From Candidatus Poribacteria bacterium (GTDB lineage: Bacteria > Poribacteria > WGA-4E > PCPOR2b), in assembly GCA_965207975.1 (NCBI GenBank), contig OZ242315.1, positions 5,975,197 to 6,039,196 on the forward strand: a DNA stretch of 64,000 nt. The letters are read 5' to 3'. Below are positions 1 through 64,000 of this stretch, piece by piece. The translations under genes were made by a program, and so were the position numbers. Every line of letters begins with the position of its first letter. Within the stretch, counting starts at the first letter, position 1. The notes beneath the pieces were generated by a model, which was given only the letters and a program-made list of their open reading frames with translations, was not told where the DNA came from and made no database searches.

Positions 1-309
1 ATGGTTTTCAGCATCCCATGTTTTGTTATTTCGAGTTTGTTCTTAGAGAGGGGTGCGAACTTTCACTTTTCGATTTCCGGTGTGAGCGCGATTTTCTATC
101 AGGGCATCGTCATTGCTGGGTTCTGCTTTGTCTCTTGGACATCAATCCTTGAGAAGTATAGTCCGAGCAGGTTAGTTGTTCTGTTCTTTTTAACGCCGTT
201 GTTCGGGGTGTTTTTAAGCTATCTGCTCTTGGGCGACGAGATTGGTTTCGGGTTGATTGTAGGTGCCTGCTTGGTCGCTTATGGCATTTATCTTGTCAAC
301 AAAAATTGA
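1..309 (+). CDS. C-terminal fragment of a DMT/EamA-family membrane transporter; the 5' end lies outside the window
   Basis: Hydrophobic TM segments and a C-terminal ...LFFLTPLFGVFLSYLLLGDEIGFGLIVGACLVAYGIYLVNKN, typical of an EamA repeat; the ORF runs off the window start. Confidence 0.5.
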   Translation: MVFSIPCFVISSLFLERGANFHFSISGVSAIFYQGIVIAGFCFVSWTSILEKYSPSRLVVLFFLTPLFGVFLSYLLLGDEIGFGLIVGACLVAYGIYLVNKN

Positions 310-356
310 GTATTAAAAAAATAGCTCATGTAAAAAGAAAGCGCAACGCATGAAGA

Positions 357-388
357 GAAACCGAGTTTTGAAGAAAAAACTTGGTTTC
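357..388. terminator. Palindromic hairpin gaaaccgagtttt-gaagaa-aaaacttggtttc (13-bp stem, 1 mismatch/G-U). It belongs to a repeated terminator/REP-like family with further copies at 13067-13098 and 15199-15229
   Basis: Inverted repeat seen directly, immediately 3' of the EamA-like ORF; a near-identical sequence recurs twice elsewhere at gene 3' ends. Confidence 0.5.
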
Positions 389-458
389 TTTGCATCAAAT
401 CTTAACATGAGCGAAAAAATAAGAGCAGGGGTGTGAAATTCCAAATCGGGAGGGGTGT

Positions 459-1664
459 ATGCAAACGGACAAGGTCAGATTGGCGATCATTGGTTGCGGT
501 GGGATGGCGGGAGCGCATCTGAACGCCTACATTGGTCTAAAGAATCGTGGCATTGATATCTTTGATTTTGTGGCGATGTGTGATATAGATATAGATCGAG
601 CGAAGGGTTTTGCTGCGAGAGCTGCCGAAGTGCAAGAAGGTGCAGCACCCAAGGTCTACGACGACATTGATAAGATGCTAGCACAGGAGACGTTGACCGC
701 TGCTGACATCTGTGGACCTCATTTCCTACATCACACGCTTGCGATTGCTTGCTTTGAGGCGGGGGTTGATGTCATCGTTGAGAAACCGCTTGGGGTGACA
801 GTCCGTGCGGGCTGGAAGATGATAAAGAGCGCGGAAGCCAACAATCGCATTCTTGCCACCGCAGAGCAGGTGCGGCGATGGGTGAGTTCACGCACGGTTG
901 AGTGGCTGATTAACAGAGAGAAGCGGATTGGCGAGTCTCGGATGTTTTTCCGACAGGGTGTTAGCGGGGCTAACACAGATCCCGAAAATCTCTTGCGCGA
1001 TGAGATGACGACATGGCGGCGGGACAAACTCACGAGTGGTGGCAACGGGATTATTGATGGTGGAGTGCACTACATAGATCTCCTCATCTATTTCTACGGT
1101 GAACCCGATGAAATCTACGCCAGATCGGAGAATTTGAGTCAATACCAATTCAAGAATTCCGAGGGCAACCATGTGCCGCAAACCGTTGAGGACACGGCAC
1201 TTGCAACGATAACATTTAAGAACGGTGTGATCGGTCAGTGGGTCAACACCGGTGCCGCTCCGGGACGCGGTATCGGCTATAACAGCTACCACGGAAGCAT
1301 CGGTTCCATCTACAGTACTGGTGGATACCCACAATCGCCTGAGTTGCAGCTATGGGATGGAAGCACTCAAGATCCAGACACCTTGCAAAGTACTTACATG
1401 GCGAATCTCAGCCCAGAGGAGAAGGAATGGTTGTTCCCGCACGGCATCACGGAGGGGGTAATGCTTGAGGTCTACGATTTTCTAGACGCAGTTCGCACGC
1501 GGCGGAGTCCAGAGCTCGATGGGGTTGATGGCTTGAAGGCGCAGGCGGTTTGCAACGCGATTTATGAATCGGGATGGATCGGTCAGGCGGTGAAATTCGA
1601 TGATGTTTATAATGACAGGGTGACAGGCTATCAGGATGAGATCAATGACCGATGGGGGATCTGA
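459..1664 (+). CDS. Gfo/Idh/MocA-family NAD(P)-dependent oxidoreductase
   Basis: N-terminal Rossmann motif VRLAIIGCGGMAGAHL and the overall 401-aa Gfo/Idh/MocA architecture; RBS-like GGGAGGGG upstream of the ATG. Confidence 0.85.
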   Translation: MQTDKVRLAIIGCGGMAGAHLNAYIGLKNRGIDIFDFVAMCDIDIDRAKGFAARAAEVQEGAAPKVYDDIDKMLAQETLTAADICGPHFLHHTLAIACFEAGVDVIVEKPLGVTVRAGWKMIKSAEANNRILATAEQVRRWVSSRTVEWLINREKRIGESRMFFRQGVSGANTDPENLLRDEMTTWRRDKLTSGGNGIIDGGVHYIDLLIYFYGEPDEIYARSENLSQYQFKNSEGNHVPQTVEDTALATITFKNGVIGQWVNTGAAPGRGIGYNSYHGSIGSIYSTGGYPQSPELQLWDGSTQDPDTLQSTYMANLSPEEKEWLFPHGITEGVMLEVYDFLDAVRTRRSPELDGVDGLKAQAVCNAIYESGWIGQAVKFDDVYNDRVTGYQDEINDRWGI

Positions 1665-1696
1665 GCATCTATTTGAAAGCCTGAGCTCAGCCTGAA

Positions 1697-2191
1697 ATGA
1701 CGAGAAAAGAGCAGTATATGGAGTGGAAGTTTACGCTCGGTGTTGGTGGGGCGGTTGTGCGTGATGGGCAGCTTCTCTTGGTTCATCATGCCTACGGTGC
1801 CAAGATGTGGCAGATTCCGGGGGGATATGTCAAACCGGAGGAATGCGCCCATGATGGGGTGGTGCGGGAGATCTACGAAGAGACCGGCATCCGTGCAGCG
1901 GTTGAGGGTTTGCTTGGGGTACGCCACCGTGTGAAGGAAGGCGATAATTCGACCTATCTTATTTTTAGACTGACCCCGGTTGAATCGCACGATCCCATTC
2001 CCGATGGGCGTGAGGTTGATGCCGCTGGATACTTTAGCCTTGCCGAGATCGAAGCGTTTTCATCAGACGAAATTCCTGCGCTCAATAAGTGGGTGGCTCG
2101 GTGTGTTTTGGGCAAAACGCCAAATATGCTGTTGGATCAGGGCGACCCCGATGGGCTCAATCGACCGTATAACCTTTACATTTGCTCTTGA
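1697..2191 (+). CDS. NUDIX hydrolase
   Basis: Nudix box GGYVKPEECAHDGVVREIYEETGI (GX5EX7REUXEEXGU pattern). Confidence 0.8.
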   Translation: MTRKEQYMEWKFTLGVGGAVVRDGQLLLVHHAYGAKMWQIPGGYVKPEECAHDGVVREIYEETGIRAAVEGLLGVRHRVKEGDNSTYLIFRLTPVESHDPIPDGREVDAAGYFSLAEIEAFSSDEIPALNKWVARCVLGKTPNMLLDQGDPDGLNRPYNLYICS

Positions 2192-2250
2192 ACGTTTTAC
2201 GTTTCACGCATGTTGCTTTGAATCCCGATCTTATCGGGGAGGAGACTGAC

Positions 2251-3318
2251 ATGAATCAACGCGAACAGGAAACAATTGTCAATGCAGACCAGCTCCAACA
2301 GGTCTGTAGTCAACTGTACCAGAAGGCGGGTGTCGCACCGGAATACGCCGATACCATCGCCCAGATGCAGGTTTTAATGGACTTGCGAGGCGTTCCTTCA
2401 CACGCAACACGCGGCGTGCCGGGCTATGTACGTGGCATGATAAGCGGTGGCACCAACCCGAATCCTGACATTAAAACGCTTGAAGATAATCCTGCGTCTG
2501 CCCTACTCGATGGGGATCGAGGTTTCGGGCACCTTGTCGCGATCCACGGAATGAATCTTGCTATTGAAAAAGCGAAGGCAACTTCGATCGGGGTTGTGGT
2601 TGTTCGGAACAGCAATCACTTCGGTGCTGCTTCTAGTCATGCGATACGCGCCCTTGAACACGACATGATTGGTTTTGCGACCACCAATGGTGGCGGCGTG
2701 AATGTGGCGGTCTTTGGCGCGAGGACGAACTCAATTGGCAACAACGCGCTCGCTTTTGCCATTCCCGCCAGCGAAGAACCACCGATTGTGTTGGATATGG
2801 CGTGTGGTGCTGCAGCTGCTGGCAGAATTGGGACCGCCCGGATGTATAATCAGAAGATTCCCTTGGGCTGGGGACTGGACGAGAATGGGGAGGAGACTGA
2901 TGATCCGTCAAAGGTGGCAGCGATCCTGCCCGCTGCGGGTCCGAAAGGCTCTGCGCTCGCCATGATTATGGATGTGTTGTGTGGGCCGTTGGGTGGCGGA
3001 CTGATGGGAATCAATAAGGCGTACAATCCACGGAACGCGCCGCCGGAGAAAATGGGGACGGCTCACTTTTTCTTTGCTATTAATATTGGAAGTTTGACCT
3101 CAATAGATCAATTTAAGGAGGAGATGGATGAACAGATTCGCACGACTCGCAAGGCGAAACCGCGGGCGGGATTTGATCGGGTTACGCTGCCCGGTGAAAT
3201 TGAATGGGAACTCACCCAAGAACGCCGCGCAAACGGCATTCCGCTCCACAAGTCTCAAGTAGTAACCCTTGAAGAGTTGGCGGATGAGCTTGGGGTGCCT
3301 GTGCCGTGGAGAATGTGA
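2251..3318 (+). CDS. Ldh_2-family oxidoreductase (malate/L-lactate/L-sulfolactate dehydrogenase family 2)
   Basis: The ...VVVVRNSNHFGAASSHA... block and overall similarity to the Ldh_2/AllD/ComC family. Start placed at ATG 2251 (MNQREQ), preceded by GGGGAGGAG; the ORF-track start at 2182 is an upstream extension. Confidence 0.7.
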   Translation: MNQREQETIVNADQLQQVCSQLYQKAGVAPEYADTIAQMQVLMDLRGVPSHATRGVPGYVRGMISGGTNPNPDIKTLEDNPASALLDGDRGFGHLVAIHGMNLAIEKAKATSIGVVVVRNSNHFGAASSHAIRALEHDMIGFATTNGGGVNVAVFGARTNSIGNNALAFAIPASEEPPIVLDMACGAAAAGRIGTARMYNQKIPLGWGLDENGEETDDPSKVAAILPAAGPKGSALAMIMDVLCGPLGGGLMGINKAYNPRNAPPEKMGTAHFFFAINIGSLTSIDQFKEEMDEQIRTTRKAKPRAGFDRVTLPGEIEWELTQERRANGIPLHKSQVVTLEELADELGVPVPWRM

Positions 3319-3321
3319 AAC

Positions 3322-3339
3322 GTGATGCCCCGATAAATC
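3322..3339. repeat. 18-mer tgccccgataaatcggga (palindromic core cccgat-aa-atcggg), identical copy at 42996-43013
   Basis: Exact repeat seen at two gene 3' ends, after the Ldh_2 stop and after the TonB-dependent receptor stop on the opposite strand; here it is flanked by gtgaaacgtga motifs. Confidence 0.45.
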
Positions 3340-3460
3340 GGGACAGGCTGTGAAACGTGAAGACGGTTTGTTCATGGGTTCATTGGTGTGGTTGAGCTAG
3401 GGAGAGCCGTCTAGATGGGTCAAAAAAGACAGTGCAAAACGCAAAGAGAAACCGACATCA

Positions 3461-5116
3461 CTAATTTTCCTCGGTGACGATGAGCAGCTGATTCGCTTCA
3501 ACATTTGTGAGTGTTTGTTCTCCGCCGCGGGACCAGATAATTTTCACTGTTTCTGCTTTCGTTTCTGTCCCTAGCCCAAAGAGGAGTCGCAGGTCGTGTC
3601 CTGAAAGATAGCTTGATCCGGCTTGGACCTCTTTGATCTGGGAATGGGAGCGGGTCACAACTTCGACACGCGCCCCTATGCCATCACGGTTACTTTTGGT
3701 CCCAACGGTTTTTATCATCAGCCAGTTGTGTTTGTTTCCGCTTTCGTTGCGAAGCAGCACCCCTTCCTGATTCAGGTTCACGACAAAAATGTCGGTGTCG
3801 CCGTCATTATCGTAATCGCCAAAGGCGGCACCGCGTCCCACCCTTTTGGTCGAGAAATACTCGCTGGACTGCTCGGAGACATCCCCAAAAGTTTCCTCCC
3901 CTGTGTTGATGAACAGCTGGTCGGTTTGTGCGTATTCGAGCGCGTCGGATTCTGTTGGATAGAGGTGGCCGTTGGCGACAAAGAGATCTAATGCGCCGTC
4001 GTTGTTTGCATCGAAAAACTTTGTTCCGAAAGCTAATTTCAGGAAACTGACCTCTCCCAAACCTGCAATGTTTGTGAAGTCGATTAGAGCACCGTCTGCG
4101 GTGTTATGATACAGTGTATTTGTTTCGTTAGAGAAATTAGTGACAAAAATGTCCAAAGTACCATCGTTATTGTAGTCCCCGAAATCGACTCCCATCCCGC
4201 CTTCCGCAACGCCGTGCTCGTTATACGCTGCGCCTGCAAAGGGACCGATGTCCACAAAACGACCATCGCCAACATTGCGGTAGAGAAAATTGGAGGTTGT
4301 GTCGTTGGCGACATAGATATCGATACGTCCATCGTTGTCGTAATCCCCACAGGTGACACCGAGGCCTTTGCCGTCGTTGTTATAAACGCCTGCCTGTCTC
4401 GTTACATCGGTAAATGTCCCGTCGCCATTGTTTCTGTAAAGGGTATCTGATACACCTTCGTAGACCTGTGGATTGGAATAGATCCGCCGCCCACGGGGAT
4501 CATACCAATCCTGATCTTTCGTTATGTCATAATCGAGGTAGTTGACGACGTAGAGGTCTAGGTTGCCATCATGATCGTAGTCCACGAAGGCGCAGCTGGA
4601 ACTCCATTTTTCTCCATTTCCCACACCCGCATGAGCGGTCGCATCGGTGAATGTGCCATCCCCGTTGTTCCGATACAGAAGATTTTCGCCGAAATTGGTC
4701 ACGTACAGGTCTGCGTCGCCGTCGTTGTCGTAATCTGCGGCAACGCAGCCCATACCGTAGCCGGTGTCTCCCACGCCTGCTGTGGCAGTGACATCGGTGA
4801 ACGTGCCATCTCCTGTATTTTGATAGAGGTGGTTCGTGGGTGGCGCAGCTGTTTCAAAGCCGGGCAGCGGTGCACCGTTGACGATGTAAAGGTCTAAATC
4901 CCCGTCGTTGTTATAGTCCAAGAAAGCTGCACCGGACCCCATAGTTTCCAGATAGAACTTGCGATCGCTAGCACCATTGATATGCTTGAAGGTGATTCCT
5001 GCCTGTTTGGTGGCATCAACGAATTGGACCGCCATTTGTGCGTGACAAGGGACAATCAGAAGGTGAAGTATCAGGAAAAACCAGTTTCTTAGCTTTCGTT
5101 CCATTCGTCTATCCAT
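3461..5116 (-). CDS. Secreted FG-GAP (VCBS) repeat protein with a C-terminal ASPIC/UnbV domain
   Basis: Signal peptide; at least 7 repeats of YRNNGDGTFTDVT / DYDNDGDLDLYV (FG-GAP calcium-binding motifs); C-terminal ...NRDGIGARVEVV...GSSYLSGHDLRLLFGLG (UnbV_ASPIC). Confidence 0.8.
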   Translation of the reverse strand: MDRRMERKLRNWFFLILHLLIVPCHAQMAVQFVDATKQAGITFKHINGASDRKFYLETMGSGAAFLDYNNDGDLDLYIVNGAPLPGFETAAPPTNHLYQNTGDGTFTDVTATAGVGDTGYGMGCVAADYDNDGDADLYVTNFGENLLYRNNGDGTFTDATAHAGVGNGEKWSSSCAFVDYDHDGNLDLYVVNYLDYDITKDQDWYDPRGRRIYSNPQVYEGVSDTLYRNNGDGTFTDVTRQAGVYNNDGKGLGVTCGDYDNDGRIDIYVANDTTSNFLYRNVGDGRFVDIGPFAGAAYNEHGVAEGGMGVDFGDYNNDGTLDIFVTNFSNETNTLYHNTADGALIDFTNIAGLGEVSFLKLAFGTKFFDANNDGALDLFVANGHLYPTESDALEYAQTDQLFINTGEETFGDVSEQSSEYFSTKRVGRGAAFGDYDNDGDTDIFVVNLNQEGVLLRNESGNKHNWLMIKTVGTKSNRDGIGARVEVVTRSHSQIKEVQAGSSYLSGHDLRLLFGLGTETKAETVKIIWSRGGEQTLTNVEANQLLIVTEEN

Positions 5117-5120
5117 TATT

Positions 5121-8100
5121 TTATTTCGCTCGAAGTTGCCGGGCGATTCTGAATTCTTGGGCGGCTTTTTTGGGTTCGCCTAGCCGTTTATACGTTTCGC
5201 CAAGATTTTCGTGGAACTCTGGGTTGCGTGGATCGAGCCGAATAGCAGTGGTAAATGACTCTGTCGCGTCGGAATACCTTCTCTGTAGAAAGTAGCTCAT
5301 CCCAAGACTATTATGTACCTGTGGTTCATCGGGGGCGAGGCGGACGGCGGTTTCGCAAACACGCTGCATTTTATCTAGCTGGTTGAGTCTCATATAGCAA
5401 ACCGCGAGTATATTGTAGGCTTCCCAGTTGCTGGGACTAAGTTTGATGGATTGCTCTAAGGGTGTAATGGCTTTCTCAAATCTACCGTATTGTGCATGAA
5501 GGTGTCCAAGCTGATACCACCGTTCGGGGTTGTCTGGATTCTGTTGAAGGGCAATTTCAAGTTGTGAAACAAGATTCATATAAGGCTTGAGACTTTGGTA
5601 CTTTCTAATCAGTTCGGCACCTTTCTGGACGTTCCCTTGTCGGATATATGTGTTCCCTAGACTGTAGTACGCTCGAATCTGATCTGGATCCAGTTCGATT
5701 GCTCGTTCAAAACAGCTAATCGCATAATCAAAATTGCCCTGTTTCAGATAGACCATGCCGAGGTCATAGTAGGGGTGGTAGGGATAATCTGGGGCGACTT
5801 TAGGATTCAGTTCGATAGCTTGGCGCAAGGCTTGAATCGCCTCTGGATACCGGTTTCGTCTGAAGTAAGCGACACCAAGCATCTGGTATGCGGTGGGATT
5901 GGCGGGGGCTAACTTGATTGTGGTTTGAAGAGATTCGATTGCCTCTGCAGTTTTGGCGAGATAAAACAGGTAGATGCGTCCGAGAAGACGGTGCGCTTGC
6001 TCGCGGTTGGGGTCGATTTGAATGGCTTTTTTGAGCGATTCCACAGCGATTAGATAATTCTCATTTTTACTTAGATCTAACCCACGATTGTAATGTTCCA
6101 CAAAGGCAGAGGGCTCGCTGTCTTCCGAAGTACGCTGCACTGTTTGGGTCGAATGCACCTCGTGATGCGTCTGAGACACTTCAGATCCCTTGTCCTTTAT
6201 CTGAGTATCTGACCCCAATTTCAGTTTTTCGAGTTCGATGGTTGTGTATTGTGTTTCACCTTCGGTGATCTGAATGAAGTGATCGAGGGGCACGTCATGG
6301 AACTTTTGTGTGAGTCCGGTGGTGTGCCAGAAAATCTCAAGCGTCTTGACTTTTTCCGCCTGACCTAAGCCGATTGTTTGTCGGAGGGGGTTGGCACCGA
6401 AGCTGCCCCCACTGTTGACATACTTATAAATCGAACGTCGCTCCCCGTTTTCGAGGATCTCGGCGTGGATGCGGGCCCCGATTGCCGACCGGTTGGAATC
6501 CACACCGACAAGTTTGATCGTGAGAAAATGGTTTCCAAAGCCGGGGTTTTCATATAGGACGTTGTTGGACCCATCGCCCGGAAAGGCACCGCCCATCTGC
6601 TCGAAAATATCCTGATCTCCATCGTTGTCGAGGTCCCCGAAGACGACGGCGTGTCCTTTCTGCAGATGCCCAAATCCTCCAGCGTAGGTTATGTCCACGA
6701 AATCTATGCCCCGTCGATTGCGATACATGACGCTCGGCATTAGGTTTTTATAGTCCGGGTATCCGGTGCCGAGATAAAAATCGAGGTAACCATCATTGTC
6801 GAGGTCGCCGAAGTTTGAACCCATGGGCGCGTTGGGTCGTACTAGATTGTGTTGGGGTGCGACTTGGTTGAAGCCACCCTGCCCATCCCCGCGATACAGA
6901 TGTGGTAATCCGCCCTCATTGAGATCGGGACGGTTATGATATGTTGTCCTTGATTCTGCCCCTGCTGCAGAAGGTGGGGCACCTATGGAGATGCCGAGGG
7001 CGTTTGCTGCGAGGTGTGAGATGCCAGCGGAATAGGCGGACACATACAGGTCCAATGCCCCATCGTTGTTGAAGTCCCAGAACCAAGCGGGAAAGCTGCG
7101 TATCGGCAGATCAATATTGAGTTGTTTTGCCACATCGGTGAAAGTGCCGTCCCCGTTATTGCGAAAGAGGCGGTTGACACCTTTGAAATTGGACACATAT
7201 AGGTCGAGGAACCGATCCCCATTGTAATCGCCCCAGACCACTGACTTGGTAAAACCGTGGTTTTGCACACCGGCTTCCGCAGCTACATCGGAGAAGGTGC
7301 CATCCCCGTTGTTGCGGAATAGCTGACAAGGAGCGTTGAACGTTTCGGTAGACTCGTTTCCGATGTATAGATCGAGATCGCCGTCGTTATCGTAGTCGCC
7401 CCAAGATGCTGTTTGAGTGGGATAGTGCACCTCACCTAAGCCGGCATCGAAGGTTACATCTGTGAAGGTGCCATCGCCGTTATTACGCAACAGGGAGTTT
7501 GGATGTTGCCCCGCTGCTTCCAACCAGGCACCTCGCAATACAAGGATATCAACATCATCATCGTTGTCGTAGTCCGCTTGGAGCAGGTTCAATCCGCCGT
7601 ACAAACCTAGGAGCCCTGCCTGTTCAGTTCGCTCTGAAAGGGTGCCATCCCGGTTGTTCTGGAAAAGGTGGATTTGTCCGGCGGGATCCCACGTCGAAAC
7701 GACGAGATCTAGGTAGTTATCGTTGTCGAAGTCATCCATGATTGCGCCACCGGATAGATCAAATGTATCAAGCCCCAGATGTGGTGCAATGTTAGTGAAA
7801 CGCGGCATTTCTTCTGTGGATTGGAATGCCTCTGGGGGCAGGAGGTATCGCTTGGGAACCTGTTCTGGATAGCCGCCGATCGTCATGTAAGCGATGTTGA
7901 GTAGCCATCTCGCCTCCAGATGGAGCGGCAATTCAACCGTTGTGTTTCGCAGCACTTCTGTGAGGTAGGTTATTGCCTGTAGTGAACCCTCTTGTTGGGT
8001 GTGAATCCCGCCCTCTCGTAACGGCAGAATGCAGCTGTCAGGGTTGCTCACAATTCCGATTTCGCTGGGGCAGCAATTCTGTGTTTCACCCTTTCGCATA

Positions 8101-8600
8101 TATGCGACACCGAGGCGAAAGAGGGTTTGATTTGCCATCAACGGGGAGAGTTGTCCCCTTAATTGGGGCAGCAGTTTTCCTGCTTGTGTGAGCTGATCGA
8201 TTGCCGCCTCTTCATTGCCGAGCCGAAGTTCTGCTTCACCGAGTTCTGTATGGAGATGCCATCGGTTAAGGTTTGAAGCCTCGACGGGTAAGTTGGCGAG
8301 ATGTCTACGCAGCTGGCGTGCTAGTCTCTCGCCTAGGTAATTGTTTGTTTCGGCGGTTTGATCAGCGATACCCTTGAGAAGGGTGAGCATCTTTTGATGG
8401 CTTGCGGTCGGCGTATCGGTATCGGAGGAAACATTCCCTGTTATGACGATGGTTGTGCCTACAACGATCAAACCAAGCACAACGCAGTGGAAACGCCTGA
8501 AATACCTTTTGATTAATGATTGCTGCACACCCTGATCTTTCAAATCGAAGTCCGCAAGATGGTGTGTTGGGTTGTTAAAATTTCGCTTGATAATTGGCAT
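5121..8600 (-). CDS. Large membrane-anchored TPR / FG-GAP / ASPIC-UnbV / TPR fusion protein (1159 aa)
   Basis: N-terminal TM helix, then TPR-like repeats, a central FG-GAP block (RNNGDGTFTDV, DYDNDGDLDLY), a UnbV_ASPIC segment (NRSAIGARIHAEI...SGGSFGANPLRQTIGLG), then about 9 C-terminal TPR units (AYYSLGNTYIRQGN...). It lies 4 bp from the preceding ASPIC gene, so an operon is likely. Confidence 0.8.
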   Translation of the reverse strand: MPIIKRNFNNPTHHLADFDLKDQGVQQSLIKRYFRRFHCVVLGLIVVGTTIVITGNVSSDTDTPTASHQKMLTLLKGIADQTAETNNYLGERLARQLRRHLANLPVEASNLNRWHLHTELGEAELRLGNEEAAIDQLTQAGKLLPQLRGQLSPLMANQTLFRLGVAYMRKGETQNCCPSEIGIVSNPDSCILPLREGGIHTQQEGSLQAITYLTEVLRNTTVELPLHLEARWLLNIAYMTIGGYPEQVPKRYLLPPEAFQSTEEMPRFTNIAPHLGLDTFDLSGGAIMDDFDNDNYLDLVVSTWDPAGQIHLFQNNRDGTLSERTEQAGLLGLYGGLNLLQADYDNDDDVDILVLRGAWLEAAGQHPNSLLRNNGDGTFTDVTFDAGLGEVHYPTQTASWGDYDNDGDLDLYIGNESTETFNAPCQLFRNNGDGTFSDVAAEAGVQNHGFTKSVVWGDYNGDRFLDLYVSNFKGVNRLFRNNGDGTFTDVAKQLNIDLPIRSFPAWFWDFNNDGALDLYVSAYSAGISHLAANALGISIGAPPSAAGAESRTTYHNRPDLNEGGLPHLYRGDGQGGFNQVAPQHNLVRPNAPMGSNFGDLDNDGYLDFYLGTGYPDYKNLMPSVMYRNRRGIDFVDITYAGGFGHLQKGHAVVFGDLDNDGDQDIFEQMGGAFPGDGSNNVLYENPGFGNHFLTIKLVGVDSNRSAIGARIHAEILENGERRSIYKYVNSGGSFGANPLRQTIGLGQAEKVKTLEIFWHTTGLTQKFHDVPLDHFIQITEGETQYTTIELEKLKLGSDTQIKDKGSEVSQTHHEVHSTQTVQRTSEDSEPSAFVEHYNRGLDLSKNENYLIAVESLKKAIQIDPNREQAHRLLGRIYLFYLAKTAEAIESLQTTIKLAPANPTAYQMLGVAYFRRNRYPEAIQALRQAIELNPKVAPDYPYHPYYDLGMVYLKQGNFDYAISCFERAIELDPDQIRAYYSLGNTYIRQGNVQKGAELIRKYQSLKPYMNLVSQLEIALQQNPDNPERWYQLGHLHAQYGRFEKAITPLEQSIKLSPSNWEAYNILAVCYMRLNQLDKMQRVCETAVRLAPDEPQVHNSLGMSYFLQRRYSDATESFTTAIRLDPRNPEFHENLGETYKRLGEPKKAAQEFRIARQLRAK

Positions 8601-8677
8601 TGGTGGTGCTACCCTAAAAGCGTGGTGAATTGCAACTCTCGGTCTACAATTGAGGTCAGTTTACAAAGGAGTTAATT

Positions 8678-9430
8678 TTGGGAGACATTAAAACGTCCAA
8701 ACATTCGGATGAGGATTGTGATCTGGAGACGCTTGTAGATCAGTTGGATCCCAACGGCGTTCCCCAAATTCGCTGGGTCTATCGGGCTGCTCGACATATC
8801 AACAGGGGTGGTCAGAGGCTCGGTATCTTCTCCGGGTCTTTCAACCCGCTCACCGTTGCTCACATCAAGATGATTGAAGCAGCACAGAAAAAATACGATC
8901 TGGATGAGATTCTGCTAATTTTGGCAAGGGCGAATGTTGATAAGGGTGTGTTCGGCCTCTCTCTTGCCGATCGTTTGTTGATGCTGAAAGAATACGCTGC
9001 GAACCGTGAGGATTTCTCTGTTGCCGCTTGCAGCCACGGCAAATTCATTGAGAAGATTGAAGCGTTAAAATCTGCGTATCCCCCCGGCTCACACTTTTCA
9101 TTCATTGTTGGCTATGATACGTTCATTCGCTTGTTCGACCCGAAATATTATACCGATTTATACAGCGCATTGGAAGCCCTTTTCGATCAATGTCGCTTCA
9201 TCGTTGCAAACCGCCAAGACTATGATGCGGATGCAGTGAGGCAGGTGATGGAATCGCCGGACTATCGTCGTTATTCAGGCGGGATAGATCTGATCGAGTT
9301 GCCAGATTTTTATGCGGAGATTTCTTCGACGGATATCCGAGCGCAGATTCAGGCGGGAAAATCGGTCGATCACCTTGTCCCCCGTGAAATACAGGGATTC
9401 CTCAAAGCGGTGCAGGCTTATCAGGTTTGA
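8678..9430 (+). CDS. nadD: Nicotinate-nucleotide adenylyltransferase-like nucleotidyltransferase (NadD family) with a roughly 45-aa N-terminal extension; TTG start
   Basis: (H/T)xGH-type motif FSGSFNPLTVAHIKM and NadD-like C-terminus ISSTDIRAQIQAGKSVDHLVPREIQGFL. The TTG start is preceded by AAGGAG with a 6-nt spacer. Confidence 0.6.
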   Translation: MGDIKTSKHSDEDCDLETLVDQLDPNGVPQIRWVYRAARHINRGGQRLGIFSGSFNPLTVAHIKMIEAAQKKYDLDEILLILARANVDKGVFGLSLADRLLMLKEYAANREDFSVAACSHGKFIEKIEALKSAYPPGSHFSFIVGYDTFIRLFDPKYYTDLYSALEALFDQCRFIVANRQDYDADAVRQVMESPDYRRYSGGIDLIELPDFYAEISSTDIRAQIQAGKSVDHLVPREIQGFLKAVQAYQV

Positions 9431-10017
9431 ATGCTGATCGGGACGGGGGTTGTCCACTCGTAATGAATGACGACTCGGTTGGTCCTTGGACACATGTAAA
9501 CCTGTTGATCTAGATGGGCACAGCGTTGACATGTGCGGGACCGACCCGCTAGCGGGTTTGGTGAAAAAAACTCGCATTTCGTGGCAATCTGTCGCATCTG
9601 CTTCTGATTTGCCGGTGTCAGGTAGAACACCTCAGCTGACTCTCCTACGAGGTTTATGACGCGATCTGTCCGTCCTTCTCCCTGCCATATCTCGTTAATC
9701 AGTTCTTCCAAAATAGCGCGATAGGTCTGTTCTTCACTTGGCTCTGGTGAATGGAGGGTGATGTCGGTTGCTAGGCTATATTGCATCAGGTATTTTAATC
9801 GGCTTTCCTCCTTACGATATTCTGCTCTCATTTCAGTCATAAAGTTTTTACGAAATTCTTCCCAACCAATTTCTCTGGATCCCCACTGTGCAAACAACTT
9901 CTTTGAGGGTGCCAATTCTGTGATATTCTGCATGGCGGGAATTTTTTCGTAACAGATTGCGTATTTTTTAACCGTTTTGGTGGCTGCGGCATTTTCAACT
10001 GAGTTCAGATATAGCAT
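9421..10017 (-). CDS. Hypothetical protein, possibly DUF488-like, with a Cys-rich C-terminus
   Basis: The segment LAPSKKLFAQWGSREIGWEEFRKNFMTEMRAEY resembles the DUF488 conserved core; C-terminal CQRC...C cluster. The family call is weak. Confidence 0.3.
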   Translation of the reverse strand: MLYLNSVENAAATKTVKKYAICYEKIPAMQNITELAPSKKLFAQWGSREIGWEEFRKNFMTEMRAEYRKEESRLKYLMQYSLATDITLHSPEPSEEQTYRAILEELINEIWQGEGRTDRVINLVGESAEVFYLTPANQKQMRQIATKCEFFSPNPLAGRSRTCQRCAHLDQQVYMCPRTNRVVIHYEWTTPVPISIQT

Positions 10018-10389
10018 GATGTTACCTCTTTTCTGTTAGAAATTATCGTGTCTTATTAAAAAAAAACGTGTTCTTCACCGTGGGGGCGGCGAAGGATTAT
10101 TTTAACCCTCTTTAAGAACGGCAAGATTGCGAATCTTGATACAAAAACTGTGAAGGTTGCCCATTGTTACTATGAGAAGGATTCGGTTGCGGGGTGATGG
10201 ACATCTCACTTTCGATATTGACAATTTGGTTCATTGGTTCATTAGTTCACTAGTTGATTGAACTAATAAGTTCTATACATTACGGGCGGCAATACCGCCC
10301 CTACAGGAAAAGCGTTGGATTTTCTTGGTAGCGTGGTAACTTGAGCCGTTTTGGGCGTAATTGGCATTACATTTGCATGGAGGAATACA

Positions 10390-11373
10390 ATGGCACAAAC
10401 AGGTACACAGGTTGTTGTTAGACCGGACAATAGCGTAGGAACGAAAGCGACTGAGATTCGATCGCCAGGAAGAGGTGAGGTACTTGTCGAGACAGTGTGT
10501 ACGCTGATTAGCGCGGGCACTGAACTCGGTACGCAAGAGCAGGGACGGACAGACGATTTTACCCCCGGTTACTCAAACACCGGGCAAATTGCCGAGATCG
10601 GTGAGGGAGTGGAGGGCTACGAGATCGGGGAGCGTGTGTTGTCGCTGGGATGCCACGCCAGTCATGTAACTGTGTCGGCTGCACCACAATCGTTGGCGAA
10701 ACTGCCGGATAGCGTGTCCTTCGCTGAGGGCACTTTCGGTGTGCTTGGAAGTGTTGCGATGCACGGTGTCCGAAAAGCGCGGATTGAGCTGGGTGAGTTC
10801 GCCTGCATTACGGGGATGGGGCTTGTCGGTCAGTTGGCGTTGCAGCTTGCAGCGCAAACGGGTGCGGAGTTACTCTTTGCTATTGATTTGAGTGAGCCGC
10901 GATTAGAGGTGGCAAGGGGTTCGGGGGCGACGCATACCCTGAATCCGAAGCGGTGTGATCTTCGCTCCGAGGTGGATAGCATCACCGAGGGACGTGGATT
11001 GGACGTGACCATTGAAGCGTCCGGTTATCCGGAGCTGCTGCCGATTGCGTTTGATATGGCGCGGATTGGTGGGCGGATTATGGCGTTGGGATCAATCTGG
11101 CACCGAAAGGTCGAGGTGGATTTTATGGATTTTCACCTGAAGGAACTGACCTTAGTTGGGTGTCATCAGCCGAAATGTCCGACGGTTGCGACGCCTGCGT
11201 TTCCTTGGACACAGCAATATAACCGACGGCAGATTTTGAAGATGATTGAGCGCGGTGAAATCAATGTGGATCGTTTAATCACGCACCGACTGCCGTATAC
11301 AGAAGCGGGTGAAGCTTACCGGCTGCTGCGTGATGAGCGGGATAAATCGTTGGGGGTCGTGTTGACTTGGTAG
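10390..11373 (+). CDS. MDR-superfamily (GroES-like plus Rossmann) dehydrogenase
   Basis: GRGEVLVETVCTLISAGTE N-domain and ITGMGLVGQLALQLAAQTGA NAD-binding fold. Start moved to ATG 10390 (GGAGGA 6 nt upstream) rather than TTG 10351. No canonical GHE zinc motif was seen, so it may be a non-zinc MDR. Confidence 0.75.
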   Translation: MAQTGTQVVVRPDNSVGTKATEIRSPGRGEVLVETVCTLISAGTELGTQEQGRTDDFTPGYSNTGQIAEIGEGVEGYEIGERVLSLGCHASHVTVSAAPQSLAKLPDSVSFAEGTFGVLGSVAMHGVRKARIELGEFACITGMGLVGQLALQLAAQTGAELLFAIDLSEPRLEVARGSGATHTLNPKRCDLRSEVDSITEGRGLDVTIEASGYPELLPIAFDMARIGGRIMALGSIWHRKVEVDFMDFHLKELTLVGCHQPKCPTVATPAFPWTQQYNRRQILKMIERGEINVDRLITHRLPYTEAGEAYRLLRDERDKSLGVVLTW

Positions 11374-11380
11374 TGAAACG

Positions 11381-11460
11381 AAAAGAATAATTACGTAATG
11401 CGTAATGCGTAAAATGGTTTCTTACATATTATGTATTACGTATTACATAGCTTTTGTGCT
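11381..11460. repeat. Interspersed intergenic element carrying aatgcgtaa / ttacgtaat motifs and ending ...tattacgtattacatag; related copies at 37041-37118 and 47826-47856
   Basis: The 17-mer tattacgtattacatag is shared exactly with 37099-37115, and aatgcgtaa units are shared with all three sites. Confidence 0.5.
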
Positions 11461-11493
11461 TGATTTAAGCCTAACCATTCGGAGGATCGCAGT

Positions 11494-12978
11494 ATGGAAC
11501 ACACAAATATCACGGCGCGAGAAATTCGATTATTTGCGATACTCGCGCTCGTAGCAGGGATCATTTTTGACTACCTGTTTTTTGGAAAGGCAATCGGGAT
11601 TTCGTATCCGTTGTTTGTGGCTGTTTTCTACTGCGTATTCTGGGTTGTATCACACAAACGGGTTTCGTTCCAAATTGACTTTGGTTGGTTTCTGTTTATC
11701 CCTATTTTATTGCTCTCGGCTGCGTTTGCCCTCCATTCAAACCCGGTGTTGCTTGCTCGCAATTTTGTCCTGATTCCACTGCTCCTGTTTGTTCAGACGA
11801 CGCTGCTTGTCTATGGATATGAGTGGTCTAGCGTGCGATGCGTCGGCCGTTTTATAGGAAGATTGCTCAGTCGATTTTTTGACAATGCGCCAAAGGTATT
11901 CTTGGAGGTAATCTCGCTAGCAAAAGTCGCGTACAGAATGGCACCTGAAAAGCGTAAGACTCTCAAAAATATCCTCATTGGCTTGATAATTTCTGCGCCT
12001 CTCTTACTTATTGTAATTGCATTGCTCGCGGAGGCGGATACGGTTTTTCAAAATGTTATCGCTGATATTTTCAAGTCTTTGGAATTTATTGATTCTATTC
12101 CTTTCGCCGAGCATGTGGGAGTTATTGGGATTATTACAGTGTTGCTGTTTGGTTATTTAGCGGTTGTACTAAGGGCAGAGGTGGAGGGGGTGCCCGCACC
12201 GGTGGAGAGAGGTACAGGGGGCTGGGACACTACGATCGTTGTTACAGTTTTGGTGATGGTGAACGCTGTTTACATTCTCTTCTGTGGAATTCAGTTTACA
12301 TACCTTTTTGGGGGTGAGGAAGTGATTCGCTCTATCCCTGATTACACTTACGCAGAATACGCGAGACGGGGTTTTTCCGAACTAATTGTTGTTACCGTTA
12401 TTAACCTAAGCATTTTACTGATAGGTTTGCGCGTCACCAAAAATGATGGCAAGTTGGATCGCTTAGTTCTTATGCTGCGCTGTCTGCTTGTACTTTGCAC
12501 CGTGATTATGCTCTATTCCGCACACTTGCGATTGAAGTTGTATGAGGAGGCGTACGGCTACACCTACGCACGGATTTTTGCCCACACATTTATCGGCTTG
12601 CTTTTTGTGCTGTTTATGCTTACCTTTTACAAGTTCTGGCGGAGGGAATTCCCTTTGCTCAAAGCGTTTGCTATCGCGGCGTTGCTCGCCTATACCACCC
12701 TGAACTACCTCAACGTTGACGCAGTTATTGCACGGAAAAACGTCGATAGGTACTTTACGACCGGTAAGATAGATCTTGACTATTTGCAGGAGCTGTCCTA
12801 CGATGCGATACCGGAATTAACACGTTTGGGTGCTGCGGACAGTGGAGATGTGGATAGAAAGAAGGTGGGAGCATTTCTTCGTGAGAAACAGGCGGAGCTG
12901 CGTTCAGAAAACTCTTGGCGATCCTACAATCTCTCGAAAGCGAAGGCAAAACGGATTCTGTCTGAAATTCAGCAGTGA
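11494..12978 (+). CDS. Polytopic integral membrane protein of unknown function
   Basis: About 10 predicted hydrophobic helices across 494 aa; no catalytic motif recognised. Confidence 0.5.
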   Translation: MEHTNITAREIRLFAILALVAGIIFDYLFFGKAIGISYPLFVAVFYCVFWVVSHKRVSFQIDFGWFLFIPILLLSAAFALHSNPVLLARNFVLIPLLLFVQTTLLVYGYEWSSVRCVGRFIGRLLSRFFDNAPKVFLEVISLAKVAYRMAPEKRKTLKNILIGLIISAPLLLIVIALLAEADTVFQNVIADIFKSLEFIDSIPFAEHVGVIGIITVLLFGYLAVVLRAEVEGVPAPVERGTGGWDTTIVVTVLVMVNAVYILFCGIQFTYLFGGEEVIRSIPDYTYAEYARRGFSELIVVTVINLSILLIGLRVTKNDGKLDRLVLMLRCLLVLCTVIMLYSAHLRLKLYEEAYGYTYARIFAHTFIGLLFVLFMLTFYKFWRREFPLLKAFAIAALLAYTTLNYLNVDAVIARKNVDRYFTTGKIDLDYLQELSYDAIPELTRLGAADSGDVDRKKVGAFLREKQAELRSENSWRSYNLSKAKAKRILSEIQQ

Positions 12979-13066
12979 TCTTTATAGGCAAGTTGCTACC
13001 TAGCAACCGCAGAGACACAGAGAACGCAGGGAATAAGAAAATGGGTAAAACATCTTGGCTCATGCA

Positions 13067-13098
13067 GAAACCGAGTTTTCAAGAAAAAACTCGGTTTC
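13067..13098. terminator. Bidirectional hairpin gaaaccgagtttt-caagaa-aaaactcggtttc (perfect 13-bp stem) between convergent genes
   Basis: Perfect inverted repeat; same family as 357-388 and 15199-15229. Confidence 0.55.
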
Positions 13099-13129
13099 TC
13101 TTAGTGGGTTACACTTTTTTACATGAACC

Positions 13130-13342
13130 TCAACCTTCGTCGCTGGTGAAGCCGTGTGTCTTGCCGTAGCGAGGCAGCCAGTAGTCTAACCATGTCTGTT
13201 CGCATCGCTCATCGCAAAACTTTAGGGATTTGTCGTTGTATTCTACGCGCCATAGTCGTCTAACCAACATCTTTCCACAGAGATCGCAATGATGGATTTG
13301 TGTGGCGTATAGTGCATCAGAAATTGGTTCCCACTGAGCCAT
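13130..13342 (-). CDS. Small zinc-ribbon protein (C-x2-C ... C-x3-C), translationally coupled to the upstream hydantoinase-B gene
   Basis: HHCDLCGK...KFCDERCEQ four-Cys pattern; its start overlaps the stop of the HyuB gene by 1 nt. Confidence 0.45.
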   Translation of the reverse strand: MAQWEPISDALYATQIHHCDLCGKMLVRRLWRVEYNDKSLKFCDERCEQTWLDYWLPRYGKTHGFTSDEG

Positions 13343-15165
13343 TAGGATACCTCCTCTGTTCCGGAAGAATTCGACCTTTCGCGACGAAGGTTGATTGTCC
13401 TATTTTCATCAATATGCCATTCCCCCGCTTCCTGAACAAGTGCCACGGCATATATATCATGTGCTTCTTCGGGGGATACCAAGCCCTCATGGATATCAGT
13501 CAGCACCTCGTTGGGCTCCCGATGTTCAGGGGGTCCATACCCACCGCCCCCCGGGCTGACAATCCTAATTTCATCTCCGGCTTGGATTTGAATGTCGGCG
13601 AATTTGTTGGGGGAGGGAGTTCCATAGACTTCGGAGAAGGTTCGCCAACGGTCATCTCCACTTTTCCGGATCCGCACCGCGCCGCTCGATCCTTCTTGTC
13701 CTCCGAACAACCCCCACGCCCCTGTCTCATGCCTGTCCATAAAACTGGAAACCGTGATTTCCGGTGTGAGTGCTTCGATAACCCTTTCACTGCCGCATCC
13801 GCCGCGATGCTGACCGTGCCCACCCGAATCCTCGACGATACGATATGTTTTCGTCAACCAAGGATAGCGTGTTTCAAAGACTTCGACTGGCGTATTTCGG
13901 CAATTTCCATTAATTGGACATTGTGTGTGATTGCCGTCGCCGGTCGCCTTGCCGCCCCAGCCGCAGCCATCGATGTGGTAGTTTGCGTAATACTGTCCTG
14001 TGCTTGGGTGTATTCCTCCGAAAAGGAAGTTGCACGAACTGGCACCGGTCGCTGCGGCGACACGCTCCGGTACAGCACCTGATAGACATCCGAACAGGAC
14101 ATCGACGATCCGCTCGTGGATCTCGGAGTTGCCGCCGACACTGGGACCTGGGTGTTTCACGTTCACGACGGTGCCCGGCGGGACGATCAGTTGAATTGGT
14201 CGATAACATCCTGAGTTGCGGGGGATAGTCTGGTCGGTGATATTGAGCATTGCGTTGAACGTGGCAGATGCCGTCACACCGTAGGTGCAGTTGCAGGGAC
14301 CGCGCGCTTGGGGACTTGAACCGGTGTAATCAAAGAGGATGTTTTCGTCGTCCACGATGGCTGTGCAGTTGATCCGATACCGTTTGTCTGGAACGACACC
14401 GTCATTTTCGATCCAGTCGTCGAATTGGTATTCGCCGTTGGGGAGGTCTCGGATTTCTGCCCGCATTCGTGCCTCTGAATAGTCCATGAGCTGCTTCCCG
14501 GCGGTGAGGATTTCATCAAATCCGTAACGGTCAAGCAGTTCGTGGAGGCGCCGTTCCGCTACGTTGAGGGATCCAAGCATTGCGTGGAAATCGCCCCAAG
14601 AGGTGCGTGGTGTCCGGTGGTTTTCGAGGATAATTTTCCAGATGTCCTCAACGGGTTCCCCTTCTCGGATGATCTTGACCGGCGGCAATCGGAGGCCTTC
14701 TTGGTACACCTCCTTGGCATCGGCTGCAAAGCCGCCGACTGCTTTCCCACCGATCTCTGTAACGTGGGCGATGTTGCCGATAAACCCGTATAACTCGCCG
14801 TTGTGGTAGACTGCTTGGATCACTGTATGCTCCGGCATGTGACATCCGCCGCGATACGGGTCGTTGTGCATCACCACATCGCCGGGTTTGAAGTTCTCCA
14901 GACCGATTTCGGCGATTGTCCACTGCATGGTATAGAGAATTGCGCCGATCTGGGCGGGACAAAACTCCGCATAAGCGACCATCTCGCCATCACGGTCGAA
15001 GATGACGCAGGAGAAATCTAGTCCTTCGTTAAAGATGGAGGAGTATGAGGTCTTCATCATCGCCAATCCCATCTCACGACAGGTGTTGACGAGGTAGTTG
15101 TTGATGATAGTGAGTGTAACGCTGTCGATCGGTTTTTCTGTTTTCATTTTTTCTTTAATCAGCAA
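13342..15165 (-). CDS. Hydantoinase B / 5-oxoprolinase / acetone-carboxylase-alpha family protein (HyuB domain)
   Basis: N-terminal LTIINNYLVNTCREMGLAMMKTSYSSIFNEGLDFSCVIFDRDGEMVA matches the Hydantoinase_B signature region; 607 aa. Confidence 0.85.
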   Translation of the reverse strand: MLIKEKMKTEKPIDSVTLTIINNYLVNTCREMGLAMMKTSYSSIFNEGLDFSCVIFDRDGEMVAYAEFCPAQIGAILYTMQWTIAEIGLENFKPGDVVMHNDPYRGGCHMPEHTVIQAVYHNGELYGFIGNIAHVTEIGGKAVGGFAADAKEVYQEGLRLPPVKIIREGEPVEDIWKIILENHRTPRTSWGDFHAMLGSLNVAERRLHELLDRYGFDEILTAGKQLMDYSEARMRAEIRDLPNGEYQFDDWIENDGVVPDKRYRINCTAIVDDENILFDYTGSSPQARGPCNCTYGVTASATFNAMLNITDQTIPRNSGCYRPIQLIVPPGTVVNVKHPGPSVGGNSEIHERIVDVLFGCLSGAVPERVAAATGASSCNFLFGGIHPSTGQYYANYHIDGCGWGGKATGDGNHTQCPINGNCRNTPVEVFETRYPWLTKTYRIVEDSGGHGQHRGGCGSERVIEALTPEITVSSFMDRHETGAWGLFGGQEGSSGAVRIRKSGDDRWRTFSEVYGTPSPNKFADIQIQAGDEIRIVSPGGGGYGPPEHREPNEVLTDIHEGLVSPEEAHDIYAVALVQEAGEWHIDENRTINLRRERSNSSGTEEVS

Positions 15166-15198
15166 TTCGCAGTAGCGTGGTTGATTGAGTGTCCATCA

Positions 15199-15229
15199 GA
15201 AACCGAAGCTTTCCAAGAAACTCGATTTC
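15199..15229. terminator. Degenerate copy of the gaaaccga...tcggtttc hairpin family
   Basis: agaaaccgaagctttccaagaaactcgatttct, 3' of the lipoprotein gene. Confidence 0.35.
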
Positions 15230-15298
15230 TCGAATTAGAGCCTGTTTGGGAGGGTAGACAGCGAATCTACCTATTACAGGTGTCAACTCGATTAGGCT

Positions 15299-15781
15299 TT
15301 ATTTCTGTTTGAAGCTGATACTACGGCCATTATCACCGATGAGTGTAAGAATATTCCCTGCTCTAGACCATGTACCGGTGCTTTCTTTGAGAGAAGCGAT
15401 AGGAATCTCTTGTAGTGTGAGAGTATAGTTGGAACCAGAGAGGGAGTAAGTGCCCGTTGTTTTAGTTGAACTCGTTATTGCAATTGCGGAGTCTCCGCCT
15501 TGATTTCCAAGTTTAAAACTGATCTCCGCTTCCAACGTTCCATCGTCATTAAATGTCCAGTTGTTGGCAACAATGGAAACAGTTACTTCCTCTGTTCCCA
15601 ATTCTTGTTCCAAAACTTGTTCCAGAGTCTGACCATCAAAGGTTTCGAGACTCCATGTCCCGCCCCAGTTGTTATCATCAGCCCCATTATCATCACCGCC
15701 GCAACCGATAATTCCGACAATAAAAACTGTACAAAGGCTAGCTAACCGCAAAAACGGACAAGGAATTACTAGTTGAAACAT
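15299..15781 (-). CDS. Lipoprotein of unknown function (signal peptide plus lipobox IIGC)
   Basis: MFQLVIPCPFLRLASLCTVFIVGIIGCGGDDN...; start placed at the ATG with AGGAGA RBS (15779-15781) rather than the track start. Confidence 0.5.
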   Translation of the reverse strand: MFQLVIPCPFLRLASLCTVFIVGIIGCGGDDNGADDNNWGGTWSLETFDGQTLEQVLEQELGTEEVTVSIVANNWTFNDDGTLEAEISFKLGNQGGDSAIAITSSTKTTGTYSLSGSNYTLTLQEIPIASLKESTGTWSRAGNILTLIGDNGRSISFKQK

Positions 15782-15896
15782 TTTTTCTCCTGTTAAGTTA
15801 GAATAAACTTTACGTTTTAACCTTGAAGGGTCTCGCGTTGGACAGCTACTGCTGAATGGCTGCTGTTGTGAGCATCTCAAGGACTTGTGGGTGCGC

Positions 15897-17531
15897 TCAA
15901 GGTACTGTTGCTACAGCCCCAAACGCATCTGCAACCCACACCAGATCCAACATATTAACTACCCCATCTCCATTAATATCTGTTGCCAAATCCGGGCCTT
16001 CACTACCAAAAGCGGACGCAACCAAAACCAAATCTAGGAGATTCACGATGCCGTCGTCGTTGACATCCGTTGCAATCGGTGGTGGTTCTGTATCGGAGAT
16101 AACGTTAAAGATTACCGGATCATCTATAACCAATCCCGCAGCGGTTGCGGAAACGGTGTGTATTCCCAAATTCTCTCCTAGCGTGAGTGTGCTCTGCGCC
16201 CTGCCGTTTTGATGGGTGGTTGTGTGTGTGACACTGAGCGTTCCATCGCCGGCAGTTACGGCAAATGTCACCGGAACCCCCTCAAACGCGGAACCGTACT
16301 CATCTCGGATTTCAACGACAAATGGGTTCAGCATTACAGAGGGGGAACCGCGCTGATAACCTGATATTCCCAAGATTGTTGTTGGGGTACGGTGGCGAAA
16401 GCGGACGCTAACGCCTCTCGTTCTTAGGACCGGGATGTGTGTGTTAATCGATAGATAGCTCAGGGGATTTCCTCGCAGCGCAACCACGTCTTCAGCTCCC
16501 AATCCTGTATTTGCGACTAGGGTTGAGATATCCGATATGAAGTTATTATCAATCCACAGCCATTTAAGATTAGTCAATCTTGATAGAGGTGAAATGTCCG
16601 ATATGGAATTGTGCACGAGATCTAACTCCATCAGATTGATTAATCCTGCCACCGGCGAAATATCAGATATTAGGTTGCCTCCAAGATCTAGATCTATCAA
16701 GTTGGTCAAGTCTGATACCACTGAAATATCGGATATTGCGTTGCCTCCTAGGCGCAGTGTTGTCAGATTGGTCGAGCCTAACAACACTGAAATGTCGGAT
16801 ATTGCGTTGTCTCCAAGATTCAGTATCCTCAAGTTGGTCAAGCCTGATATTATCGAAATGTCGGATATTGTGTTGCCTCTTAGACGCAGTGTTGTCAGGT
16901 TGGTCAAGCCTGATACTATCGAAATGTCGGATATTGCGTTGTCTCCAAGATCTAACCGTCTCAGATTACTTAATTCTGCTATGGGTGAAATGTCTGATAT
17001 CATGTTGTATCCAAGATTCAGTTTTATCAGGTTAGTTAATCCCACTAAAGGTGACATATCGGATATAGAATTTTCCCAGAGATCCAGTTCTGTCAGGTCA
17101 GTCAATTTTGCTATAGGTGACATATCGGATATAGAGTTTTCTGAGAGAGATAGTCGTTTCAGATGAGTTAATTCCACTATAGGTGAAATGTCGGATATTG
17201 CGTTGCTTCCAAGTCCCAGTTGTGTAAGGTTAGTTAATCCCGCTAGAGGCGAAATATCGGATATAGAGTTGTTCCAGAGATCCAGTTCTGTCAGGTTGGT
17301 TGCAAACTCGAGCCCGGCCAAATCGCTTATGCTAGCTTCATCTGCTTCAAGGTAAGTCAAAGTTTCCATCTCTGCCACGGTGATTGTGGCACCTGATGTC
17401 TTACCGAAGGCGGCTTCGACGACAGCGCGGAGGTTGGGGTCGGGGATGTTCACTGTTTGTGCCGTTGTCGTCAACGGAATTGAGATGCAGATTAACAGGA
17501 AAAAAGTGAGACGAAACATTTGTGTTCTCAT
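15897..17531 (-). CDS. Secreted internalin-like leucine-rich-repeat protein with tandem dockerin-type Ca-binding repeats; a paralogue of 18982-21177 that lacks the T9SS C-terminal domain
   Basis: Signal peptide MRTQMFRLTFFLLICISIPLTTTAQ; about 15 22-residue LRR units (LTNLTxLxLxxNxISDISPLAGL); C-terminal VNDDGIVNLLDLVLVASAFG...DINGDGVVNMLDLVWVADAFG (dockerin type I pattern). Confidence 0.75.
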   Translation of the reverse strand: MRTQMFRLTFFLLICISIPLTTTAQTVNIPDPNLRAVVEAAFGKTSGATITVAEMETLTYLEADEASISDLAGLEFATNLTELDLWNNSISDISPLAGLTNLTQLGLGSNAISDISPIVELTHLKRLSLSENSISDMSPIAKLTDLTELDLWENSISDMSPLVGLTNLIKLNLGYNMISDISPIAELSNLRRLDLGDNAISDISIVSGLTNLTTLRLRGNTISDISIISGLTNLRILNLGDNAISDISVLLGSTNLTTLRLGGNAISDISVVSDLTNLIDLDLGGNLISDISPVAGLINLMELDLVHNSISDISPLSRLTNLKWLWIDNNFISDISTLVANTGLGAEDVVALRGNPLSYLSINTHIPVLRTRGVSVRFRHRTPTTILGISGYQRGSPSVMLNPFVVEIRDEYGSAFEGVPVTFAVTAGDGTLSVTHTTTHQNGRAQSTLTLGENLGIHTVSATAAGLVIDDPVIFNVISDTEPPPIATDVNDDGIVNLLDLVLVASAFGSEGPDLATDINGDGVVNMLDLVWVADAFGAVATVP

Positions 17532-17610
17532 GGGTTTATCTCCTGTGCGATTAGGAATGCGTGTGAGGTTTCTGTGGATTGATTGCTTGGTACTCTTATC
17601 CAGACGAAGA
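15915..17610. repeat. Copy 1 of a roughly 1.7-1.8 kb direct repeat (LRR gene body plus its upstream region); copy 2 is at about 19425-21257
   Basis: Near-identical blocks, e.g. 16021-16110 against 19531-19620, and the 5' ends/upstream regions 17520-17610 against 21160-21250; both are in the same orientation. Confidence 0.7.
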
Positions 17611-17747
17611 TCTCGGTTTCACTCGAGAGAGAATTTTATGCCGATCAGCATACTACAAAATCAGCATACTACAAAATAAGGGGGTAAGTCAACGTTTTTT
17701 TGGGATTCGATGTTCTTGGAGAGGTAATTTCCGCTCAGGTTTTTTGG

Positions 17748-17776
17748 TTTACAGCGACCTTCTGTCATGCTATAAT
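17748..17776 (+). promoter_or_regulatory. Strong sigma-70-type promoter TTTACA-N17-TATAAT with extended -10 (TGcTATAAT), upstream of ribE; a duplicated copy lies at 22388-22416
   Basis: Hexamers and 17-bp spacing read directly; about a 50-bp block including this promoter is repeated at 22372-22425. Confidence 0.6.
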
Positions 17777-17861
17777 AACTCACCTAACCCACGGTCAACA
17801 TCCCTGATAAAAATCGGGGGAACAAACCTTAATGGGGAGATTGAAACTAAAACAGATAGCC

Positions 17862-18506
17862 ATGTTCACAGGAATTGTTGCGGAGTTGGGAAACGTGAGG
17901 GCCGTTCAGCGCGGTTCACAAGCGGGAGTGCTGACTATTGCAGCCGCAGAGGTGTTATCGGATGGGGTTGTCGGGGATAGCATTGCGATAGATGGGGTCT
18001 GTCTGACAATCACCAATCTGGGGCACGACAGTTTCACAGCAGATGTTTCTGCCGAGACGTTGCGGCGCACAACTTTAGGCTACCTCAAACCGGGCGATCC
18101 GGTCAATCTTGAGAACCCATTGCGCTTGGTAGATCGGTTGGGCGGGCATCTCGTTTTAGGGCATGTTGACGAGGTGGGGACCATCAGCGGTTGGCAGGAT
18201 GAAGGTACATCATCTTTAATGCGCGTCTCGATTTCTGAGGAGACAATGCGGTATGTGGTGTATAAGGGATCGATCTGTGTTGACGGTGTCAGTCTGACAA
18301 TCTCAAACCTGTTTGACGACGGTTTTGAGGTCGCACTTATTCCCCACACCAAAGAGGTCACGACGTTAGGGCATAAACGGGTCGGCGCGCATGTGAATAT
18401 TGAGGTGGATATATTAGGGCGTTATATTGAACGGTTGTTGACCTATCCGTCTAGCGAAGGATCATCAATTGATATGGACTTCTTAGCAAAGCACGGATAT
18501 ATTTGA
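17862..18506 (+). CDS. ribE: Riboflavin synthase alpha subunit
   Basis: MFTGIV... start; two lumazine-binding repeats (DSIAIDGVCLTI / GSICVDGVSLTI). The ORF-track start at 17832 is an upstream extension. Confidence 0.9.
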   Translation: MFTGIVAELGNVRAVQRGSQAGVLTIAAAEVLSDGVVGDSIAIDGVCLTITNLGHDSFTADVSAETLRRTTLGYLKPGDPVNLENPLRLVDRLGGHLVLGHVDEVGTISGWQDEGTSSLMRVSISEETMRYVVYKGSICVDGVSLTISNLFDDGFEVALIPHTKEVTTLGHKRVGAHVNIEVDILGRYIERLLTYPSSEGSSIDMDFLAKHGYI

Positions 18507-18521
18507 AATCAAAATTTCGAC

Positions 18522-18690
18522 TATGATGAATTCTAAAAATAAATAGACACTTTCGCCCCTCGGTTTCGATCCCGATTCTCGGGATTCCGATGTATCGGAA
18601 CAGGAATACGGGAGGAAGAGAACGGTAGGTGCGGTTAGGAAACCGCACCGGCTTGGAGTGTCCCATTAATTCTAAGATTCACTATAATTG
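18522..18690. repeat. Intergenic repeat element, copy A (tatgRtgaattctaaaaataaatagac...ggtaggtgcggtt-loop-aaccgcacc...gagtgtcccattaattctaagatNNactataaNtg); copies B at 22213-22374 and C at 23014-23119
   Basis: Three copies share about 30-bp 5' and 3' ends and an internal 9-13 bp perfect hairpin (ggtaggtgcggtt/aaccgcacc); internal length varies (169, 162 and 106 bp). Confidence 0.65.
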
Positions 18691-18981
18691 CGAAAATTAT
18701 ATCTTATTTTATACACCGTATGCCTCTGTCTTTGACATACGCTCATGCAAATCCTCTTGTAGCTATCCTGATACATCGGGCTGATCTTCCACAGATTAGC
18801 CAACTTGTGCCTCGGCGGAATTTACCCCTTGGTTCTGACTGTTCAACTGCGTAAACCCTTTAATAACGCAAGTTGCTAGATTCTGTTGACCACCTGTTCA
18901 ACTTGCCCCGCCCGTTCGTGCCAAAAACTTAGTTTCTGTTGCACGATTTCTTTACATGAGCCTACTTTTTAACCCACTTTC

Positions 18982-21177
18982 CTACTTGAGAATCGTCATC
19001 TTCCGTGTGGCAGAATAATCGCCCGCTGTAAGGGTGTAAAAGTAAGTGCCACTTGCCACAGGTTCGCCGAATTCATTTTTGCCATCCCAATAGGCGGCAC
19101 GGCTACGGGTCTGATATATACCTGCGGGCTGATGTCCGAAGGCTAACTGCCGAACTGCTTGTCCGCTTGTGTCGTAAATAGTCAAGGTGACATCTGCATC
19201 CTTTGCGAGATTATACGGTATCCACGTCTCTGGATTGAACGGATTCGGATAGTTGAGCAACAAAACAGTTTCTTTCGGTATCAGTGTTGCAAGAAGTTGC
19301 TCTAGAAACAAAATGCCTCTTAGAGACGTTGCATCTGTGAGGTCTAGTTGTTGTGCTTGGAAAAGCCACCACTTTACATCTGCTGCGATCAACATTTCAA
19401 GTGCTTGTGCCGACGGTGCGGCCTCCGCAGCTCCAAACGCATCCGCAACCCATACCAAATCCGAAATATTAACTACCCCATCTCCATTAACATCCGTTGC
19501 TATATCCGGGACCTTGCTCCCGAATGTGGACGCAACCAAAACCAAATCTAGAAGATTCACGACACCGTCGTCGTTGACATCCGTTGCAATCGGTGGTGGT
19601 TCTGTATCGGAGATAACGTTAAAGATTACTGGATCATCTATAACCCATCCCGCAGCGGTTGCAGAAACGGTGTGTATTCCCAAATTCTCTCCTAGTGTGA
19701 GCGTGCTCTGCGCCCTGCCGTTTTCGTCAGTAGTTGTGTGTGTGGCACTGAGTCTGCCGTCACCGGCAGTCACGGCAAACGTGACCGGAACCCCCCCAAA
19801 CGCAGAACCGTACTCATCTCGCACTTCAACGACAAATGGTTTCAGCGTTACAGAGGGGGAGCCGCGCTGGTAGCCTGAGATTTTCAAGATTGCCGAAGGG
19901 GTACGGTGGCGAAAAATTACCTTAACTCGTCTTTCTTTTAAAATTGGGATGTGTGTGTTAATCGATGGGTAGCTCAAGGGATTGCCTCGCAGCTCAACTT
20001 CATCTGCATACCCCAACCCTGTATTTGCTACCAACGCTGAGACATCCAATATAGAGTTATTCGCAAGGTATAACCATGTCAGATGAGTCAATCCTGTCAC
20101 AGCCGAAATATCAGATATGGAGTTATTCGCAAGGTATAACCATGTCAGATGAGTCAATCCCGCCACTGGTGAAATATCGGATATAGAGTTGCCTTCAAGA
20201 TCGAGATCTGTCAGATGAATCAATCCCACCACAGGCGAAATATCAGATATAGAATTGCCTCCCAGATATAGCAATGTCAGCTTGGTTAATCCGGCTGTCG
20301 CCGATATATCGGATACCGAGTTCTCCCCAAGATCTAGCTCTTTGAGGTCGGCTAATCCCATCACTGCTGATATATCCAACACTGCGTTGTCCCGAAGAGA
20401 CAACATGGTCAGGTTAGTCAATCCTGCTAGGGGCGAAATATCGGATATAGAGTTACCATCCAAATACAGCTGTGTCAAGCTGGTTAACTCTGCCGCAGCC
20501 GAAATATCTGCTATCAAGTTACTCCCCAAAAACAGCGATGTCAGATTAGTTAATCCCGCTAGGGGCGAAATATCGGATACCGAGTTCTTTGAAAGACGTA
20601 GTGCTATCAGGTTAGTCAACCCTGCTATGGGTAAAATATCGGGTATAGAGTTGTATCTTAAATCCAACTCTATCAGTTTGGTTAATCCCGCCACGGGCGA
20701 AATATCAGATATAGAGTTGCCTCCGAAGAATAACTTAGTCAGATTAGTTAATCCCACCACGGGCGAAATATCGGATATAGAGTTATCCCAAAGGTCTAGC
20801 CGTGTTAGATTAATCAACCCTGCTACAGGCGAAATATCGGATATAGCATTGCGTCCAAGAGATAGCTTTGTCAGGTTAGTTAATCCCGCCACGGGCGAAA
20901 TATCGGATATAGAGTTATCCCAAAGATACAGTCGTGTCAAATTAGTCGCGAACTCGAGTCCGGTCAAATCGCTTATGCTAGCGTCCTGTCCTTCAAGGCG
21001 GGTCAAAGTCCCCATCTCTGCTACAGTGATTGGGTCCCCCGATGCTTTACGGAGAGCGGATTCGATAACAGCGCGGAGGTTCGGGTCGGGAAGGTTTACC
21101 GTTTGCGCCCTTGTCGGCAACGGAATCGAGACGCAAATTAGCAGGAAAAAAGTGAGACGAAAAAATTGTGTTTTCAT
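18982..21177 (-). CDS. Secreted internalin-like LRR protein with dockerin-type repeats and a T9SS-type C-terminal sorting domain (Por_Secre_tail)
   Basis: Signal peptide MKTQFFRLTFFLLICVSIPLPTRAQ; about 17 LRR units; VNDDGVVNLLDLVLVASTFG...DVNGDGVVNISDLVWVADAFG; C-terminal LLLNYPNPFNPETWIPYNL...GTYFYTLTAGDYSATRKMTILK. Confidence 0.8.
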   Translation of the reverse strand: MKTQFFRLTFFLLICVSIPLPTRAQTVNLPDPNLRAVIESALRKASGDPITVAEMGTLTRLEGQDASISDLTGLEFATNLTRLYLWDNSISDISPVAGLTNLTKLSLGRNAISDISPVAGLINLTRLDLWDNSISDISPVVGLTNLTKLFFGGNSISDISPVAGLTKLIELDLRYNSIPDILPIAGLTNLIALRLSKNSVSDISPLAGLTNLTSLFLGSNLIADISAAAELTSLTQLYLDGNSISDISPLAGLTNLTMLSLRDNAVLDISAVMGLADLKELDLGENSVSDISATAGLTKLTLLYLGGNSISDISPVVGLIHLTDLDLEGNSISDISPVAGLTHLTWLYLANNSISDISAVTGLTHLTWLYLANNSILDVSALVANTGLGYADEVELRGNPLSYPSINTHIPILKERRVKVIFRHRTPSAILKISGYQRGSPSVTLKPFVVEVRDEYGSAFGGVPVTFAVTAGDGRLSATHTTTDENGRAQSTLTLGENLGIHTVSATAAGWVIDDPVIFNVISDTEPPPIATDVNDDGVVNLLDLVLVASTFGSKVPDIATDVNGDGVVNISDLVWVADAFGAAEAAPSAQALEMLIAADVKWWLFQAQQLDLTDATSLRGILFLEQLLATLIPKETVLLLNYPNPFNPETWIPYNLAKDADVTLTIYDTSGQAVRQLAFGHQPAGIYQTRSRAAYWDGKNEFGEPVASGTYFYTLTAGDYSATRKMTILK

Positions 21178-21257
21178 GGATTTATCCCCTAGCAGTTGGA
21201 AATGTGGGTAGGTATCTGTGCCTTGGTGGTTTGTTACCCTTATCCGAACGGGGCATC

Positions 21258-22167
21258 TATAGTAGACGCAAGAAATAACGGGACAATAGTTTAGAAGTAT
21301 GTTATCCTGTTTGCATTATGGCACATTCATCAGATTTACGCACACGCGTCCTTCAATTCATAGAAAATGGTGGCAGTAAAACAGAAGCGGCAAAACGGTT
21401 CAAAGTCGGTCGAACTGCGATTTACCGATGGCTCAATGACCCAGACCCACTCACACCGGGCAAACCGGGTCCCCGAAAACCGAGACTACTTGACCCAACG
21501 GCACTGGCTGAACATGTCAAGGCACACCCTGACCAAACCCTTAAAGAACGCGCCACACACTTTGGGGTTTCACCCGCCTGTGTCGGCTATGGACTCAAAA
21601 GACTCGGCTACACGCGTAAAAAAAAACGGTTGGATATAAGGAGCAATGTCCAGAAAAACGACAAGCCTATCAGGAGCAACTCGCAACGGCGAAAGCATCA
21701 GGCAAAACGCTGATTTACCTCGACGAGACCGGTTTTACAGATGAAACGTTTAGAAGTCATGGCTATGCCCCCCGGGGACAATGTGTCCAGGGGTTGATAC
21801 CCAGCCAAAAGACCCGCACCACCACTTTGATAGTGGCACAACTGAATAATAAGTTGATTGCCCCAAAGTTAATATCGGGCAGTTGTAATGCACAACGGTT
21901 TAATACATGGCTTGATGAAGCGTTATCGCCACATTTAGATGCCAACAGTCTCGTGATAATGGATAATGCACGCATTCACAAGACCACCGAGACCCAAGCA
22001 TTGATACAAGCCTGTGGTGCTAAGGTGTTATACTTGCCCCCGTATTCGCCGGATTATAATCCCGTTGAACAAAAGTTTGCCAATATAAAGAGAGTCCGGT
22101 CATACAATGCGGATAAGCCCATTGAGGAGATTATCAATATGTATCGTTAATTGTTAAATCTACTATA
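21258..22167 (+). mobile_element. IS630-family insertion sequence (about 910 bp) with imperfect terminal inverted repeats tatagtaga... / ...tctactata and flanking TA
   Basis: Left end ctaTAGTAGACGCAAGAAATAACG (21257-21280) against the reverse complement of the right end (22153-22177), about 18/25 matches; it interrupts the otherwise duplicated LRR upstream region. Confidence 0.55.
21318..22150 (+). CDS. IS630/Tc1-mariner-family DDE transposase, two frames joined by a -1 shift within the A9 run at 21618-21626 (programmed frameshift or pseudogene)
   Basis: N-terminal HTH part (frame 0, to 21713) plus C-terminal catalytic part in the -1 frame (open from 21620): YLDETGF ... IMDNARIHK ... LPPYSPDYNPVEQ (DDE triad context). 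Confidence 0.75.
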
Positions 22168-22212
22168 ATTTCCCCGCCATAGCCTCGCGTCCGGTCAAAG
22201 CTACGGGAGAAT

Positions 22213-22374
22213 TATGGTGAATTCTAAAAAATAAATAGACGCTTTCGCCCCTCGGTTTCGGTCTCCCCGATAAATCAGGGTAAACTAATTATCGGGGCCG
22301 GTAGGTGCGGTTTCCCACCGCACCGATTTGGAGTGTTTTATTCATTCTAAGATCCACTATAAATGACTCTAACG
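22213..22374. repeat. Intergenic repeat element, copy B
   Basis: See copy A; it sits immediately right of the IS630 end. Confidence 0.6.
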
Positions 22375-22387
22375 CTCAGGTTTTTGG

Positions 22388-22416
22388 TTTACAGAGACCT
22401 TGAGTCATGCTATAAT
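22388..22416 (+). promoter_or_regulatory. Duplicate of the ribE promoter (TTTACA-N17-TATAAT); no ORF follows for about 700 bp
   Basis: cgctcaggtttttggtttacagAgaccttGAGtcatgctataataac against 17733-17779. Confidence 0.5.
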
Positions 22417-23013
22417 AACCACAGTTGCTGCTTCCGATACTGGAGGCTGAACCGGGGCTTATTTGCCTAGCAAACCCTCGTTATTTTTTCTATGGGAACG
22501 TGACTGAAAAGCTCGGTTTCTCTTGTGAATACGCAACTTAGGTTGTTATCATCGCAGACAAATGCAGTACTTTAACCCTCTGCGATTGTTAGCAACTTGT
22601 GTGCCATGCCTTTGTTAACAATGAGGAACGCAGTCAGAATGATCGGGAGATCCCTCGAACCGTCGAATTTCATCGTCAGATCCGAATAGGTATCGTTACA
22701 CACAACATACCCGTGAAGTTAAGGGTCTTGTTGTGGATTGGCACCCCATCCGGCTCATTGACACCTCTGGAACAATCTAGCCGTGACTACCCAGAAATCG
22801 GGCGCATCTCACTTGTACATGATTTGAAAATTGCCCGATACCGTGCGAACCAGTTGGTGCTTTTAACCTTAAGTGTGCGAAGTACAGATTAGATGACTGG
22901 TAGAGAGGTATGACTCGCGCCCGATGTCTGATTAGGGTCTATCAGTCTATATTCCCCAAGATCTGTAAATCCCATAGTGAATGAGTCGATTTGCTATCTT
23001 AATCGAAAAGATT

Positions 23014-23119
23014 TATGGTGAACGCTAAAAATAAATAGACACTTTCACCCTCCGGTAGGTGCGGTTTCCTAACCGCACCTACCGGAGCGTCCCATTAATT
23101 CTAAGATCTACTATAAATG
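23014..23119. repeat. Intergenic repeat element, copy C (short form), abutting the ribBA start
   Basis: See copy A; it contains the full 13-bp hairpin ggtaggtgcggtttcctaaccgcacctacc. Confidence 0.6.
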
Positions 23120-23131
23120 AAGGCCTCACCT

Positions 23132-24391
23132 ATGAAGTTTAACACAATCCCAGAAGCCATTGAAGCGATACGAAATGGAGAGATGATTATCGTCTCCGAT
23201 GATCCGGATCGGGAGAATGAAGGCGATTTAATCATGGCAGCGGAGAAAGCCACGCCGGAGGCGATTAATTTTATGGCAAAGTATGGGCGTGGTATGATTT
23301 GTCTTCCTGCAACCTCGGAACGTCTTTCAGAGTTGAATCTCCCGTTGATGGTCTCGGAAAACACGGCCCAACTGCATACGGCGTTTACAGTAACAATTGA
23401 TGCCAGCGATGTGACCACCGGGATTTCCGCCTACGAGCGGGCGCATACGATTCAGAAGTTTGTCCAGCCAGAGACGAAAGCGGAGGATTTCGTTCGTCCG
23501 GGACATATCTTTCCGTTACAGGCTGAGGAGGGTGGCGTATTGCGGCGTGCCGGTCATACGGAGGCGACAGTTGATTTGGCGCGTTTGGCGGGACTGTATC
23601 CGGCGGGGGTTCTCTGCGAAATCTTGAACGAAGATGGCACTATGGCACGCTTGCCGCAGCTTCTCGAATTTGCTGAAAAATATGAGCTAAAGTTCATTAC
23701 CATTGCGGACCTGATCGCTTACCGACGGCAGACAGAGACGCTTATCAAGCGGGTCGCCGAGGCGGATCTTCAAACGAGGCATGGATACTTCAGACTGCAC
23801 TCCTATCAGAGTGCGGACGATGAGAAAACTCACATTGCACTGATTAAAGGAGATATTTCGGATGGTGGGCCGGTACTGGTACGGATGCACTCACAATGCT
23901 TTACTGGAGATGTGTTCGGTTCGCTGCGCTGCGACTGTGGCGAACAGTTGGAGAAAGCGATGCAACTCATCCAGAAAGAGGGGCGGGGTGTCTTAGTCTA
24001 TATGCGTCAGGAGGGGCGCGGTATGGGGCTTGGAAACAAGATTCGTGCCTACCGATTGCAGGATAGCGAGGGGCTTGATACCGTTGAGGCGAATGAGCGG
24101 CTCGGTTTTCCTCCAGATTTGCGGGATTACGGCGTGGGTGCCCAGATTTTGACAGATCTCGGTGTGCAGAAGATGCGTCTGTTGACTAACAACCCTCGCA
24201 AGGTGAGCGGTTTGGAGGGACATAACTTGGAGATTGTCGAGCGGATTCCGCTGCAAACTAGACCCCACGAATTTAACCGGCACTATTTGGAAACGAAGAA
24301 AACGAAACTTGGGCATTTGTTGTTAGATACTATCAACGAGGAGAAGGAGGAGACGGTGCACGGCTACGATGGGCTGATGGTTCAAGGCTAA
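23132..24391 (+). CDS. ribBA: Bifunctional 3,4-dihydroxy-2-butanone-4-phosphate synthase / GTP cyclohydrolase II
   Basis: RibB part [25 protein letters not shown]...; RibA part [24 protein letters not shown] (zinc Cys triad). An alternative in-frame start exists at 23117. Confidence 0.9.
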
Positions 24392-24410
24392 ACAGCGTGC
24401 ACTGGGTACA

Positions 24411-24881
24411 ATGCCAAATATCTACGAAGGCAATCTTATCGGTACTGACCTGAAAATTGGAATCGTGGTCAGTCGGTTTAATAGCTTTATCACCACCAAA
24501 TTGTTGGACGGGGCAATTGACGCGCTGAAACGTCACGGCGTGGACGAGGATGATGTGGACATCTGCTGGACGCCCGGTTCGTTTGAAATCCCCACTACGG
24601 CAAAACGGCTTGCTGAAAAGGAACGATATGATGCGGTCATCTGTATCGGTGCGGTCATTCGTGGTGCAACCCCCCACTTCGACTTTGTTGCCAACGAAAG
24701 CGCGAAAGGGATCGCACAGGTTTCTCTCAATACCGGGATCCCGGTGATTTATGGTGTTATCACGACCGATACGATTGAGCAGGCGATTGAACGTGCTGGC
24801 ACGAAGGCGGGGAATAAAGGGGCAGAGGCGGCGGTCACGGCGATTGAGATGGCGAACCTGTATCGGCAAATTGATGGATAG
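24411..24881 (+). CDS. ribH: 6,7-dimethyl-8-ribityllumazine synthase
   Basis: [44 protein letters not shown]..., canonical RibH. Confidence 0.9.
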
Positions 24882-24902
24882 ACGAATTGATAGGCACTAT
24901 AT

Positions 24903-25760
24903 ATGGCAGCCTTAGAAGAAATCAAAATTGGTAATGGGCGGATTATCAAAGGGGACTGTCTCTCAGTTATGGATAATTTTCCCGACAACCATTTTATGCT
25001 TGGGTTCACCTCGCCTCCCTACCTGAACGCGATCAATTACGAGGAGCATATTGAAAAACTGCACGGGGCCAAAGCACGATGGGAGCGGGAAGATATATCC
25101 TACGAGGAATATCGGCGTTTTCTGGAGAATCGGTTCAAGGCGTTGCTGCGAATTACAAAGCCGGGGGGACATAATGTCGTAAATATTGCACCGGTCCTAT
25201 GGAACGGTACGCGCACTGCCCTCCCTTTTCATTTTGTCAGCTGGCTTGAACAAATTGGGTGGCAATTCAAGGAGGATATTATCTGGGAAAAGCCGGTTGC
25301 GAGGGATAGGCGATCAGGGGTTTTGTTACAGCATCCCTATCCCGGATATTACTACCCTAGCTTGGTTGCCGAATATATTTTTGTCTTTCAGAAACCTGCC
25401 GATAAGAAAAGTCAGAACAACATTTACTGGAATAGAAGTGAGGAAGAGAAAACAAGGAATGCAATTGACCTCAAGGACTATCAAGGCGAGAAGAGCAAAA
25501 ACGTTTGGAAAATCCGTCCATTAGCCCCCCAAGAAAATTTGCATCCCTGTCCATTTCCGTTGGAACTCGCGGAACGGGTCGTCCAGTTTTACTCTTATAA
25601 GGGAGATTCGGTGATTGACATCTTTGCCGGAAGTGGACAGACAAATTGTGCCGCGGAGAAACTAGGTAGAGCGCATGTCGGCATTGAAACGCAACAGAAA
25701 TACATAGATTATGCGGTTGAACAGCTTCGTCCAATTGTTGATCAAGGACAGTTGTTTTAA
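24903..25760 (+). CDS. Beta-class DNA amino-methyltransferase (N6-adenine or N4-cytosine; N6_N4_Mtase fold), M1 of an M-R-M triplet
   Basis: Motif IV SPPY (FTSPPYLNAINYE) precedes motif I FxGxG (IDIFAGSGQT), the beta-class order; 22 bp after ribH. Confidence 0.85.
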   Translation: MAALEEIKIGNGRIIKGDCLSVMDNFPDNHFMLGFTSPPYLNAINYEEHIEKLHGAKARWEREDISYEEYRRFLENRFKALLRITKPGGHNVVNIAPVLWNGTRTALPFHFVSWLEQIGWQFKEDIIWEKPVARDRRSGVLLQHPYPGYYYPSLVAEYIFVFQKPADKKSQNNIYWNRSEEEKTRNAIDLKDYQGEKSKNVWKIRPLAPQENLHPCPFPLELAERVVQFYSYKGDSVIDIFAGSGQTNCAAEKLGRAHVGIETQQKYIDYAVEQLRPIVDQGQLF

Positions 25761-25787
25761 CCTTATTAGAGGTGTAACGAGAACCTG

Positions 25788-26849
25788 ATGGATATTTTCG
25801 CTAGGATCACTGGAGTAAAATATACCCCACTTCTGTGCAGCAAACTTAAATCTTTCAGCTATAAGGATTTTGACGCAACACTTTCAGACAAAGCAACTTT
25901 CATTCTACAGATTGATCCAACCAAGCAGATTGCTTTAAGCTGCTGGGTTTCACCAAAAAGGACACGGTCTTACCCGTATTCAAGGGTCTATGATACATTG
26001 GGCTTTTCTGGCAAGAAAGCAACAATAATTCCAATTTTGAAGGATGAGGGTAAACAGGGCGATCGAGACTTTCTCCAATGGGATACAATCTCTTTAATGA
26101 GTTTGTTGGGCGTTTACGTGATAATTGGCTACTATGCTGATGCTTCAAAAAGCACAAGATACACGCATAAAATCACGGGACAAAAGTTTAATTCAGAGCA
26201 CATCATGAGCGAAATTGATCGGTTGATGTCTTATCAATCCGATGCTCTGCATTGGAACATAACGCAAGTCGAAGGTATCGGCGAAATTGGTTCGCAAGCG
26301 TTGAACGCCTATTCGGTTATCTCTGAAAAACTAGACGTGGAAATGCACTCTTGGGAGTCTGCGGAACGTCGAATCAATATACTTCGTGAAGGTCAGGCAG
26401 AGTTTAAAACACTATCAAGGAACTTGGCAAGGCAGGCACAGGCAAGAGAGAGTATCACGACACAGCCCAAAGAGCACATAGAGGGAATCAAAGGGAAGCT
26501 AACCATCAAAAATTATCTTGGTGGCAATTATTATTTGACCTGTGATGAGGTTGAAATCCATGGGGAGGAAATCTATCTCGTTGAAGCGAAGCATACGAAC
26601 AAAGATGAGCTGCCTTCCCTCGGTGATATAAAAGATGGTTTGGTGAAAATGATACTATTTACAAACTTGGAAAACCTAAAAGTTGATGAGAGAGATTACA
26701 ATCCTGTGCCAGTTTTGAAGTTGACGACGGGTGAGGGATTCAGTCTTAACTCGCTTAACCGCCCGCAGCAAAACCGTCTTACGAATCTAAAGCAGGAAGC
26801 CGAAACCAATGGATTTCGGATTATGATCAATGATGGATTTTTCACGTAA
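25788..26849 (+). CDS. Candidate restriction endonuclease (putative PD-(D/E)xK) sandwiched between the two methyltransferases
   Basis: Position between M1 and M2 with 28-bp and 12-bp gaps; a possible D...ExK in ...TCDEVEIHGEEIYLVEAKH...; no family was recognised. Confidence 0.4.
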   Translation: MDIFARITGVKYTPLLCSKLKSFSYKDFDATLSDKATFILQIDPTKQIALSCWVSPKRTRSYPYSRVYDTLGFSGKKATIIPILKDEGKQGDRDFLQWDTISLMSLLGVYVIIGYYADASKSTRYTHKITGQKFNSEHIMSEIDRLMSYQSDALHWNITQVEGIGEIGSQALNAYSVISEKLDVEMHSWESAERRINILREGQAEFKTLSRNLARQAQARESITTQPKEHIEGIKGKLTIKNYLGGNYYLTCDEVEIHGEEIYLVEAKHTNKDELPSLGDIKDGLVKMILFTNLENLKVDERDYNPVPVLKLTTGEGFSLNSLNRPQQNRLTNLKQEAETNGFRIMINDGFFT

Positions 26850-26860
26850 TGGGATAGAGT

Positions 26861-27754
26861 ATGAAAGCAACTGTGCTGCGTGGAGATTGTGCGTCGCTAT
26901 TAGACCGACAGAACGCCACTTTTGAAGATGTTGATCTCACCTTTCTCGATCCGCCTTTTAATCAAGATAAAGGCTACAACGAGTGGGATGATAACTTGCC
27001 TGAAGCACAGTATTGGAAGTGGATGGACGACGTGTGCACAAAGATTTACGACCGAACTGCTTCGGGTGGTGCAATCTATTTCATGCAGCGCGAGAAGAAA
27101 ACCGAGGCTGTGCTACGGTGTTTACGCGAGTCTGGATGGACGTTTCAAAACCTGATTATTTGGAAAAAGAAAACGTCCGCTGTCCCCGGGATGAATCGTT
27201 TTGGCAAACATTACCAGATCATTGCGTTTGCAACGAAAGGGGAGCGTCCACGGATATTTCATCGCTTGCGGATCAATCCACCACTCCCTGCGGGCTACAA
27301 ATATGAACGGGAAAATGGCATGTTTGTCACCGACGTGTGGGACGACATTCGTGAGTTGACATCGGGCTATTTTGCTGGAGATGAGGCACTGCGGGATGCA
27401 GAGGGAAATCGCTTGCACAAGCAACAGGCACCGATTCAACTTCTCCTTCGGATAATCCTCTCTTCGACAAATCCCGGCGATGTTGTATTAGATCCATTTG
27501 CGGGATCGGGGACAACGTTGGTCGTTGCAGAACAGTTAAGGCGAAAATCAATTGGTATTGAACTCGATAAGGTCAACATCGAAATTATTCGGAAAAGACT
27601 TGCTGAAAAAAGAGAAGCCGATGATATTTCAGGTTCATTCAACGATTATGAATGCACACCGGACTTAGAAGCCATTTGGGGCCGGGCTAAATCGAGAGCC
27701 GCGGCGACTCTCAAACAGGGAAAACTTTTTGAGTCAAATCAAAATCGTGTTTGA
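26861..27754 (+). CDS. Beta-class DNA amino-methyltransferase, M2
   Basis: Motif IV DPPF (LTFLDPPFNQD) then motif I (VLDPFAGSGTTLVVAEQL). Confidence 0.85.
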   Translation: MKATVLRGDCASLLDRQNATFEDVDLTFLDPPFNQDKGYNEWDDNLPEAQYWKWMDDVCTKIYDRTASGGAIYFMQREKKTEAVLRCLRESGWTFQNLIIWKKKTSAVPGMNRFGKHYQIIAFATKGERPRIFHRLRINPPLPAGYKYERENGMFVTDVWDDIRELTSGYFAGDEALRDAEGNRLHKQQAPIQLLLRIILSSTNPGDVVLDPFAGSGTTLVVAEQLRRKSIGIELDKVNIEIIRKRLAEKREADDISGSFNDYECTPDLEAIWGRAKSRAAATLKQGKLFESNQNRV

Positions 27755-28299
27755 GTAGATGAACATCTCGAATCTATTTCCACAAATTAAAACTTTCACC
27801 CTACAACATCATTTCAACGGTCCCTTTTTAATTTTTCAAACAAATCTTTTGTAGAACTTACGCACATGGTCAGAAAATAGGGTATAATAGGGACGATGAA
27901 CCCACTCCAATGCGCCAAACATGACTATCAAGACTTACGCATTTCAAAGTTTTGACCTGTCAGGGACCTGCCAAATCCCTGACATTTGGCGGGGTTATGG
28001 TGTCATTTCAGTGAAGAACGGTTCATAAACAGTGCGTATTTGGCAGGTCAAAAAGCCGTTTACACGCCCCTTCTCTTACGTGGTAAAAATCTACAAACGC
28101 TCTGAAGCTAGGCCCCATCGGGGTTCAGAGGAGCATCCACCAATGATGAACCCCCGATGCTTGGTTGAAATTTTTTTTGGACCTGCCAGGGCCCTGCCAA
28201 ATTGCCGAATCGTGTCGGTGGGGCATTGAAGCGGAGGTGTAGGTTCCGCGTAGCGGAAGGGGTTGGATTTTACCGTTCAACTGCGTAAATCCTACTTTT

Positions 28300-29705
28300 A
28301 TCAAAAATTCCTTTAGGGGTAAAACCCAAAGGTTTACCTTTGGGATACCCCCCTGCTTTAGCATTTTTTAATTTTGCAGTTAAAATATGATATGTTTGTC
28401 TTGGGTCTGGTGGGAGCGTTTGCCCCCTATCGCCCGATAGGATCTCTCGCGTGCTTGTGAAACAGGATATAAAGGACAAAGCCGACTCCGATGAAAACCT
28501 ACAAGTTCAAGATGTATAGCAATCACGGGAATCGTGAGTTGCACAGGACGATAGAGGGTCATGCTGATGTGTGGAATCACTGTGTCGCGCTTCAGCGTCG
28601 GTACTATTGCCTCTATGGCAAGTATATCAGCAAGTTTCGTTTGATAAATCATATATCGAAGCTGAAACGACTTGCTAAGTTTGCTCATTGGAATCAGCTA
28701 CCCAGCCAATCCATTCAAGACGTGGCAGCACGGATTGACAAAGGGTATAAGGCGATGTTTGAAGCGCGTGCGAAAGGCAAGGCGTGGGGGAGCCCTCGTT
28801 TTAAGCCACGCGGCAAATACAAGTCATTCACGCTGCTTCAAGCGGGTTGGCAATTGCTTACCAGTAACAAGATTCGTATTGGCAAGAGTGTCTACCAATA
28901 CTTTAAGTCTCGTGATATTCGTGGCACTCCGAAACGTTGCACAATCAAACGGGACGCTATCGGCGATGTCTATATCTGCATTCTCACCGACTATGTAGAA
29001 CCTGACCTGAATCGAGTCATGACGGGTAAAATCGCGGGGTTTGATTTCGGTCTGAAAAGGTATCTCACGGGTCACAATGGACACGACATAGAATCACCTC
29101 AGTTTTTCAAACGCAGCCTCAACGCTATCAAACGTGCAAACCGCGCGCATTCACGAACCAAGAAAAAGTCAAATAATCGGGAAAGAACAAGGCTCGATTT
29201 AGCACGGAAGCACCGTAAGATTGAACGACAACGAGAGGACTTCCACTGGAAGTTGGCACACCAACTGACCGATGAATACGACGAGATACGGCTCGAAGAT
29301 TTGAACCTGCAAGGTATGAAGTCGCTATGGGGACGCAAAGTCAGTGACTTAGGGTTTGCCGATTTTGTCAAAAAGTTGGTGTATATCGCTAAGAAAAAAG
29401 GTGTCAAACTCACCTTCATTGATAAGTGGCATCCAACGAGTAAAACTTGTTCGGTCTGCGGTGTGGTCAATGAAGCGTTGAATCTGCGTGATAGAACTTG
29501 GCAGTGTAACGATTGTGGCACGGTGCATGACCGGGACCGCAACGCTGCGATTAACATTTTTCGGGTTGGGGCGTCAACCCATGAAGGAGAGGACGTAAGT
29601 CCCGATTCGTCGGGCAATCCTTGTTGATAGCACAATTCGACTCCTATTAGCAACGGAATCGTAAGAATCCCAAGCCTTTAGGTTTGGGAGTACGTCAATA
29701 ACGTG
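28300..29705 (+). mobile_element. IS200/IS605-family element carrying only tnpB (IS1341-like), with subterminal LE/RE-like hairpins; the boundaries are approximate
   Basis: Hairpin cccaaaggtttacctttggg (28325-28344) upstream and the similar cccaagcctttaggtttggg (29669-29688) downstream of tnpB; no tnpA was found. Confidence 0.5.
28491..29627 (+). CDS. tnpB: TnpB (OrfB_IS605) RuvC-like RNA-guided endonuclease family protein
   Basis: RuvC-I IAGFDFGLK, RuvC-II region ...EIRLEDLNLQGMK, zinc finger CSVCG...CNDCG, RuvC-III HDRDRNAAINI. Confidence 0.85.
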   Translation: MKTYKFKMYSNHGNRELHRTIEGHADVWNHCVALQRRYYCLYGKYISKFRLINHISKLKRLAKFAHWNQLPSQSIQDVAARIDKGYKAMFEARAKGKAWGSPRFKPRGKYKSFTLLQAGWQLLTSNKIRIGKSVYQYFKSRDIRGTPKRCTIKRDAIGDVYICILTDYVEPDLNRVMTGKIAGFDFGLKRYLTGHNGHDIESPQFFKRSLNAIKRANRAHSRTKKKSNNRERTRLDLARKHRKIERQREDFHWKLAHQLTDEYDEIRLEDLNLQGMKSLWGRKVSDLGFADFVKKLVYIAKKKGVKLTFIDKWHPTSKTCSVCGVVNEALNLRDRTWQCNDCGTVHDRDRNAAINIFRVGASTHEGEDVSPDSSGNPC

Positions 29706-29713
29706 AGTTTTCA

Positions 29714-30322
29714 ATGATTGCAATTATCGACTACGGTGCGGGCAACCTGACGAGCGTTGAACGCGCTGTCAAATATTTAGGCTACGACGGAAGAATCACC
29801 GCCGACCCCCAGATCATTTTAGGTGCGGAGAAAGTTATCTTTCCCGGCGTGGGTGCGGCGCGGGCAACGATGGATAACCTCAACACGGCTGGGCTTGCGG
29901 CGGTTTTATGGGAGGTCTACAAATCGGGTAAGCCGATGTTGGGAATCTGTATCGGTATACAGATCCTGTTTGAGCATAGCGAGGAGGAGGATACTAACTG
30001 TCTCGGCATCCTGCCCGGGATTGTCAAAAAGTATGACGCCTCTCCGATCCAAAAAGTGCCGCAGATCGGTTGGAATGAGGTGTATCAGACGCAGGTGCAC
30101 CCAATTTTTCAAGATGTTCCGAATCCCGCTCATTTCTATTTTGTGAACTCGTACTACCCAATCCCGCAAGACGATTCATACATCGTCGGCAAGACCACTT
30201 ATGGCGTTGAATTTTCGAGTGTCGTCGCCCATCAGAACCTGATTGCGACGCAGTTCCATCTGGAGAAGAGTGGTCGGATCGGACTGAAGATGCTTGATAA
30301 TTTCTTGCGGAATGGACAGTAA
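29714..30322 (+). CDS. hisH: Imidazole glycerol phosphate synthase glutamine amidotransferase subunit
   Basis: MIAIIDYGAGNLTSVERAV..., catalytic GICIGIQIL and QFHLEKSG; there is no adjacent hisF or hisA. Confidence 0.85.
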   Translation: MIAIIDYGAGNLTSVERAVKYLGYDGRITADPQIILGAEKVIFPGVGAARATMDNLNTAGLAAVLWEVYKSGKPMLGICIGIQILFEHSEEEDTNCLGILPGIVKKYDASPIQKVPQIGWNEVYQTQVHPIFQDVPNPAHFYFVNSYYPIPQDDSYIVGKTTYGVEFSSVVAHQNLIATQFHLEKSGRIGLKMLDNFLRNGQ

Positions 30323-30354
30323 AATTCTTTGCGAGTAATCTTTGAAACTGTGAA

Positions 30355-31887
30355 TTGCTCATGCTAACTTTCTTCCTGATATTCGTTGTTCTACTGATTA
30401 ACCTGTTCGTTTACGGCTTGGATAGCCCACAGAACTACGGTGTTGTCTCGCATCTGTACTATGGGGTCATCATCCTCGCGGGGATATACGACAATCGTCG
30501 TGGGCAGTATCTACTGCTTGCGTGCACGACGCTAGCCAATTGGATACATGCTGGGATTTATTATGAGCAGATCCATTTGGGCGTGGTTGCAATTTTATAT
30601 CCTATCATCGCGTATTTCATTGTTCGCACCATCCAGTTATTCAAGGCACAACGCGCCACTACGGAAGCGCAGCTTCAGCAGATAGATCAAGCCAACACGG
30701 ATTTGGAAAAACGGGTGCGAGATCTATCTACCCTTTTTGAAGTTGGTGATACAGCAAACACCGCTCTGGAATTAGATGAACTGTTCCAAAAGATTATCAA
30801 GACGCTTGCCAACCGGATGGGAGTATACCGGGGTGCCCTGAGAATTTGGAAGGGTGGCGAGCCGGTCAAAGAGGTCGAGGCAGTTTTTGGGTTGACAGAG
30901 GCGGAGCTCCGGCGCGGCACGGACAGTCAAATTGATCTTATCCAACAACAGGTACTCCAATCTGGGCAACCGATTGGTGTGCCGCACAGTCGCACGCCCC
31001 TTCAGCAGATGGAGTTTCCAAATGCGAAATCGGTGCAGTCTAAAGATCCGATAGCTTTCTGGTGTGTCCCGGTGGTGGTGGATGAACAGGTAATTGGTAC
31101 GCTGACAATTGATAAAGCATCGGACGAATTTTCGATTGAGGACGATATTCGTATTTTGACGATTATCGCTGCCATTGTGGCACAGCGCGTTAAGATTCAG
31201 CAGATGATCGACTCGCTGGTGCAATCCGAACGACTCGCAACGCTTGGCAAACTTGCGACGACGGTTGCCCACGAGGTGAGAAATCCACTGGGCGGGATCC
31301 GCGGTGCAGCGCAGCTGCTCCAATTTGAAGGCGAATCGAATTCAGAGATTCAAGAGTATATTCAGGTCATTATCAGAGAGGTGGATCGGTTGAATCGTGT
31401 GGTTGAGCAGCTACTTGTGTCCGGCAACCCACGGACCGCTGGTGTCAAGTTAGGTAGTATTAGCGACTTAATCGACAATAGCCTCTCAATCTGTCAGCCG
31501 GAGTTAGATCGGGACAATATCCGTGTTGAAAAGTGTTTTGCTGACGATTGTCCGTTGATTTCCGTGAATGACGACGGGATAACGCAGGTATTGCTGAACC
31601 TATTTCGTAACGCAATTGAATCGATGGAAGATGGGGGTATCTTGACGATTCAAACCACCTATAATTCCGCGATTCAGATTGTTCAAATTTATATCACGGA
31701 TACCGGGCGGGGTATACCGCCGGATGTTGCCTCACGTTTGTTCGATCCGTTTTACACAACGAAACAGAAAGGGACGGGGCTTGGGCTTGCGATTAGCCAG
31801 CAAATCGTTGAGGAGCACGGTGGCACTATTGAAGTTGATATAACAGAAACTCCAGGGGCAACGTTTGTTGTTACATTGCTGGTTTGA
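30355..31887 (+). CDS. Sensor histidine kinase (N-terminal TM segments, GAF-like domain, HisKA, HATPase_c)
   Basis: H-box ATTVAHEVRNPLGGI; N/G boxes ...LLNLFRNAIES..., DTGRGIP, GTGLGLAISQQIVEEHGG. Confidence 0.8.
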   Translation: MLMLTFFLIFVVLLINLFVYGLDSPQNYGVVSHLYYGVIILAGIYDNRRGQYLLLACTTLANWIHAGIYYEQIHLGVVAILYPIIAYFIVRTIQLFKAQRATTEAQLQQIDQANTDLEKRVRDLSTLFEVGDTANTALELDELFQKIIKTLANRMGVYRGALRIWKGGEPVKEVEAVFGLTEAELRRGTDSQIDLIQQQVLQSGQPIGVPHSRTPLQQMEFPNAKSVQSKDPIAFWCVPVVVDEQVIGTLTIDKASDEFSIEDDIRILTIIAAIVAQRVKIQQMIDSLVQSERLATLGKLATTVAHEVRNPLGGIRGAAQLLQFEGESNSEIQEYIQVIIREVDRLNRVVEQLLVSGNPRTAGVKLGSISDLIDNSLSICQPELDRDNIRVEKCFADDCPLISVNDDGITQVLLNLFRNAIESMEDGGILTIQTTYNSAIQIVQIYITDTGRGIPPDVASRLFDPFYTTKQKGTGLGLAISQQIVEEHGGTIEVDITETPGATFVVTLLV

Positions 31888-31896
31888 GCAAAGTCA

Positions 31897-32786
31897 GTGA
31901 ATACAGATATGGCGAATGAAAGAAACCTCTCATTAACTGAAGAAGAAATTCGCGAGTTAATCGCTAATGAATTTCCGCGCCTAATAACCCAAAATCCCGA
32001 GATTCGTTATGAGCTGATCGGTGTTATGTCGGAGACTTTTGCCAAAAAAGAGGATATAACAGCGATTTTGAACGAGCTCAGGCAGATGCGTGAGGAATCT
32101 GAACGCCAGCGGGTTGAATTCCGGCAGGAGATGCAAGTTCTACGCGAGGAGTCCGAGCAGCGATGGGCTGAATTCCGGCAGGAGATGGAATCCCTACGTG
32201 CAGAATCCAATCGGTTGCGCGAGGAGTCCGAGCAGCGATGGGTTGAATTCCGGGAACAGATGGAAGCCTTACGCGAGGAGTCTAATCGGTTGCGTGAGGA
32301 GTCCGAGCAGCGTTCCGGCAGGAGATAAAGGACCTACGCGAAGAGTCCAGCGCGTCACGTGCATATCTAGATGATGAATTAAGGCGATTTCACCATACCG
32401 TTCAAGGCTTGGGCGCACGATGGGGATTGCAGTCTGAAGAAGCATTCCGCAGTGGGCTCGCTGCAATTTTGACGGATGAACTCGGTTTCCAGGTGGAACG
32501 GTACGAAGGTTATGACGATTCTGGATCGGTTTTCGGACAGCCGGAACAGGTGGAGATGGATGTAATCATCCGGAACAGTTTAGTTATTGCAATTGAAATT
32601 AAATCATCGGTCAGCCGCAGTGACCTTGCCCTTTTTCAAAGGAAAGTGGCATTCTTTGAGCAGACGGAAAGTGTAACGGTAAATCGAAAATTCTTCATAT
32701 CTCCATTTGTTGATCCCAACGCTGTTGGATTGGCGGCACGGATGGGTATCGAACTCTACACCCACAGCTTAGATATTATAATTTAG
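31897..32786 (+). CDS. Coiled-coil repeat protein with a C-terminal DUF3782-like PD-(D/E)xK domain, interrupted by a frameshift (two ORFs: 31897-32328 and 32298/32409-32786)
   Basis: 75-bp (25-aa) tandem repeats LREESEQRWxEFRxQMExLRxESNR; the third copy lacks 10 nt (atgggctgaa) at 32312/32313, which shifts the frame. The downstream frame is open from 32298 and encodes ...EMDVIIRNSLVIAIEIKSS... (an E/D...ExK-like motif). Confidence 0.5.
32146..32324 (+). repeat. 75-bp tandem repeat x2.4 inside the coiled-coil gene; the third unit carries a 10-nt deletion
   Basis: 32146-32220 and 32221-32295 are about 90% identical; 32296-32324 is a truncated third copy. Confidence 0.8.
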
Positions 32787-32857
32787 ACACCGTGATTGGT
32801 ATTGGTGCTGCTTTTGTATCCGCCAGTTTTGGTGAGGACAACTATCATTAGATCTCT

Positions 32858-34312
32858 ATGACACACACAATTCTTATTGCTGACGACGACGATAGCATCC
32901 GCTTTGTTTTGGAGAAGGCTCTTCAGAAGGAAGGGTATCACACATTTTCCGCGCGAAACGGGAAAGAAACGGTTGATCTTCTCCGCTCAGAAGCGATTGA
33001 CACGATTTTCCTCGATATTTTTATGCCTGATGTCAACGGGTTAGATCTGATTGAAGAGCTTCAGGAGATCAATAAAGCTGCATCAATTATTATTATCACC
33101 GCTCACGGGACAACGCAAACGGCGATTGAAGCTGCAAAGCGACACGCTTATGACTACGTGACCAAGCCTTTTGATCTCCAAGAGATTATACCTTTGGTGT
33201 CCCGTGCGGTATATGCTGCGGATCAAACAAAGGCGGCACTGGCGGAAGATTCGCGACCAGAAGATAGTGTTGTGCCCCAAAACGGGGAGGAGGTGGGCAC
33301 TCAGATTGTAGGTGAGAGCGATGCGATGCACACAATCTACTTGACCATCGGACGGGCGGCGATCAGCGACGAAACGGTTCTCATTATGGGAGAGAGTGGC
33401 ACAGGTAAGGAATCAATCGCCAAAGCGATTCACCAGAATAGCAAGAGAGCGGAAGAGGAGTTTGTGGTGGTGGATTGTAGCGCGATTCCCTCGGACTTGA
33501 TTGAAAGTGCACTCTTTGGGCATGTTAAAGGGGCGTATACGGGTGCCGATACGGCACGCCAGGGGAAATTTGAGCAGGCGGACCGGGGAACGATTTTTCT
33601 GGACGAGGTTGGTGAATTGCCGATAGAGGTGCAGATGAAACTGCTGCGTGTTCTGCAAGAGCGGGAGGTCGAGCCGATTGGGTCAAATGAGATTCGCAAG
33701 GTTGATGTGCGGGTGGTTGCTGCGACAAATCGACGGCTTGATTTGGCAATTCAGGACGGATCGTTTCGGGAAGATCTGTTTTATCGGCTCAATGTGGTGC
33801 CAATCTTTTTGCCTCCGTTGCGTGAGCGGAAAGAGGATATCCCTGATCTCGTGGATTTTTTTATGTCCCGTTATGCTCAGGACTACGGTCAGCCTAAAGG
33901 GACAATTTCGCCGGAGGCGTTCAAGCTGCTGATGGTTTATGATTGGCCCGGAAACGTCCGCGAACTTGAAAACAGCTTGAAGCGTGCGCTCGTTATGTGT
34001 GCTGGCCAGGTCCTCCTCCTGGAACACTTCCCGGAGCTTTCTGGCAGCGCAGTTCCCTCTGTTACGAAGGCACCGACAGGGTTCGAGAGTCGCCTTGCTT
34101 CGCTTATGTCAGAGCGTGTGGATGAACTTATCGAATCTGGCACCTCCTCGGGATCACTTCATGCAGAGATTCGTGTTGCTGTTGAGAAGCCGCTTTTTGA
34201 GTCTATTCTCCAGCGGACCAGCTGGAATCGTAGGAAGGCGGCTGAGATTCTTGGAATTAATCGGAATACACTCCATTCTAAGATGGAGGAGTATGGGATT
34301 CAAAGGCGTTAG
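32858..34312 (+). CDS. Sigma-54-dependent response regulator (NtrC/Fis family: REC, AAA+ sigma-54 activator, HTH)
   Basis: REC domain ILIADDDDSIRFVL...DIFMPDVNGLDL; Walker A GESGTGKE; GAFTGA-like GAYTGA; C-terminal HTH AAEILGINRNTLHSKMEEYGI. Confidence 0.85.
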   Translation: MTHTILIADDDDSIRFVLEKALQKEGYHTFSARNGKETVDLLRSEAIDTIFLDIFMPDVNGLDLIEELQEINKAASIIIITAHGTTQTAIEAAKRHAYDYVTKPFDLQEIIPLVSRAVYAADQTKAALAEDSRPEDSVVPQNGEEVGTQIVGESDAMHTIYLTIGRAAISDETVLIMGESGTGKESIAKAIHQNSKRAEEEFVVVDCSAIPSDLIESALFGHVKGAYTGADTARQGKFEQADRGTIFLDEVGELPIEVQMKLLRVLQEREVEPIGSNEIRKVDVRVVAATNRRLDLAIQDGSFREDLFYRLNVVPIFLPPLRERKEDIPDLVDFFMSRYAQDYGQPKGTISPEAFKLLMVYDWPGNVRELENSLKRALVMCAGQVLLLEHFPELSGSAVPSVTKAPTGFESRLASLMSERVDELIESGTSSGSLHAEIRVAVEKPLFESILQRTSWNRRKAAEILGINRNTLHSKMEEYGIQRR

Positions 34313-34326
34313 GTGAGCGTGCGTCT

Positions 34327-34611
34327 ATGGATATTGGAAAGGTCATCGGGACCATCGTCGCAACTCGAAAAGATCCGAGTTTGGTCGGTTATCGTCTGCT
34401 GGTCGTACAACCCCTTGATGCGGAGGGCGAGTCGGTCGGCGATCCGGTCACAGCTGTTGATATACAGGGTGCAGCCGGGTATGGTGAATTGGTCTATTTC
34501 GTTACCGGTGGAGATGCCGCATTTGTGTCAGCGGAACGCGCAATGCCTGTTGATGTCGCTGTAGTAGGCATTGTTGATTCAATCACCGTAACTGAAGAAG
34601 CGGAGGAATGA
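34327..34611 (+). CDS. Bacterial microcompartment vertex (pentamer) protein, EutN/CcmL/PduN family
   Basis: MDIGKVIGTIVATRKDPSLVGYRLLVVQPLDAEGESVGDPVTAVDIQGAAGYGELVYFVTGG...PVDVAVVGIVDSI matches the PduN/EutN consensus (M.IA.VIG.VV.T.K...L.G.KLLLV...VA.D.VGAG..E.V...G...P.D..IVGIVD); 14 bp after the regulator gene. Confidence 0.8.
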   Translation: MDIGKVIGTIVATRKDPSLVGYRLLVVQPLDAEGESVGDPVTAVDIQGAAGYGELVYFVTGGDAAFVSAERAMPVDVAVVGIVDSITVTEEAEE

Positions 34612-34889
34612 TGTACATCGCAAAGGTCATTGGCAAAGTGGTTTCGGTCATTAAGCATCCTGCCTATGACAATCGAACCCTTCTGCTTGTTCAACCGTTG
34701 AACCTGAAATCGCAGTTGGTGCGAACACCAACAATTGCTGTTGACTATGTTGGGGCAGGAGAGAACGATATAGTACTTGTTGGAGCGGGACCGGGCGTTG
34801 CGCAGGAGGTTTTTGAACTTGAAACGGCTCCTATAAGGGAACTAGTTATGGGAATTATCGATCGGTTTGATGTGTCGAATGAAGCGTGA
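34608..34889 (+). CDS. Second BMC vertex protein, EutN/CcmL/PduN family (a paralogue of the preceding gene)
   Basis: MMYIAKVIGKVVSVIKHPAYDNRTLLLVQPL...IAVDYVGAGENDIVLVGAGPG...IRELVMGIIDRF; ATGA overlap with the upstream gene. Confidence 0.8.
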   Translation: MMYIAKVIGKVVSVIKHPAYDNRTLLLVQPLNLKSQLVRTPTIAVDYVGAGENDIVLVGAGPGVAQEVFELETAPIRELVMGIIDRFDVSNEA

Positions 34890-34927
34890 AACGTGAAACG
34901 TAAAGCGTCATGTGTCGTAGTTAAAGT

Positions 34928-35704
34928 GTGACATTATCGCAGGTTTGCCTATCTGCTCATTTGTCGAAAGGACACGACACTTTGTTTATTCCATTGCCGA
35001 GTACACCATCGACGCAGCAATCCTTTAAGCCGCGCGCGGTCCAATTTTTAATTGTTACAAATTTATTGGTTTTTGTATACCAGCTTTATGCGCTCTATCA
35101 AGGGGTGTCGTTGGCAGATGTATCTGGCGCGATTCCCAACCAGATTATGCACCGCCATTCGTTCCTACCACCGCTTCCAAACCTTTCGGATAAGACACTC
35201 CTCACCTCCCTGTTTTTACACGATGTCCACATTTTACAGGGAGGATTTATCCACATTATTGGTAACATGCTGTATCTCTCGGCTTTTGGTCCAACCCTTG
35301 AAAGTATGATTGGGAGTCTGAAATTCCTACTGTTCTACCTATTGTGCGGCGTATTGGCAACGCTCTGCTACGTATTGACTTACTACGATTCTGGCTTGCC
35401 TCTTATTGGCGCGAGCGGTGCAATCGCCGGCGTAATGGGAGCACACTTTATCGCCTGTCCCAAGGCGCGCATTCGATGCCTTCTCTTTATCTATATCATT
35501 TCTGTGCCCGCGATTGTGTTGCTGTTACCTTGGATCGCCATCCAGCTAGTCAATGTCTATTTTTCGTTCCAAAGTGCCTCTATTGCTTGGGTAGCGCATG
35601 TCGGTGGGTTTGGGGTGGGGATGTTTCTTATCGGAAAATTCCAACAAACTTGGTTTCGTCCTAAACAAGAAGTGTCCAGAATTCGTCCTTATGTTCGATA
35701 CTAA
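34928..35704 (+). CDS. Rhomboid-family intramembrane serine protease
   Basis: GxSG motif GASGAIAGVMGAHF and the downstream His in AHVGGFGVG; multiple TM helices. GTG start, so the exact start is uncertain. Confidence 0.7.
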   Translation: MTLSQVCLSAHLSKGHDTLFIPLPSTPSTQQSFKPRAVQFLIVTNLLVFVYQLYALYQGVSLADVSGAIPNQIMHRHSFLPPLPNLSDKTLLTSLFLHDVHILQGGFIHIIGNMLYLSAFGPTLESMIGSLKFLLFYLLCGVLATLCYVLTYYDSGLPLIGASGAIAGVMGAHFIACPKARIRCLLFIYIISVPAIVLLLPWIAIQLVNVYFSFQSASIAWVAHVGGFGVGMFLIGKFQQTWFRPKQEVSRIRPYVRY

Positions 35705-35743
35705 TGGAAGTCATTCTGTTAAAAAGGATTGCGAGGTAGACAG

Positions 35744-36337
35744 ATGAACGCGATAAAACAGTTGGGATTTTCTCTCTTGTTATTTGCTTGTATCAGCTTA
35801 TCCGGTTGCGTTTGGTCCTCTTTATTGGCGAACTCATGGAGTGAAAACTTCGCGCTGGCAAGCTACGGGTCAAAGGCGAACCATCCAGCACTCAACGATG
35901 GGAGGCTAGATACCGTTGCAGCGGTAGCAGCGAAAAATGAGCGAATCTTTACGTTGCGGTTCCCAGAGGTCAAACCTGTTCGGAAGATTATCATTCATAA
36001 CGGCAATCTCTTTTGGTTTCATGTGGACTATTGGGATCTTGATCAATTTGAGTGGAAAACAGTCCACTCTGTCCGTCAGCTGCGGGATATTGGCGATAGT
36101 CGGGCACCGTCAGAAATTGTCATTGATCGATTAAATTGCCGAACAAATACTATCCGAATCAACGTGTCTCGTACGGTCGATGATAACGTTGTAACAAAGG
36201 TTATGTTATCGCCTGGGGACAAGGTTGTCGATCGAAGAACCACAATGGCGGGAGCGTATTATCCACATTTCCGTGTTATCCAGCCAGCATGGGCACAGGT
36301 CCGCGAGATCGAGGTGTATCATCTGGCATCGAAGTAG
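35744..36337 (+). CDS. Lipoprotein of unknown function
   Basis: MNAIKQLGFSLLLFACISLSGC (lipobox); GAGGT RBS 6 nt before ATG 35744. Confidence 0.45.
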   Translation: MNAIKQLGFSLLLFACISLSGCVWSSLLANSWSENFALASYGSKANHPALNDGRLDTVAAVAAKNERIFTLRFPEVKPVRKIIIHNGNLFWFHVDYWDLDQFEWKTVHSVRQLRDIGDSRAPSEIVIDRLNCRTNTIRINVSRTVDDNVVTKVMLSPGDKVVDRRTTMAGAYYPHFRVIQPAWAQVREIEVYHLASK

Positions 36338-36343
36338 GTTCGA

Positions 36344-37024
36344 TTAGCGTTTGATTGCAACTGATACCCCATCGCGGAGCGGAATGATTGTCGTGAACAC
36401 ATCGGGGGAACTGTAGAGCAGCCGTGTCAACTCTTTGACCCCGACTGTCGTATTGTGCACCCACTGTTCTTCTTCATCAAGTCCTTGTGTATCTCTTTCG
36501 GTATCGTATGTGACGACACGTCCCAGCCATAGCATATTGTCTGTGATAAATAGCCCACCACTTCTGAGCCGTGGAATCGCCTTACGAAACGCTTCGGGAT
36601 ATCCGTCCTTATCGATATCGTTGTAGATGATGTCAAATTCCCCTTCAGTTTCATCGATAATCTCGAGTGCGTTCCCAACGCGATAATCGATGCGATCGGC
36701 GATCCCTCCACGCGTCAGATAACCCGCCGCACAATCTGCGTTTTCCTGCGAGCCGTCGGTGCAGATGATGCCCGCTTCCGGCTGTCGCAGCGCCTTTGCC
36801 ATCCAATACGCCGAATAGCCGAAACCGGATCCCATCTCGAAAATCCGGGTCGGATTTGTCAGCAGTACCAATTGGTGTAACACACGCCCAACGAGCGGTC
36901 CCACAATCGGGAAACGGTTTTGCCGTGCGTATGCCTCCATCTCCGTTAGCACCTCGTCGCGTTCGGGGATGATATCGAGTAGGTAATCGTCAATTGACGG
37001 ATGAAGCACATCCAAACGTTCCAT
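36344..37024 (-). CDS. Class I SAM-dependent O-methyltransferase (family 3, caffeoyl-CoA-OMT-like)
   Basis: ...LLDIIPERDEVLTEMEAYARQNRFPIVGPLVGRVLHQLV...IFEMGSGFGYSAYWMA...; start placed at the ATG (MERL) with GGAGGG RBS; the track ORF extends to 37099. Confidence 0.8.
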   Translation of the reverse strand: MERLDVLHPSIDDYLLDIIPERDEVLTEMEAYARQNRFPIVGPLVGRVLHQLVLLTNPTRIFEMGSGFGYSAYWMAKALRQPEAGIICTDGSQENADCAAGYLTRGGIADRIDYRVGNALEIIDETEGEFDIIYNDIDKDGYPEAFRKAIPRLRSGGLFITDNMLWLGRVVTYDTERDTQGLDEEEQWVHNTTVGVKELTRLLYSSPDVFTTIIPLRDGVSVAIKR

Positions 37025-37040
37025 AAGTCCCTCCATTCTG

Positions 37041-37118
37041 CCTAAAAAAATAATGCGTAACAAGTGATACGTAAGGGCTTTTCTTTGAGTATGGTGCATT
37101 ACGTATTACATAGTCAGT
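37041..37118. repeat. Copy of the aatgcgtaa...cattacgtattacatag intergenic element
   Basis: Shares a 17-mer with 11441-11457. Confidence 0.5.
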
Positions 37119-37772
37119 AATGGGCATATCCTGTAGGATTGTATTCAGTATGCCATAAAATCATGTCCAAGTCTATATTTTCTTGTGAACCAAAGTCTTT
37201 AGATTACACCGTTAGCTTACCCATTTTTGACAAAGTAGGGATAGTAGAGACTGCAACTAGCGCACCATATCGCTCCAGTCGGCAGAGTTATTTTTTTGGA
37301 CGGAGGCTTTTTTCGTTGCATCATACCAGAAAACGTCAGCTTTTTGATTTTTCTGGCAAAATAACGCAAGTTGTTAGCCTCTGTTGACATTTATGTGAGG
37401 TGTGTCCTTAATTCGCCGAAAAACACCTAATAGTAGGGGCGAGGTTTCCTCGCCCAACGGGTTGGTGTTCAACCTATAAGTGGGTATTGAGTTACACACA
37501 TGTCGCCCCGCTGGGGCTTGGGCGTTGGTCAATTTGTTGTGCTTCTATACACATATCGCCTCTCTGGAGCTTTGAGGGTCAAACCATGAGCCCACCACTA
37601 CCAACTATCAGCGTGAAATAAGCAGTTTGACTAACTGGCATACGAAGGTTATACTACTGAGACGTGCTGTCAAATGTCAACACGCCCAGCAACGTGTGCT
37701 AAATTTAATGTAAAACAGATTGGAGAATGTCAAAAGTGTTACGGTGTATCTGCACAGCCCAGAGGAGGAGTT

Positions 37773-40700
37773 ATGATGAACTACAAGCAGAAATTAGGCT
37801 ACATTCGACAAAACGGAGGGCTTATGAAACAGCAATCTTTCTTATTTCAGATCAAAAAGTCGATTCAGGCTTTACCGATAGTGCTGGCACTTATTGCAGT
37901 GTTGGTATCTATTCCATCAGGGGTGTATGCAAAAATGGGCGCAAGACAAGAGCTTCAACGGAAAGCAGCCGCGACACTGCAGCGTATTAAGTCCGCTTCA
38001 GCCACCGGAGTTCGTGTTCGCTGGCATCGGGACAGAGGGACGGTACGGAGCCTCTACAATCTAACCTTACCTGCACCAGTGGGGACGCCTGAAACATCAG
38101 CGCGTCAATGCCTTAGCGATTACTGCGACTTGTTTGCGATGACCGATCCGACGGTCGAGTTACGGTTAAAAGTTGTCCAAAACAGTTTAACGGGCAGGCA
38201 TATCCGATTCCACCAATACCATAGAGGCATTGAAGTGTATGGCGCATCAATCTCGGTCCATATCAATCACAGTGGTCAGATACGGGTTATCCACAACAAC
38301 TACTTCCCCCAAATCGACATCAGCACATCGGCATCGCTTTCAGCGGAACAGGCGATAAGCGTCGCTCTCCCCGAGTCGGGTGCGATTGATTTACGGAAGC
38401 CGTCGCAGGCGGGGTTGGCCATTTTCCCTGTTCGCAATGGTGCGTACCACCTCGCTTACCGTGTGATAGTGCACCTCCGTCGCCCGTTAGCGGGTTGGGA
38501 GTATATCATAGATGCCCACACCGGTGCGCCGTTACATCGACGAAGTGTGCTGAGGTCTGTGGACGGGCAGGGTCGTGTATTTAACCCGAACCCTGTTGTC
38601 GCACTTAAAGATGTGACACTGATGGATCAGGACGATTCAGCGGAGGCGATCCCCGATGAAGCCTACACCGACGTGATACTCCCCGAACTGGACGGGACCG
38701 GTTTTCTGGATGGGCGATACGTGAGCACTATATTGACCCCCGATCGTGCGAACGAACCGACATTGGAATACAACTACCTGCGCGACGATCCCCGATTCGA
38801 GGAGGTAATGGTGTACTATCACGTCGATGCGGTGGGCCGTTATCTGAAAGGGCTCGGCTTCGATTTCGTGGACGATTGGCAGATCCCCACCAATGTCCAC
38901 GTTGATGACTCAAACAATGCGTTCTACGACGACAGCGACGGCTCAATCAACTTCGGGGATGGCGGAGTCGATACCGCCGAAGACGCCGAAGTGATTATCC
39001 ACGAATACGGTCATGCGATTCTGGATCGACAGGTGCCCGGCATCTACATCGGTGAAGGGGGTGCGATACACGAAGGGTTTAGCGATTTTCTGGCAGCCAG
39101 TTTTTACAGTGCTGTCAGCGATGGCTTCGGTGATACGATTGTTTTTGACTGGGCAGGTTTAGAAGCTGCTGAGTATTTAACCCGTCCCGTAGATGGTCAC
39201 AAGCACTACCCCGAAGATCTGGTAGGCGCGCCACACGACGATGGCGAGATGTGGTCCGCATCATTATGGGAGCTTTTCCAAGCACTCGGACGCGACGGGT
39301 CGATACGGTTGGTTATTGAGAGCCATTTCTATCTATCGTCCGACGCAGAATTTGTCGATGGTGCATCCGCGCTCTTTATGGCGGATCAGGAACTAAACGG
39401 CGGTGTGAATGGCGACCTGATTTTGTCGGTCATGGAGAACCGTGGCCTCTTGACACCGCCAAAATTGGCATCCGATACCTTTGAGCCTAACGACACAGCG
39501 GACACCGCTTCCGTGGTGGAACTTCCGTTTATCAACGGAGAGGTGTCTGTCCATACAGGTGACGATGCGGATCACTATCAGTTCCAGTTAATCGAGCCGA
39601 TGCAGGTTGGGGTGGGCATAGATTTCCAACCGATCTACGGAGAGTTGATGCTCACCTTGACCGGACCCACGGGTGTAGCACTGGTTAACTTTGAGACGAA
39701 AGCGATCACATCGCTCGAACTGGAGCCGGGCGATTATCTAATTGCTGTTTCAGGTGTCAACGGTGCGACCAACGATTATCAGCTCGCGCTCATCATCGAC
39801 AACCACGGCGATACCCCGGAATCAGCAACCGCTGTAGCGATTGGTGATACGGTAGAGAGCTTCATCGAGTTCAGCGGTGATACTGATTTCTTTGCATTTG
39901 AAGGTGAACAAGGAACGCTGATTGACATCACTATTGAGACGGACGACTCCGATCTCGATTCGCTCCTTGTCGTTTATGGACCCGACGGTGTGCTATTTGC
40001 CAAAAACGATGATGTTGTCTCCCTGTTTGACCCGTTTGCCGAACTCAATCCGAGTGGGATAGATTCCCGTGTGAATGAAGAACTGCCCGCCAATGGGACG
40101 TATCTGCTCGCAGTGAGTAACATCGCCCCGCCCAAACTGAACGCCCCCTTTGGTGGGGTCAACTATTCTTATACGCTGTCGATAACAGAAAATGTTGACG
40201 ACCATGCGCCGTGCGGTAGCGGCGAGGAGACGCCGTTGGTTTGGGGCGAACCAATAACGGGAGTGATCAATCTATTTACCGATCCAGAGAATCCCTTTGG
40301 CGAAGATGCCGACGGGTTTCGGTTCGATGCCGCTGCGGACGATGTCATCAGCTTGCACCTTGCCGTCGAAAGCAGCAACGAGTTTGCATTTACAACCCTC
40401 CGCCTGTTAGATGAATTGGGTAATGAGTTACTCTCTACCCAGCCCCCTTTCGATGGCTCAGACGTGCGGATTGAGGGCTTTGAAATTGGTGTTGATGGTG
40501 TCTATTGTGTCGAAGTCAGCGGTAGGATTTCCTTGACAGACGAGGATTACACCTATACGCTCACACTCTCTGAAGGCGAACTCCAGGACGATGATCACGA
40601 TGCTCGGTGGGGAGATCCGATGCCTATCACATCGGGTGTGCCGATTGAGGGGGTCATCAGTTTTGACGGGGATGCCGATGCGTTCCAGTTTACCGCTACA

Positions 40701-41837
40701 GCGGGTGCGGTCATTACGTTAAATGTGGAGCTCAACTCCCCAGCCCCGTTCTTCGGTGTGATGGCGACCTTGTATGACTCCGATTTAGAGCGGTTGACGG
40801 AGTCTCTCTGGAGCGGGTTTGATGAACCGGAGGGTGATATTTTCGATTTTGATGAGCTACGAAACGGATTTACGATCCCTGAGACCGGCACTTACTATGT
40901 CGAGGTCGCCTCTTTTTTCGGAGAGAGTGACGAGAATTCTAGCTACACGCTCACCTTAACGATCGAAGGCGGAACGGAACTCGGGCTGTTTCCGCCCTAT
41001 GATGTGAACCAAGATGGCAAGGTGAACATCTTTGATCTGGTGCTTGTTGGTCAACATTTCGGCGAGCAATTCATTAACGCCACGCCCACCGCTGATTTTG
41101 GACAGCTCCGCTCGGTCTCGGCCGAAGGGGAGTTGCGGCTTTTGATGATGCCGAGTGCAACCGATAGACGACAATTGACGGTCTCAATTGACACCACAGC
41201 GATTGCTGATCTTTACGGCTACCATTTCTCAATCCAGTATGATTCGACGGTGTTGGAACTCCTGACCGCCTCACCGAGCCTGCAGCTGGCAGATGCGCTG
41301 CAACAGAGTTATTGGAATGTCGCTCAACATGGGACACAACTGGAACTGATACAGACGCGCCAGGGCGCAACCGAAGGTGTCGCGGCTGAAGGGGCACTGG
41401 CGACACTGGTTTTTGAGGTCAAAGAGACCCAAGTGCCGACCCCGCCTGTCCAGTTGGTTTCGGTGCAACTGGCGGATTCGCTGACACGCGCGATTCTTGT
41501 CGATCTGGTTACGGAACGGGTCTTGATGACGGAGCTGTTCCCTGATAAGCCGATGTTAATGCAAAACTACCCTAACCCGTTTAACCCCGAAACATGGATC
41601 CCATATCAACTCTCTACCGATTCGGAGGTAGTTCTGTCAATTTACGATTCAAACGGTGAGCCTGTCCGTCGATTCGATGTGGGGTATCAGCACGTCGGGA
41701 CATACGCCACTCGTGGTCGGGCGGTCTACTGGAATGGCAGAAATGAGTTTGGTGAGCCTGTGGTAAGTGGTATATATTTCTATCACCTCTCTGCTGGCGA
41801 TTATTCCGCCACACGGAAAATGGCTATCGTCAAATAG
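37773..41837 (+). CDS. Large secreted thermolysin/fungalysin-like (M4/M36-type) zinc metalloprotease with FTP/PepSY propeptide, multiple PPC-like domains, dockerin-type repeat and a T9SS C-terminal sorting domain
   Basis: HEYGHAILD (HExxH) followed by GAIHEGFSDF (E-x-x-S-D third ligand). N-terminal signal peptide after MMNYKQK... Repeated xPNDTADTA...GDDADHYQF modules; YDVNQDGKVNIFDLVLVGQHFG; C-terminal LMQNYPNPFNPETWIPYQL...GIYFYHLSAGDYSATRKMAIVK. The start is uncertain (37773 or 37824). Confidence 0.7.
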   Translation: MMNYKQKLGYIRQNGGLMKQQSFLFQIKKSIQALPIVLALIAVLVSIPSGVYAKMGARQELQRKAAATLQRIKSASATGVRVRWHRDRGTVRSLYNLTLPAPVGTPETSARQCLSDYCDLFAMTDPTVELRLKVVQNSLTGRHIRFHQYHRGIEVYGASISVHINHSGQIRVIHNNYFPQIDISTSASLSAEQAISVALPESGAIDLRKPSQAGLAIFPVRNGAYHLAYRVIVHLRRPLAGWEYIIDAHTGAPLHRRSVLRSVDGQGRVFNPNPVVALKDVTLMDQDDSAEAIPDEAYTDVILPELDGTGFLDGRYVSTILTPDRANEPTLEYNYLRDDPRFEEVMVYYHVDAVGRYLKGLGFDFVDDWQIPTNVHVDDSNNAFYDDSDGSINFGDGGVDTAEDAEVIIHEYGHAILDRQVPGIYIGEGGAIHEGFSDFLAASFYSAVSDGFGDTIVFDWAGLEAAEYLTRPVDGHKHYPEDLVGAPHDDGEMWSASLWELFQALGRDGSIRLVIESHFYLSSDAEFVDGASALFMADQELNGGVNGDLILSVMENRGLLTPPKLASDTFEPNDTADTASVVELPFINGEVSVHTGDDADHYQFQLIEPMQVGVGIDFQPIYGELMLTLTGPTGVALVNFETKAITSLELEPGDYLIAVSGVNGATNDYQLALIIDNHGDTPESATAVAIGDTVESFIEFSGDTDFFAFEGEQGTLIDITIETDDSDLDSLLVVYGPDGVLFAKNDDVVSLFDPFAELNPSGIDSRVNEELPANGTYLLAVSNIAPPKLNAPFGGVNYSYTLSITENVDDHAPCGSGEETPLVWGEPITGVINLFTDPENPFGEDADGFRFDAAADDVISLHLAVESSNEFAFTTLRLLDELGNELLSTQPPFDGSDVRIEGFEIGVDGVYCVEVSGRISLTDEDYTYTLTLSEGELQDDDHDARWGDPMPITSGVPIEGVISFDGDADAFQFTATAGAVITLNVELNSPAPFFGVMATLYDSDLERLTESLWSGFDEPEGDIFDFDELRNGFTIPETGTYYVEVASFFGESDENSSYTLTLTIEGGTELGLFPPYDVNQDGKVNIFDLVLVGQHFGEQFINATPTADFGQLRSVSAEGELRLLMMPSATDRRQLTVSIDTTAIADLYGYHFSIQYDSTVLELLTASPSLQLADALQQSYWNVAQHGTQLELIQTRQGATEGVAAEGALATLVFEVKETQVPTPPVQLVSVQLADSLTRAILVDLVTERVLMTELFPDKPMLMQNYPNPFNPETWIPYQLSTDSEVVLSIYDSNGEPVRRFDVGYQHVGTYATRGRAVYWNGRNEFGEPVVSGIYFYHLSAGDYSATRKMAIVK

Positions 41838-41936
41838 TATCAAATGACCCTATGATGGTTGGAATGCCGATGAATCCCCGGTCACGGGACAGGCAAGACA
41901 GTCCGTCCCGTGACCGGGGATATACCGTCTACAACT

Positions 41937-42911
41937 TTAATGGCGGGTGGACTGTAAACGCGCCTTTACAGTCCCTTGCTTCAAGGTTCCCCAGAGTGTT
42001 GCCTGCGTGTGTGTGTTTGGCGAAACGGATAACCCCGATGGTGCCCATGCAGGAGAAAATTCCACGCCTGGATCTTGTGTCAATTGTTGGATCTTCCCGT
42101 CCGCTACACGGATGAGATGGATGTCTTTGTTACCGCCTTGAGTTGACACATAGGCGATCCATTGTCCGTCGGGCGACTCGGCAGGTTCTTCGCAGGCTTG
42201 CGGGGCGTTTACCAACTTCCGGACATTTCTTCCGTTGACATCTATAGCAAACAGGGTGGGTATCTCTACATTGTCGAGCATATCGCTAGAGAAGTAAATT
42301 TCTTTGCCGTTAGCTGCCCAAGTGGGGTTTGCCGCAGATACCTGCGTGAGGGCACGCTGTTTTTTGCCATTTGCATTCATCAGATGGATGGCACCGAAAC
42401 CGTCCAGTGTGGTACGGAACGCGATCCACTGCCCGTCCGGCGACCACGCCGGTGTTGAATTGTGTCCACCCTTGTTTGTGAGTTGTTGTGCCTTCTTGCC
42501 GCTTGGGTTCATTATGTAGATGTCGGTATCTGCTGCATGTTCTCTATGTTGGTTGGAGGCAAATGCAATCCAGCGTCCATCGGGTGACCAAGCGGGATCT
42601 GCGTCCGTTGCGCGATTGTTTGTTAGCCGTCGAGGCTCCTTGTTTTTCATCTCCATCACGTAAATCTCTGGATTCCCATCCCTGTGTGAAACATAGGCAA
42701 CAGCACTGCCATCAGGTGCCCACGTCGGGGAAGAGTCCTCCGCCGGATGGTTTGTTAAGTTAACGGGATTCTTGCGATTGATATCCATGATGTAGATTTC
42801 GAGATTTCCGGTGAGATCAGCGGTGAAGGAAATCGTCTTATTGCCCCAAGAGTTTATAGTCAACAGACTGCTCGCTATCAGCAACATTTTCCAAACTAAT
42901 TTTTGTTTCAT
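41937..42911 (-). CDS. Secreted PD40 (TolB-like) beta-propeller repeat protein
   Basis: Signal peptide MKQKLVWKMLLIASSLLTINS; repeated ...SPxWSPDGxxIAFxS...IYxM units. Confidence 0.75.
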   Translation of the reverse strand: MKQKLVWKMLLIASSLLTINSWGNKTISFTADLTGNLEIYIMDINRKNPVNLTNHPAEDSSPTWAPDGSAVAYVSHRDGNPEIYVMEMKNKEPRRLTNNRATDADPAWSPDGRWIAFASNQHREHAADTDIYIMNPSGKKAQQLTNKGGHNSTPAWSPDGQWIAFRTTLDGFGAIHLMNANGKKQRALTQVSAANPTWAANGKEIYFSSDMLDNVEIPTLFAIDVNGRNVRKLVNAPQACEEPAESPDGQWIAYVSTQGGNKDIHLIRVADGKIQQLTQDPGVEFSPAWAPSGLSVSPNTHTQATLWGTLKQGTVKARLQSTRH

Positions 42912-43055
42912 GGATAAGTCTTCCCTGTTTTCTTGCACTTTTCGGTCAGTTGAGAGGTACTGCTATACGCATGTCAGCGCGGGGAAACCAGATGCCCTGC
43001 CCCGATAAATCGGGATGCAAACACCTACAATTAGCTGCGTAAGTCCTATGCTATG

Positions 43056-45074
43056 TTAAAACGTGACCGAAATACCCAATGTTGGCAGAATCGGCAGCAT
43101 CGGCTCTTCATCAATCTCACATCCGAGCAGTGCCCCTGTTTCCTCGTCTCGCCTCTCACTGAACGCATATTGGTCAACGTTAGAGCGATTGTATAAATTT
43201 AAGATTTGGAAATACCAGGTGAGCTCCCACCGGCTGTATGGATTCCGTTTCGTAAACCGAAAATCGAGACTGTGATAGGGTGGTAGCCGCTCTGAATGCG
43301 TCTCCCCAAACTGGCGGTCACACGCGCTGCTACCTCCCGGCTGCGAAACCAGCACATGCGTCAACGGTGTTCTTGGTTCGCCGGTATGGAAACGCCAGGT
43401 AAGGTAGAGATGCCATCCGCGTGAAAGTTGGTGACTGCTGTTGAGCGCGATAGAATGCCGTCGGTCGGACTGCCGAAAAAATGTCTCACCGCCTGCACTT
43501 TCTTTTGCATCGGCGTACGCATAGCCGAATCCCCACGTGAGCCGATTTGAAACTGTATGTGTTACGAAAACATCCACCCCTTTTGCGTTGCCGGATTCTG
43601 GGGGAACGAAAATCTGAGTCTGTCGTCCGAACTCCCGGAGCCGCCCTGAGAGATTGTCCAATGTTTTGTAATACGCCTCCAAACGGAGCAAGAAATTAGC
43701 GTTTGGATGGTATTCACCGCCGAGAATGTAATGAATCGCTTGTTCAGCACGTCCGACGGTTTGAACGTTATCCTCCACAGGAATATTCATCATGGGAATG
43801 GGTTGGTGATAGATCCCCCACGCACCACGCAGCACCAGTTTCTCTGTTGGGCGTACTGCAAGTGCAACCCGAGGTCCGATCTCATAGCGCTGGATACCGG
43901 TCGCGCGATAGTCCTGAAACCCGTACCGTCCTCCCACATTGAGTGCGAGTTTTGGATGTAACTGCCACTCGTCTTGAAGAAACGCCTTGATTTCACTGCC
44001 GCTGTCTTCAAAATCTGCGAGGATTCGTGTGTACTGATCTATTCCGGGCTGTCGTTCTCGGACATCGTAATCGTATTGTGCTGTTGTCAAACGCCATTCT
44101 ATTCCGCTGCGAAACAGATGTTTATCTAGGAAACCGGCTGTGACTTCCGTTTTGGTGCCGAAGAAACGGAACGAGCGGACATCAGAATTTGCCACTCCGG
44201 TCCGACGATCGTGCGCTGCGGTTCCCCCAAAAACGAACACATCGGACCAGTTCGCCGTACCGAAGTGATGCCGCCACCGCGTCCAAACGGTTAAATTATC
44301 GTAGCGCGAATCTAAGTTGTTGTCGGGATCTCCTTGCCGAATCCGATTCTTATCCCATCCATAAAGTCCGTTAAGCGTGAGTGTATCTTTCTGTGTTGGT
44401 GCGTAGGTCAGTTTGCCATAGAGATCCGCGTATTGTGGTTTGTAGTCCTCGTCGAAATCAATCATTGCAAGGATCAGATCAACGTAACCCCGGCGTGCTG
44501 ACAGTCGCCATGACCCTTTTTCTGATAAGGGTCCCTCTACCATCGTGGTTGTATTGATAAGGTCAAGTCCGAAATTAGCAGAAACTTTTTCAATGTCTCC
44601 TTCTTTTGTTGTGATGTCAAACACACCGGACATTTTATCCCCGTACTCCGCTGGGAAACCACCCATCAACAATTCGACGCGCTGGATTAAATCGAGCCCG
44701 ACGAGCGAAACCGCGCCGCCAAAGTCTTGTAAATGGTATGGATTGAAGAGTTCCATCCCGTCTAATCTCACCAAAATGTCGTCCTTTTCGCCGCCGCGTA
44801 CGCTGAATCGTGCGCTGTAATCGCTTGCAACGATCCCCGGAAAAATATGTGCAGCCCGCATCGCATCGTTGCCAATCAGCGGAAACCGCTCAATTCGTTG
44901 CTTTGAGAGGGATAGCTTTGAAGGTGTCTCATCGTCAATTGCGAACCGGCCGGGTGTCACCACAATTTCGTCGAGTTGAACAGGTTCTGTGTCATCCTGT
45001 GCTGAAACGCTGAGGCAGCTTGCAATCCCAAAGAGTAGAAGAGGTAGACAGATTGAGTGGATGGATTTGACCAT
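43056..45074 (-). CDS. TonB-dependent outer-membrane receptor
   Basis: Signal peptide; plug-domain motifs (DEIVVTPGRF, RFSVRGG); 22-strand-sized beta-rich body; C-terminal aromatic residue (...GISVTF). Start placed at ATG 45074 (GAGGAT RBS) rather than GTG 45089. Confidence 0.75.
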   Translation of the reverse strand: MVKSIHSICLPLLLFGIASCLSVSAQDDTEPVQLDEIVVTPGRFAIDDETPSKLSLSKQRIERFPLIGNDAMRAAHIFPGIVASDYSARFSVRGGEKDDILVRLDGMELFNPYHLQDFGGAVSLVGLDLIQRVELLMGGFPAEYGDKMSGVFDITTKEGDIEKVSANFGLDLINTTTMVEGPLSEKGSWRLSARRGYVDLILAMIDFDEDYKPQYADLYGKLTYAPTQKDTLTLNGLYGWDKNRIRQGDPDNNLDSRYDNLTVWTRWRHHFGTANWSDVFVFGGTAAHDRRTGVANSDVRSFRFFGTKTEVTAGFLDKHLFRSGIEWRLTTAQYDYDVRERQPGIDQYTRILADFEDSGSEIKAFLQDEWQLHPKLALNVGGRYGFQDYRATGIQRYEIGPRVALAVRPTEKLVLRGAWGIYHQPIPMMNIPVEDNVQTVGRAEQAIHYILGGEYHPNANFLLRLEAYYKTLDNLSGRLREFGRQTQIFVPPESGNAKGVDVFVTHTVSNRLTWGFGYAYADAKESAGGETFFRQSDRRHSIALNSSHQLSRGWHLYLTWRFHTGEPRTPLTHVLVSQPGGSSACDRQFGETHSERLPPYHSLDFRFTKRNPYSRWELTWYFQILNLYNRSNVDQYAFSERRDEETGALLGCEIDEEPMLPILPTLGISVTF

Positions 45075-45234
45075 GAATTTGATCCTCACAATGTTTAAGT
45101 GTTTCTTCGATTATAGCACATTGTAGGCAAACAGCTAATGACCTGAATATATAGTAATCCTTGACCGGAGCGTAATTGAGGGGGAGATGGGTGTGTGCGA
45201 GATTCATCGCAGCGGTTTTCTCAATGCCTGACAA

Positions 45235-47553
45235 TTAAAATCGGTTATCAAGACTGACAATCACGTTGAACCCGGGCGCGTTGATACCGGAGCCGTGCTC
45301 GCGATACCGCTTATCGAGCAGGTTCTCAAGGGCGAGGGTGAGTCGATTGTATTGGGTCACCTGAACGCCGCCGCGCAAGTTAAGCGTTACCCAACCAGGT
45401 GAACCTTGTCCAATCGCTGCGCCATTGGCATCAAACTGGACCTCACTTGTGTCGCGGGTGGTTCCCGGAATCCGTGGGTCTCGAATATCGCTCCGATTTA
45501 ACCGTCTCTGCTCGGTTGCACCACGGACAAAGAATTCTGCCCAAAATCGTTGGGCAGGGGGCTCCCAGCGTATGCCAACCATACCGTTGAGAGGTGGTTC
45601 TCGACGGATCCGTTCTTCCCACGGCTGGTCCGGATCGGGTGCTGCGCCGTTGATGGTCAGCACCTTTCCACGGGTGAACATCGCATTACCGTAAAGGGAT
45701 AAACCGTTTTGAATCGGAATTGGAACCATTCCAGCAAACTCAATGCCTTGGATTTGCACTTCATCCACGTTGTCAAATACATAGACATCAACGCCCGGAT
45801 TGTTTTTCTGGATTTCCTGAATCAGGCTTGGAAGCGATTCTCCAGCGTAGGCATCTTCGACCGGGACACGGGTGACCAGATCGCTGACGCGACCATGGAA
45901 AAGGGTCAATGAACCGATGACCCACGGATAACGCGCCTTAAAGCCCCCTTCCGCTGTCCATCCTCTCTCCGATTTGAGGTCGGGCGATGGGGAGTCGATA
46001 CCTTCATTGGTGACCTCGACAGCGGTGGTATCGTTCAAAGAAGGCGCGCGGAATGATGTGGCAAAATTGGCGACAGCGTTCAACCCGTCAGTGACACTTA
46101 TGACCGCACCTGCGCTGCCGGTCCATGCGTTCCCGGCTTGGTTAAAATCCTTAAACTGCGGATCACGTATTGATAGGTCTGCGTGCGTGTTGTAAAGTGT
46201 ATATCGTCCACCGAGCGTCAGTTCGAGGCGTTCGTGCAGTTCGATTTCATCCTGAACGTAGAGATTTGCATCCCAGAATTGCGAACCGTTGATAAACCTA
46301 CCTTTGGTGTCGTCCACCTTTTCAGCACCGGTATTGATGTCGGTTTTGATTGTTTGGCTGGCAAGGGTATCAAGATAGAATTCACCACCTGCAACGACGC
46401 GTTGATTCGGCAGCGACGAACTGGTTGCCTGTGCGCTAAACCCCACTGTGTTGACGGTATCGAACCGCTCGCGACGTTCGGTTGCATCGCGTTTGAGTTC
46501 ATTTCGTCCTTCTTTCTGACGATGGAATGAGGTGGTGAATCGAATCCGGTCGATCGCCGTGGTTAGAGGTTTGGAGAGGTAGGTGGCGTAGAATAGATCT
46601 CGATCTTGGGGTTGAAAGAAAAACTCGTCAAACTCGCGCGGTGCAATCTTATCGTAGCGAGGGGTTTGCGGTTGTCGCCAGAGTTGGTAGGCAAGGTTGA
46701 CTGTGCTGGTGTCATTGAGTTTGTAAGTGAGTTTAGCGTTGCCGTCGTAGGCGTTCCACCCAAGTGGTCCTTCAGAATCAATCAGCCATTGGTCGGGGAC
46801 ATCTTTGGGAGGCCCATCGGAGACTTGCACATCCTTCGGTTTGTCGGTGACAATCTCAAATTTACGGTTCTTGTAGTGAAGGTCATAGCCGCTGCCCGGA
46901 TTAATATTGCCGAACCATCGCGCAGAGGCACCGACCGAAAATCCGAGTTGCTTTTGGCTGCCGACTATCTCAAGCCGTCCGAGCCGCTCGGCACTTCCCG
47001 AAGCGAATCGGGTGAAAGCACGGGGTTGGATGTTCCAATTATCTGTCGCGTTATCGCTAATGGTGGCTTTGGTGAACATACTGATGACCCCACCCATCGC
47101 ACCGCTGCCGTATAACATTGAACCGGCACCGCGCAGCACTTCAACCCGGTCGAGGTTGTCCGGGCTGGTCGTTGCCAAATACTGATTGGGACCGGAGCGG
47201 AAAGTGGAATTGTTGAGTCGAACACCATCAATCGCAAGGAAGGCTTGATAACCGGTAAGCCCACGCAGCAAGGGTGAACCTTGACCGACCGTTGTTTGCT
47301 GTGCCCAGACTCCCACTGTTTCACGCAGGATTCGGGGTGTCGTTGGAGCATTCATGCGCTCAATCTGCTCACGGTCGATGACGGAGACCGCGTTCGGTGT
47401 TCGGAAGGTATCTTTTTCGACGCGGGTTATGACAGTGACTTCCTCAAGCTCAACAGGAGGCGATTCTGCTTGGTTTCCTTGCGAGTACGTGAGATTAATG
47501 CTCCCTAGAAAAAGACTTAAACATAGCCATAGCTGTTTCAGTTTGACTTTCAT
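45235..47553 (-). CDS. TonB-dependent outer-membrane receptor
   Basis: Signal peptide MKVKLKQLWLCLSLFLGSINLTYSQG; LEEVTVITRVEK..., GSPLLRGLTG plug motifs; C-terminal ...SLDNRF. Start at ATG 47553 with AAGGAGA RBS. Confidence 0.75.
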   Translation of the reverse strand: MKVKLKQLWLCLSLFLGSINLTYSQGNQAESPPVELEEVTVITRVEKDTFRTPNAVSVIDREQIERMNAPTTPRILRETVGVWAQQTTVGQGSPLLRGLTGYQAFLAIDGVRLNNSTFRSGPNQYLATTSPDNLDRVEVLRGAGSMLYGSGAMGGVISMFTKATISDNATDNWNIQPRAFTRFASGSAERLGRLEIVGSQKQLGFSVGASARWFGNINPGSGYDLHYKNRKFEIVTDKPKDVQVSDGPPKDVPDQWLIDSEGPLGWNAYDGNAKLTYKLNDTSTVNLAYQLWRQPQTPRYDKIAPREFDEFFFQPQDRDLFYATYLSKPLTTAIDRIRFTTSFHRQKEGRNELKRDATERRERFDTVNTVGFSAQATSSSLPNQRVVAGGEFYLDTLASQTIKTDINTGAEKVDDTKGRFINGSQFWDANLYVQDEIELHERLELTLGGRYTLYNTHADLSIRDPQFKDFNQAGNAWTGSAGAVISVTDGLNAVANFATSFRAPSLNDTTAVEVTNEGIDSPSPDLKSERGWTAEGGFKARYPWVIGSLTLFHGRVSDLVTRVPVEDAYAGESLPSLIQEIQKNNPGVDVYVFDNVDEVQIQGIEFAGMVPIPIQNGLSLYGNAMFTRGKVLTINGAAPDPDQPWEERIRREPPLNGMVGIRWEPPAQRFWAEFFVRGATEQRRLNRSDIRDPRIPGTTRDTSEVQFDANGAAIGQGSPGWVTLNLRGGVQVTQYNRLTLALENLLDKRYREHGSGINAPGFNVIVSLDNRF

Positions 47554-47617
47554 CGTTTCTCCTTTCTCGGTATGATTTTTAGAAGATTGAATTTTTGAGA
47601 CCGTGTATTGACTTAAA

Positions 47618-47634
47618 GGCAATTTTTGTGCCAA
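47618..47634 (-). promoter_or_regulatory. Sigma-54 (RpoN) -24/-12 promoter TTGGCAC-N5-TTGCC, reading into the TonB-dependent receptor / PD40 gene string
   Basis: On the minus strand, TTGGCACAAAAATTGCC exactly fits the TGGCAC-N5-TTGCW consensus, about 65 nt upstream of the receptor ATG. Confidence 0.65.
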
Positions 47635-47825
47635 AGAGGCTTAAGGTCAAGATTGCGTCTGTAGGCGGATTCCTGACTAGTTTTATCCGACGAGACGCTG
47701 CTTATTGTTCAATTTCTGAACAGTTGTGTTTGTCTTTTGGACAGTTGTGTTTATTATAGAAGCACAGTTCGATCTGGGGTATAATAACAGGAATGATAGG
47801 TGGCTTCTGAGTGCCCCGTGTTTTT

Positions 47826-47856
47826 GAGGAAATAATGCGTAATATGCAATGCGTAA
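47826..47856. repeat. Partial copy of the aatgcgtaa element (aataatgcgtaatatgcaatgcgtaaaaaacg)
   Basis: Two aatgcgtaa units, as in 11395-11420. Confidence 0.4.
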
Positions 47857-47965
47857 AAAACGTGTCTCCAACTGATTGCAATGCCAAATTAGGTTGACAT
47901 ATTCCCAACCTAGTGGCACAATAATTACCAAGACTTTTTTGGATGAAAGGAAAGTAATTGAAATA

Positions 47966-50900
47966 ATGAAGCGAGTAGGTCTATGCAGGGTACAAGCCGT
48001 TGTATTTAACCTATTACTGCTGCCATTTTTTATGATGGTAGGGTGCACAACAATGGTCCCTGATAATCCCAATATGCCGTTGGAGGACTTCGATTCAGGG
48101 TCTCGCGTTGAAAAGACATTACGGGTGGAACGGAAGCTCGTTAGTAACGAGGTCAACTGTATTGCTGCTGACTTGCACAATGTATGGTTTGCAACGCAAG
48201 CCGGTGTTTCACATTGGGAGCGTGACCAAGACGAATGGTTCCACTACACAATGGAAGATGGGCTGTCTAACGATGTCGTAAACGCCGTCGCAATTGATGG
48301 ACAATGGGTCTGGTTCGCCACCGAGGAGGGGGTGAGTCGCTACGACACGCAGACGAACACCTTTTCGACCTACCGAACCATTGATGGGTTGGCGAGTGAT
48401 CAGGTGTCGTCGATTGCGGTGGATGGGAACTATGTTTGGTTTGGAACATCTAACGGGCTAAATCGTTATGACAAAACCATTGACAGTTGGGCGGTGCGTA
48501 CCCGTAAGGATGGTCTGGTCAGCAAGGTGATTACAACGATTGCGGTTGAACCCGAGTATGTGTGGGTTGGTACGGATAGGGAGATAAATCCGGATCCCCA
48601 TGGCTGGGAGGATGACCCTCGGTTCAGCAAAGGTGGGGTGAGCCGATACCATCGAGACACCGATTCTTGGAATAATTATAAAAAATCAGATGGCTTGATA
48701 GACAATGAGATTGCTACCATCGCGGTGGATGAGAATAGTGTTTGGTTTGGAACGCAAGACGAAGGCGTGAGTCAGTACAATCAGGTTGATCAGGCTTTCA
48801 TCAAAACATTTACGAAGACTGATCTGCTCAAGAGCAATATGATTTCCTGTATCCGGGCGGATGGGTTTCAGGTATGGTTTGGTACTGCGAATGCCGGTGT
48901 GCATCGTTTCATCAAGCCGGTCAACACTTGGGTGCATTACACCAAAGCAGATGGATTGGCAAGCAATCATGTGAGTTGGATCGAGACACAAGGAAATGAT
49001 GTTTGGTTTGCGAGCAAAGAGGATGGGGTGAGTCGTTTTGATAAGGTAACCGGTGAGTGGACGCTCTACAAGCAGGCAGATTTTCTGGCGGCTAACGATG
49101 TTCGGGATATAACCCGCGATGCGGCTGGCAATCTTTGGCTGGCGACGGTATCGGGAATTTCGATTTACGAACCCCAAACGCGCAGTTGGGAAATTATCTC
49201 TAAAGAGGATGGACTTCCGAGCCCGTATATTACGAGGATAGATATTGCGTCTCAATTGCGTGAATCGGGACAAAGCGACGTGATTGAAATATCGAGCGGT
49301 GGGCTGACTGGTGCACAGGTTTGGATCGGTACAGATAGAGGACTAGGCGCCCGACCGTACTCCGGTGGGGAATGGGCGTTCTATTCTCCTCCGAAATCCA
49401 CGACGGCTGGAGAGGCTTTTGTGACGGCGGTTAAGGCCAATGGAGATATACTCTGGCTCGGTACAAGTTTGGGCCCCGCGATGTATGACACAACTTCTGA
49501 GCAGTGGAGGCAGCTTGAGACACCGGGAGATCACTCAAATGCGGTTGTGTTATCTGTACTCGTCCACGATGAGATGGTCTGGTTTGGTGGAGCGGCGGGT
49601 GTTTGGCGATATTCTATTGTGGATCAGAAGGTACATCGTGTTGCCAAAGGACTGCCTGACACCTATGTTAATGTGCTATTTTCCACAGAGGATAGCCTTT
49701 GGGCGGGGACACGGCAAGGACTTGCTCGCTATGATGTTGGCAAGGAACGTTGGGTGCCGATGTCGTTCAACGCACAATTGCCTGTTTCTAATGTTACTGC
49801 ACTCGATTTCCGAGATGGGATTCTTTGGATCGGCACACCACAAGGTTTGGGAAGTTATACGACTGCTTCAAAGGCTTGGAGTCCTATTAAGAATGTGCCG
49901 TATAACATCCGGGACATCCTGTGTGATGCGGATGAAACACTTTGGTTGGCGACAGCGGTCGGTCTTGTTGAATATCGCCTATCAGATGGCGGCAAGGTGC
50001 TGCATCAATCACGCCCGGTACGTGAGCCGTTTCTTGAAACGAAGGTTTCAAATATCAAATTTGATGGGGATTACATCTGGTTCAACAACTGGGCTTCTTC
50101 ACCGAACGGTGGGCTTGTACGGTTTCATCGCCCTACGGGAGCCTGGCAGCGTTTTACGCGCTTAGATATTCTCCGGTCAACTCAGAAAAGGTCTATGACC
50201 ACAGTGCGTTGGAGCTATGTGGATACGGATGCGGTCTGGTTCACCACGGACTACGGGGTCCTGCGGTACGATAAAATGGCGGATACGTGGCAACATTTTA
50301 CGATAAAGGATGGTCTTCCTACTAACGATTTAGACAGAATTGCCGTGAGCGAACACAGCGTCTGGGTGAGTCCAATGATTGGTGTCGAATTGAGCCATTA
50401 TAGTAAAAAGACTGGAAAATGGACTGCAATTTCGCCTAGTAAAGAGATGCAAATTGAGCGGTTGAAATCACTGGCGGTTGATGGGCCGGAGGTCTGGTTT
50501 GGGTCGGGACGTGGACTTCACCGTTATAATGAATTTACCGGTAAATGGCGTGATTTCACGCCGAGGGACGGACTCGCCGGCAGAGGTGCTGAGTGGATTA
50601 CCGCGGACGAGGATTTCATTTGGGTTGCACGCTCGGAGTGGGACAGAGACAGTAACCGTCCGCTGTCACGATACAATAAAAAAACGGAGAGGTGGGACAC
50701 GTTTTCAACGAGTGACGTGCTGGCGTCGGACACCATTAGGCGAATTATTGCCACAAAGGACGATGTTTGGATACTCTACAGGCCTTGGACGAAGAAGGGG
50801 GTTACCCGATACGATAGACGCACCGGGGAGTGGACGACAATCAAGTCTGGGCGTGGAACGCTTGAGTTAGCTACCGACGACGACTACCTCTGGTTAGCTG

Positions 50901-52114
50901 TACCCAATAATGGGCTCAGACGGTTCCATTTCGCATCTGGGACTTGGACGGTGTTCAGAGATCTCAAAGGGTTGCTACATAACCATGTGGATGAGTATGG
51001 GCTTGCCGTTGATGATAGGTATGTATGGGTGGGCACGTTGCGGGGACTTTCTCGCTATGACAAACAGAAGGAATCTTGGACCTCCTTCACAGCGATGCCA
51101 ACCCTTTCGGGACGCACCATCCGGACGGTGGACACGGATGAGCGTTTTGTCTGGGTCGGTACTGACAACGGTTTGTCGCGTTATGATAAAGAATTGGGCA
51201 CTTGGAGGCAGTATCAGCAAGAGGGTGGTTCTGAGGAGATAGCGACCCACGGTGGCCATTGGCATCGATGGCGTCCCAAGAGGAAAGATACACTGTCCGA
51301 TAATTCGGTGAGTTCAATTGTGGTTGATGACCAGTACGTCTGGGTCGGAACTCGAGATGGCGCGAACCGTTTTGATAAACTCGCCCTACGCTGGGATCAG
51401 TATAAAACCGGGCATGGCTTGCCTGCTAATAATGTGACTTCTGTCAGTAACGATGGCAATAATATTTGGGTGGGCACCAACTCCGGGATTGGCAAGTATC
51501 CTCGAACCGCAGATGACCTCAACGCTTGGATCGCTTATACCTCCGGCACGGAGATTCAACCCGCCTCTGTCTCAAAAGAGTTTGCGGAGTCGTTGGTTAC
51601 AGATGAGATCTGGTGTATCGCTAGCAGCAAGAAGAATGTTTGGGTCGGTACACGACGTGGTGTGAGCAAATATGATATCGGCAAGGACACGTGGAAAACT
51701 ATCACAACAGAAGATGGCTTGGCGAGTGATGAAATCAGTTGTATTGCTATTGATGGGGAGCGTGTTTGGTTCGGTACGGATCGGGGTGCGACTGTCTACA
51801 ATGAGGAGACAGAGGCTTGGACTTCCTATACAACGGAAGATGGACTGGCTAGCAACAAGGTGACTTCGATTGATGTTGATGGCACAGAGGTGTGGATCGG
51901 GACGTATAATGCAGGGGTAAGCCGATTCGATCCGTCAGTAAATAGCTGGATAACTTATACGCGAGCAGAGGGCTTGGCTCATAATGGGATTCTGTCTATC
52001 TCAGTAGGAGATACTTATGTGTGGTTCGGGACCTATCGTGGCTTGAGCCGTTTTGACAAACATACGGGCATCTGGACAACCTTCACAGAATCCTACGGAC
52101 CTGAGGATCTGTGA
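47966..52114 (+). CDS. Very large (1383 aa) lipoprotein built entirely of two-component-regulator-propeller (Reg_prop / Y_Y_Y-type) repeats, with no kinase or receiver domain
   Basis: N-terminal MKRVGLCRVQAVVFNLLLLPFFMMVGC; more than 20 repeats of VWFGTxxGxSRYDxxTxxWTxYTxxDGLxSNxV. The track ORF starts at 47876; ATG 47966 is preferred. Confidence 0.7.
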   Translation: MKRVGLCRVQAVVFNLLLLPFFMMVGCTTMVPDNPNMPLEDFDSGSRVEKTLRVERKLVSNEVNCIAADLHNVWFATQAGVSHWERDQDEWFHYTMEDGLSNDVVNAVAIDGQWVWFATEEGVSRYDTQTNTFSTYRTIDGLASDQVSSIAVDGNYVWFGTSNGLNRYDKTIDSWAVRTRKDGLVSKVITTIAVEPEYVWVGTDREINPDPHGWEDDPRFSKGGVSRYHRDTDSWNNYKKSDGLIDNEIATIAVDENSVWFGTQDEGVSQYNQVDQAFIKTFTKTDLLKSNMISCIRADGFQVWFGTANAGVHRFIKPVNTWVHYTKADGLASNHVSWIETQGNDVWFASKEDGVSRFDKVTGEWTLYKQADFLAANDVRDITRDAAGNLWLATVSGISIYEPQTRSWEIISKEDGLPSPYITRIDIASQLRESGQSDVIEISSGGLTGAQVWIGTDRGLGARPYSGGEWAFYSPPKSTTAGEAFVTAVKANGDILWLGTSLGPAMYDTTSEQWRQLETPGDHSNAVVLSVLVHDEMVWFGGAAGVWRYSIVDQKVHRVAKGLPDTYVNVLFSTEDSLWAGTRQGLARYDVGKERWVPMSFNAQLPVSNVTALDFRDGILWIGTPQGLGSYTTASKAWSPIKNVPYNIRDILCDADETLWLATAVGLVEYRLSDGGKVLHQSRPVREPFLETKVSNIKFDGDYIWFNNWASSPNGGLVRFHRPTGAWQRFTRLDILRSTQKRSMTTVRWSYVDTDAVWFTTDYGVLRYDKMADTWQHFTIKDGLPTNDLDRIAVSEHSVWVSPMIGVELSHYSKKTGKWTAISPSKEMQIERLKSLAVDGPEVWFGSGRGLHRYNEFTGKWRDFTPRDGLAGRGAEWITADEDFIWVARSEWDRDSNRPLSRYNKKTERWDTFSTSDVLASDTIRRIIATKDDVWILYRPWTKKGVTRYDRRTGEWTTIKSGRGTLELATDDDYLWLAVPNNGLRRFHFASGTWTVFRDLKGLLHNHVDEYGLAVDDRYVWVGTLRGLSRYDKQKESWTSFTAMPTLSGRTIRTVDTDERFVWVGTDNGLSRYDKELGTWRQYQQEGGSEEIATHGGHWHRWRPKRKDTLSDNSVSSIVVDDQYVWVGTRDGANRFDKLALRWDQYKTGHGLPANNVTSVSNDGNNIWVGTNSGIGKYPRTADDLNAWIAYTSGTEIQPASVSKEFAESLVTDEIWCIASSKKNVWVGTRRGVSKYDIGKDTWKTITTEDGLASDEISCIAIDGERVWFGTDRGATVYNEETEAWTSYTTEDGLASNKVTSIDVDGTEVWIGTYNAGVSRFDPSVNSWITYTRAEGLAHNGILSISVGDTYVWFGTYRGLSRFDKHTGIWTTFTESYGPEDL

Positions 52115-52242
52115 TGCGTAGGGGTTGGAAGTTTTTCTGATGGCTGTTTGGTTTATTCTCGACGATTTTACAGGTGTACTTTACTTTTTTTAACCCATTC
52201 ACTTTATGCAAACTTTCTTAGGCTAAAGGAGAATTCATTTTA

Positions 52243-54516
52243 ATGTTTTCAAATGTGGCGCAACAGTCTGGGTTGGCCTCCAGCGGCGGTGCCTTGTATT
52301 CCCAAGATGGGCACGGGTTCGGTACCGCACCAGTATTCCTTACATCGATCTGTACGATTCTAGGTGCAATTCTTTTCTTGCGATTTGGTTACGCTGTCGG
52401 TCATGTAGGGCTTTGGGGCAGCTTGGCGATTATCGCGCTTGGACATTTAGTAACCATTCCCACAGTTCTAGCGGTTTCTGAGATAGCAACGAACCGCCGC
52501 GTAGCAGGTGGCGGTGCATACTACATAGTTAGTCGTTCCTTTGGTCCGACTATCGGCGGTACAATCGGAATCACTCTATATCTTGCCCAAGCGATCTCGA
52601 TTGCCTTCTATATGGTTGCGTTTGCAGAAGCTTTGGTACCCCTCTATAAATGGGTAGCTGTTACATACGAATTAAAACTTGATCCCCGCTGGGTGAGTCT
52701 CACCTGCACGCTCCTCCTTATCGCCCTCATGCTGACTAAAGGTGCGGATATAGGAGTGTGGGGTTTATGGGCTGTCAGCGCAATCCTAGTGGGGTCAATC
52801 GGTGCGTTCCTTTTGGGGACGGGACCCGAGGATATACGACCAGAAGGACTAAACATCACGGCACGAATCGAAGGCGGGGATAGCTTCGGCACGGTTTTCG
52901 CCATCTGCTTTCCTGCCTTCACAGGTATGATCGCAGGGCTTGGGCTATCCGGCGACCTGAAGAATCCCCAGAGGAGTATACCGCTCGGCACAATTGGCGC
53001 GACGATTGTGGGCATGGTCATATACGCGGTCGTCGCTGTCAAGCTTGCCCAGAGTGCCACGCCTGAGGAACTTGCCGCTAATCAGTTTGTTATGGTGAAG
53101 ATTGCCCTGTGGGGTCCTGTAATCTATGTTGGATTGGGCGCAGCCGCCTTCTCCTCCGCTCTTGGCTCCGTTTTGGTTGCCCCCAGAACGCTCCAGATGC
53201 TTGGTCGTGACAATGTTCTACCGTTTTCTCAACTGAACCGTCTCATGGGGCAAGGGGTGGGACAGACGCAAGAACCGGTATATGCAACTTGCGTATCAGG
53301 CGCGATAGCAATTGTGTTCGTAGCGATTGGCGGCGTGGACTTTATCGCTCGAATCCTCACCATGTTCTTCATTGTTACATACGGTGTCCTCTGTGCGGTA
53401 TCGTTCCTTGAGCACTTTGCAGGTAACCCGTCCTATCGTCCCACGTTTCATTCCCGTTGGTACTTGTCGCTAGTTGGCACTGTGATGTGCGGCTTGATGA
53501 TGATTCAGATAAACGTGCTGTACGCGCTTATCTCAATCTTTCTGATGGTGGTAATCTACCTTGGACTCCGCCATAGCCACCGGGGACAGCGCGACTTGAC
53601 GGCGATTTTCCAAGGGACGATGTTCCAGCTAACCCGGTGGTTGCAGATTACCCTACAGAAGAACCGGGTGATTTCATCTGAAGGAGGCTGGCGTCCATCG
53701 ATTATTGCGGTAACGCAATTTGGTGAACGTCGACTTGGGCATTTCGATCTGCTCCGTTGGATTTGCCATCGGCACGGATTTGGTCACTTCATCCAGTTCT
53801 TCCACGGTGATTATTCGTTCCTTGATGAAATTGATGCGCGGGTTCATGTTGACGAATTAATCCAACGGACAGAGGTCAGCAGAGCCGGCATCTTTGTTGA
53901 TACTTTGATTTGCCCGACGTTCCAACTTGCTATTGCACAGACGCTGCAGATGCCGGGGATTTCCGGCTTACCGAACAACTCCATCCTTCTTGAGTTCGAT
54001 CGAGAAAATCCTGATGAAATCAACGCGGTTGGGCAAGGAGCGCGTCTCGCTGCCAATTCGATGTTCAATGTGCTCATCCTGCGATCAACAAAGTACCGAT
54101 TCGGCTACCGGTCTTCGATCCATGTATGGGTTACCGAGGAGAACTTGATGAACGCTCCAATGATGTTGTTGCTCGCGTATATCATTGTAGGCCACCCGGA
54201 ATGGAGACGTGCTGAGATTCAGCTCTTTGCGTGCTTCGATTCTGTGGATGCTGAACGTGAGGCGGACAGGTTCTCAGCGTGGATGAGGGAAGGACGGCTG
54301 CCGATTTCAGCGCAGAACGTAACTTCTGTTTCGTGCAGCAACGGAGAAGCCTTGGAGGAAGAGGTTACCCATTACTCTTCTCAAGCTGACTTGGTTATTG
54401 CGGGTTTAGTAGCGGAGGATCTCGAACCGGAGGCAGTGACCCAAGCTCTGGGGCGTTACGCGAGTGCGAACGATGTGCTCTTCGTCCACTCAATTGAGCG
54501 AGTTGCAATTGATTAG
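52243..54516 (+). CDS. SLC12/cation-chloride-cotransporter-like transporter (APC superfamily permease plus C-terminal cytoplasmic domain)
   Basis: N-terminal GTAPVFLTSICTILGAILFLRFGYAVGHVG resembles the CCC signature (GVF.P...NI.GVILFLR); 12 TM helices followed by a roughly 300-aa soluble C-terminus. Confidence 0.7.
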   Translation: MFSNVAQQSGLASSGGALYSQDGHGFGTAPVFLTSICTILGAILFLRFGYAVGHVGLWGSLAIIALGHLVTIPTVLAVSEIATNRRVAGGGAYYIVSRSFGPTIGGTIGITLYLAQAISIAFYMVAFAEALVPLYKWVAVTYELKLDPRWVSLTCTLLLIALMLTKGADIGVWGLWAVSAILVGSIGAFLLGTGPEDIRPEGLNITARIEGGDSFGTVFAICFPAFTGMIAGLGLSGDLKNPQRSIPLGTIGATIVGMVIYAVVAVKLAQSATPEELAANQFVMVKIALWGPVIYVGLGAAAFSSALGSVLVAPRTLQMLGRDNVLPFSQLNRLMGQGVGQTQEPVYATCVSGAIAIVFVAIGGVDFIARILTMFFIVTYGVLCAVSFLEHFAGNPSYRPTFHSRWYLSLVGTVMCGLMMIQINVLYALISIFLMVVIYLGLRHSHRGQRDLTAIFQGTMFQLTRWLQITLQKNRVISSEGGWRPSIIAVTQFGERRLGHFDLLRWICHRHGFGHFIQFFHGDYSFLDEIDARVHVDELIQRTEVSRAGIFVDTLICPTFQLAIAQTLQMPGISGLPNNSILLEFDRENPDEINAVGQGARLAANSMFNVLILRSTKYRFGYRSSIHVWVTEENLMNAPMMLLLAYIIVGHPEWRRAEIQLFACFDSVDAEREADRFSAWMREGRLPISAQNVTSVSCSNGEALEEEVTHYSSQADLVIAGLVAEDLEPEAVTQALGRYASANDVLFVHSIERVAID

Positions 54517-54555
54517 GTGGAAGCGTAACACGTAATGTGCGAAAGGATATAAATC

Positions 54556-55092
54556 GTGGAAGAGCATGTGATACTGGTTGACCCTATGGACAGAGAAATC
54601 GGTACTGAAGAAAAGCTAAAGGCACATCGTGAGGGGAAGCTGCATCGTGCATTTTCGGTTTTTGTTTTCAACACTTCAGGGGAATTGTTGCTTCAGAAAC
54701 GTTCAGAGACAAAGTATCACTCCGGTGGGTTGTGGACGAATACTTGCTGCAGTCATCCACATCCTGGTGAAAGTTATTATTGTGCAGCGAGGCGGCGACT
54801 CAATGAGGAAATGGGTTTCGATTGTGAATTGACCGGGCTTTTTAGTTTTATCTATCATGCCAAACTGGAGAACAACCTATTTGAGCACGAACTGGACCAC
54901 GTCTTTGTTGGACATTATGACGGTCAACCTGTTCCCAATCCTGATGAGGTTGATGATTGGAAATGGCTGGACGTTGAAAAACTGAAGCGGGATGTTGGGA
55001 AAAACCCTGAGCATTATACGTACTGGTTCAAATTAATACTTAATCGCGTCCTTAAACAGGCCGTGAAGGTCGGCTGTCGGAATGAAAACTAA
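54556..55092 (+). CDS. idi: Isopentenyl-diphosphate delta-isomerase, type 1 (NUDIX fold)
   Basis: HRAFSVFVFNTSGELLLQKRSETKYHSGGLWTNTCCSHPHPGESY... (TNTCCSHP active-site block). Confidence 0.85.
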   Translation: MEEHVILVDPMDREIGTEEKLKAHREGKLHRAFSVFVFNTSGELLLQKRSETKYHSGGLWTNTCCSHPHPGESYYCAARRRLNEEMGFDCELTGLFSFIYHAKLENNLFEHELDHVFVGHYDGQPVPNPDEVDDWKWLDVEKLKRDVGKNPEHYTYWFKLILNRVLKQAVKVGCRNEN

Positions 55093-55156
55093 GCTACACG
55101 ATTTTTTTATCAAGGACTTCCTTAAAATCTAAATTATTTCAAAGGGACAAGGAGCA

Positions 55157-56239
55157 ATGAGCTGGCGTATTGTAGAGCATATTACGATTTACCGTGAAGA
55201 GGGTTGGTACGGTGCCCACCCCAACCTAGTGCGTACCCCCGGTGGGGACCTGTTGGTTCTGTTTCATCGTTCACCATTTGTGGGTTATTCTCACCACAGC
55301 CACCCGTTATTTGATGTCCGTGCCTGTCGCTCGGAGGATGAAGGGCAAACTTGGAGTGGGCAGTGCTTGGTTACCGTCGATCCGTTGGGCGGTGTGCTTG
55401 ACTTCGGCACGCATACCCTCACTGATGGGAGCATATTCCTTCACGCTTCCAATGTTGCGCTCGTTCCTGAAGATGCAGCGCGCGAAGGTGTTGAGTGGGC
55501 TGCTCGCGCTGGTATTCCCTTCTGGGTGCGCTCCCATGATGATGGGCGTACTTGGACGGAACCTGTGCGTTTCCCGCCATTGCCTGATGCCGTGTGGGGA
55601 CATCCTGCGTCTCATTCGGGGATCGCCCGAAGTGGATTGATACAGATGCCCGACGGACGTTTACTTTTACCGAGCAAGGCGACCGATCACCCTGACGGCT
55701 CAATGCCTTTCTTTGGTATGTTGCGGGTGTCAACGGATATGGGGAAAACGTGGGAGTACGCCGGACGGATTGCGGAAGATCCCGTTACCCACTTTAGTGA
55801 GCCTGCCATCCATCTCACCCCTAGTGGAAAGATTATCGTTCTCTTTCGATGCCACCCTGGGCCCGGTACAGCTAGCCGCGAGGTTTGCCTTGCGCTAGTG
55901 GAATCGACCGACGGTGGGGAAACATGGTCTCCGTGGCGACAGACGACGATCCGTGGCTGCCCCGGTCACATGCTTGGACTGCGGGATGGACGTATTTTCA
56001 CGACTGTCGGCACACGATGGCCCGGGCAGCGGGGATGCCTAGCGCGTATCCTCGAACCGGAGGGAAGTGACTTGGATACCGCCCCGGTGCTGGTCATCCG
56101 AAGCGATTCACACGATTCCGATTGTGGTTATCCTTGGTCGGTTGAGCTTGAAGATGGTCGTGTACTAGTGGTGTATTATTATGTGTATTCAGATGGTCAT
56201 CGAGGCATTGAAGGAACGATTGTCGAAGAGGTGTCGTGA
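55157..56239 (+). CDS. BNR-repeat (sialidase-like beta-propeller) glycoside-hydrolase-family protein with no signal peptide
   Basis: Four S-x-D-x-G-x-T-W motifs (SEDEGQTW, SHDDGRTW, STDMGKTW, STDGGETW). Confidence 0.7.
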   Translation: MSWRIVEHITIYREEGWYGAHPNLVRTPGGDLLVLFHRSPFVGYSHHSHPLFDVRACRSEDEGQTWSGQCLVTVDPLGGVLDFGTHTLTDGSIFLHASNVALVPEDAAREGVEWAARAGIPFWVRSHDDGRTWTEPVRFPPLPDAVWGHPASHSGIARSGLIQMPDGRLLLPSKATDHPDGSMPFFGMLRVSTDMGKTWEYAGRIAEDPVTHFSEPAIHLTPSGKIIVLFRCHPGPGTASREVCLALVESTDGGETWSPWRQTTIRGCPGHMLGLRDGRIFTTVGTRWPGQRGCLARILEPEGSDLDTAPVLVIRSDSHDSDCGYPWSVELEDGRVLVVYYYVYSDGHRGIEGTIVEEVS

Positions 56240-56304
56240 TAAAGGGTTGTGGTCGGACGATTTATTTTTATCTAATCCGAACAACCGTGCCGATAGGAGC
56301 AGAT

Positions 56305-57093
56305 ATGAGCGAAACAGTTGAAATTAAACTCGCATGTATGAGTCTGATGTGGGGTGGAGATCTACCCAACGAAGAGATGCCCGCTTGGATTGACGATGTG
56401 TCGGCGGCGGGCTATGCGGGTGTTGCTACATTTGAAAGGGTGCTGCTTCGGTTTATTGAGGAGACGGATTTTGTCGAGCGGATAACAGACTGTGGACTCC
56501 CTTTGGTAAGCGTTGATCTGGTCATAGACCGTGACTTCGATAGGATTAACCGTGTTTGTGAGGTTATGCAGCAGCTGGGTGCGAAGCATCTGGTGACGAT
56601 AGGCGGCTTGGCACAGAAGGGTGCGGACATGAACGAAATCGGTGATTTGCTGAACCAGATTGGCGAGATTGCACTGACCTACGATGTCCGTGCTTGCTTC
56701 CACAACCACACCCATCACACCGGCGAGACGTTGGAGGAGACTGAGGAGTTGCTACACAAAACAGATCCCACCAAGTTCTTCGGTTTCTTGGATGTCGGTC
56801 ATGCGACAAAGGATTTCGTAGGTCATCCGGTGGAGCAGCGTGCGTCAATCTTCCTTGAGCGCAACTGGGATCGCATTGATTTTTTGGAGTTTAAGGACTG
56901 GCATGAGGATTTCGACTTGAGGACGGAGGTTGGTGCCGGGCGTTGTGACTATGAAAGCGTGTTTCGGATTCTAAGGGAGAAACGTTATTCGGGTTGGATT
57001 ACGGTAGAGCAGAATGGTCCGACTGGAGACAAAACGCCATTGGAATGCGCTAGAGCGAGTCGGGATTTTATTCGGCAAGGTTTAGGAGTCTGA
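56305..57093 (+). CDS. Sugar phosphate isomerase/epimerase (xylose-isomerase-like TIM barrel)
   Basis: ...ACFHNHTHHTGETLEE...FLDVGHATKDF...; ATG 56305 with GGAG RBS is preferred over GTG 56236 (which would overlap the BNR stop). Confidence 0.7.
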   Translation: MSETVEIKLACMSLMWGGDLPNEEMPAWIDDVSAAGYAGVATFERVLLRFIEETDFVERITDCGLPLVSVDLVIDRDFDRINRVCEVMQQLGAKHLVTIGGLAQKGADMNEIGDLLNQIGEIALTYDVRACFHNHTHHTGETLEETEELLHKTDPTKFFGFLDVGHATKDFVGHPVEQRASIFLERNWDRIDFLEFKDWHEDFDLRTEVGAGRCDYESVFRILREKRYSGWITVEQNGPTGDKTPLECARASRDFIRQGLGV

Positions 57094-58299
57094 TTTTTCG
57101 TTGACTAGTTCATAAACCGTGATGTTTTCCCATTTCCGCTTTGTTCGATGGGTTGCCACGCGTTCCTTGAATCGGTTCAAGATGGTTAAGCCTGCAGCGT
57201 CGATCATCTCCTCTAGGCGAACCACCGCTTTTTCGCCGGAAGCATCCGCATACCCAATGAGCAGGCGACCTCTTGGATTGAGATAAGCCGGGAGGTCGTC
57301 GAAAAAACGTCGAAGGGTCTGTTGTTTTTCGTCATGGATGGCGATTTCTGCGCGGTTCCGTGCTCGTGAAACCACCCACGGTGCATTGAAAATTATCAGA
57401 TCAAAACGGTGCCCCGATACCGGCTGGAAGAGATCGCCCGCCGGCATGAGGTGGATTTGCGGCGGATTGCTGTGCACATCGGCAGAGCGTAGGAGGTTAA
57501 GCCGGGTTGTGGCAACTGCTTCGGGCAGTAGATCCGATGCGTAGATTTTCACCCCCAAATTTCCCACTTCCTGCGCGGCGAGCAGTGTAAGACACCCGCA
57601 CCCACATCCCATATCGAGCACGGTTGCGCTGCTCGGTAGATGCGGTTTGACGCTTTGCAAGCCCCGTTGGAATAGTTCGATCGTCTCCTGAGAATGGGGT
57701 GGCAGCACGTTGTCGGAGGCAGCCAGTGACATACCGAGTGCACGAATCGGATAAGTCGCTGCAAGTGCCCGTTGAATCCTCTGAATTTTAACAACGGGAA
57801 CTAAAAACGGGCCTCCTGCATTTGCCTCTTGGTTTTCGCCAACCCACTCAAGAAGGTAAGGTAGATCTGGCGGCGAGGTTACTTGTAAGGTGCCAGTTGA
57901 ATCTGCCCAACACATTAAGCGTGACAGTGTGCTTTCCCTTTCTTGTGTGGGACTCACATCCGCCAATCCTGAATCGGATTCCCGTCTGTTGATTCCCTTT
58001 TGGCGTTGCCATTTGTCTTTGTCCCGACCAGACCTTTTTCTCTCCCGTCTACCCTCGTGGGTTGGACGAATCAACTCATCTTTTTTTCGTTCGATGTACT
58101 CCATTACTGCCGTTACTTGCTTCCAGTCGCCGGACAGGATTGCCACACTACCGCGACGTAGGTGGGTAAAAATTCGATTGAACTGTCTCAACTCGCTACC
58201 TATAAATAACTTCCATGAAGCGTTGTCTGCGGCAATTCCTCGGTATTGGTGTGGGACGTAAACATCACCGATATCCGCTATCCGGCGAAATGGGGGCAT
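57082..58299 (-). CDS. Class I SAM-dependent methyltransferase (HemK/RsmC-like amino-MTase type) with a basic N-terminal extension
   Basis: Motif I VLDMGCGCGCLTLLAA; motif IV-like IIFNAPWVV (NPPY-type). Confidence 0.55.
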   Translation of the reverse strand: MPPFRRIADIGDVYVPHQYRGIAADNASWKLFIGSELRQFNRIFTHLRRGSVAILSGDWKQVTAVMEYIERKKDELIRPTHEGRRERKRSGRDKDKWQRQKGINRRESDSGLADVSPTQERESTLSRLMCWADSTGTLQVTSPPDLPYLLEWVGENQEANAGGPFLVPVVKIQRIQRALAATYPIRALGMSLAASDNVLPPHSQETIELFQRGLQSVKPHLPSSATVLDMGCGCGCLTLLAAQEVGNLGVKIYASDLLPEAVATTRLNLLRSADVHSNPPQIHLMPAGDLFQPVSGHRFDLIIFNAPWVVSRARNRAEIAIHDEKQQTLRRFFDDLPAYLNPRGRLLIGYADASGEKAVVRLEEMIDAAGLTILNRFKERVATHRTKRKWENITVYELVNEKSDS

Positions 58300-58339
58300 A
58301 GTGGTTAAAAGTGGTTGAGTTGTGTCTTTTTTCTAGGAG

Positions 58340-59665
58340 TTAAATAAGCCAAATATACCGAGCCACGAAAAGCACTGCGAATAGGTAAATCAGCCAGTGC
58401 ACCTGTTTTCCTTGACGGGTGACCAGTTTTAGTAGGGCGTAGGAGATGAAGCCAAACGCGATCCCTTCCGTGATACTGATCGTGAGGGGCATCAGCAGCA
58501 GGGTCAGAAATGCTGGGATGGACTCTGTCACGTCGTCCCAATTGATGGAGATGACGTTTTTAAGCATGAGGCTTCCGATGATAATCAGTGCCGGGGCAAC
58601 TATGGGATATAGGAACGTATTTTCACTGATCGGGTATCCGGCACCTACCATCTTGATTAGTGGATTGAAGAATAAAGCGAGTAGCATCAGAACTGCTGTC
58701 ACGATGCTGGTTAAGCCGGTGCGTCCTCCTGCGGAGATTCCGGACGCGCTCTCAATGTAGCTGGTAACTGTTGATGTGCCGAGCAGTGCACCTGCACTTG
58801 TAGCGACCGCATCGGACAGCAGTGCCTGTCTTGCTTTCGGCAGTTTTCCATCGACCATAAAGCCACCTTGTTCGCCGACACCGACCAACGTTCCAACGGT
58901 ATCGAACAGATCGAGGAAGATGAAGATAAAAATTACCGAAATCATCTTCGGGTCTACGAGAATGTTTGGTATTTGGAGTTGGAGAAAAGTTGGAGCAATA
59001 GACGGCGGGGCGGAAACAACCCCTTGAAATTTGACCATGCCGGTGATGAGCCCAACAATGGTAGAAGCAAGAATGCCGATTAGGATTGCGCCGCGTACTT
59101 TTAGGGCGAACAGGACAGCAATCACGATCACGCCGAACAGCGAGAGGAGTGCCGGGGGTGATTTTAGATCGCCGAGGGTGACGTAGGTCGCCGGGTGGTC
59201 AACGATAAGTCCTGCCCATTCCAAGCCTACTAGTGCGATGAGCAACCCAATTCCGGCAGGGATGGCGTTCCTCAATGAAACGGGCAGAATGGTCATCACC
59301 TTTTCGCGCAGCCCTACAAAGAAGAGTAGGACAAACAGTACCCCTGCAATGAAGACAGCACCGAGCGCGTTTTGCCACGATACACCGAGGGTGAGACAGA
59401 CTGTGAAGGTGAAGTAGAAGTTATGTCCCATTCCCGGCGCAAGGGCGATTGGATAGTTGGCGAGCAGTGCCATCAGCACCATTGCCAATGCACTTGTGAT
59501 GCAGGTTGCTGCCATCACTGCACCGGAATCCATCCCCGCCGCCGATAGCACCGCCGGTTGGACGAAGATAATATACGAAAGCGTCATGAACGTTGTGCAG
59601 CCTGCAACAATTTCACGTTTAACAGTTGTCCCTGATTCTTGTAAATGGAACAATTTTTCGAGCAT
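58340..59665 (-). CDS. NCS2-family purine permease (AzgA/PbuG-like adenine/guanine/hypoxanthine transporter)
   Basis: MLEKLFHLQESGTTVKREIVAGCTTFMTLSYIIFVQPAVLS is the characteristic AzgA N-terminus; about 12 TM helices. Confidence 0.8.
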   Translation of the reverse strand: MLEKLFHLQESGTTVKREIVAGCTTFMTLSYIIFVQPAVLSAAGMDSGAVMAATCITSALAMVLMALLANYPIALAPGMGHNFYFTFTVCLTLGVSWQNALGAVFIAGVLFVLLFFVGLREKVMTILPVSLRNAIPAGIGLLIALVGLEWAGLIVDHPATYVTLGDLKSPPALLSLFGVIVIAVLFALKVRGAILIGILASTIVGLITGMVKFQGVVSAPPSIAPTFLQLQIPNILVDPKMISVIFIFIFLDLFDTVGTLVGVGEQGGFMVDGKLPKARQALLSDAVATSAGALLGTSTVTSYIESASGISAGGRTGLTSIVTAVLMLLALFFNPLIKMVGAGYPISENTFLYPIVAPALIIIGSLMLKNVISINWDDVTESIPAFLTLLLMPLTISITEGIAFGFISYALLKLVTRQGKQVHWLIYLFAVLFVARYIWLI

Positions 59666-59910
59666 TGATTACCTCCTTGACGATTATTCGAGAATCACTT
59701 TTCTAAATGTTAGCGATACCCTACGCTGCCTCTCATAGGTTTGACCCGCCCACGTATCGGATTTTCTGGGGGCGATACCGTGTAACCACTCATATCGAGC
59801 TTCATCTCTCAATACAATAATACTTCTTGGTGCAAGCCAGACAGGAATCTTTTTTGCTTTGTCAAATTTGTTTATGAAATCGATAACATAACCCAAACTC
59901 AAAGAAACAA

Positions 59911-60528
59911 TCATATTTGCAAAACAAGGTTCACAATCTCATCTATACTGGGTGAGTATTGCCCTTCTGTTGAGACATGAATTGTGGGCACGTTGAAATC
60001 CGGTGCCATATAGTTGCCAGGAGGCGACATTACACCCGTTTTCTTGTAGATGCTAACGCGCCTATCGCCGTGGAAAAACTCCCGGCTTGGATCATCCAGG
60101 CCTCGCTGGAGATGGCGTTTTGCCGCCACCGTTCCGTCAACGGAGCATACAACAATGAAAGGAACACCCAATTCAAGGATTTTGGGCATCCTTGGTTCCC
60201 AGACCTTGTGTTGAAAGGCCGCCTCTATGACGACAGAGATCTTACCGGCGAGGTACTGATTCACTATCTCGAAGAAGAAATTGGTGACCACACCATTGGT
60301 GTCCGGTGGAAGCTGATCGTGCTTGACACCATGGGTGTTGACATAGCCCTCCTTAATCTCGTCGCGACTGATGACCGGCATCCACAGTCGTTCAGCGAGT
60401 TTCTTGGATAGACTTGTCTTTCCTGACCCCGGACGGCCTGTGACGATAATACATTTGGGTTTACGGTTCATGTTTCTGGATACCCTTCTGAATCCCCTCC
60501 CAAGCTTGCCTATTAAAAAGTATATCAA
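59911..60528 (-). CDS. P-loop NTPase / small-molecule kinase-like protein (AAA_33 / zeta-toxin-like fold), 4-nt overlap with pncB
   Basis: Walker A IIVTGRPGSGKTSL; ATGA overlap with the upstream NAPRTase gene. Confidence 0.55.
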   Translation of the reverse strand: MIYFLIGKLGRGFRRVSRNMNRKPKCIIVTGRPGSGKTSLSKKLAERLWMPVISRDEIKEGYVNTHGVKHDQLPPDTNGVVTNFFFEIVNQYLAGKISVVIEAAFQHKVWEPRMPKILELGVPFIVVCSVDGTVAAKRHLQRGLDDPSREFFHGDRRVSIYKKTGVMSPPGNYMAPDFNVPTIHVSTEGQYSPSIDEIVNLVLQI

Positions 60529-61946
60529 TGTTGCCTATTTTGTGTCAATTGTTCCAATAAAGCCTCCAATCCCGGACTCAAAACAACAGGATATTCTTCG
60601 GCATCCGTCAGCCTTTTATGAGATTCGGGCAACCGTGTTAATTCAGCCTTTGCTTTCACCTGCATCCTAGCCAAGTCAGGGAACGAGTAGACTAGCTCAC
60701 CCTTGTTAATTACCGGCACGAGCAGCGGCTCGCTGTTTTGGAGATCTTCATCCCAGAGACTAATCACATCCTTGACGTAATTTCCATTATCATCGTATAG
60801 GCGATGGAGCTGCTTTCTGCCGGGAAGGGTTGATTTGCCTGTTTCCTCGCTTAACTTCATGGTGACAGTAACCTTCTCGTCCTGGATTCTTTCGACATGC
60901 TTGTAGACACCGGGCAGTGCCGATGGACCGCCTTCGCCCGTCAGCGGGTTGAAATTTGCCCCCGTCGCCAAACGGGTGCCGACGCCAAAGCCGTCAATCG
61001 GTGCACCTGCAGCCAACAGTTTGTCAATCTGAAACTCGTCGAGGTCGTTACTAGCGAAGATTTGTACATCGTACAACCCTGCCTCATCGAAAATTTCTCT
61101 GACGGCTTTGCTCAGTGCTAGAAGATCACCACTATCAAGTCGAACCCCTCTCAGTTGCGCGCCGCTTGCCTGCATCTCTTTTCCAACAATACAGGCGTTT
61201 CTTGCTCCTTGAACCGTGTCGTAGGTGTCGATCAGGAGGAGGGTGTTGTGGGGAAAAGATTTGGCGTAGTCTCGAAACGCCTCGAGTTCGGACGGACGAT
61301 CCATGATGAACTTGTGCGCGGTTGTCCCGACGTAAGGAATGTTGAAGTATTGACCCGCAATGACGAGGGATGTGCCGGCAGCACCACCAATAAATGATGC
61401 TCGTGCAGCCAGAATGCCGGCATCTCGTCCATGTGCCCTACGTGCGCCGAAATCAAAACAGGTGTGCCCGCGTGCGGCATGAATAATCCGCGCGGTTTTC
61501 GTGGCGATTAACGTCTGGAAATTCATCACGTTGAGGAGATAGGTCTCGAAGATCTGGATGTCGATTGATCGACCTGTTACATTAATCAGCGGTTCGTTTG
61601 CGAAGACGGGGGTCCCTTCGGGCACCGCATAGACATCGCCATCGAATTTGAAATGACGCAGGTAATTGAGGAAATCATCGCTCATATCCGGCGTCGCCTT
61701 GCTTTCCTTCAGCCATTTGAGATCTGCATCGGTAAAGCGCAGGTTCAAGATGTAGTGGATAACCTGCTCCAACCCTGCCGCAATCATATACTGTCCCTGT
61801 GGGATGGAGCGGACGAAGTAGTTCTCAGTGCAGATTGCGTTATTCCCACTATCAAAATCCGCCTTGCCCATCGTCAGTTCGTAATAGTCAGCAAACAGTG
61901 CCATATTTGATTCAGTGAGGAGACCGGATTGGGGGGCTTTGGTCAT
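60525..61946 (-). CDS. pncB: Nicotinate phosphoribosyltransferase (long, roughly 470-aa type)
   Basis: N-terminal ...ALFADYYELTMGKADF... (the LxTDxYxLTM-type block) and the overall NAPRTase family layout. Confidence 0.8.
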   Translation of the reverse strand: MTKAPQSGLLTESNMALFADYYELTMGKADFDSGNNAICTENYFVRSIPQGQYMIAAGLEQVIHYILNLRFTDADLKWLKESKATPDMSDDFLNYLRHFKFDGDVYAVPEGTPVFANEPLINVTGRSIDIQIFETYLLNVMNFQTLIATKTARIIHAARGHTCFDFGARRAHGRDAGILAARASFIGGAAGTSLVIAGQYFNIPYVGTTAHKFIMDRPSELEAFRDYAKSFPHNTLLLIDTYDTVQGARNACIVGKEMQASGAQLRGVRLDSGDLLALSKAVREIFDEAGLYDVQIFASNDLDEFQIDKLLAAGAPIDGFGVGTRLATGANFNPLTGEGGPSALPGVYKHVERIQDEKVTVTMKLSEETGKSTLPGRKQLHRLYDDNGNYVKDVISLWDEDLQNSEPLLVPVINKGELVYSFPDLARMQVKAKAELTRLPESHKRLTDAEEYPVVLSPGLEALLEQLTQNRQH

Positions 61947-61966
61947 CGTTCAGTTCCCTTGGCTGT

Positions 61967-63406
61967 TCAATTGAACTGCTGCAGCTTCTGCTGTAGCCAA
62001 TGCGTCATTGGTCCCGGTGCCGGATCGCACACCTCAATCAGCCGTCCGGGTAGAGGTTGTCTCAGTAGCCCTTCCACTTCTGTTCGACATACTTTAACCA
62101 CAGCGGGGTGATTTTCTACCACATTGTGGACTTCTGCGGGATCATCTGCCAAGTCGAATAGTTCATCGCCGTCCGGATCATCATAACCGACAGCGGTGCA
62201 AAAGTTCCAGCGTTCATCTCGGACGCTGACACGAGCGCGTGCGTTGCCTGTTGCGAAATCTGCCCAACCGATAATGATCCGGTCACGAATAGATGATTTT
62301 TCACCGGTTACCAGTTGCCAGAAATTCACCCCATCTGTCCAATCGCATGGGATTCCAAGCTGATGTAGTAAGGTTGGCATCAGGTCGTGGTTTTGAACAA
62401 ACGCATCAACCTCCTGACTCTGCTGTTCCCCCGGATGGCGAATCAACAGGTTCAATTGGGTGTTGAATGGATGTAGTTGGTTGGGACCTTTTCCGAAGCT
62501 CCCTTGGTCACGAAGTTGAGTGCCGTGATCAGAAAGCAATACCACCAGTGTGTCATCGCGTAGTTTTAGGTCCTCTATTTTGGCGAGCAGTTGTCCAATA
62601 CATTTATCAACGAAGGTGACTTCACCGAGATAGAGTGTTTCGATTCGACGGAGTTCATCTTGTGTTGGATCGCCTGTTTCGGACGCTGCGCCCGGTGTAA
62701 TGAAATCTTTGCCCGAATAGTCGGGGAGGTATGCGTCTGCATAACCGGGGGGTGGATCCCACGGCTCATGTGGATCAAAGCTGTCTATCCATAAGAAGAA
62801 CGGACCGACCGTGTGATTGTCGTCGAGCCATTCACAGGCAGATCGGAACACGCGGGCGCAACTGTAATCATCTTCGGAACGGCGATGCCGTTGGTTGAGT
62901 AGGTAGTTGATGAGTCCTGCATGGTGCTGCCAGTTAATCGGTTCCCTGACATGCTGCCTCAGTTGATCTTCAATCAGACGTGGATCACCGCTTCGCCAGT
63001 TGTCCGATTCTTGACCTCTGATAAAATCCAAGTGAGCAAACCCGCGTGAGAAGTTCATTGTGGGTTTGAACATGTGATAGGTATCGGCAATCAGTGCCGT
63101 CAGATAGCCTCTTTCTAGTAGGACTTCGGCGATTGTATCTTGCTCTGGTGGGATTTTATGCCAGCCCGGTGCATGGTGCCAGTGCCCCCGGCGGTCAAAG
63201 TTGAATCGCCACGGAAAACTCCTCATGCCAGTGAATAGTCCACGCCGTATCTGAAGGGTGGGTTGACCTTCGCCAAATGCCCGTGTGAACCGAATACTTT
63301 CGGCTGCAAACGCATCTAGATTGGGCGTTTGTGTGTGGCTGTATTTTTTACCCGGTCCGATAATGTCAGCTCGGAATGTGTCTAAGCAAATGCAGATGAT
63401 GTTCAT
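61967..63406 (-). CDS. Sulfatase-like alkaline-phosphatase-superfamily hydrolase; the canonical C-x-P-x-R formylglycine motif was not recognised
   Basis: MNIICICLDTFRADIIG...TPNLDAFAAESIRFTRAF (sulfatase N-terminal pattern), but the expected CxPxR position reads GEGQPTLQIRRGLFTG. Confidence 0.55.
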   Translation of the reverse strand: MNIICICLDTFRADIIGPGKKYSHTQTPNLDAFAAESIRFTRAFGEGQPTLQIRRGLFTGMRSFPWRFNFDRRGHWHHAPGWHKIPPEQDTIAEVLLERGYLTALIADTYHMFKPTMNFSRGFAHLDFIRGQESDNWRSGDPRLIEDQLRQHVREPINWQHHAGLINYLLNQRHRRSEDDYSCARVFRSACEWLDDNHTVGPFFLWIDSFDPHEPWDPPPGYADAYLPDYSGKDFITPGAASETGDPTQDELRRIETLYLGEVTFVDKCIGQLLAKIEDLKLRDDTLVVLLSDHGTQLRDQGSFGKGPNQLHPFNTQLNLLIRHPGEQQSQEVDAFVQNHDLMPTLLHQLGIPCDWTDGVNFWQLVTGEKSSIRDRIIIGWADFATGNARARVSVRDERWNFCTAVGYDDPDGDELFDLADDPAEVHNVVENHPAVVKVCRTEVEGLLRQPLPGRLIEVCDPAPGPMTHWLQQKLQQFN

Positions 63407-63412
63407 TTTGTA

Positions 63413-64000
63413 CTATGTAGCCTCCTCCCATGCAACACGGACAAAGGGGACAGCTTTTTCAAATCCTGCTTCTCCTGTACGGCTCGCCTCCTCGATGCTC
63501 AACCAGCCATCGTATCCGTTTCGTTTTAAGATGGAGAAAATCTGTTTTATAGGGGATGCGCCTGTGCCAACAAGGACTGTCTCGAATTCACCCGGGGTAC
63601 GGATGTCAAACACATGAACAACCGCTATCCTGTCTATTACGGCTTCTAGCAACGCTATCGGATCTTCTCGGAGTACCAGAGAATTTGCGGTGTCGAAGCA
63701 GACCTTGAGGGAGGTATCCGCAAGACTGTTGAGAATTTCCAAGAAAATCTCGCTCGGTTGTGAGAAGTCCCAGTAGTGCCAAGGTGCGCCTTTGGTGTGG
63801 TTTTCGTAAACTAAGGTTACGCCCAATCTATCGGCTTCATCGACTACTTGGCGGAGTCCTTCAACCGCCCATCGAATACCCTGCGTCCGATCGGTGCCGG
63901 GGTGATTCTGTCCGGCGGTCACGCGGGCATATTTGGCACCGAGTGCTGCTGTCAGTTGCACGTCCGCTTTCATCTGTGCTATCTCTAGCGCACGTTGATC
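63413..64000 (-). CDS. Sugar phosphate isomerase/epimerase (xylose-isomerase-like TIM barrel), C-terminal part; the gene continues beyond the window
   Basis: ...LVYENHTKGAPWHYWDF...CFDTANSLV...; the ORF is open to the window edge. Confidence 0.6.
   Translation of the reverse strand, partial: DQRALEIAQMKADVQLTAALGAKYARVTAGQNHPGTDRTQGIRWAVEGLRQVVDEADRLGVTLVYENHTKGAPWHYWDFSQPSEIFLEILNSLADTSLKVCFDTANSLVLREDPIALLEAVIDRIAVVHVFDIRTPGEFETVLVGTGASPIKQIFSILKRNGYDGWLSIEEASRTGEAGFEKAVPFVRVAWEEAT

Follow-up and report, generated by a model that had tools for sequence, protein, structure and literature searches.

Paralogous LRR/dockerin genes on both sides of ribE in Candidatus Poribacteria: a probable case of ordinary gene-family turnover

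Why do two related LRR/dockerin genes stand in direct orientation on either side of a riboflavin synthase gene? The arrangement was found in a window (the whole stretch of DNA analysed, 64,000 nucleotides) from Candidatus Poribacteria, a sponge symbiont. The initial annotation described the two genes as near-identical 1.8-kb direct repeats bracketing ribE and saw in them a cassette system for varying an adhesin. In our reading, they are probably old paralogues: a tail-less resident (LRR-A) and a second copy (LRR-B) carried on a recently exchanged insert. Since the tail-less gene is long established and its partner came with an exchanged insert, the locus would be explained by ordinary turnover in a gene family, with no switching cassette involved.

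Organisation of the locus and of the two proteins

The ribE gene of the window is 86–90% identical to those of 17 Candidatus Poribacteria genomes. Two paralogous genes do bracket it (Table 1), both on the minus strand and 3.5 kb apart. The gene order kept among relatives is orf11494, hydB, the lipocalin-like gene, a variable island, ribE, ribBA and ribH, and the island genes of other species join the same tail to an LRR-cadherin, WD40 or arylsulfotransferase head. In eight genomes the gap between ribE and ribBA is only about 22 nt. Among the loci compared, a family gene (LRR-B) lies between them only in the window and in L003 (OZ220744.1), the closed chromosome of a related species, which was assembled independently and has the same A–ribE–B layout. 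An assembly artefact arising from duplicated or collapsed contig ends, the objection named beforehand in the initial annotation, has a probability close to nil. No support for it was found, and it is excluded because copies that differ at 14–24% of sites, and also in their domains, would not collapse into one another and because L003 shows the same order.

Table 1. Coordinates of the features at the rib locus (positions counted from the first nucleotide of the window)
Feature	Position	Strand	Remarks
Lipocalin-like lipoprotein gene	15299..15781	-	Downstream of LRR-A; conserved neighbour of the variable island
Linker vestige	15830..15896	-	About 20 codons 3' of the TGA stop of LRR-A; formerly leading into the CTD
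LRR-A, 544 aa	15897..17531	-	Putative signal peptide, N-cap, LRRs (12 canonical 22-aa units, 16512-17303), C-cap, Big_1 (16128-16328), type I dockerin (15930-16070); no CTD
5' leader of LRR-A	17532..17601	-	Common to LRR-B (matches 21178-21245)
Predicted rib promoter element	17732..17783	+	TTTACA-17-TATAAT and upstream TG at 17748-17776
ribE (riboflavin synthase)	17862..18506	+	TIGR00187, 216 bits; between the two paralogues
Spacer element, copy 1	18522..18687	+	Carries hairpin GGTGCGGTT..AACCGCACC
293-nt segment	18676..18968		Present in the window, absent from L003
LRR-B, 731 aa	18982..21177	-	Putative signal peptide, N-cap, LRRs (14 units, 20026-20949), C-cap, Big_1 (19639-19833), dockerin (19444-19584), helical linker of about 55 aa, TIGR04183/FlgD_ig CTD (18985-19251)
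5' leader of LRR-B	21178..21245	-	Homologous to the leader of LRR-A
IS630-family element, 906 bp	21260..22165	+	TIRs TAGTAG/CTACTA; TA duplication at 21258-59 and 22166-67
Spacer element, copy 2	22213..22362	+	
Duplicate rib promoter element	22373..22422	+	About 90% identical to 17732-17783; TTTACA-17-TATAAT at 22388-22416
Spacer element, copy 3	23014..23116	+	Abuts the ribBA start codon
ribBA and ribH	23117..24881	+	ribBA 23117-24391, ribH 24411-24881; parted from ribE by the insert

As revealed by profile searches, both proteins match LRR_4/LRR_8, Big_1 and Dockerin_1. The dockerin assignment of the initial annotation held for both copies, with PF00404 scores of 35.0 bits in LRR-A and 32.5 bits in LRR-B (cutoff 22.9) and the motifs DVNDDGxVNLLD and D(I/V)NGDGVVNxxD. 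TIGR04183 was detected in LRR-B alone (33.3 bits, cutoff 23; residues 643–729 of 731). The same CTD matches PF13860 FlgD_ig (41 bits, cutoff 27), and its score with Pfam PF18962 (22.9) is below the cutoff of 27. No CTD profile matched LRR-A, which is therefore not a member of the T9SS type A CTD cargo. By inspection, MKTQFFRLTFFLLICVSIPLPTRA-QT has the make-up of a Sec signal peptide (charged N-region, hydrophobic core, small-residue cleavage motif), and every orthologue conserves this putative peptide. Among PDB sequences, Listeria class 1 internalins match the LRR region best, internalin A (InlA) being the closest (E=3e-81); the match of the Big_1 model is to the Ig domains of intimin, and the AF2 model of the dockerin segment is of low confidence (pLDDT below 50). 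Both products are predicted to be Sec-exported “eukaryote-like” surface proteins, each joining an LRR head of internalin type to a shared Big_1–dockerin(–linker–CTD) tail. More than 7000 proteins (E<=1e-10) share Big_1, Dockerin_1 and FlgD_ig/Por_Secre_tail, and bear an LRR head, a WD40 head or no head.

Components of the T9SS machinery (PorK-N, SprA/Sov, PorU, PorV) were not found among the scanned subset of window proteins, and a 1412-aa propeller protein reached only 76.9 bits against PorZ (cutoff 260). Poribacterial single-cell genomes, too, were reported to have yielded no T9SS structural genes (PMC3909097). A literature search combining Poribacteria with cohesin or dockerin returned nothing relevant.

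Divergence of the paralogues and of their LRR arrays

The near-identity initially attributed to the 5' and 3' regions was not upheld. DNA identity is 76% in the 5' block (A 17601-16976 / B 21245-20622), 83% in the 3' block (A 16699-15914 / B 20213-19428) and 86% in the C-cap/Big_1/dockerin coding part of the latter; the proteins are 67% identical, dS is 0.41–0.51, and no exact match exceeds 65 nt, further ones measuring 32, 25 and 24 nt. What remains of the 1.8-kb direct repeats is their direct orientation and their approximate length, the homologous span measuring 1.69 kb in LRR-A and 1.82 kb in LRR-B. It takes in the signal peptide (87% nucleotide identity) and reaches about 68 nt beyond the ATG on the 5' side.

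Recombination or gene conversion between the copies might vary a displayed adhesin, with the direct repeats also driving deletion or amplification of ribE. The direct orientation at a distance of 3.5 kb and the exact matches are in keeping with such a system, and so is a tract of about 150–180 nt at the Big_1–dockerin junction (A 16031-16211, B 19545-19725), which is 95–100% identical among LRR-A of the window, LRR-A of L003 and LRR-B, in surroundings of 73–88% identity. This single tract suggests a past, apparently old, conversion; however, it lies in the constant tail, outside the variable LRR head. LRR-A and LRR-B are no closer within one genome than across genomes (86/86/86/85%; window A–window B 86%, window A–L003 B 86%, L003 A–window B 85%). 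Both genes are complete, with an ATG, a putative signal peptide and the homologous 68-nt leader, and neither has the form of a silent cassette. Loss of ribE would break riboflavin synthesis, and the gene is kept in 17 of 17 related loci, among which neither an A/B hybrid nor an A–ribBA junction was found. Given these points and the divergence of 14–24%, a cassette system is very unlikely, and the repeats do not appear poised for deletion or amplification of ribE. The silent-donor form of antigenic variation was rejected, as no promoterless or partial copy and no ongoing conversion within the genome was found.

The 66-nt periodicity of the arrays was confirmed (67–73% matches at this period in TRF). 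LRR-B is two units longer than LRR-A, as had been stated, but the counts are 14 and 12 canonical 22-aa units (16 and 14 with the capping units) in place of about 17 and 15. The proposed expansion and contraction of the 66-bp array was borne out in that the unit number changes across species, with 12–13 units among the seven LRR-A orthologues and 14 in LRR-B; fast slippage was not, the units within one gene being 52–85% identical to each other. A slippage-prone contingency locus was rejected on this identity, on the TRF values and on a count that varies by at most one among the orthologues. Interior units of LRR-A and LRR-B have no one-to-one match (55–80% identity), and interior units lack orthology even between LRR-A of the window and LRR-A of L003. 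TCG/GCG (Ser/Ala) differences occur at residues 94, 116, 138 and 160, the same position in four consecutive units, and the sequence entropy peaks at positions 6, 8, 10 and 11 of LxxLxLxxN. The arrays change slowly, and the variation is located on the concave face. Unit gain and loss, inter-unit conversion and substitutions on the putative concave binding face may diversify them over evolutionary time, which would fit a changing ligand or host specificity.

The resident gene and the insert between ribE and ribBA

LRR-A is the resident gene of its position and is under purifying selection. Its orthologues occupy the same position in six other species (L003, L010, L011, L012, L014 and L015), with dN/dS of 0.25–0.38 in eight pairwise comparisons (dS up to 0.96) versus 0.02–0.05 for ribBA. 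The CTD is absent from all seven; six share the position of the stop codon, and the L003 gene stops a few codons earlier. The vestige behind the TGA of LRR-A can be aligned with codons 590–610 of LRR-B and leads into the lipocalin gene's ribosome-binding site. The in-frame read-through past the stop (AHPQVLEMLTTAAIQQ) still resembles the linker of LRR-B (SAQALEMLIAADVKWW), and the vestige is also present behind the L015 orthologue. The loss of the CTD from one copy, as claimed in the initial annotation, is thus real, because about 20 vestigial linker codons follow the stop; the CTD was lost, not never present, but the loss, common to seven orthologues, is ancient and does not reflect recent decay.

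The same gene could be regarded as a decaying truncated pseudogene, LRR-B alone being functional. LRR-A lacks the CTD that is normal for the family, and some genes of the A locus are decaying, since the L015 gene has an Ile codon instead of its ATG, the L013 gene has lost its LRR region by deletion together with its stop codon, and the L002 gene is degraded, with a frameshifted CTD remnant. Set against this are the dN/dS values, the mostly shared stop position and frames of 544–563 aa intact in six species besides L015, with conserved signal peptides. The CTD-less form also recurs, because the CTD is absent from about five of the 120 best family matches. We consider a pseudogene unlikely.

The CTD-bearing LRR-B is the newcomer at the rib position. 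It is 97.6% identical at the nucleotide level to L003 10828-13023 (dS 0.060, dN/dS 0.20), whereas dS between the window and L003 is 0.35–0.62 for hydB, LRR-A, ribE, ribBA, ribH and orf24903. Strong constraint, or vertical inheritance of a slow gene with no recent lateral exchange, might be invoked here, as the dN/dS of LRR-B corresponds to purifying selection. Such an explanation is highly improbable, given that dS of LRR-B is about 6–10 times below that of five of six neighbouring genes, including the highly constrained ribBA (dS 0.62), and that non-coding DNA of the insert (22300-23000) is equally conserved, with 95–98% identity versus 85–91% in the flanks. A second young tract is orf11494 (dS 0.105), and the genomes of the window and of L003 are therefore mosaics. 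Because the insert sequence is far younger than its flanks, it seems that recombination exchanged the insert between lineages of Poribacteria that had already diverged.

The spacer element (103–166 nt) constitutes nearly the whole native ribE–ribBA spacer in L001. The 3' end of the 293-nt segment, on to position 18981 just before the stop of LRR-B, is similar to sequence flanking other genes of the family on their 3' side (LRR-A of L003, L008). The IS630-family element, with its transposase split into two ORFs, is absent from L003. The rib promoter element is conserved upstream of ribE in 17 of 17 close poribacterial loci, and its duplicate lies about 700 nt upstream of ribBA. Within 8 kb, the sigma-70-like sites that score best are those at 17748-17776 and 22388-22416 (11 of 12 consensus matches plus TG), both inside this 50-nt element, otherwise found only upstream of ribE. 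The insert thus carries a second copy of the predicted rib promoter, which may keep ribBA–ribH transcribed.

The phylogenetic tree of the 3' region groups LRR-B with the LRR-A genes of the window, L003 and L015. This nesting of LRR-B in a clade of CTD-less genes would need one of three events: a split of LRR-B before the stop codon arose, re-acquisition of the tail, or an old conversion.

Interpretation and relation to known systems

The turnover that we favour would have started from LRR-A residing in the variable island between hydB/lipocalin and ribE. A stop codon plus a deletion would have removed its linker and CTD in an ancestor shared by at least seven species, and the gene would since have been kept as one for a CTD-less, dockerin-ended protein. 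LRR-B, with its full tail retained, would have come on an insert that split the otherwise contiguous ribE–ribBA and measures about 4.6 kb, or about 3.7 kb if the IS630-family element is left aside. The direct-repeat arrangement would be a by-product of this history and no device. A broader and rather doubtful possibility is that the Big_1–dockerin–linker–CTD tail, found with LRR, LRR-cadherin, WD40 or arylsulfotransferase heads or none, is the handle of a Poribacteria-specific system of surface display and head swapping, with the rib island as a population-level exchange hotspot, the junction tract as the crossover site and CTD-less, dockerin-ended proteins docked on a partner at the surface.

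Eukaryote-like repeat proteins are believed to help sponge symbionts deal with their host, and the locus offers a clean, dated example of turnover: a tail-less form has long been kept, a full-length copy appears to have moved, with its promoter copy, on an insert splitting a housekeeping operon, and the presumed LRR binding face is changing fast on a fixed scaffold. The mechanism seems ordinary, with no programmed variation device. The locus also gives a sharper form to the question of what a T9SS-type sorting domain and a dockerin do in Poribacteria.

Listeria class 1 internalins (InlA, InlB, InlH) share with LRR-A and LRR-B the 22-residue LxxLxLxxNxIxDIxxL units, the N-cap and a following Ig-like domain. 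The poribacterial proteins differ in having no LPXTG or GW anchor, a Gram-negative-type host and a C-terminus formed by the dockerin (LRR-A) or the CTD (LRR-B); NCBIfam internalin_A (NF033189) gives 218–268 bits, below the cutoff of 1600, and the likeness is confined to the LRR region. BspA of Tannerella forsythia resembles LRR-A and LRR-B in carrying Ig-like domain(s). BspA and the Porphyromonas gingivalis internalin PG0350 are surface-attached adhesins that combine an LRR head with a classical CTD, like LRR-B (PMC5445135). They belong to Bacteroidota, unlike the poribacterial proteins, whose phylum yielded no T9SS structural genes in the published single-cell genomes; LRR-A and LRR-B also differ by internalin-like units of 22 aa and an added type I dockerin, and LRR-B by a helical linker before the CTD. 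Non-cellulosomal type I dockerins have the same two Ca-binding DxNxDGxxxxxD repeats, and cellulosomal dockerins gave weak matches only (2y3n_B, E=6e-7); the dockerins of LRR-A and LRR-B differ in being attached to no carbohydrate-active enzyme. The closest counterparts are the eukaryote-like proteins of the same phylum described by Kamke et al. 2014 (PMC3909097), with abundant LRRs (PF12799), signal peptides and Por-type C-terminal sorting domains (TIGR04183 tails). That paper has no mention of dockerin modules (0 occurrences) and contains no account of the present locus, of the series of CTD-less orthologues or of the split rib operon. LRR-A and LRR-B are fresh members of this known, very large family of poribacterial eukaryote-like proteins.

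Architecture and divergence of the two LRR genes

The proteins encoded by LRR-A and LRR-B, the two genes flanking ribE, share a near-identical signal-peptide-like N-terminus, followed by an N-cap, tandem 22-residue LRR units (12 in LRR-A, 14 in LRR-B), a C-cap, a Big_1 Ig-like domain and a type I dockerin. The nearest solved structure to the LRR part is Listeria internalin A (E = 3e-81). The dockerin and TIGR04183 matches proposed in the initial annotation were confirmed. Dockerin_1 scored 35.0 bits in LRR-A and 32.5 bits in LRR-B (cutoff 22.9), and in LRR-B the dockerin is followed by a linker of some 55 residues, predicted to be helical, and then by a C-terminal sorting domain (CTD) recognised by TIGR04183 (33.3 bits, cutoff 23) and FlgD_ig (41, cutoff 27), with a Pfam Por_Secre_tail score of 22.9, under the cutoff of 27. 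The LRR-A protein ends 10 residues past the dockerin match. The AF2 model of the C-terminal 347 residues of LRR-B was confident for Big_1 alone and partly for the CTD; the pLDDT of dockerin and linker was below 50, so the fold search confirmed only the Ig domain, which resembles those of intimin.

Features of the rib locus in window coordinates
Feature	Position	Strand	Size	Remarks
LRR-A	15897..17531	-	544 aa	
rib promoter element	17732-17783			upstream of ribE
ribE	17862..18506	+		between LRR-A and LRR-B
Hairpin-bearing spacer element, 3 copies	18522-18687, 22213-22362, 23014-23116		103-166 nt	hairpin GGTGCGGTT..AACCGCACC
LRR-B	18982..21177	-	731 aa	
IS630-family element	21260-22165		906 bp	TAGTAG/CTACTA ends, TA target duplication, split transposase; no counterpart in locus L003
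rib promoter element, copy	22373-22422			~700 nt upstream of ribBA

The paralogy of the two genes is beyond chance (BLASTP E = 0, 67% protein identity, two 22-aa gaps), but their earlier description as near-identical repeats was an overstatement: the 5′ and 3′ DNA blocks are 76% and 83% identical, and synonymous divergence (dS) is 0.41-0.51. Identity reaches 86% in the part coding for the C-cap, Big_1 and dockerin and 87% in the signal-peptide DNA, upstream homology stops about 68 nt before the ATG, and the interior LRR units have no one-to-one counterparts (55-80%). Exact matches reach 65 nt at most, followed by 32, 25 and 24 nt. An exact-sequence look-up of LRR-A, LRR-B and ribE in the assembly collection gave no match.

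Resident and newcomer genes in related poribacteria

The ribE gene is 86-90% identical to that of 17 Candidatus Poribacteria genomes (loci L001-L017), many of them closed chromosomes. The common gene order is orf11494(+), hydB(-), a lipocalin-like gene(-), a variable island(-), ribE, ribBA and ribH, with a ribE-ribBA gap of about 22 nt in eight genomes. A family gene lies between ribE and ribBA only in the window and in L003 (OZ220744.1). As L003 is a closed, independently assembled chromosome with the same order of LRR-A, ribE and LRR-B, misassembly is excluded.

Among the 17 loci, gene content is hypervariable in the island upstream of ribE (about 1000-9700 of those loci). Besides LRR-Big-dockerin genes, it holds LRR-cadherin-dockerin-CTD (L004, L009), WD40-dockerin-CTD (L008, L013), cadherin-dockerin-CTD with an N-truncated LRR remnant (L005) or arylsulfotransferase-CTD (L016) genes; no recognisable family gene is present in L001, L006 and L017. 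The adjoining lipocalin-like lipoprotein gene downstream (15299-15781) is syntenic and diverges fast (48-87% amino acid identity vs 91-96% for hydB).

Genes of the LRR-A type fill the island in L003, L010, L011, L012, L014 and L015, and every one ends just past the dockerin. The stop codon position is the same in six of the seven genes, including that of the window (...AFGxxxxxP/L/H*), and lies a few codons earlier in L003. In the window and L015, the in-frame DNA past the TGA stop still reads AHPQVLEMLTTAAIQQ or THPQALDMVTTAAIQQ, which aligns with the LRR-B linker SAQALEMLIAADVKWW, and this vestige continues into the ribosome-binding site of the lipocalin gene. The CTD was thus truly lost, by a stop codon and a deletion. 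The initial claim of a lost sorting domain holds on the evolutionary scale, the CTD-less form being found in seven loci. LRR-A is the resident gene of the island, its CTD loss is old, and the CTD-less form has been kept since. The dN/dS of LRR-A orthologues is 0.25-0.38 (eight pairs, dS up to 0.96), and that of ribBA is 0.02-0.05.

In L013 the gene at the LRR-A position has lost its LRRs and its stop but retains a signal peptide, the remains of Big_1, a dockerin and a CTD; in L002 a frameshifted CTD remnant lies there. CTD-bearing genes thus formerly occupied this position. Together with the loss of the ATG from the L015 LRR-A gene, these degraded genes point to birth-and-death flux in the island.

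LRR-B has a different history. Between the window and L003 the neighbouring DNA is 85-91% identical, whereas identity rises to 97.6% in the stretch 18969-21259 (LRR-B and its leader) and to 95-98% in the non-coding part of the insert at 22300-23000. The dS values are 0.54 for hydB, 0.55 for LRR-A, 0.40 for ribE, 0.62 for ribBA, 0.35 for ribH and 0.41 for orf24903, but 0.060 for LRR-B (dN/dS 0.20). The coalescence of the LRR-B tract is thus some 6-10 times younger than that of those genes, an indication that LRR-B is a newcomer on a young insert and that lineages have exchanged it. A second recently exchanged tract, the DUF4153 gene orf11494 (11494-12978; dS 0.105 vs 0.35-0.62 for most neighbours), makes the two genomes recombination mosaics. 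In the 3′-region tree, LRR-B groups with LRR-A of the window, L003 and L015 (84-86%), far from LRR-A of L010-L014 (70-74%), and so derives from a gene of the LRR-A locus type. Its tail may have been kept, regained or converted. The nearest relatives in a metagenome scan with LRR-B were at most 70% identical, none of them in a rib context.

Structure of the insert and recombination at the locus

The rib promoter element has been conserved ahead of ribE in each of the 17 loci; elsewhere, only the copy in the insert and its L003 counterpart were found. The two window elements contain the two sites that best resemble a promoter within 8 kb (TTTACA-17-TATAAT with TG, 11/12 matches). We infer that the insert, in which LRR-B is read in the opposite direction to the operon, supplies a predicted replacement promoter for ribBA-ribH, which probably restores their transcription after the operon split. 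An in-situ tandem duplication of LRR-A, promoter and ribE is not supported: tblastn and sensitive blastn found no decayed second ribE downstream of the promoter copy. An Rfam search of 11000-27000 revealed no FMN riboswitch, the single match being sub-threshold and within ribBA.

The IS630-family element, missing from L003, is a recent insertion. Its transposase is split into HTH (21318-21713) and DDE (21794-22150) ORFs, with an A9 run near 21620, and the element, shorter than typical IS630 members, is probably defective. The window also has 293 nt extra relative to L003 (18676-18968). All three window copies of the spacer element sit in the ribE-ribBA gap, a single copy corresponds approximately to the entire ribE-ribBA spacer of L001, and the weakly inverted ends resemble the IS630 terminus (..CTACTATAA); the element may be a MITE or a copy of the native spacer. 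A 97-aa ORF at 22599-22892 has no Pfam match. Immediately after ribH come two N6_N4 DNA methyltransferase genes (24903-27754 and 28491-29627) with a 353-aa ORF between them that has no Pfam match; the three may form a restriction-modification unit, and a gene for TnpB (OrfB_IS605/Cas12f-like) is close by.

The two copies had been taken for a cassette system that could also delete or amplify ribE. This reading is not supported: identity between LRR-A and LRR-B is equal within and between genomes (86, 86, 86 and 85%), so ongoing conversion is absent; ribE is kept in all 17 related loci, where hybrids of the two genes were not seen; and both genes are complete. One tract of 150-180 nt where Big_1 meets the dockerin, 95-100% identical among LRR-A of the window, LRR-A of L003 and LRR-B in surroundings of 73-88%, suggests old homogenisation in the constant tail.

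LRR arrays and the wider protein family

The LRR arrays comprise 12 units (LRR-A of the window, L010, L011, L012 and L014), 13 (L003, L015) or 14 (both LRR-B genes), so the variable unit number suspected earlier is real on the evolutionary scale; high-frequency slippage is not supported, because the units of one gene share only 52-85% identity (TRF: 67-73% matches, 66-nt period). Between LRR-A of the window and of L003, orthology is recognisable only in the last three units (83%), while the 3′ coding part (89%) and the ribE region (85-90%) stand clearly above the interior units. TCG/GCG (Ser/Ala) differences between the two LRR-B alleles recur at residues 94, 116, 138 and 160, one position in four successive units, and are best explained, from their pattern, by conversion between units. 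Among 100 units, L4, L7, L9 and N12 are invariant, and entropy is maximal at positions 6, 8, 10 and 11, which are exposed on the LxxLxLxxN strand.

The Big_1-dockerin-linker-CTD tail of LRR-B matches over 7000 proteins (E ≤ 1e-10), which have an LRR, WD40 or other head or none at all; among the best 120 matches, about 5 are without the CTD. In the island of other species the same tail bears LRR-cadherin, WD40 or arylsulfotransferase heads. On metagenome contigs L083 (Ga0209544_1000017) and L084, two or three genes of the dockerin-CTD family occur within 10 kb, so clustered members are common. In the window, a 1387-aa M36 (fungalysin-like) metallopeptidase (37674-41837) with a PPC domain has a TIGR04183 CTD (31.5 bits) that shares 61% identity with the LRR-B CTD. 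A Reg_prop beta-propeller protein of 1412 aa (47876-52114) was rejected as a PorZ homologue (NF052228 76.9 bits vs cutoff 260).

The locus adds a member to a known family, and its history, though neat, is ordinary. Among the papers retrieved by literature searches on dockerin, cohesin, T9SS or TIGR04183 in Poribacteria, the one of relevance was that of Kamke et al. (2014, PMC3909097), who described Poribacteria as rich in LRR proteins and TIGR04183 tails and did not find T9SS structural genes. In Bacteroidota, LRR proteins with a classical CTD, such as BspA and PG0350, are known T9SS cargo (PMC5445135).

Follow-up and report, generated by a model that had tools for sequence, protein, structure and literature searches.

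Three copies of a short intergenic repeat, here called A, B and C, lie on the + strand of the 64-kb Candidatus Poribacteria sequence analysed (the window), in the interval that holds ribE, an LRR gene, an IS630-family element and ribBA (Table 1). Copy A lies 16 nt past the ribE stop, between the convergent ribE and LRR genes; copy B occupies a divergent region between the start of the LRR gene and a promoter-like site at 22388-22416; and copy C ends 1 nt ahead of the ribBA ATG at 23117 and 16 nt ahead of the ribBA ATG at 23132. All three are genuine: each has the conserved blocks at its 5' and 3' ends and the common hairpin GGTGCGGTT/AACCGCACC, and shuffles of the window gave an expectation of no match to either end block. 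A preliminary description had placed three copies here on the strength of the same conserved blocks and common hairpin, and both this and its starting points were borne out. Its 3' limits, however, overshot by 4 nt in A and C and by 13 nt in B, taking in flanking ATTG/AATG, and the GGTA that it counted as part of the shared stem, itself correctly recognized, is an unpaired head in all but copy C. The internal modules differ among the copies: the 161-nt body of copy A combines an extra CCCGAT-type hairpin segment with one REP, whereas copy C, with a body of 98 nt, is the minimal single-REP form. RNA folding showed that the palindrome of copy C is lengthened to a perfect 17-pair stem (23050-23087), giving a highly stable hairpin (-41 kcal/mol, z = -7.4).

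Table 1. Repeat copies, their REP cores and the IS630-family element in the window
Feature	Position	Strand	Details
Copy A	18522-18686	+	TA 18522-18523, element 18524-18684, TA 18685-18686
REP core, copy A	18625-18649	+	GTAG head, GTGCGGTT/AACCGCAC stem, AGGA loop
IS630-family element, 906 bp	21260-22165	+	TA duplication 21258-21259 and 22166-22167; candidate autonomous relative
Copy B	22213-22361	+	TA 22213-22214, element 22215-22359, TA 22360-22361
REP core, copy B	22301-22324	+	GTAGGTGCGGTTTCCCACCGCACC
Copy C	23014-23115	+	TA 23014-23015, element 23016-23113, TA 23114-23115
REP core, copy C	23055-23079	+	GTAGGTGCGGTTTCCTAACCGCACC

A genome scan, whose copy counts are lower bounds, indicated that the repeat is not confined to this locus: a search with a 20-nt core returned more than 111 loci, at least 107 of them from ~21 Candidatus Poribacteria assemblies, and the three inspected among the four other loci lacked the rest of the element. 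At least 103 copies were complete, 53 on the + strand and 50 on the - strand, with lengths of 100-449 nt (median 132). No two of these 103 were identical, and one pair only reached 97% identity.

The ends had been described as not being inverted repeats of each other, a statement that the family consensus contradicts. Across the 103 copies, the consensus 5' end, TA-TRGTGAATTCTAAAAATAAATAGACACT, agrees with the reverse complement of the 3' end, TA-TAGTGGATCTTAGAATTAATGAGACACT, at 22 of 30 positions, and both consensus ends carry a terminal TA-TRGTG. Pairing over the chosen inverted-repeat positions held in 92% of cells, compared with 30-44% when the partners were slid. TA flanked both sides of 80 of the 103 copies, with a positional conservation of 84-97%, and the outer bases (T/C, 70/23, on the left; A/G, 70/25, on the right) describe a palindromic Y-TA-R target. 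Direct evidence that the MITE itself duplicates TA is thin: the filled site L054 (GAAC-TA-[element]-TA-ATTT) has an empty counterpart in L083 (GAAC-CA-ATTC), a diverged orthologue that is consistent with duplication but for one substitution (CA), and L072 (flanks AG/GT) gives an ambiguous picture, as the two paralogous empty sites compared with it differ by indels.

Inside the element lies a REP hairpin with a GTAG head. GGTAGG was nearly invariant in a 40-copy alignment, and GTAG was the commonest tetranucleotide 5' of GC-rich stems on the two sides (118 and 137 of 1423). Three of the nine REP stem pairs had changed on both sides, with compensatory pairs at 57-74 (UA 20, CG 14, UG 5), 59-72 (CG 35, AU 4) and 58-73, against none at 14 subterminal inverted-repeat positions. 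The covariation score of the REP was reached by none of 500 shuffles, which is supportive rather than proof given that related sequences can exceed shuffles; the REP stem is the only conserved structure in the element. A single REP was present in 62 of the 103 family copies and in all three window copies, two or three modules were present in 21, and 20 of 107 modules were reversed. Of the 62 copies with one REP, 56 had its head directed towards the MITE 5' end.

REPs of this kind were associated with RAYT genes in related genomes. An ORF in L102 scored 120.6 bits on NCBIfam REP_Tyr_transpos (cutoff 80), and there were 191 RAYT homologues, every named one from Poribacteria, with no RAYT gene within the 64-kb window. 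Cognate REPs flank the RAYT genes in L102, L194, L192 and L193, and REP stem type covaries with RAYT clade in Poribacteria. The hairpins flanking the L194 RAYT gene are identical to the 25-nt core of copy C; the RAYT of L102 is flanked by REP arrays, and an array beside it terminates in a reversed MITE end; and in L192 diverged copies of the element form an 87-nt-period array directly adjoining the RAYT gene. A RAYT may act on the REP core.

The IS630-family element of the window has the ends TAGTAGACGCAAGAAATAACGGGACA and TAGTAGATTTAACAATTAACGATACA and a transposase in two frames, 21318-21713 (HTH_Tnp_IS630) and 21794-22150 (DDE_3), which a -1 shift within an A9 run at 21618-21626 connects. 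Its insertion duplicated TA, as is proved by the empty site GGGGCATC-TA-ATTTCCCC in the close relative L015. The IS ends begin with the same TA-TAGT as the MITE ends, and MITE and IS ends agree at 17-20 of 28 positions (p = 0.0001-0.04 in composition-matched shuffles), as against 19 of 28 between the two IS ends. The ends of two further IS630 relatives, L113 and L112, match the MITE 5' and 3' ends at 17 of 24 positions each (p<=0.0004). Among the IS elements found, none had ends near-identical to those of the MITE, the best end match being ~70%. We infer that an IS630-family transposase mobilizes the MITE. The earlier wording 'MITE-like' was apt, and more so than had been supposed, considering the inverted repeats, the TA flanks, the small size and non-coding nature, the dispersal on both strands and the IS630-related ends. 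The element is a new small non-coding MITE family, phylum-specific to Candidatus Poribacteria and of IS630 type with a REP core.

L015 holds all three short copies but lacks the IS630-family element. Its orthologue of copy A (94% identity) has lost the 3' end to a ~290-nt deletion, that of copy B (91%) has a 12-nt deletion within the 5' inverted repeat, and that of copy C (94%) keeps its position upstream of ribBA; the REP loop of copy A is reverse-complemented, and that of copy B flipped, relative to L015. The high identity is common to the entire 18960-23060 tract and is therefore not evidence for selection on the copies. Since L015 has all three copies without the IS, the copies are older than the IS insertion, which occurred later and independently, 46 nt upstream of copy B. 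Copy B does stand just after the IS630 element, as had been reported, but this adjacency is due only to the later insertion, and the suggestion that the repeats moved together with an LRR duplication and the IS630 insertion finds no support in the comparison. The three window repeats are fixed, old transposon copies; because all are shared with L015, recent activity is not demonstrated.

The best explanation overall, and one that we hold with good confidence, is a Poribacteria-specific MITE of IS630/Tc1-mariner type with a passenger REP. Its ~30-bp imperfect terminal inverted repeats would be the binding and cleavage sites of an ISY100-like IS630-family transposase, which would be supplied in trans by the 906-bp element or by a more closely related one elsewhere in the genome. 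Insertion would take place at the TA of Y-TA-R, mostly TTAA or CTAG, and the TA would then be duplicated. The interior does not derive from an IS and consists instead of one or more GTAG-headed REP hairpins of the RAYT-associated kind; the REP would thus travel the genome as a MITE passenger, and the longer size classes would arise from added REP modules in either orientation. ISY100 of Synechocystis (947 bp, 24-bp inverted repeats, 282 aa, TA duplication) needs only ~30 bp of each end for transposition, and such mini-elements transpose (PMC2170065). Compared by features, ISY100 and the 906-bp IS resemble each other in their imperfect ~24-28-bp inverted repeats, in an HTH+DDE transposase of ~280 aa and in a TA duplication, whereas the transposase frame of the window IS requires the -1 shift.

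More tentatively, the element may be a chimera of two systems, in which the IS630-type DDE shell disperses the REP and a RAYT adds, flips or exchanges the core REP modules. The RAYT would do so as an HUH/Y1 enzyme working on single-stranded hairpins, and would also make chimeras with other REP-sharing families. Such an arrangement, if general, would explain the REPs centred in TATAG...CTATA palindromes in Anabaena and Poribacteria, and would let REPs spread without RAYT-catalysed transposition, which is itself hard to demonstrate.

It seems improbable that the whole unit is REPIN-like and mobilized by the RAYT, a Y1 (HUH) transposase, with an incidental likeness to IS630 ends. The bona fide GTAG core, the wide occurrence of RAYTs in Poribacteria, the L192 and L102 arrays beside RAYT genes and the presence of the REP inside at least one further repeat family with different ends would all agree with such mobilization, as would the Anabaena GTAG REP dimers that Di Nocera et al. 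saw inside TATAGGA...TCCTATA palindromes. However, the ends match IS630-family ends significantly, share TA-TAGT with them and occupy Y-TA-R targets, and the REP has a fixed orientation within the shell (56:6), as a passenger would. To our knowledge, Y1 transposases (IS200/IS605) make no TA duplications, which also counts against a RAYT as the mobilizing enzyme. REPINs are moreover defined by two inverted REPs as the mobile unit (PMC3337134), and the window copies and the 62 family copies noted above carry one. Local segmental duplication alone, in which an LRR/promoter duplication copied one ancestral element into A, B and C, is largely refuted, and we give it almost no credence. The LRR gene (75% over ~1.4 kb), ~70 nt of sequence ahead of it and a 48-nt promoter block (92%) do recur in both of its units, and the three copies lie on one strand; yet more than 100 copies are dispersed in other genomes, A, B and C are unlike in their internal modules, and nothing upstream of the ribE promoter corresponds to copy B. 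Copy A is preceded by ribE, to which the segment ahead of copy C shows no similarity, and as the B-C stretch is not decayed ribE, tandem duplication is not established as the source of A and C, which leaves the LRR-duplication part of the earlier proposal unsupported.

The preliminary description had also suggested a portable promoter, terminator or sRNA module, and the repeat could accordingly be a selected regulatory cassette (an outward promoter, a terminator or mRNA-stabilizing hairpin, or a small RNA gene) that spread by function; we regard this as unlikely. Copies do lie near gene ends, and with a crude ORF caller the element faced a gene start no more than 60 nt away with its 3' end in 26 copies and with its 5' end in 13, with 37 co-directional versus 21 antisense copies; this orientation bias is mild, however, and copies are found in either orientation and in all four gene contexts. 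The very stable hairpin of copy C and its retention upstream of ribBA in L015 would also agree with a regulatory role, and REPs and MITEs are reported, in passages of PMC3733652 and PMC3184786, to change the stability of adjoining transcripts. Against this, the REP stem is the sole conserved structure, the L015 orthologues of A and B are missing parts of their ends, and the high identity of the L015 copies is common to the tract around them. In none of the three copies did consensus scanning find a sigma-70-like -35/-10 pair at the required threshold or, at the hairpin, a GC stem with a T-run, and the two best promoter-like sites (17748-17776 and 22388-22416) lie outside them. The search of Rfam 15 gave no match at the gathering threshold in the whole window and, at E<=5 over 17600-23250, a single chance-level match outside the copies. 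The 'TATAAT-like box' noted earlier at the 3' end consists of the terminus of the element and the duplicated TA, which is why TATA recurs at the opposite end. Box and hairpin beside the riboflavin genes are thus transposon anatomy and no evidence for a riboflavin regulatory element. A local regulatory effect is not why the element exists; as a side effect, a stable transcript hairpin may influence ribE, which has copy A downstream, and ribBA, which has copy C in its probable 5' leader.

A close parallel is RUP (repeat unit of pneumococcus), a non-coding repeat of ~107 bp with ~100 intergenic copies, a TA target and terminal inverted repeats like those of a co-resident IS630-family element, IS630-Spn1, which has been proposed to mobilize it (PMC2229807). 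Copy C is of equal size class, but RUP is unrelated in sequence and phylum and has no reported internal functional motif, whereas the Poribacteria element has a RAYT-type GTAG REP and grows by REP modules. Nezha, a cyanobacterial MITE of 130-170 bp, has ends that match ISNpu3. In Anabaena variabilis, GTAG-15 REP dimers lie within long TATAGGA...TCCTATA palindromes, and according to section 7 of the same paper no shell lacking a REP was found (Di Nocera et al. 2013, PMC3733652). That case likewise has a central GTAG REP in an AT-rich inverted-repeat shell starting with TATAG and ending with CTATA; it is mentioned there in passing, untied in that section to IS630 or a transposition mechanism, and involves dimers, whereas the REP is mostly single in Poribacteria. 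The REP/BIME/REPIN and RAYT systems of E. coli, Pseudomonas and Stenotrophomonas, as outlined in portions of PMC2817692, share the GT(A/G)G head, the ~25-nt compensated palindrome, clusters in which orientation alternates, cognate REPs on either side of rayt genes and covariation between RAYT and REP, but the Poribacteria REP sits in a DDE-transposon-type shell in fixed orientation. BOX of S. pneumoniae (67-637 bp) and Correia/NEMIS of Neisseria (107 versus 155 bp) are similarly modular, with conserved end modules, a variable interior and frequent co-transcription with neighbours; neither is related in sequence, BOX has no assigned transposase, and the IHF sites and promoter elements of Correia were not found in the Poribacteria element.

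Poribacteria are not among the phyla mentioned in the relevant sections of two REP/RAYT surveys, and a full-text literature search returned no paper linking them to MITEs or RAYTs; the MITE family, REP families and RAYT genes would be the first described for this uncultivated sponge-symbiont phylum. The element is a clear case of two different non-autonomous repeat systems physically nested, which bears on how REPs spread. In practical terms, these repeats will disrupt assemblies, pass for regulatory motifs during annotation and mark hot spots of recombination and indels in the genomes that carry them.

The three repeats described as having conserved ends and a hairpin were recovered in the window, all on the plus strand, with a common 5' block, a common 3' block and a GC-rich hairpin. 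Neither conserved end block was present in 100 shuffles of the window, and no further copies beyond A, B and C were found within it. By Pfam, the neighbouring genes are those of two LRR/dockerin surface proteins and of an IS630-family transposase split over two frames, together with ribE, ribBA and ribH; the ribE product has no entry in the gene index consulted. The family was searched for with the invariant 20-mer AAAAATAAATAGACNCTTTC against one genome per species, and more than 111 loci were among the matches listed; the preliminary description had considered that copies might be confined to this locus, whereas 107 of the loci listed were from Candidatus Poribacteria, in approximately 21 assemblies and with up to 19 in a single chromosome. 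Four matches lay outside Poribacteria, and the three inspected all lacked the rest of the element. From 119 anchors, 103 complete copies were delimited, ranging from 100 to 449 nt with a median of 132; the two strands carry 53 and 50 of them. The three repeats represent a new, Poribacteria-specific family of IS630-type MITEs with a RAYT-type REP core. No paper linking Poribacteria with MITEs or RAYTs was found in the literature searched, an apparent RAYT match being the author name Raytselis. MITEs of this kind are already known; their nesting with a REP is the variant feature, and it has a single precedent mentioned in passing, the similar REP-within-shell arrangement of Anabaena variabilis, noted without explanation by Di Nocera et al. 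(PMC3733652).

Coordinates of the repeats and associated features (L-numbers denote comparison loci)
Feature	Locus	Coordinates	Strand	Remarks
Copy A	window	18522-18686	+	limits include flanking TA
Copy B	window	22213-22361	+	limits include flanking TA
Copy C	window	23014-23115	+	limits include flanking TA
IS630-family element with duplicated TA	window	21258-22167		recent insertion, absent from L015
Solitary GTAG hairpin	window	37433-37456	+	
Solitary GTAG hairpin	window	10283-10304	-	
Solitary GTAG hairpin	window	28239-28259	+	
Second-family copies	L065	~1820-1940, ~2100-2220		
Second-family copy	L066	~1515-1640		
Second-family copy	L098	~7095-7215		
Second-family copy	L070	~4735-4855		
Second-family copy	L089	~115-235		
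Chimera	L008	5727-5900		MITE 5' half and second-family 3' half, joined at common hairpin
Chimera	L074	~2190-2340		as for L008
RAYT ORF	L102	1179-1652		NCBIfam REP_Tyr_transpos, Pfam Y1_Tnp, PDB 4er8
RAYT	L194			78% identical to L102; flanking REP GTAGGTGCGGTTTCCTAACCGCACC, identical to copy C core
RAYT	L192			72% identical to L102; flanking REP GTAGGCGAGGAT..., within diverged copies of present MITE
RAYT	L193			54% identical to L102; flanking REP GTAGGCGGGGCA..., different family

The consensus ends of the 103 copies read TA followed by TRGTGAATTCTAAAAATAAATAGACACT and, from the opposite end, TA followed by TAGTGGATCTTAGAATTAATGAGACACT. Although the ends had been described as not being inverted repeats of each other, 22 of 30 positions are shared between them in the family consensus, which makes them imperfect terminal inverted repeats. 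TA was present on both flanks in 80 of the 103 copies, and the bases outside it (T 70 and C 23 on the left; A 70 and G 25 on the right) indicate a palindromic Y-TA-R target. The supposed TATAAT-like box is accounted for by the terminus CTA, the duplicated TA and the flank, and the same TATA occurs at the opposite end. Two empty-site searches, one with joined flanks and one with the left and right flanks separately, covered all comparison loci and gave just two usable cases, so that filled/empty support for the MITE itself is limited. The filled locus L054, compared with the empty L083, fits TA + element + TA in place of one dinucleotide. The copy at L072 2822-2982 (+) has flanks AG and GT rather than TA/TA; its comparison with two paralogues is ambiguous, their empty sites (CAG-TA-CT and CAG-TA-TT) not fitting a simple TA duplication. 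When the whole window was compared with all comparison loci, no orthologous locus was found except L015 (OZ220744.1), a close relative that is colinear with the window at 91-98% identity.

A repeat finder matched the 3' terminus of the MITE to the left terminus of the window's IS630-family element. L015 lacks this IS and has the empty site GGGGCATC-TA-ATTTCCCC, compared with GGGGCATC-TA-TAGTAGAC...ATCTACTA-TA-ATTTCCCC in the window; the element therefore spans 21260-22165 (906 bp), duplicated TA and entered the locus after the divergence of the two genomes. Its insertion site is a small palindrome, CGGGGCATC-TA / TA-ATTTCCCCG. To give the 277-aa transposase (21318-22150), the reading frame must shift by -1 within nine consecutive A residues (A9, 21618-21626); A-runs of this sort serve for slippage in IS630-family elements. 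The MITE ends match the ends of this IS at 17-20 of 28 positions (the two IS ends match each other at 19 of 28), and with the shared TAGT left out the match gave p = 0.0001-0.04 against composition-matched shuffles. Ends of both MITE types are present in metagenomic IS630 relatives: L113 (46% protein identity) ends in TA followed by TAGTAAAGTCAAAAAATAAGTTGACA and L112 (55%) in TA followed by TAGTGACATTTAGAATTATTGATACA, and in each case 17 of 24 positions match. The 947-bp ISY100, which belongs to the IS630 family, requires only its transposase and approximately 30 bp of each end for transposition and duplicates TA (PMC2170065). No autonomous partner with near-identical ends was detected by tblastn with the window transposase on 938 kb of Poribacteria loci, where the single match was a partial copy in L004, or by a metagenome scan, where relatives reached at most 55% identity.

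The consensus structure of 40 short copies contained the central hairpin only. Three of its nine pairs had changes on both sides, one of them with UA 20, CG 14 and UG 5 and another with CG 35 and AU 4. Every hairpin starts with a nearly invariant GGTAGG, and across the 938 kb GTAG was the top tetranucleotide beside GC-rich stems on both strands, heading several unrelated stems. The published REP signature comprises a GT(A/G)G head, a palindrome with a non-complementary middle, clusters in which the orientation alternates, and cognate REPs on either side of rayt genes (PMC2817692, PMC3733652); the MITE core shows this signature. A selected long RNA or DNA stem formed by the two ends was also considered; the 14 subterminal inverted-repeat pairs were without compensatory change, and end-to-end pairing was absent from minimum-energy folds. 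GC-rich hairpins that have a GTAG head but other stems (for example, GTAGGGGCGAGGTTTCCTCGCCC) also occur singly in the window, outside any MITE shell, and probably belong to other REP families of the same genome.

A search with a RAYT probe sequence found one ORF, in L102, whose score against NCBIfam REP_Tyr_transpos was 120.6 bits (cutoff 80). This gene has arrays of the two most frequent MITE cores on its flanks. It has 191 homologues, and all those with a named source are from Poribacteria; among L102, L192, L193 and L194, the flanking REP type covaries with the RAYT clade. In L192 (1-529, 701-1165 and 1300-1650), an IS605 OrfB/TnpB-like gene immediately precedes the RAYT gene, and after the latter comes an array that repeats every 87 nt, consisting of the REP and the 3' part of a diverged MITE copy.

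Detectable REP modules numbered 0, 1, 2 and 3 in 20, 62, 18 and 3 copies, respectively, and copy length increases with module number. Of the 62 single-REP copies, 56 have the head directed toward the MITE 5' end, so that the REP resembles a passenger that was inherited and later added to. The same GTAGGTGCGGTT REP is present in a second Poribacteria repeat family whose inverted ends differ (...AATTCGGTAATTTCCGA / TCGGAAATTACCGAATT...), and chimeras of the two families occur in L008 and L074. Compared with L015, the loop alone is reverse-complemented in copies A (18638-18641, AGGA versus TTCT at ~1477-1480) and B (22314-22317, TCC(C) versus AGGA(A) at ~3942-3946), the stem arms and GGTA head being unaltered; such flips in two of three orthologous pairs since the divergence of window and L015 suggest frequent hairpin-mediated loop inversion. 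In copy C the palindrome has become perfect over 17 pairs at 23050-23087 (CCGGTAGGTGCGGTT / AACCGCACCTACCGG), the 3' side of which reads ...CACCGGTTTGG in L015 and in the family consensus; judged from these sequences, a quasi-palindrome seems to have been corrected by template switching.

A portable promoter/terminator or sRNA module had been proposed instead. A promoter/terminator scan found no such site at the hairpin or ends of any of the three copies, and the suggested Rfam search, which covered the whole window at the gathering threshold and 17600-23250 at E<=5, returned nothing relevant, including no FMN riboswitch near the rib genes or upstream of them. When genes were called with a crude ORF caller, 37 copies were co-directional and 21 antisense, and the MITE 3' end lay within 60 nt of a gene start in 26 cases compared with 13 for the 5' end; this bias is weak and would fit either mild selection or a target preference. 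The strongest promoter-like sites (TTTACA-17-TATAAT with TG; 17748-17776 and 22388-22416) lie outside all copies, share a 48-nt block that is 92% identical and 100% conserved in L015, and precede ribE and a 594-nt non-coding stretch toward ribBA, respectively. This stretch (22420-23013) is 96% conserved, is not a ribE remnant, matches nothing in Pfam or Rfam and may constitute either a long leader or an unknown RNA. Copy A starts 16 nt after ribE, and copy C probably lies within a ~700-nt ribBA leader, where a predicted hairpin of -41 kcal/mol at the rib genes could influence transcripts.

Joint movement with the IS630 insertion, as suggested in the preliminary description, is at odds with the presence of all three copies in L015 without the IS, copy A there having lost its 3' end with a deletion of ~290 nt (18687-18968 in the window, from copy A to the LRR gene stop) and copy B having a 12-nt deletion in its 5' end. 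Nor was an origin of A and C by tandem duplication supported: the 600 nt before copy C, considered as a decayed ribE, showed no similarity to ribE. The tract 18960-23060, which includes the whole LRR gene (97.6% identical), is 96-100% identical to L015 compared with 84-92% outside it; ribE and ribBA are 88-89% identical, and ribBA third positions differ by 29%. That the copies are well conserved is therefore no sign of selection on them, and the pattern of identity suggests that the segment from approximately copy A to copy C was recently exchanged or homogenised. We do not claim a composite transposon or exchanged tract bounded by copies A and C, because its boundaries are not sharp: the right one is gradual and the left is obscured by the deletion. 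Further along, a DNA methyltransferase gene (24903-25760, N6_N4_Mtase) is followed by a 353-aa ORF without a Pfam match (25788-26849), within ~1.1 kb absent from L015; the two may form a variable restriction-modification pair (24903-26849).

Follow-up and report, generated by a model that had tools for sequence, protein, structure and literature searches.

The restriction endonuclease SuaI of Sulfolobus acidocaldarius (GG^CC, GGm4CC) is predicted to be a Type IIP enzyme that adopts the PD-(D/E)xK fold (PMC2441816). Its companion, M.SuaI, is a beta-class methyltransferase that forms m4C in GGCC (PMC3425538), and a TSPPYYN motif is found ∼800 bp upstream of suaI (primer E800-F; PMC5684531). CbeI of Caldicellulosiruptor bescii also cuts GG^CC; cbeI is ∼1.0 kb long and is separated by a gap of 45 bp from the 0.837-kb gene for M.CbeI (PMC3679861), an alpha-class DPPY methyltransferase that forms m4C in GGCC (PMC3425538). 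A candidate nuclease encoded between two methyltransferase genes in a Candidatus Poribacteria bacterium probably belongs with these characterised GGCC enzymes, to which it is linked by analogy of partner methyltransferase, gene size and gene order.

We analysed a window of 64,000 nucleotides, the whole stretch of DNA under study, in which these genes occupy a slot between ribH and hisH. The features of the slot are as follows.

24411–24881, + strand: ribH (lumazine synthase), left border of the slot; Pfam DMRL_synthase, E=1.1e-62
24903–25760, + strand: M1, beta-class amino-methyltransferase with an N4-cytosine-type motif IV; Pfam PF01555 (N6_N4_Mtase), E=1.4e-38
25788–26849, + strand: R, 353 aa, putative restriction endonuclease of Type II with a conserved D...ExK core; PADLOC REase_II PDLC03572
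26861–27754, + strand: M2, beta-class amino-methyltransferase with an N6-adenine-type motif IV; Pfam PF01555, E=2.8e-44
27726–27851, + strand: R2 remnant of 42 codons, R2 residues ∼241–282 of 284; tblastn of the R2 protein of locus L092
27856–29701, + strand: TnpB-only IS200/IS605-type insertion between the R2 remnant and hisH; TnpB ORF at 28491–29627
29714–30322, + strand: hisH-like glutamine amidotransferase, right border of the slot; Pfam GATase, E=8.8e-15

The three open reading frames that a sequence-only reading of the region had placed at 24903–27754 were confirmed at those coordinates; they run in one direction with short gaps between them. That reading took M1, R and M2 for a single M-R-M system. 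Our preferred explanation, to which we give a probability of about 0.78, is that an intact M1-R Type II module and a decayed M2-R2 module stand side by side between ribH and hisH. It draws on observed gene content, homologies, a synteny series, the R2 remnant and purifying selection. Though adjacent, the three genes do not form a single unit that is conserved as such. A promoter and terminator scan of 22.8–30 kb gave counts at or below the shuffled expectation, with no operon signal. Purifying selection acts on M1, R and M2 alike: dN/dS was 0.04–0.06 for M1, 0.10–0.19 for R and 0.09–0.12 for M2, and 0.02–0.09 for ribH and hisH.

The description of the middle gene product as a 353-aa candidate endonuclease with a D...ExK core was borne out. 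Its predicted architecture comprises an N-terminal alpha/beta domain (aa 1–135), a helical linker (aa 136–223) and a C-terminal PD-(D/E)xK core (aa ∼230–353). The N-terminal part carries conserved KRTRSYPY and KDEG..GDRDFLQWD motifs. Structural comparison gave PD-(D/E)xK matches, and R has the D...(D/E)xK residues on adjacent beta-strands and the alpha-beta-beta-beta-alpha-beta core of that fold. The candidate catalytic residues are D253 (nt 26544–26546), E266 (nt 26583–26585) and K268 (nt 26589–26591); in 27 homologs D253 and K268 are invariant, while residue 266 is either E or D. Sequence searches of Pfam, NCBIfam and the PDB with R returned zero matches, as did tblastn against plasmid and phage collections, and Foldseek against the PDB gave none at E≤1e-3.

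Two further statements, that R has no obvious relatives and that it may found a new restriction-enzyme family, did not survive database searches. Searches recovered 3,528 homologs of R at E≤1e-3, which form 464 clusters at 50% identity, and relatives were found in 517 species genomes of bacteria and archaea. The REBASE-derived PADLOC model PDLC03572 already covers R over its full length (aa 1–349 on profile positions 6–353 of 371, E=4.6e-91); this model and PDLC03353 (MTase_II) represent Type II restriction-modification families with no enzyme name or specificity attached. Neither Pfam nor NCBIfam has a model for the R family, and none of its structures has been solved, so genome annotation labels its members “hypothetical”; with a family model and a single structure, thousands of genes could be annotated. 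Homologs of ∼1000 aa were considered as M-M-R fusions and rejected as such; they are fused to VWA-domain proteins.

The genomic neighbourhood of R is highly regular. A methyltransferase gene lies directly upstream of R in 74 of 80 genome loci (SPPY in 68 of the 74); in the exceptions R lies at a contig end or, in L066, has a D12 methyltransferase downstream of it. A two-gene operon, SPPY methyltransferase followed by R, is the rule across ∼100 loci, and a single upstream SPPY methyltransferase is the conserved partner of R in more than 90 loci from many phyla. Linkage of the two genes across unrelated hosts, with the nuclease encoded by a separate adjacent gene, is the arrangement of orthodox Type II systems, and M1 contributes the catalytic motif IV and the AdoMet-binding motif I that such systems require. 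From this gene organization we infer that M1 and R are an ordinary intact two-gene Type II restriction-modification system of a widespread type. Across the family, three methyltransferase types surround the conserved R, two beta clades and the alpha D12 type, a clear natural example of modular methyltransferase exchange around a restriction endonuclease.

Both methyltransferases had been assigned to the beta class, and the PF01555 matches and motif positions agree with this. In M1, motif IV (SPPY; aa 37–40, nt 25011–25022) precedes motif I (FAGSG; aa 241–245, nt 25623–25637), the beta-class circular permutation; the same order is seen in M2 (DPPF, aa 30–33, nt 26948–26959; FAGSG, aa 213–217, nt 27497–27511). 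The best PDB relatives of the two proteins, 2zie, CcrM, M.MboIIA, M.PvuII and M.RsrI, are all beta-class, with 2zie (TTHA0409) the best match of M1 (E=2.4e-24). The best PADLOC match of M1 is PDLC03353 (E=3.3e-53), which is also the model best matched by the canonical partner methyltransferases of the R family (E=1e-76 to 4e-81).

M1 shares just ∼34% identity with the methyltransferase found beside the closest non-Poribacteria relatives of R. Its assignment as the presumed cognate methylase of R is therefore based on adjacency, on the repeated pairing of M1-type methyltransferases with R relatives at a greater distance, and on considerations of viability. An R-family gene follows M1-type methyltransferases (59–82% identity) in ∼24 of 32 independent metagenome loci. 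The M1 sub-clade carries the motif FTSPPYLNAI and the majority SPPY clade VTSPPYFNAP. The Poribacteria operon is a hybrid of a clade-B methyltransferase (M1) and a clade-A nuclease (R), and if the clades differ in specificity, this cross-clade operon would be a natural re-pairing experiment.

Since the conserved partner of R is a single methyltransferase, the site of M1-R is most likely a palindrome. By analogy with SuaI and CbeI it is probably GGCC, a proposal drawn from indirect evidence: which methyltransferases accompany R and on which side, how large the genes are, and how depleted the hosts are in GGCC. R-family genes have beta SPPY methyltransferases upstream and/or alpha D12 DPPY methyltransferases of ∼275 aa downstream, and these partners correspond in type, position and size to those of the SuaI and CbeI systems. 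As in the R family, SuaI has a beta-class N4-cytosine methyltransferase with an N-terminal TSPPY(Y/F)N directly upstream of the endonuclease. The R family is frequent in archaea and thermophiles, and its hosts are strongly GGCC-depleted. However, M1 belongs to the FTSPPYLNAI sub-clade, whereas the SuaI primer motif is nearer the majority motif. The CbeI order, an R gene of ∼1.0 kb closely followed by a ∼278-aa alpha-class D12 DPPY methyltransferase, recurs in L066, L078, L104, L105, L107, L108 and L125, where the D12 methyltransferases have 270–285 aa. Their N-termini contain KNVLRYPGGK or KSPLRYPGGK (that of L066 starts MNIVKNVLRYPGGK) and match the M.CbeI N-terminus, MLKNVLRY, with KNVLRY as the shared motif. 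Unlike these loci, the window has no D12 methyltransferase and has the beta SPPY methyltransferase upstream instead. Among 4-mer palindromes, GGCC shows the strongest depletion in each of the three host groups (O/E 0.25–0.36), but it is depleted alike in Poribacteria loci lacking M1-R (O/E 0.23–0.45). Because this within-lineage control does not discriminate, we kept GGCC avoidance only as a lead.

The origin of M2 became apparent from sister loci of the Poribacteria. The ribH left border and the hisH right border are conserved in all of them, and between these borders we found the following gene orders.

L092, L093: ribH-M2-R2-hisH
L127: ribH-M2-hisH
L091: ribH-M1-M2-hisH
L006, L007: ribH-M1-R-M2-hisH
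L004, L128: ribH-M1-R-MazE/PIN-M2-hisH

M2 stands directly before R2 in L092, L093 and L086. The sequence-only reading had named methylases with a different partner as a finding that would speak against its model, and for M2 this is what the sister loci contain. R2 proteins have 284 aa, a mutual identity of 66–75% and a PD...ELK motif; motif and gene context together make R2 a candidate nuclease. Searches of Pfam, PADLOC and the PDB gave no match, and R2 would accordingly be an unclassified restriction-enzyme family.

In the window, tblastn with the L092 R2 protein detected the remnant, with 42 aa aligned and 71% of them identical (E=1.9e-14). The remnant overlaps the 3' end of M2 but does not share its reading frame, and the C-terminal ∼5 codons of M2 come from it. 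The alignment indicates that it marks a ∼720-bp deletion that took R2 residues 1–240. This remnant and its junction recur in L004–L007, L091 and L128, and all M1-bearing Poribacteria loci share this junction. M2 is an intact methyltransferase with no functional cognate nuclease adjacent, just the 42-codon remnant downstream; to judge from these comparisons, it is an orphan that outlived the nuclease of a distinct M2-R2 system.

Under the two-module explanation, M1 would make N4-methylcytosine and shield host DNA from R, and R, as a two-domain PD-(D/E)xK endonuclease, would cut the unmethylated site; the enzymatic activities, methylated base and recognition site of M1, R and M2 are predictions here. 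M2 would formerly have been paired with its own R2, and the deletion would have left it as an orphan methylase still kept by selection. The TnpB-only element would have inserted later, between the R2 remnant and hisH. What had been proposed as a candidate Type IIS triplet thus becomes a Type II system of the ordinary kind with an orphan methylase next to it, and the ribH-hisH slot presents a series of restriction-modification gain, decay and orphan-methyltransferase retention within one lineage.

A different account of M2, which we consider possible though rather unlikely, is that it is a lineage-conserved housekeeping or epigenetic methylase of the CcrM kind and that restriction-modification genes come and go around it. 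M2 is the sole constant across all slot states, including L127, where it stands alone; its dN/dS is ∼0.1 after loss of R2; and close M2 clusters far outnumber R clusters on Poribacteria contigs. The best structural relatives of M2 are CcrM (6pbd, 1.6e-20) and M.MboIIA (1g60, 7e-18); M2 aligns with both over nearly the full length, has DPPF and FAGSG in beta order and, like CcrM, now stands without a nuclease. However, identity is low, M2 scores far under the NCBIfam CcrM equivalog cut-off (94 vs 830 bits), and its orphan state is secondary, with the R2 remnant still present. Moreover, M2 is translationally coupled to R2 in several genomes, a classic restriction-modification arrangement, and relatives 73% identical to it occur in a second slot, accompanied either by R2 or by an m5C methyltransferase and a 576-aa gene, which suggests a mobile restriction-modification module more than a core regulator. 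This account is compatible with the two-module explanation and differs from it only in the reason for the retention of M2.

M2-like genes also adjoin M1-R in one further, independent lineage outside the Poribacteria (L124, L109). R2 was destroyed in a different way in each: residues 1–240 were lost in the Poribacteria, and only aa 1–55 are kept in L124, followed directly by M1-R. Given the adjacency in L124 and L109, a functional link between the two modules keeps a small probability. That their adjacency is not due to chance, and that competition or incompatibility may displace the nuclease of the other system, is a suggestion to which we attach a low probability.

It is very improbable that R is another kind of nuclease, methylation-dependent and Type IV-like or related to repair, that merely travels with methyltransferases. 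Such a role would fit its lack of Pfam, NCBIfam and PDB matches, the weak resemblance of its N-terminal domain to ERCC1/XPF-type folds and the fusion of some homologs to VWA-domain proteins. Against it are the strength of the PADLOC REase_II match, a layout that parallels the SuaI and CbeI systems, and the near-obligate and often overlapping linkage to methyltransferases, three types of which were swapped around a conserved R. This linkage with swapped partners is the signature of a methylation-sensitive restriction endonuclease, whereas an enzyme that depends on methylation could not coexist with an adjacent methyltransferase of matching specificity.

The single three-gene system, in which an m4C and an m6A methylase would each guard one strand of an asymmetric site against R in the manner of Type IIS, is scarcely credible. 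In its favour, the genes are adjacent and co-directional with short gaps, one methyltransferase has an N4C-type and the other an N6A-type motif, R is predicted to have two domains, and M-R-M triplets do occur elsewhere in the family, although the second methyltransferase there is of the alpha D12 type; the M1-R-M2 order is kept in six Poribacteria loci, and M2-like genes lie near M1-R in L124 and L109. Against it, more than 90 R loci outside the Poribacteria lack an M2-type methyltransferase (found downstream of R in Poribacteria loci only), M2 has its own R2 or stands alone in the same slot and carries the R2 remnant at its 3' end, a MazE/PIN toxin-antitoxin pair splits R from M2 in L004 and L128, and the six Poribacteria loci are related by descent and count as one event. 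The Type IIS inference itself loses its basis because it rested on two methyltransferases serving one nuclease.

The position between ribH and a tnpB element had also been taken as a defence-island context. ribH does lie upstream and TnpB downstream, but TnpB is a late insertion and not evidence of an island. The protein matches NCBIfam NF040570 (guided_TnpB, E=1.8e-68) and the Pfam families OrfB_IS605 and Cas12f1-like_TNB, and has the RuvC-like and zinc-ribbon domains of IS200/IS605 TnpB proteins, for which TnpA is optional; TnpA is absent from the element. An Rfam scan around TnpB for omega-RNA or other RNA found none. We set the boundaries of the insertion by alignment with L004 and L091, which lack it. 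It is absent from all sister loci, is lineage-specific and belongs to neither restriction-modification module. The slot contents support the view that the ribH-hisH interval is a small hotspot for restriction-modification, toxin-antitoxin and IS insertions.

Three adjacent ORFs, which a sequence-only reading had located correctly and interpreted as one M-R-M Type IIS or asymmetric-site system with a possibly novel nuclease in a defence island, lie next to a TnpB-bearing insertion as follows:

24903-25760, plus strand: M1, methyltransferase (MTase), 285 aa, N6_N4_Mtase (Pfam PF01555)
25788-26849, plus strand: R, nuclease candidate, 353 aa, REase_II (PADLOC)
26861-27754, plus strand: M2, MTase, 297 aa, N6_N4_Mtase (Pfam PF01555)
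27856-29701: TnpB-bearing insertion, 1.85 kb, missing from all sister loci

The ORFs are separated by 27 bp (M1/R) and 11 bp (R/M2), with ribBA and ribH directly 5' of the block and the TnpB gene and hisH 3' of it. In both MTases motif IV precedes motif I (SPPY at residues 37-40 and FAGSG at 241-245 of M1; DPPF at 30-33 and FAGSG at 213-217 of M2), which bears out the beta-class order proposed for them. No promoter or terminator signals above chance were found between ribH, M1, R and M2.

Among the best 80 genome loci, the rule was a two-gene operon with a single MTase directly 5' of R, often overlapping it, and SPPY was present in 68 of 74 of these upstream MTases. Loci without an upstream MTase were contig ends, with L066 (Hydrogenobacter sp. 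RSW1) as the sole exception, and an M2-type MTase 3' of R occurred in Poribacteria only. A metagenome scan seeded with M1 gave 32 loci with M1-type MTases 59-82% identical to M1, followed in about 24 of them by an R-family gene. M1-type with R-type is thus a recurrent pairing, and a single MTase suffices for R, which argues for a symmetric site. A three-gene Type IIS or asymmetric system is therefore unsupported, and M1-R appears to be an intact, ordinary Type II pair, most likely IIP.

M2 appears to have belonged elsewhere. In sister Poribacteria genomes the slot between ribH and hisH holds M2 followed by R2, without M1 or R (L092, M2 88% identical; L093 and L094, 83%), M2 alone (L127), M1-M2 with R lost (L091), M1-R-M2 (L006, L007) or M1-R-MazE/PIN-M2 (L004, L128). 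R2 is a protein of 284-288 aa with a PD...ELK motif, 66-75% identical across genomes and without a match in Pfam, PADLOC or PDB; its gene starts 1-4 nt from the M2 stop codon, and in L086 R2 and an M2 relative (73% identical) occupy another slot. Residues 241-282 of R2 survive in the window at 27726-27851 (71% identity, E=1.9e-14), in a different frame from M2 and overlapping its last codons. The deletion junction is identical in every M1-bearing sister locus, indicating a single ancestral deletion of ~720 bp. Taken together, the R2 partner in sister genomes and this remnant indicate that M2 is the methylase that remains of a second RM module, independent of M1-R; its different partner tells against the one-system reading on that reading's own terms.

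Values of dN/dS were 0.04-0.06 for M1, 0.10-0.19 for R, 0.09-0.12 for M2 and 0.02-0.09 for ribH and hisH. M2 is thus not decaying, and because it is also constant across all slot states, its retention for an orphan function is plausible. The slot itself is a small hotspot, in which RM modules have accumulated along with a MazE/PIN toxin-antitoxin pair and an IS element. In one Poribacteria MAG (L009:6074-8232) the junction of R residues 306-353 with M2 residues 1-100 is present twice around a ~1.7-kb insert, a pattern that resembles insertion accompanied by a long target duplication. In another (L085:6001-9888), an M2 relative (73% identical) has downstream of it a C5-cytosine MTase (PF00145) and a protein of 576 aa without a match in Pfam or PADLOC, possibly another two-methylase RM system.

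Searches of Pfam, NCBIfam and PDB sequences gave no match to R. The REBASE-derived PADLOC REase_II model PDLC03572 matched it over almost its full length (E=4.6e-91), with another REase_II model matching residues 249-314. A threshold of E<=1e-3 yields 3,528 homologs of R; the family comprises 464 clusters at 50% identity, with relatives in 517 species-representative genomes of many bacterial and archaeal phyla and none in plasmid and phage collections. The top 120 homologs, at least 60% identical, come from Poribacteria, Methanoperedenaceae, Thermoplasmata, Woese- and Pacearchaeota and others, and all are annotated "hypothetical". The family is very large and unusually conserved. Thus, the earlier description of the sequence was right, and the claim that R lacks obvious relatives and the suggestion of a new restriction-enzyme family were not; R belongs to a widespread, poorly annotated family, still without a Pfam or NCBIfam model or a solved structure. 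Three proteins outside the window (P0151, P0152, P0159; ~1000 aa) have a C-terminal R-like domain, 38-43% identical over its full length, behind a ~630-aa N-terminal region that includes a von Willebrand factor A domain; they contain no methyltransferase domain.

R-family operons were grouped by mean pairwise identity into Poribacteria, clade A and clade B.

Mean pairwise identity of nuclease (R) and methylase (M) between groups
Poribacteria vs clade A: R 58%, M 34%
Poribacteria vs clade B: R 44%, M 68%
Clade A vs clade B: R 45%, M 35%

By these values the Poribacteria operon joins a nuclease of clade-A type to a methylase of clade-B type. Since cleavage by the nuclease has to be blocked by the methylase, clades A and B would share a specificity. 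The hybrid is one instance of a change of MTase partner with the nuclease conserved.

We consider GGCC the probable R/M1 site, with a chance of roughly three in five and with N4-methylcytosine as the modification, on the pattern of SuaI and CbeI, which are HaeIII isoschizomers. The indications are indirect and of three kinds: partner MTases together with gene size and order, fold and type, and site avoidance. Directly 5' of suaI, whose product cuts GG/CC, lies the gene of a beta-class m4C methylase specific for GGCC (PMC3425538, PMC5809426). A primer sited ~800 bp 5' of suaI encodes TSPPYYN (PMC5684531), matching the upstream MTase of the R family in position and motif. An independent prediction placed R.SuaI among PD-(D/E)xK enzymes of Type IIP (PMC2441816). 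The gene for CbeI, which cuts GG/CC, is ~1.0 kb long and is followed 45 bp further 3' by the 0.837-kb ORF of M.CbeI, an alpha-class, DPPY, GGCC-specific m4C enzyme (PMC3679861, PMC3425538). Likewise, the gene 3' of R in L066, which overlaps R, encodes an alpha-class D12 MTase (275 aa, DPPY), whose N-terminus is MNIVKNVLRYPGGK; that of M.CbeI, from a cloning primer, is MLKNVLRY. A D12 MTase also lies directly 3' of R in L078 and in clade-B loci L104, L105, L107, L108 and L125, these five retaining the upstream beta-class SPPY MTase as well. Thus both arrangements, beta-class upstream and alpha-class downstream, have counterparts among characterised GGCC systems. Among 4-mer palindromes, GGCC shows the strongest depletion around loci of all three groups (observed/expected 0.36 in clade A, 0.28 in clade B, 0.25 in Poribacteria) and is about five-fold under-represented in the window (42 observed, 189 expected under a Markov model). 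Poribacteria loci without M1-R are equally depleted (0.23-0.45), indicating that GGCC scarcity is a lineage-wide trait.

The TnpB element had been read as a sign of a defence island. Its absence from all sister loci indicates a recent IS event instead, and the insertion lacks TnpA as well as any RNA that Rfam detects. The sequence GACCTG(C/T)CAGGG(C/A)CCTGCCAAAT, a direct repeat of 23 nt, occurs at 27954-27976 and 28180-28202, both in the non-coding left part of the insertion (0 copies expected by chance). Elsewhere in the window, ribE (17862-18503) is separated from ribBA by an LRR-protein gene (18982-21177, minus strand) and a split IS630-family transposase (HTH_Tnp_IS630, 21318-21713; DDE_3, 21794-22150); ribE-ribBA-ribH are contiguous in sister genomes. 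Downstream of a histidine kinase, a DUF3782/PDDEXK_10 gene is present as two ORFs (31897-32328 and 32409-32786), the coiled N-terminal portion, rich in repeats, being encoded apart from the PDDEXK_10 portion. In sister genomes the gene is single and encodes 144-327 aa, so that either variable repeat length or a split gene is indicated.

Two metagenome contigs (L124:2306-5523, L109:339-3238) carry an M2-like MTase (63% identical) 5' of an M1-like-R pair. Between the MTase and the pair, L124 preserves no more of R2 than residues 1-55, immediately ahead of M1-R, a truncation different from that in the window. Two lineages thus have M1-R adjoining an inactivated M2-R2, which might reflect chance or competition between RM systems. 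In a Bacteroidota MAG (L072:4165-6862) with no M2-type MTase nearby, a canonical M-R pair is immediately followed by a 261-aa gene 30% identical to Poribacteria R2, the island being flanked by DAHP synthase and kdsC/kpsF-like genes.

Follow-up and report, generated by a model that had tools for sequence, protein, structure and literature searches.

The window analysed here is a 64,000-nt stretch of the genome of a Candidatus Poribacteria bacterium (WGA-4E; PCPOR2b; GCA_965207975.1, OZ242315.1 positions 5,975,197-6,039,196), and all features described lie on its forward strand. A hisH-kinase-(X)-regulator backbone begins with hisH (glutamine amidotransferase, Pfam GATase; 29714-30322), whose position is identical across all Poribacteria loci, with or without gene X. 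A sensor histidine kinase (30355-31887) and a sigma-54-dependent response regulator (32858-34312) follow; gene X is our label for the stalked nuclease-like gene between them. The kinase has a hydrophobic N-terminus and GAF, HisKA and HATPase_c domains (Pfam) and is 89-93% identical to its orthologues in seven related loci (L001-L007); its NCBIfam matches are AtoS/ZraS-like and lie under the equivalog cut-offs. The regulator has receiver, AAA+ and HTH_8 domains (Pfam). It is intact in all 12 of the related loci examined, and is 99% identical to protein P0121 of TARA scaffold L094. These domains bear out the GAF kinase and NtrC-type regulator recognised in a preliminary description of the locus. 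The regulator is not NtrC proper, as it scores 486 bits against an NtrC equivalog cut-off of 558.6 (NCBIfam); it is nonetheless of the NtrC family. The pair has an NtrB/NtrC-type arrangement: a HisKA and HATPase_c kinase with a REC, sigma-54 AAA+ and HTH_8 regulator, the two genes being adjacent in L095-L097.

Directly 3' of the regulator are two EutN/CcmL (microcompartment vertex) genes (34327-34889; Pfam), which are found in every X-carrying locus and are absent from the sister lineage that lacks X. Neighbours within about 8 kb of X comprise rib, restriction-modification, TnpB, hisH, kinase, regulator, EutN and rhomboid genes. The spacers around X are short (22 and 71 nt), consistent with co-transcription. 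A weak promoter-like site, TCTACA-16-TATAAT (10/12; 32755-32782), lies within the 3' end of X, 76 nt 5' of the regulator start; the count of promoter-like sites is no higher than the shuffled expectation.

Gene X begins with a conserved, non-repetitive head (LTEEEIRELIANEFPRLITQNPEIRYELIGVMSETFAKKEDITAILNEL; 31909-32088) of about 57-60 aa, near-identical in more than 80 orthologues. The coiled-coil repeat array follows (32089-32336; TRF and module parsing). It consists of six modules: 54 nt (32089-32142), 54 nt (32143-32196), 21 nt (32197-32217), 54 nt (32218-32271), 21 nt (32272-32292) and 44 nt (32293-32336), the last being a 54-nt module minus 10. The preliminary description had reported perfect 25-aa (75-nt) repeats over two thirds of the gene. 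TRF does return a 75-nt period in 2.3 copies, but with only 87% matches, and the true units are the 54-nt (18 aa) and 21-nt (7 aa) modules, both multiples of 3. In the repaired 295-aa protein, repeats make up about a third of the length, and the first 57 aa are the non-repetitive head. As read from the sequence, hydrophobic positions in the stalk are spaced by 7 and 11 (18 = 7+11; 25 = 7+7+11). The sole other tandem repeats in the window are the 66-nt repeats of LRR genes.

Stalk length varies widely between genomes. There are at least 34 module architectures among 79 full-length cluster representatives, every one of which parses as 18- and 7-residue modules in a single ORF; the reading frame is kept because length changes are combinations of these modules. 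Tandem repeats are also present in 65 of 75 family members from other phyla, with periods that are multiples of 3 in all but one of the 65 (21, 33, 42, 54, 63, 75 and others).

The end of the stalk and the helix GLGARWG..SEEAFR match Pfam DUF3782 (PF12644; 32331-32543; 75.7 bits against a cut-off of 24.4, 3.2e-21). The PDDEXK_10 nuclease-fold domain follows (PF07788, formerly DUF1626; 32544-32753; 67.4 bits against 21.2, 1e-18). This HMM search upholds the DUF3782-like PD-(D/E)xK tail proposed earlier, and the motif then quoted as the nuclease core, EMDVIIRNSLVIAIEIK, holds the conserved D and ExK. The predicted active-site codons span 32436-32603: E at 32436-32438 (SEEAF), D at 32559-32561 (VEMDV) and E-x-K at 32595-32603 (E-I-K, in IEIKS), all kept in the window. 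Across 14 aligned, diverse members of the family, the E, D and E never vary, and the lysine position is either K or R. An AlphaFold2 model of the orthologue P0027 has a helical head, an unbroken helix at residues 30-188 and the C-terminal elements H194-207, E213-220, E230-239, E243-248, H254-271, E277-281, H287-295 and E298-301. Foldseek places NucS/EndoMS, AF1548, MspJI and Cas4 among its top matches. From fold and residues only, we infer that X may be a Mg2+-dependent nuclease that is kept at a fixed distance from the head domain.

Gene X is a local member of the already catalogued, uncharacterised DUF3782/PDDEXK_10 (COG5493) family; the literature search found no characterised member. It shares with this family both HMMs far above their cut-offs, an N-terminal stalk and a patchy, solitary distribution. 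Unlike the rest of COG5493, the Poribacteria subfamily occupies one fixed site inside a two-component operon, and its stalk of 18-aa and 7-aa modules shows very high copy-number variation. It also keeps the motif III lysine (K or R), where many archaeal members have threonine (PMC1913061), and the present copy is frameshifted. Coiled-coil-stalked prokaryotic endonucleases have been discussed previously (Knizewski 2007, PMC1913061; Steczkiewicz 2012, PMC3424549; Hartmann et al. 2016, PMC4786415). Tcar0761 and the crenarchaeal DUF3782 alpha/beta coiled coil (PDB 5APZ) belong to the same Pfam stalk family and also carry tandem sequence repeats. The nonad/hexad 'MATKDD' beta-layer motif of such stalks ([aliphatic]-A-T-K-[polar]-[D/E], PMC4786415) is absent from repaired X and its orthologues. 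X agrees in this with bacterial members of the stalk family, which lack nonads (PMC4786415).

Structurally, the C-terminal domain of the P0027 model is matched best by NucS/EndoMS (PDB 2VLD, 5GKE) and AF1548 (1Y88), with Foldseek E-values of 2.5e-4 to 7e-4 and probability 1.0. A 2007 profile study independently tied DUF1626 to DUF91/NucS (PMC1913061). Sequence identity is only 15-17%, and the alignment is confined to the C-terminal domain (about 115-120 columns). At its N-terminus, NucS carries a beta-barrel domain for DNA binding and dimerisation; X instead has a helical head and a coiled coil of about 160 residues. The N-terminal part of the P0027 model is all helical, and X does not have the two-domain make-up of NucS/EndoMS. 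Nothing in X points to mismatch or flap specificity of the NucS kind.

RmuC resembles X in overall architecture, with a long coiled coil followed by a C-terminal PD-(D/E)XK restriction-endonuclease-fold domain; RmuC is anchored in the membrane by its N-terminus and plays a conserved chromosomal role. No RmuC sequence or HMM match was seen among the domain search results for X. C3a181 is a candidate type III CRISPR-associated accessory cluster (Shah et al. 2018, PMC6546367; PADLOC PDLC01085), known from three occurrences only and bearing a doubtful 'diadenylate cyclase' label. Its PADLOC model matches P0027 (3.9e-13) and the 3' fragment of X in the window (9.6e-12). Assignment of X to this cluster was rejected, as no cas genes flank X; among neighbours of the X family in other phyla, a Cas-model match was found in only 1 of 127.

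In the window, X is split into two fragments in different frames. The 5' fragment (31909-32328, or from a GTG at 31897 as alternative start) encodes the head and stalk and is cut short by a premature TAA (32326-32328). The 3' fragment (32313-32786; open from 32298) ends at TAG (32784-32786). The 10-nt frame break reported earlier at 32312 is present in the sequence: alignment with L001, L002, L003 and L094 places the deletion junction at 32312-32313, between GAGCAGCG and TTCCGG. The lost nucleotides are the equivalent of ATGGGTTGAA in the preceding unit and are present in three aligned orthologues. Their loss creates the stop at 32326-32328, so that translation ends after 143 (GTG start) or 139 (ATG start) codons. 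In the 3' fragment, in-frame start codons are limited to two TTGs, at 32409 and 32427, neither of them preceded by a Shine-Dalgarno-like sequence. There is no microhomology at the junction, no homopolymer of five or more and no dinucleotide run in 32050-32400, and no slippery heptamer (X XXY YYZ) in the 31-nt frame overlap 32298-32328. None of the other loci fetched contains the junction sequence. In the closest relative, L094, a short scaffold starting inside X, the gene reads as a single open frame. The protein of the 3' fragment is 96% identical to P0027 and has no further defect; therefore no decay is visible beyond the single lesion.

Orthologues of X number more than 100 cluster representatives in Candidatus Poribacteria, with 69-90% identity (best local alignment). 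The order ribBA-ribH-(methylases)-hisH-kinase-X-regulator-EutN-EutN-rhomboid is found in L001-L008, L092 and L093, and the L094 scaffold retains X-regulator-EutN-EutN-rhomboid. In a sister Poribacteria lineage (L095-L097; regulator 68% identical), hisH, kinase and regulator are adjacent, with a 71-nt spacer between kinase and regulator and no X. X is therefore a lineage-specific insertion, and the earlier view that it splits the pair is substantiated by these relatives. In the divergent Poribacteria locus L088, X (50% identical) adjoins a regulator whose receiver domain is 75% identical, and the kinase is not upstream. Almost none of the 75 loci outside Poribacteria has a kinase or regulator context, and no neighbour is conserved there. 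A long-stalked nuclease-like gene is borne between a sensor kinase and its regulator by one lineage of sponge-symbiont Poribacteria. The backbone has also gained LRR genes, IS630, a restriction-modification system and TnpB.

X has a dN/dS of about 0.2, indicating purifying selection. The median dS of its C-terminal part is 0.29, against 0.51-0.69 in six neighbouring genes; dN is similar. The dS of X is uncorrelated with that of the regulator (rho 0.18, L008 excluded), whereas regulator dS follows that of EutN and rhomboid (rho 0.68). Between the window and L094, dS is 0.04 for the regulator and 0.19-0.21 for X, with a switch to 100% identity near the X 3' end. With a dS for X that is roughly half the value of its neighbours and does not track theirs, the data (12 genomes, about 200 codons) point to an exchange of X alleles between genomes by recombination.

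On balance, X in the window is probably a recent pseudogene, a dispensable accessory gene whose function was lost very recently through a genuine deletion. As the sister lineage shows, an older hisH-kinase-regulator operon received X directly behind the stop codon of the kinase; X has since been kept under purifying selection, with probable recombinational exchange of alleles. Its predicted product consists of a small head of helices, a long stalk that forms a parallel coiled coil and, at the C-terminus, a NucS-like PD-(D/E)XK nuclease domain. The stalk is assembled from modules of 18 aa (a heptad and a hendecad) and 7 aa (a heptad), for which the 54-nt and 21-nt units code; as such units are gained or lost, its length alters while reading frame and coiled-coil register stay undisturbed. 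Loss of 10 nt from one 54-nt unit would leave the nuclease domain without a start, and would not amount to a reversible switch. In favour of a genuine lesion, 52 ORFs of 150 aa or longer tile the window, and each of the 13 neighbouring genes set against L001 is full length. Inactivated alleles also occur elsewhere. In L008, a chromosome-level genome, X has decayed through an early frameshift and lost its entire array; a broken DDE transposase sits between X and the regulator. An identical frameshifted allele, ending in SLFKERLHSLNRQKM and a stop, is found in three clusters (P0097, P0098, P0113) from ENA and JGI assemblies.

It is also quite possible, if somewhat less than an even prospect, that X is intact in the organism and that the missing 10 nt are an artefact of assembly or of consensus polishing, from merging reads of co-existing strains that differ in module order. 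Module order differs between the window and L094 although their regulators are 99% identical, which makes mixed populations plausible. A tandem array such as the one that holds the lesion is the sort of place where a mixed-strain consensus goes wrong. Scrambled or shortened modules are found in this array on long-read metagenome contigs (L002, L003, L092, L093), and odd lesions of -10, +4/-10, +2 and +5 nt occur within it on four long-read metagenome contigs. L003 carries a 25+44-nt hybrid resembling a mis-merged consensus, and at least two of those assemblies have other frameshifted genes (the kinase in L002, ribBA in L003). The otherwise pristine 3' fragment also fits an artefact. Against this, no housekeeping gene is broken elsewhere in the window, and genuine inactivated alleles exist in L008 and in the three clusters with a shared frameshift. 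A clean 10-nt loss is neither the usual homopolymer error nor the collapse of a whole unit, and some reads must have carried the junction sequence. The cleanness of the deletion is in keeping with a genuine lesion.

A further reading gives X a working role as the third component of the kinase and sigma-54 regulator system, for example as the DNA-acting partner of the regulator, so that its loss would rewire signalling. In its favour, X sits between kinase and regulator, with a short spacer on either side, in every genome of the clade; it is under purifying selection, and the X-regulator adjacency survives in L088, though without an upstream kinase. It is nevertheless unlikely: the sister lineage operates the same kinase-regulator pair without X, and the family has no two-component association in other phyla. 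X alleles recombine independently of their flanks. Several genomes have lost X or carry a broken copy of it, yet the regulator is intact throughout, and the same backbone has received other accessory or mobile genes.

The preliminary description also proposed slippage-based on/off switching, in which the array would be a contingency locus for phase variation of X by slipped-strand mispairing. Like simple-sequence contingency loci, X has a coding repeat tract that varies between strains and contains a frame break; array length is clearly unstable between genomes, and frame-breaking lesions recur, three of them of -10 nt (window, L003, L093). Slippage of 54- and 21-nt units would keep the frame, as in the 79 single-frame representatives, and lesions in other genomes differ in position and kind. 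Switching is unsupported, and very improbable, because the 10 nt are no repeat unit, there is no simple-sequence tract, slippery site or flanking microhomology from which to revert, and the closest relative is intact. Deliberate expression of both frames, through programmed ribosomal frameshifting or as a stalk protein and a nuclease that function separately, is equally hard to credit: although bacterial proteins with a DUF3782-type coiled coil and no nuclease domain exist (Tcar0761; PMC4786415) and all four net frame-breaking lesions (window, L002, L092, L093) would need the same -1 shift, the overlap lacks a slippery heptamer, the downstream TTG codons have no ribosome-binding site and fall within the conserved GLGARWG helix, and the orthologues, including the closest relative, are single ORFs.

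The histidine kinase (30355-31887) contains GAF, HisKA and HATPase_c domains, while the response regulator (32858-34312) contains receiver, sigma-54 AAA+ and HTH_8 domains; the regulator belongs to the NtrC family and scores under the NtrC equivalog cut-off. Between them lies X, a DUF3782/PDDEXK_10 stalked nuclease-like gene (31909-32786) whose frame is broken at 32312|32313. Its 5' frame starts at 31897 (GTG) or 31909 (ATG) and stops at TAA 32326-32328; the 3' frame is open from 32298 and stops at TAG 32784-32786. Given spacers of 22 nt (kinase-X) and 71 nt (X-regulator), X is probably co-transcribed with its two neighbours.

The downstream frame of X matches Pfam DUF3782 (3.2e-21) and PDDEXK_10 (1e-18). 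For searches, the X protein was repaired by putting back 10 nt. It has 407 relatives; identity by best local alignment is 69-90% for the top ~110 cluster representatives, and those few with a source name are Candidatus Poribacteria. Exact look-ups of the window regulator and of the product of the 3' ORF gave no recorded match. A PDB sequence search gave a marginal Cas4 match only (E 0.25), NCBIfam has no model for X, and a scan of metagenome contigs found three distant relatives only. When the C-terminal domain of an orthologue model is compared with the PDB by Foldseek, it groups with NucS/EndoMS, AF1548, MspJI and Cas4. Across 14 aligned, diverse family members, the first three predicted active-site residues (E, D and E) never vary and the fourth position holds K or R; the 3' fragment in the window has all four. 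Through this fold placement and the conserved catalytic residues, the domain has PD-(D/E)XK relatives, and the DUF3782-type PD-(D/E)XK tail of the preliminary description, including its HMM check, stands.

The stalk is built differently from what had been described. TRF finds a 75-nt period with 2.3 copies and 87% matches at 32143-32312, so that the repeats are not perfect; the true units are modules of 54 and 21 nt, arranged in the window as 54, 54, 21, 54, 21 and 44 nt, the last being a 54-nt module minus 10 nt. Rather than filling the N-terminal two thirds, the repeats make up about one third of the repaired 295-aa protein and follow a conserved, non-repetitive head of ~57 residues. X orthologues are near-constant in the head (LTEEEIRELIANEFPRLITQNPEIRYELIGVMSETFAKKEDITAILNEL) and in the last ~145 residues; module number and order vary, with at least 34 stalk architectures and an overall length of 234-385 aa among 79 full-length representatives. 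The modules are REESEQRWxEFRQEMxxL (18 aa) and REESNRL (7 aa). Hydrophobic spacing is 4-4-3-4-3 in the former (hendecad plus heptad) and 4-3 in the latter (heptad); because of this spacing, gain or loss of modules is expected to preserve both reading frame and coiled-coil register. Intact X would form a coiled-coil oligomer in which metal-dependent nuclease domains are set at a module-given distance from the head.

X adds to a known family that is still uncharacterised. A 2007 study predicted that DUF1626/PDDEXK_10 (COG5493) combines an N-terminal coiled coil with a PD-(D/E)XK nuclease (PMC1913061); in 2012 the family was listed with function unknown, patchy distribution and multiple suggested HGT events (PMC3424549). 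Hartmann et al. (2016) described DUF3782 as the coiled-coil stalk of a prokaryotic endonuclease family; crenarchaeal members have nonad beta-layers, whereas bacterial members do not (PMC4786415). X also matches PADLOC model C3a181, whose source is a candidate cluster with three members close to type III CRISPR loci (PMC6546367). A literature search found no experimental characterisation of the family.

At least 539 family loci occur in species-representative genomes of Chloroflexota, Cyanobacteria, Desulfobacterota, Gammaproteobacteria, archaea and others. Stalk tandem repeats are present at the DNA level in 65 of 75 members from other phyla, and the period is a multiple of three in 64 of these 65 (21, 33, 42, 54, 63, 75, 96, 117 etc., explained by combining steps of 7 and 11 residues); the family as a whole thus builds its stalk from repeats. 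Outside Poribacteria almost no family member has a kinase/regulator context, and there are no conserved partner genes in other phyla. The most frequent immediate neighbours are Uma2 putative restriction endonucleases (6 of 127 neighbours), and one locus has two X-family copies in tandem. A defence-island reading of X was dropped, as neighbours in other phyla show no enrichment in defence genes.

In the Poribacteria loci closest to the window the position of X is fixed. The order ribBA-ribH-(methylases)-hisH-kinase-X-regulator-EutN-EutN-rhomboid is found in all window-clade loci fetched with enough flank (L001-L008, L092 and L093). The closest relative, L094, is a short TARA scaffold with its 5' end within X; it holds X-regulator-EutN-EutN-rhomboid. 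A sister Poribacteria lineage (L095-L097; regulator 68% identical) has the order ribBA-ribH-hisH-kinase-regulator with a kinase-regulator gap of 71 nt, and both X and the EutN genes are absent at this locus. Since the pair is adjacent there, X is a lineage-specific insertion in an older kinase-regulator operon. This agrees with the earlier view of a GAF kinase and NtrC-type partner split by another gene, and the check in relatives bears out the insert: it is present in the window clade and missing from the sister lineage. The insertion point is not mapped exactly, because too little similarity is left between the X-regulator spacer and the kinase-regulator spacer of the sister lineage, and no inverted or direct repeats marking a mobile-element boundary were found around X.

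A divergent Poribacteria locus (L088, 1-7330) has an X that is 50% identical and lies directly upstream of the orthologous regulator (receiver domain 75% identical). Upstream of X a large N6/N4 methylase, an MNT/HEPN pair and a ResIII helicase are found in place of the kinase. The X frame of L088 is open upstream of the called start, with no obvious ATG. X and the regulator stay adjacent even where X is only 50% identical, and every X-carrying locus has a pair of EutN genes; on these grounds X may possibly be functionally tied to the regulator, which is not the favoured reading. X would rather be dispensable accessory cargo with recombining alleles.

The C-terminal part of X has 88-96% protein identity to its orthologues, the same as kinase and regulator; synonymous sites differ. 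In a small sample of 12 genomes and ~200 codons, median pairwise dS is 0.29 for the C-terminal part of X and 0.26 for its N-terminal head, against 0.67 for hisH, 0.69 for the kinase, 0.61 for the regulator, 0.56-0.57 for the EutN genes and 0.51 for the rhomboid gene. X dS is thus about half that of all six neighbours (window 31909-32783 compared with L001-L008 and L092-L094), while dN is similar across genes; the other genes have a dN/dS of 0.03-0.11, against ~0.19 for X. The shortfall in dS is uneven among genome pairs: between the closest genomes, X has diverged as much as its flanks or more. In the L003-L004 pair dS is 0.13 for the kinase, 0.20 for the regulator and 0.21-0.23 for X; between the window and L094 it is 0.04 for the regulator and 0.19-0.21 for X. 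Synonymous-site constraint was rejected as the cause of low X dS, as these closest pairs show X more diverged than its flanks. X dS (0.12-0.43) is uncorrelated with regulator dS (0.04-1.32; Spearman 0.18, p 0.18, L008 left out); the correlation of regulator dS with EutN plus rhomboid dS is 0.68. Close to the 3' end of X, identity between the window and L094 rises from ~94% to 100%. X has a GC3 of 0.43-0.45, slightly under that of kinase and regulator (0.53). The pattern fits exchange of X alleles between genomes by homologous recombination, or a gene-specific sweep. X would then keep a fixed site in a signalling operon as an accessory gene with alleles that pass from genome to genome, which bears on accessory-gene exchange in sponge-symbiont genomes.

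Alignment with three orthologous loci confirms the reported frame break: exactly 10 nt are missing between 32312 and 32313, inside one 54-nt module (junction GAGCAGCGTTCCGGCAGGAGATAAAGG). We lean towards a genuine recent deletion, by which X would be newly inactivated in this genome. Apart from X, coding sequence in the window is clean: it is tiled by 52 ORFs of 150 aa or more, and 13 of 13 neighbours compared with L001 are full length. This was counted for a real lesion. So were two cases of decay elsewhere. In the chromosome-level Poribacteria genome L008 (5870-7600), X is frameshifted early and has lost its entire array, so that the head is joined directly to the GLGVRWG helix, and a broken DDE_Tnp_1 transposase separates X from the regulator; in addition, a frameshifted allele (…SLFKERLHSLNRQKM followed by a stop) occurs in three clusters of different origin.

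There is a lesser, appreciable chance that X is intact in the organism and that the 10-nt gap is an assembly or consensus artefact. Near-identical strains differ in the module order of the array, peculiar array lesions occur in four long-read metagenome contigs, and two of these four assemblies have other broken genes. The L093 array lacks 10 nt in a 21-nt unit, leaving 11 nt; that of L003 (~5960-6030) has 25- and 44-nt units, the latter again short of 10 nt at the same spot as in the window; L092 has a gain of 2 nt and L002 of 5 nt. These four loci say nothing on the frequency of disruption, because they were fetched for truncated-looking proteins. A 10-nt loss in the array is thus seen in three independent assemblies, and in two of them (window 32293-32336 and L003) it falls at one position, between GAGCAG and TTCCGG, which may reflect either a common mutational mechanism or an artefact of the consensus.

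All other explanations of the break, taken together, are unlikely. The slippage-based on/off switching proposed earlier is not supported: since the units are multiples of three, slippage alters stalk length and not frame, no homopolymer or dinucleotide tract occurs in 32050-32400, and the junction has no microhomology. Every full-length orthologue is one open frame of 18- and 7-residue modules, and L094, an independent scaffold with a 99% identical regulator, is open through an array with another module order. Programmed frameshifting is likewise unsupported, because the 31-nt overlap of the two frames contains no slippery heptamer and the only starts of the downstream frame are TTG (32409 and 32427), with no ribosome-binding sequence. 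In metagenome assemblies, frame-breaking lesions concentrate in coding tandem arrays, and reads are needed before such a lesion is taken for phase variation.

Taken alone, the frame break is ordinary; what merits follow-up is the hypervariable, in-register stalk together with the decoupled, shallow allele pool. For a family catalogued since 2007, the X locus provides a natural series in which head and nuclease domain are constant and dozens of stalk lengths keep frame and register. With natural knock-outs and an X-free sister lineage in the series, questions of stalk length and function become testable. It is rather unlikely that X is a semi-mobile, recombining nuclease cassette with a fast length-variable stalk, held at one site in a sigma-54 operon and tied to the regulator, whose repeated, independent knock-outs (among them three separate 10-nt array losses) reflect conflict-driven or contingency-like turnover and not noise.

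The rib-hisH backbone of the window has also gained leucine-rich-repeat, IS630, restriction-modification and TnpB genes, which fits X as accessory cargo at an insertion-prone backbone. Two leucine-rich-repeat/Big_1/dockerin proteins of eukaryote-like repeat type, with 66-nt tandem repeats, are encoded on the minus strand (15897-17531 and 18982-21177), around riboflavin synthase (17832-18506) and upstream of ribBA; the rib genes are contiguous in the sister lineage. On the plus strand follow an IS630-family transposase in two ORFs (HTH_Tnp_IS630 and DDE_3; 21318-21713 and 21794-22150), which is either a degenerate or a frameshift-dependent copy, and a type II restriction-modification cassette of methylase, endonuclease and methylase (24903-27754; PADLOC REase_II, 4.6e-91). 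L001 does not have the cassette endonuclease, and ribH-hisH content differs between genomes. A TnpB/IS605 OrfB gene (plus strand, 28491-29627; OrfB_IS605 and Cas12f1-like TNB domains) separates hisH from the restriction-modification genes and has no counterpart at the equivalent position in L001-L003.

Promoter and terminator scans gave background level only. A sigma-54 promoter search of the window gave 3 matches against 2.1 expected, none near X. One exact -24/-12 consensus match, TGGCACACAAGTTGCT (22591-22606, minus strand), lies in a 1.9-kb stretch with no long ORFs upstream of ribBA; the window total is not above chance.

Two EutN/CcmL vertex-protein genes directly follow the regulator on the plus strand (34327-34889). 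A recurrent closeness of X to microcompartment genes is possible; in L089-L091, a 45%-identical X homologue adjoins a BMC shell gene, an aldehyde dehydrogenase and ThuA.
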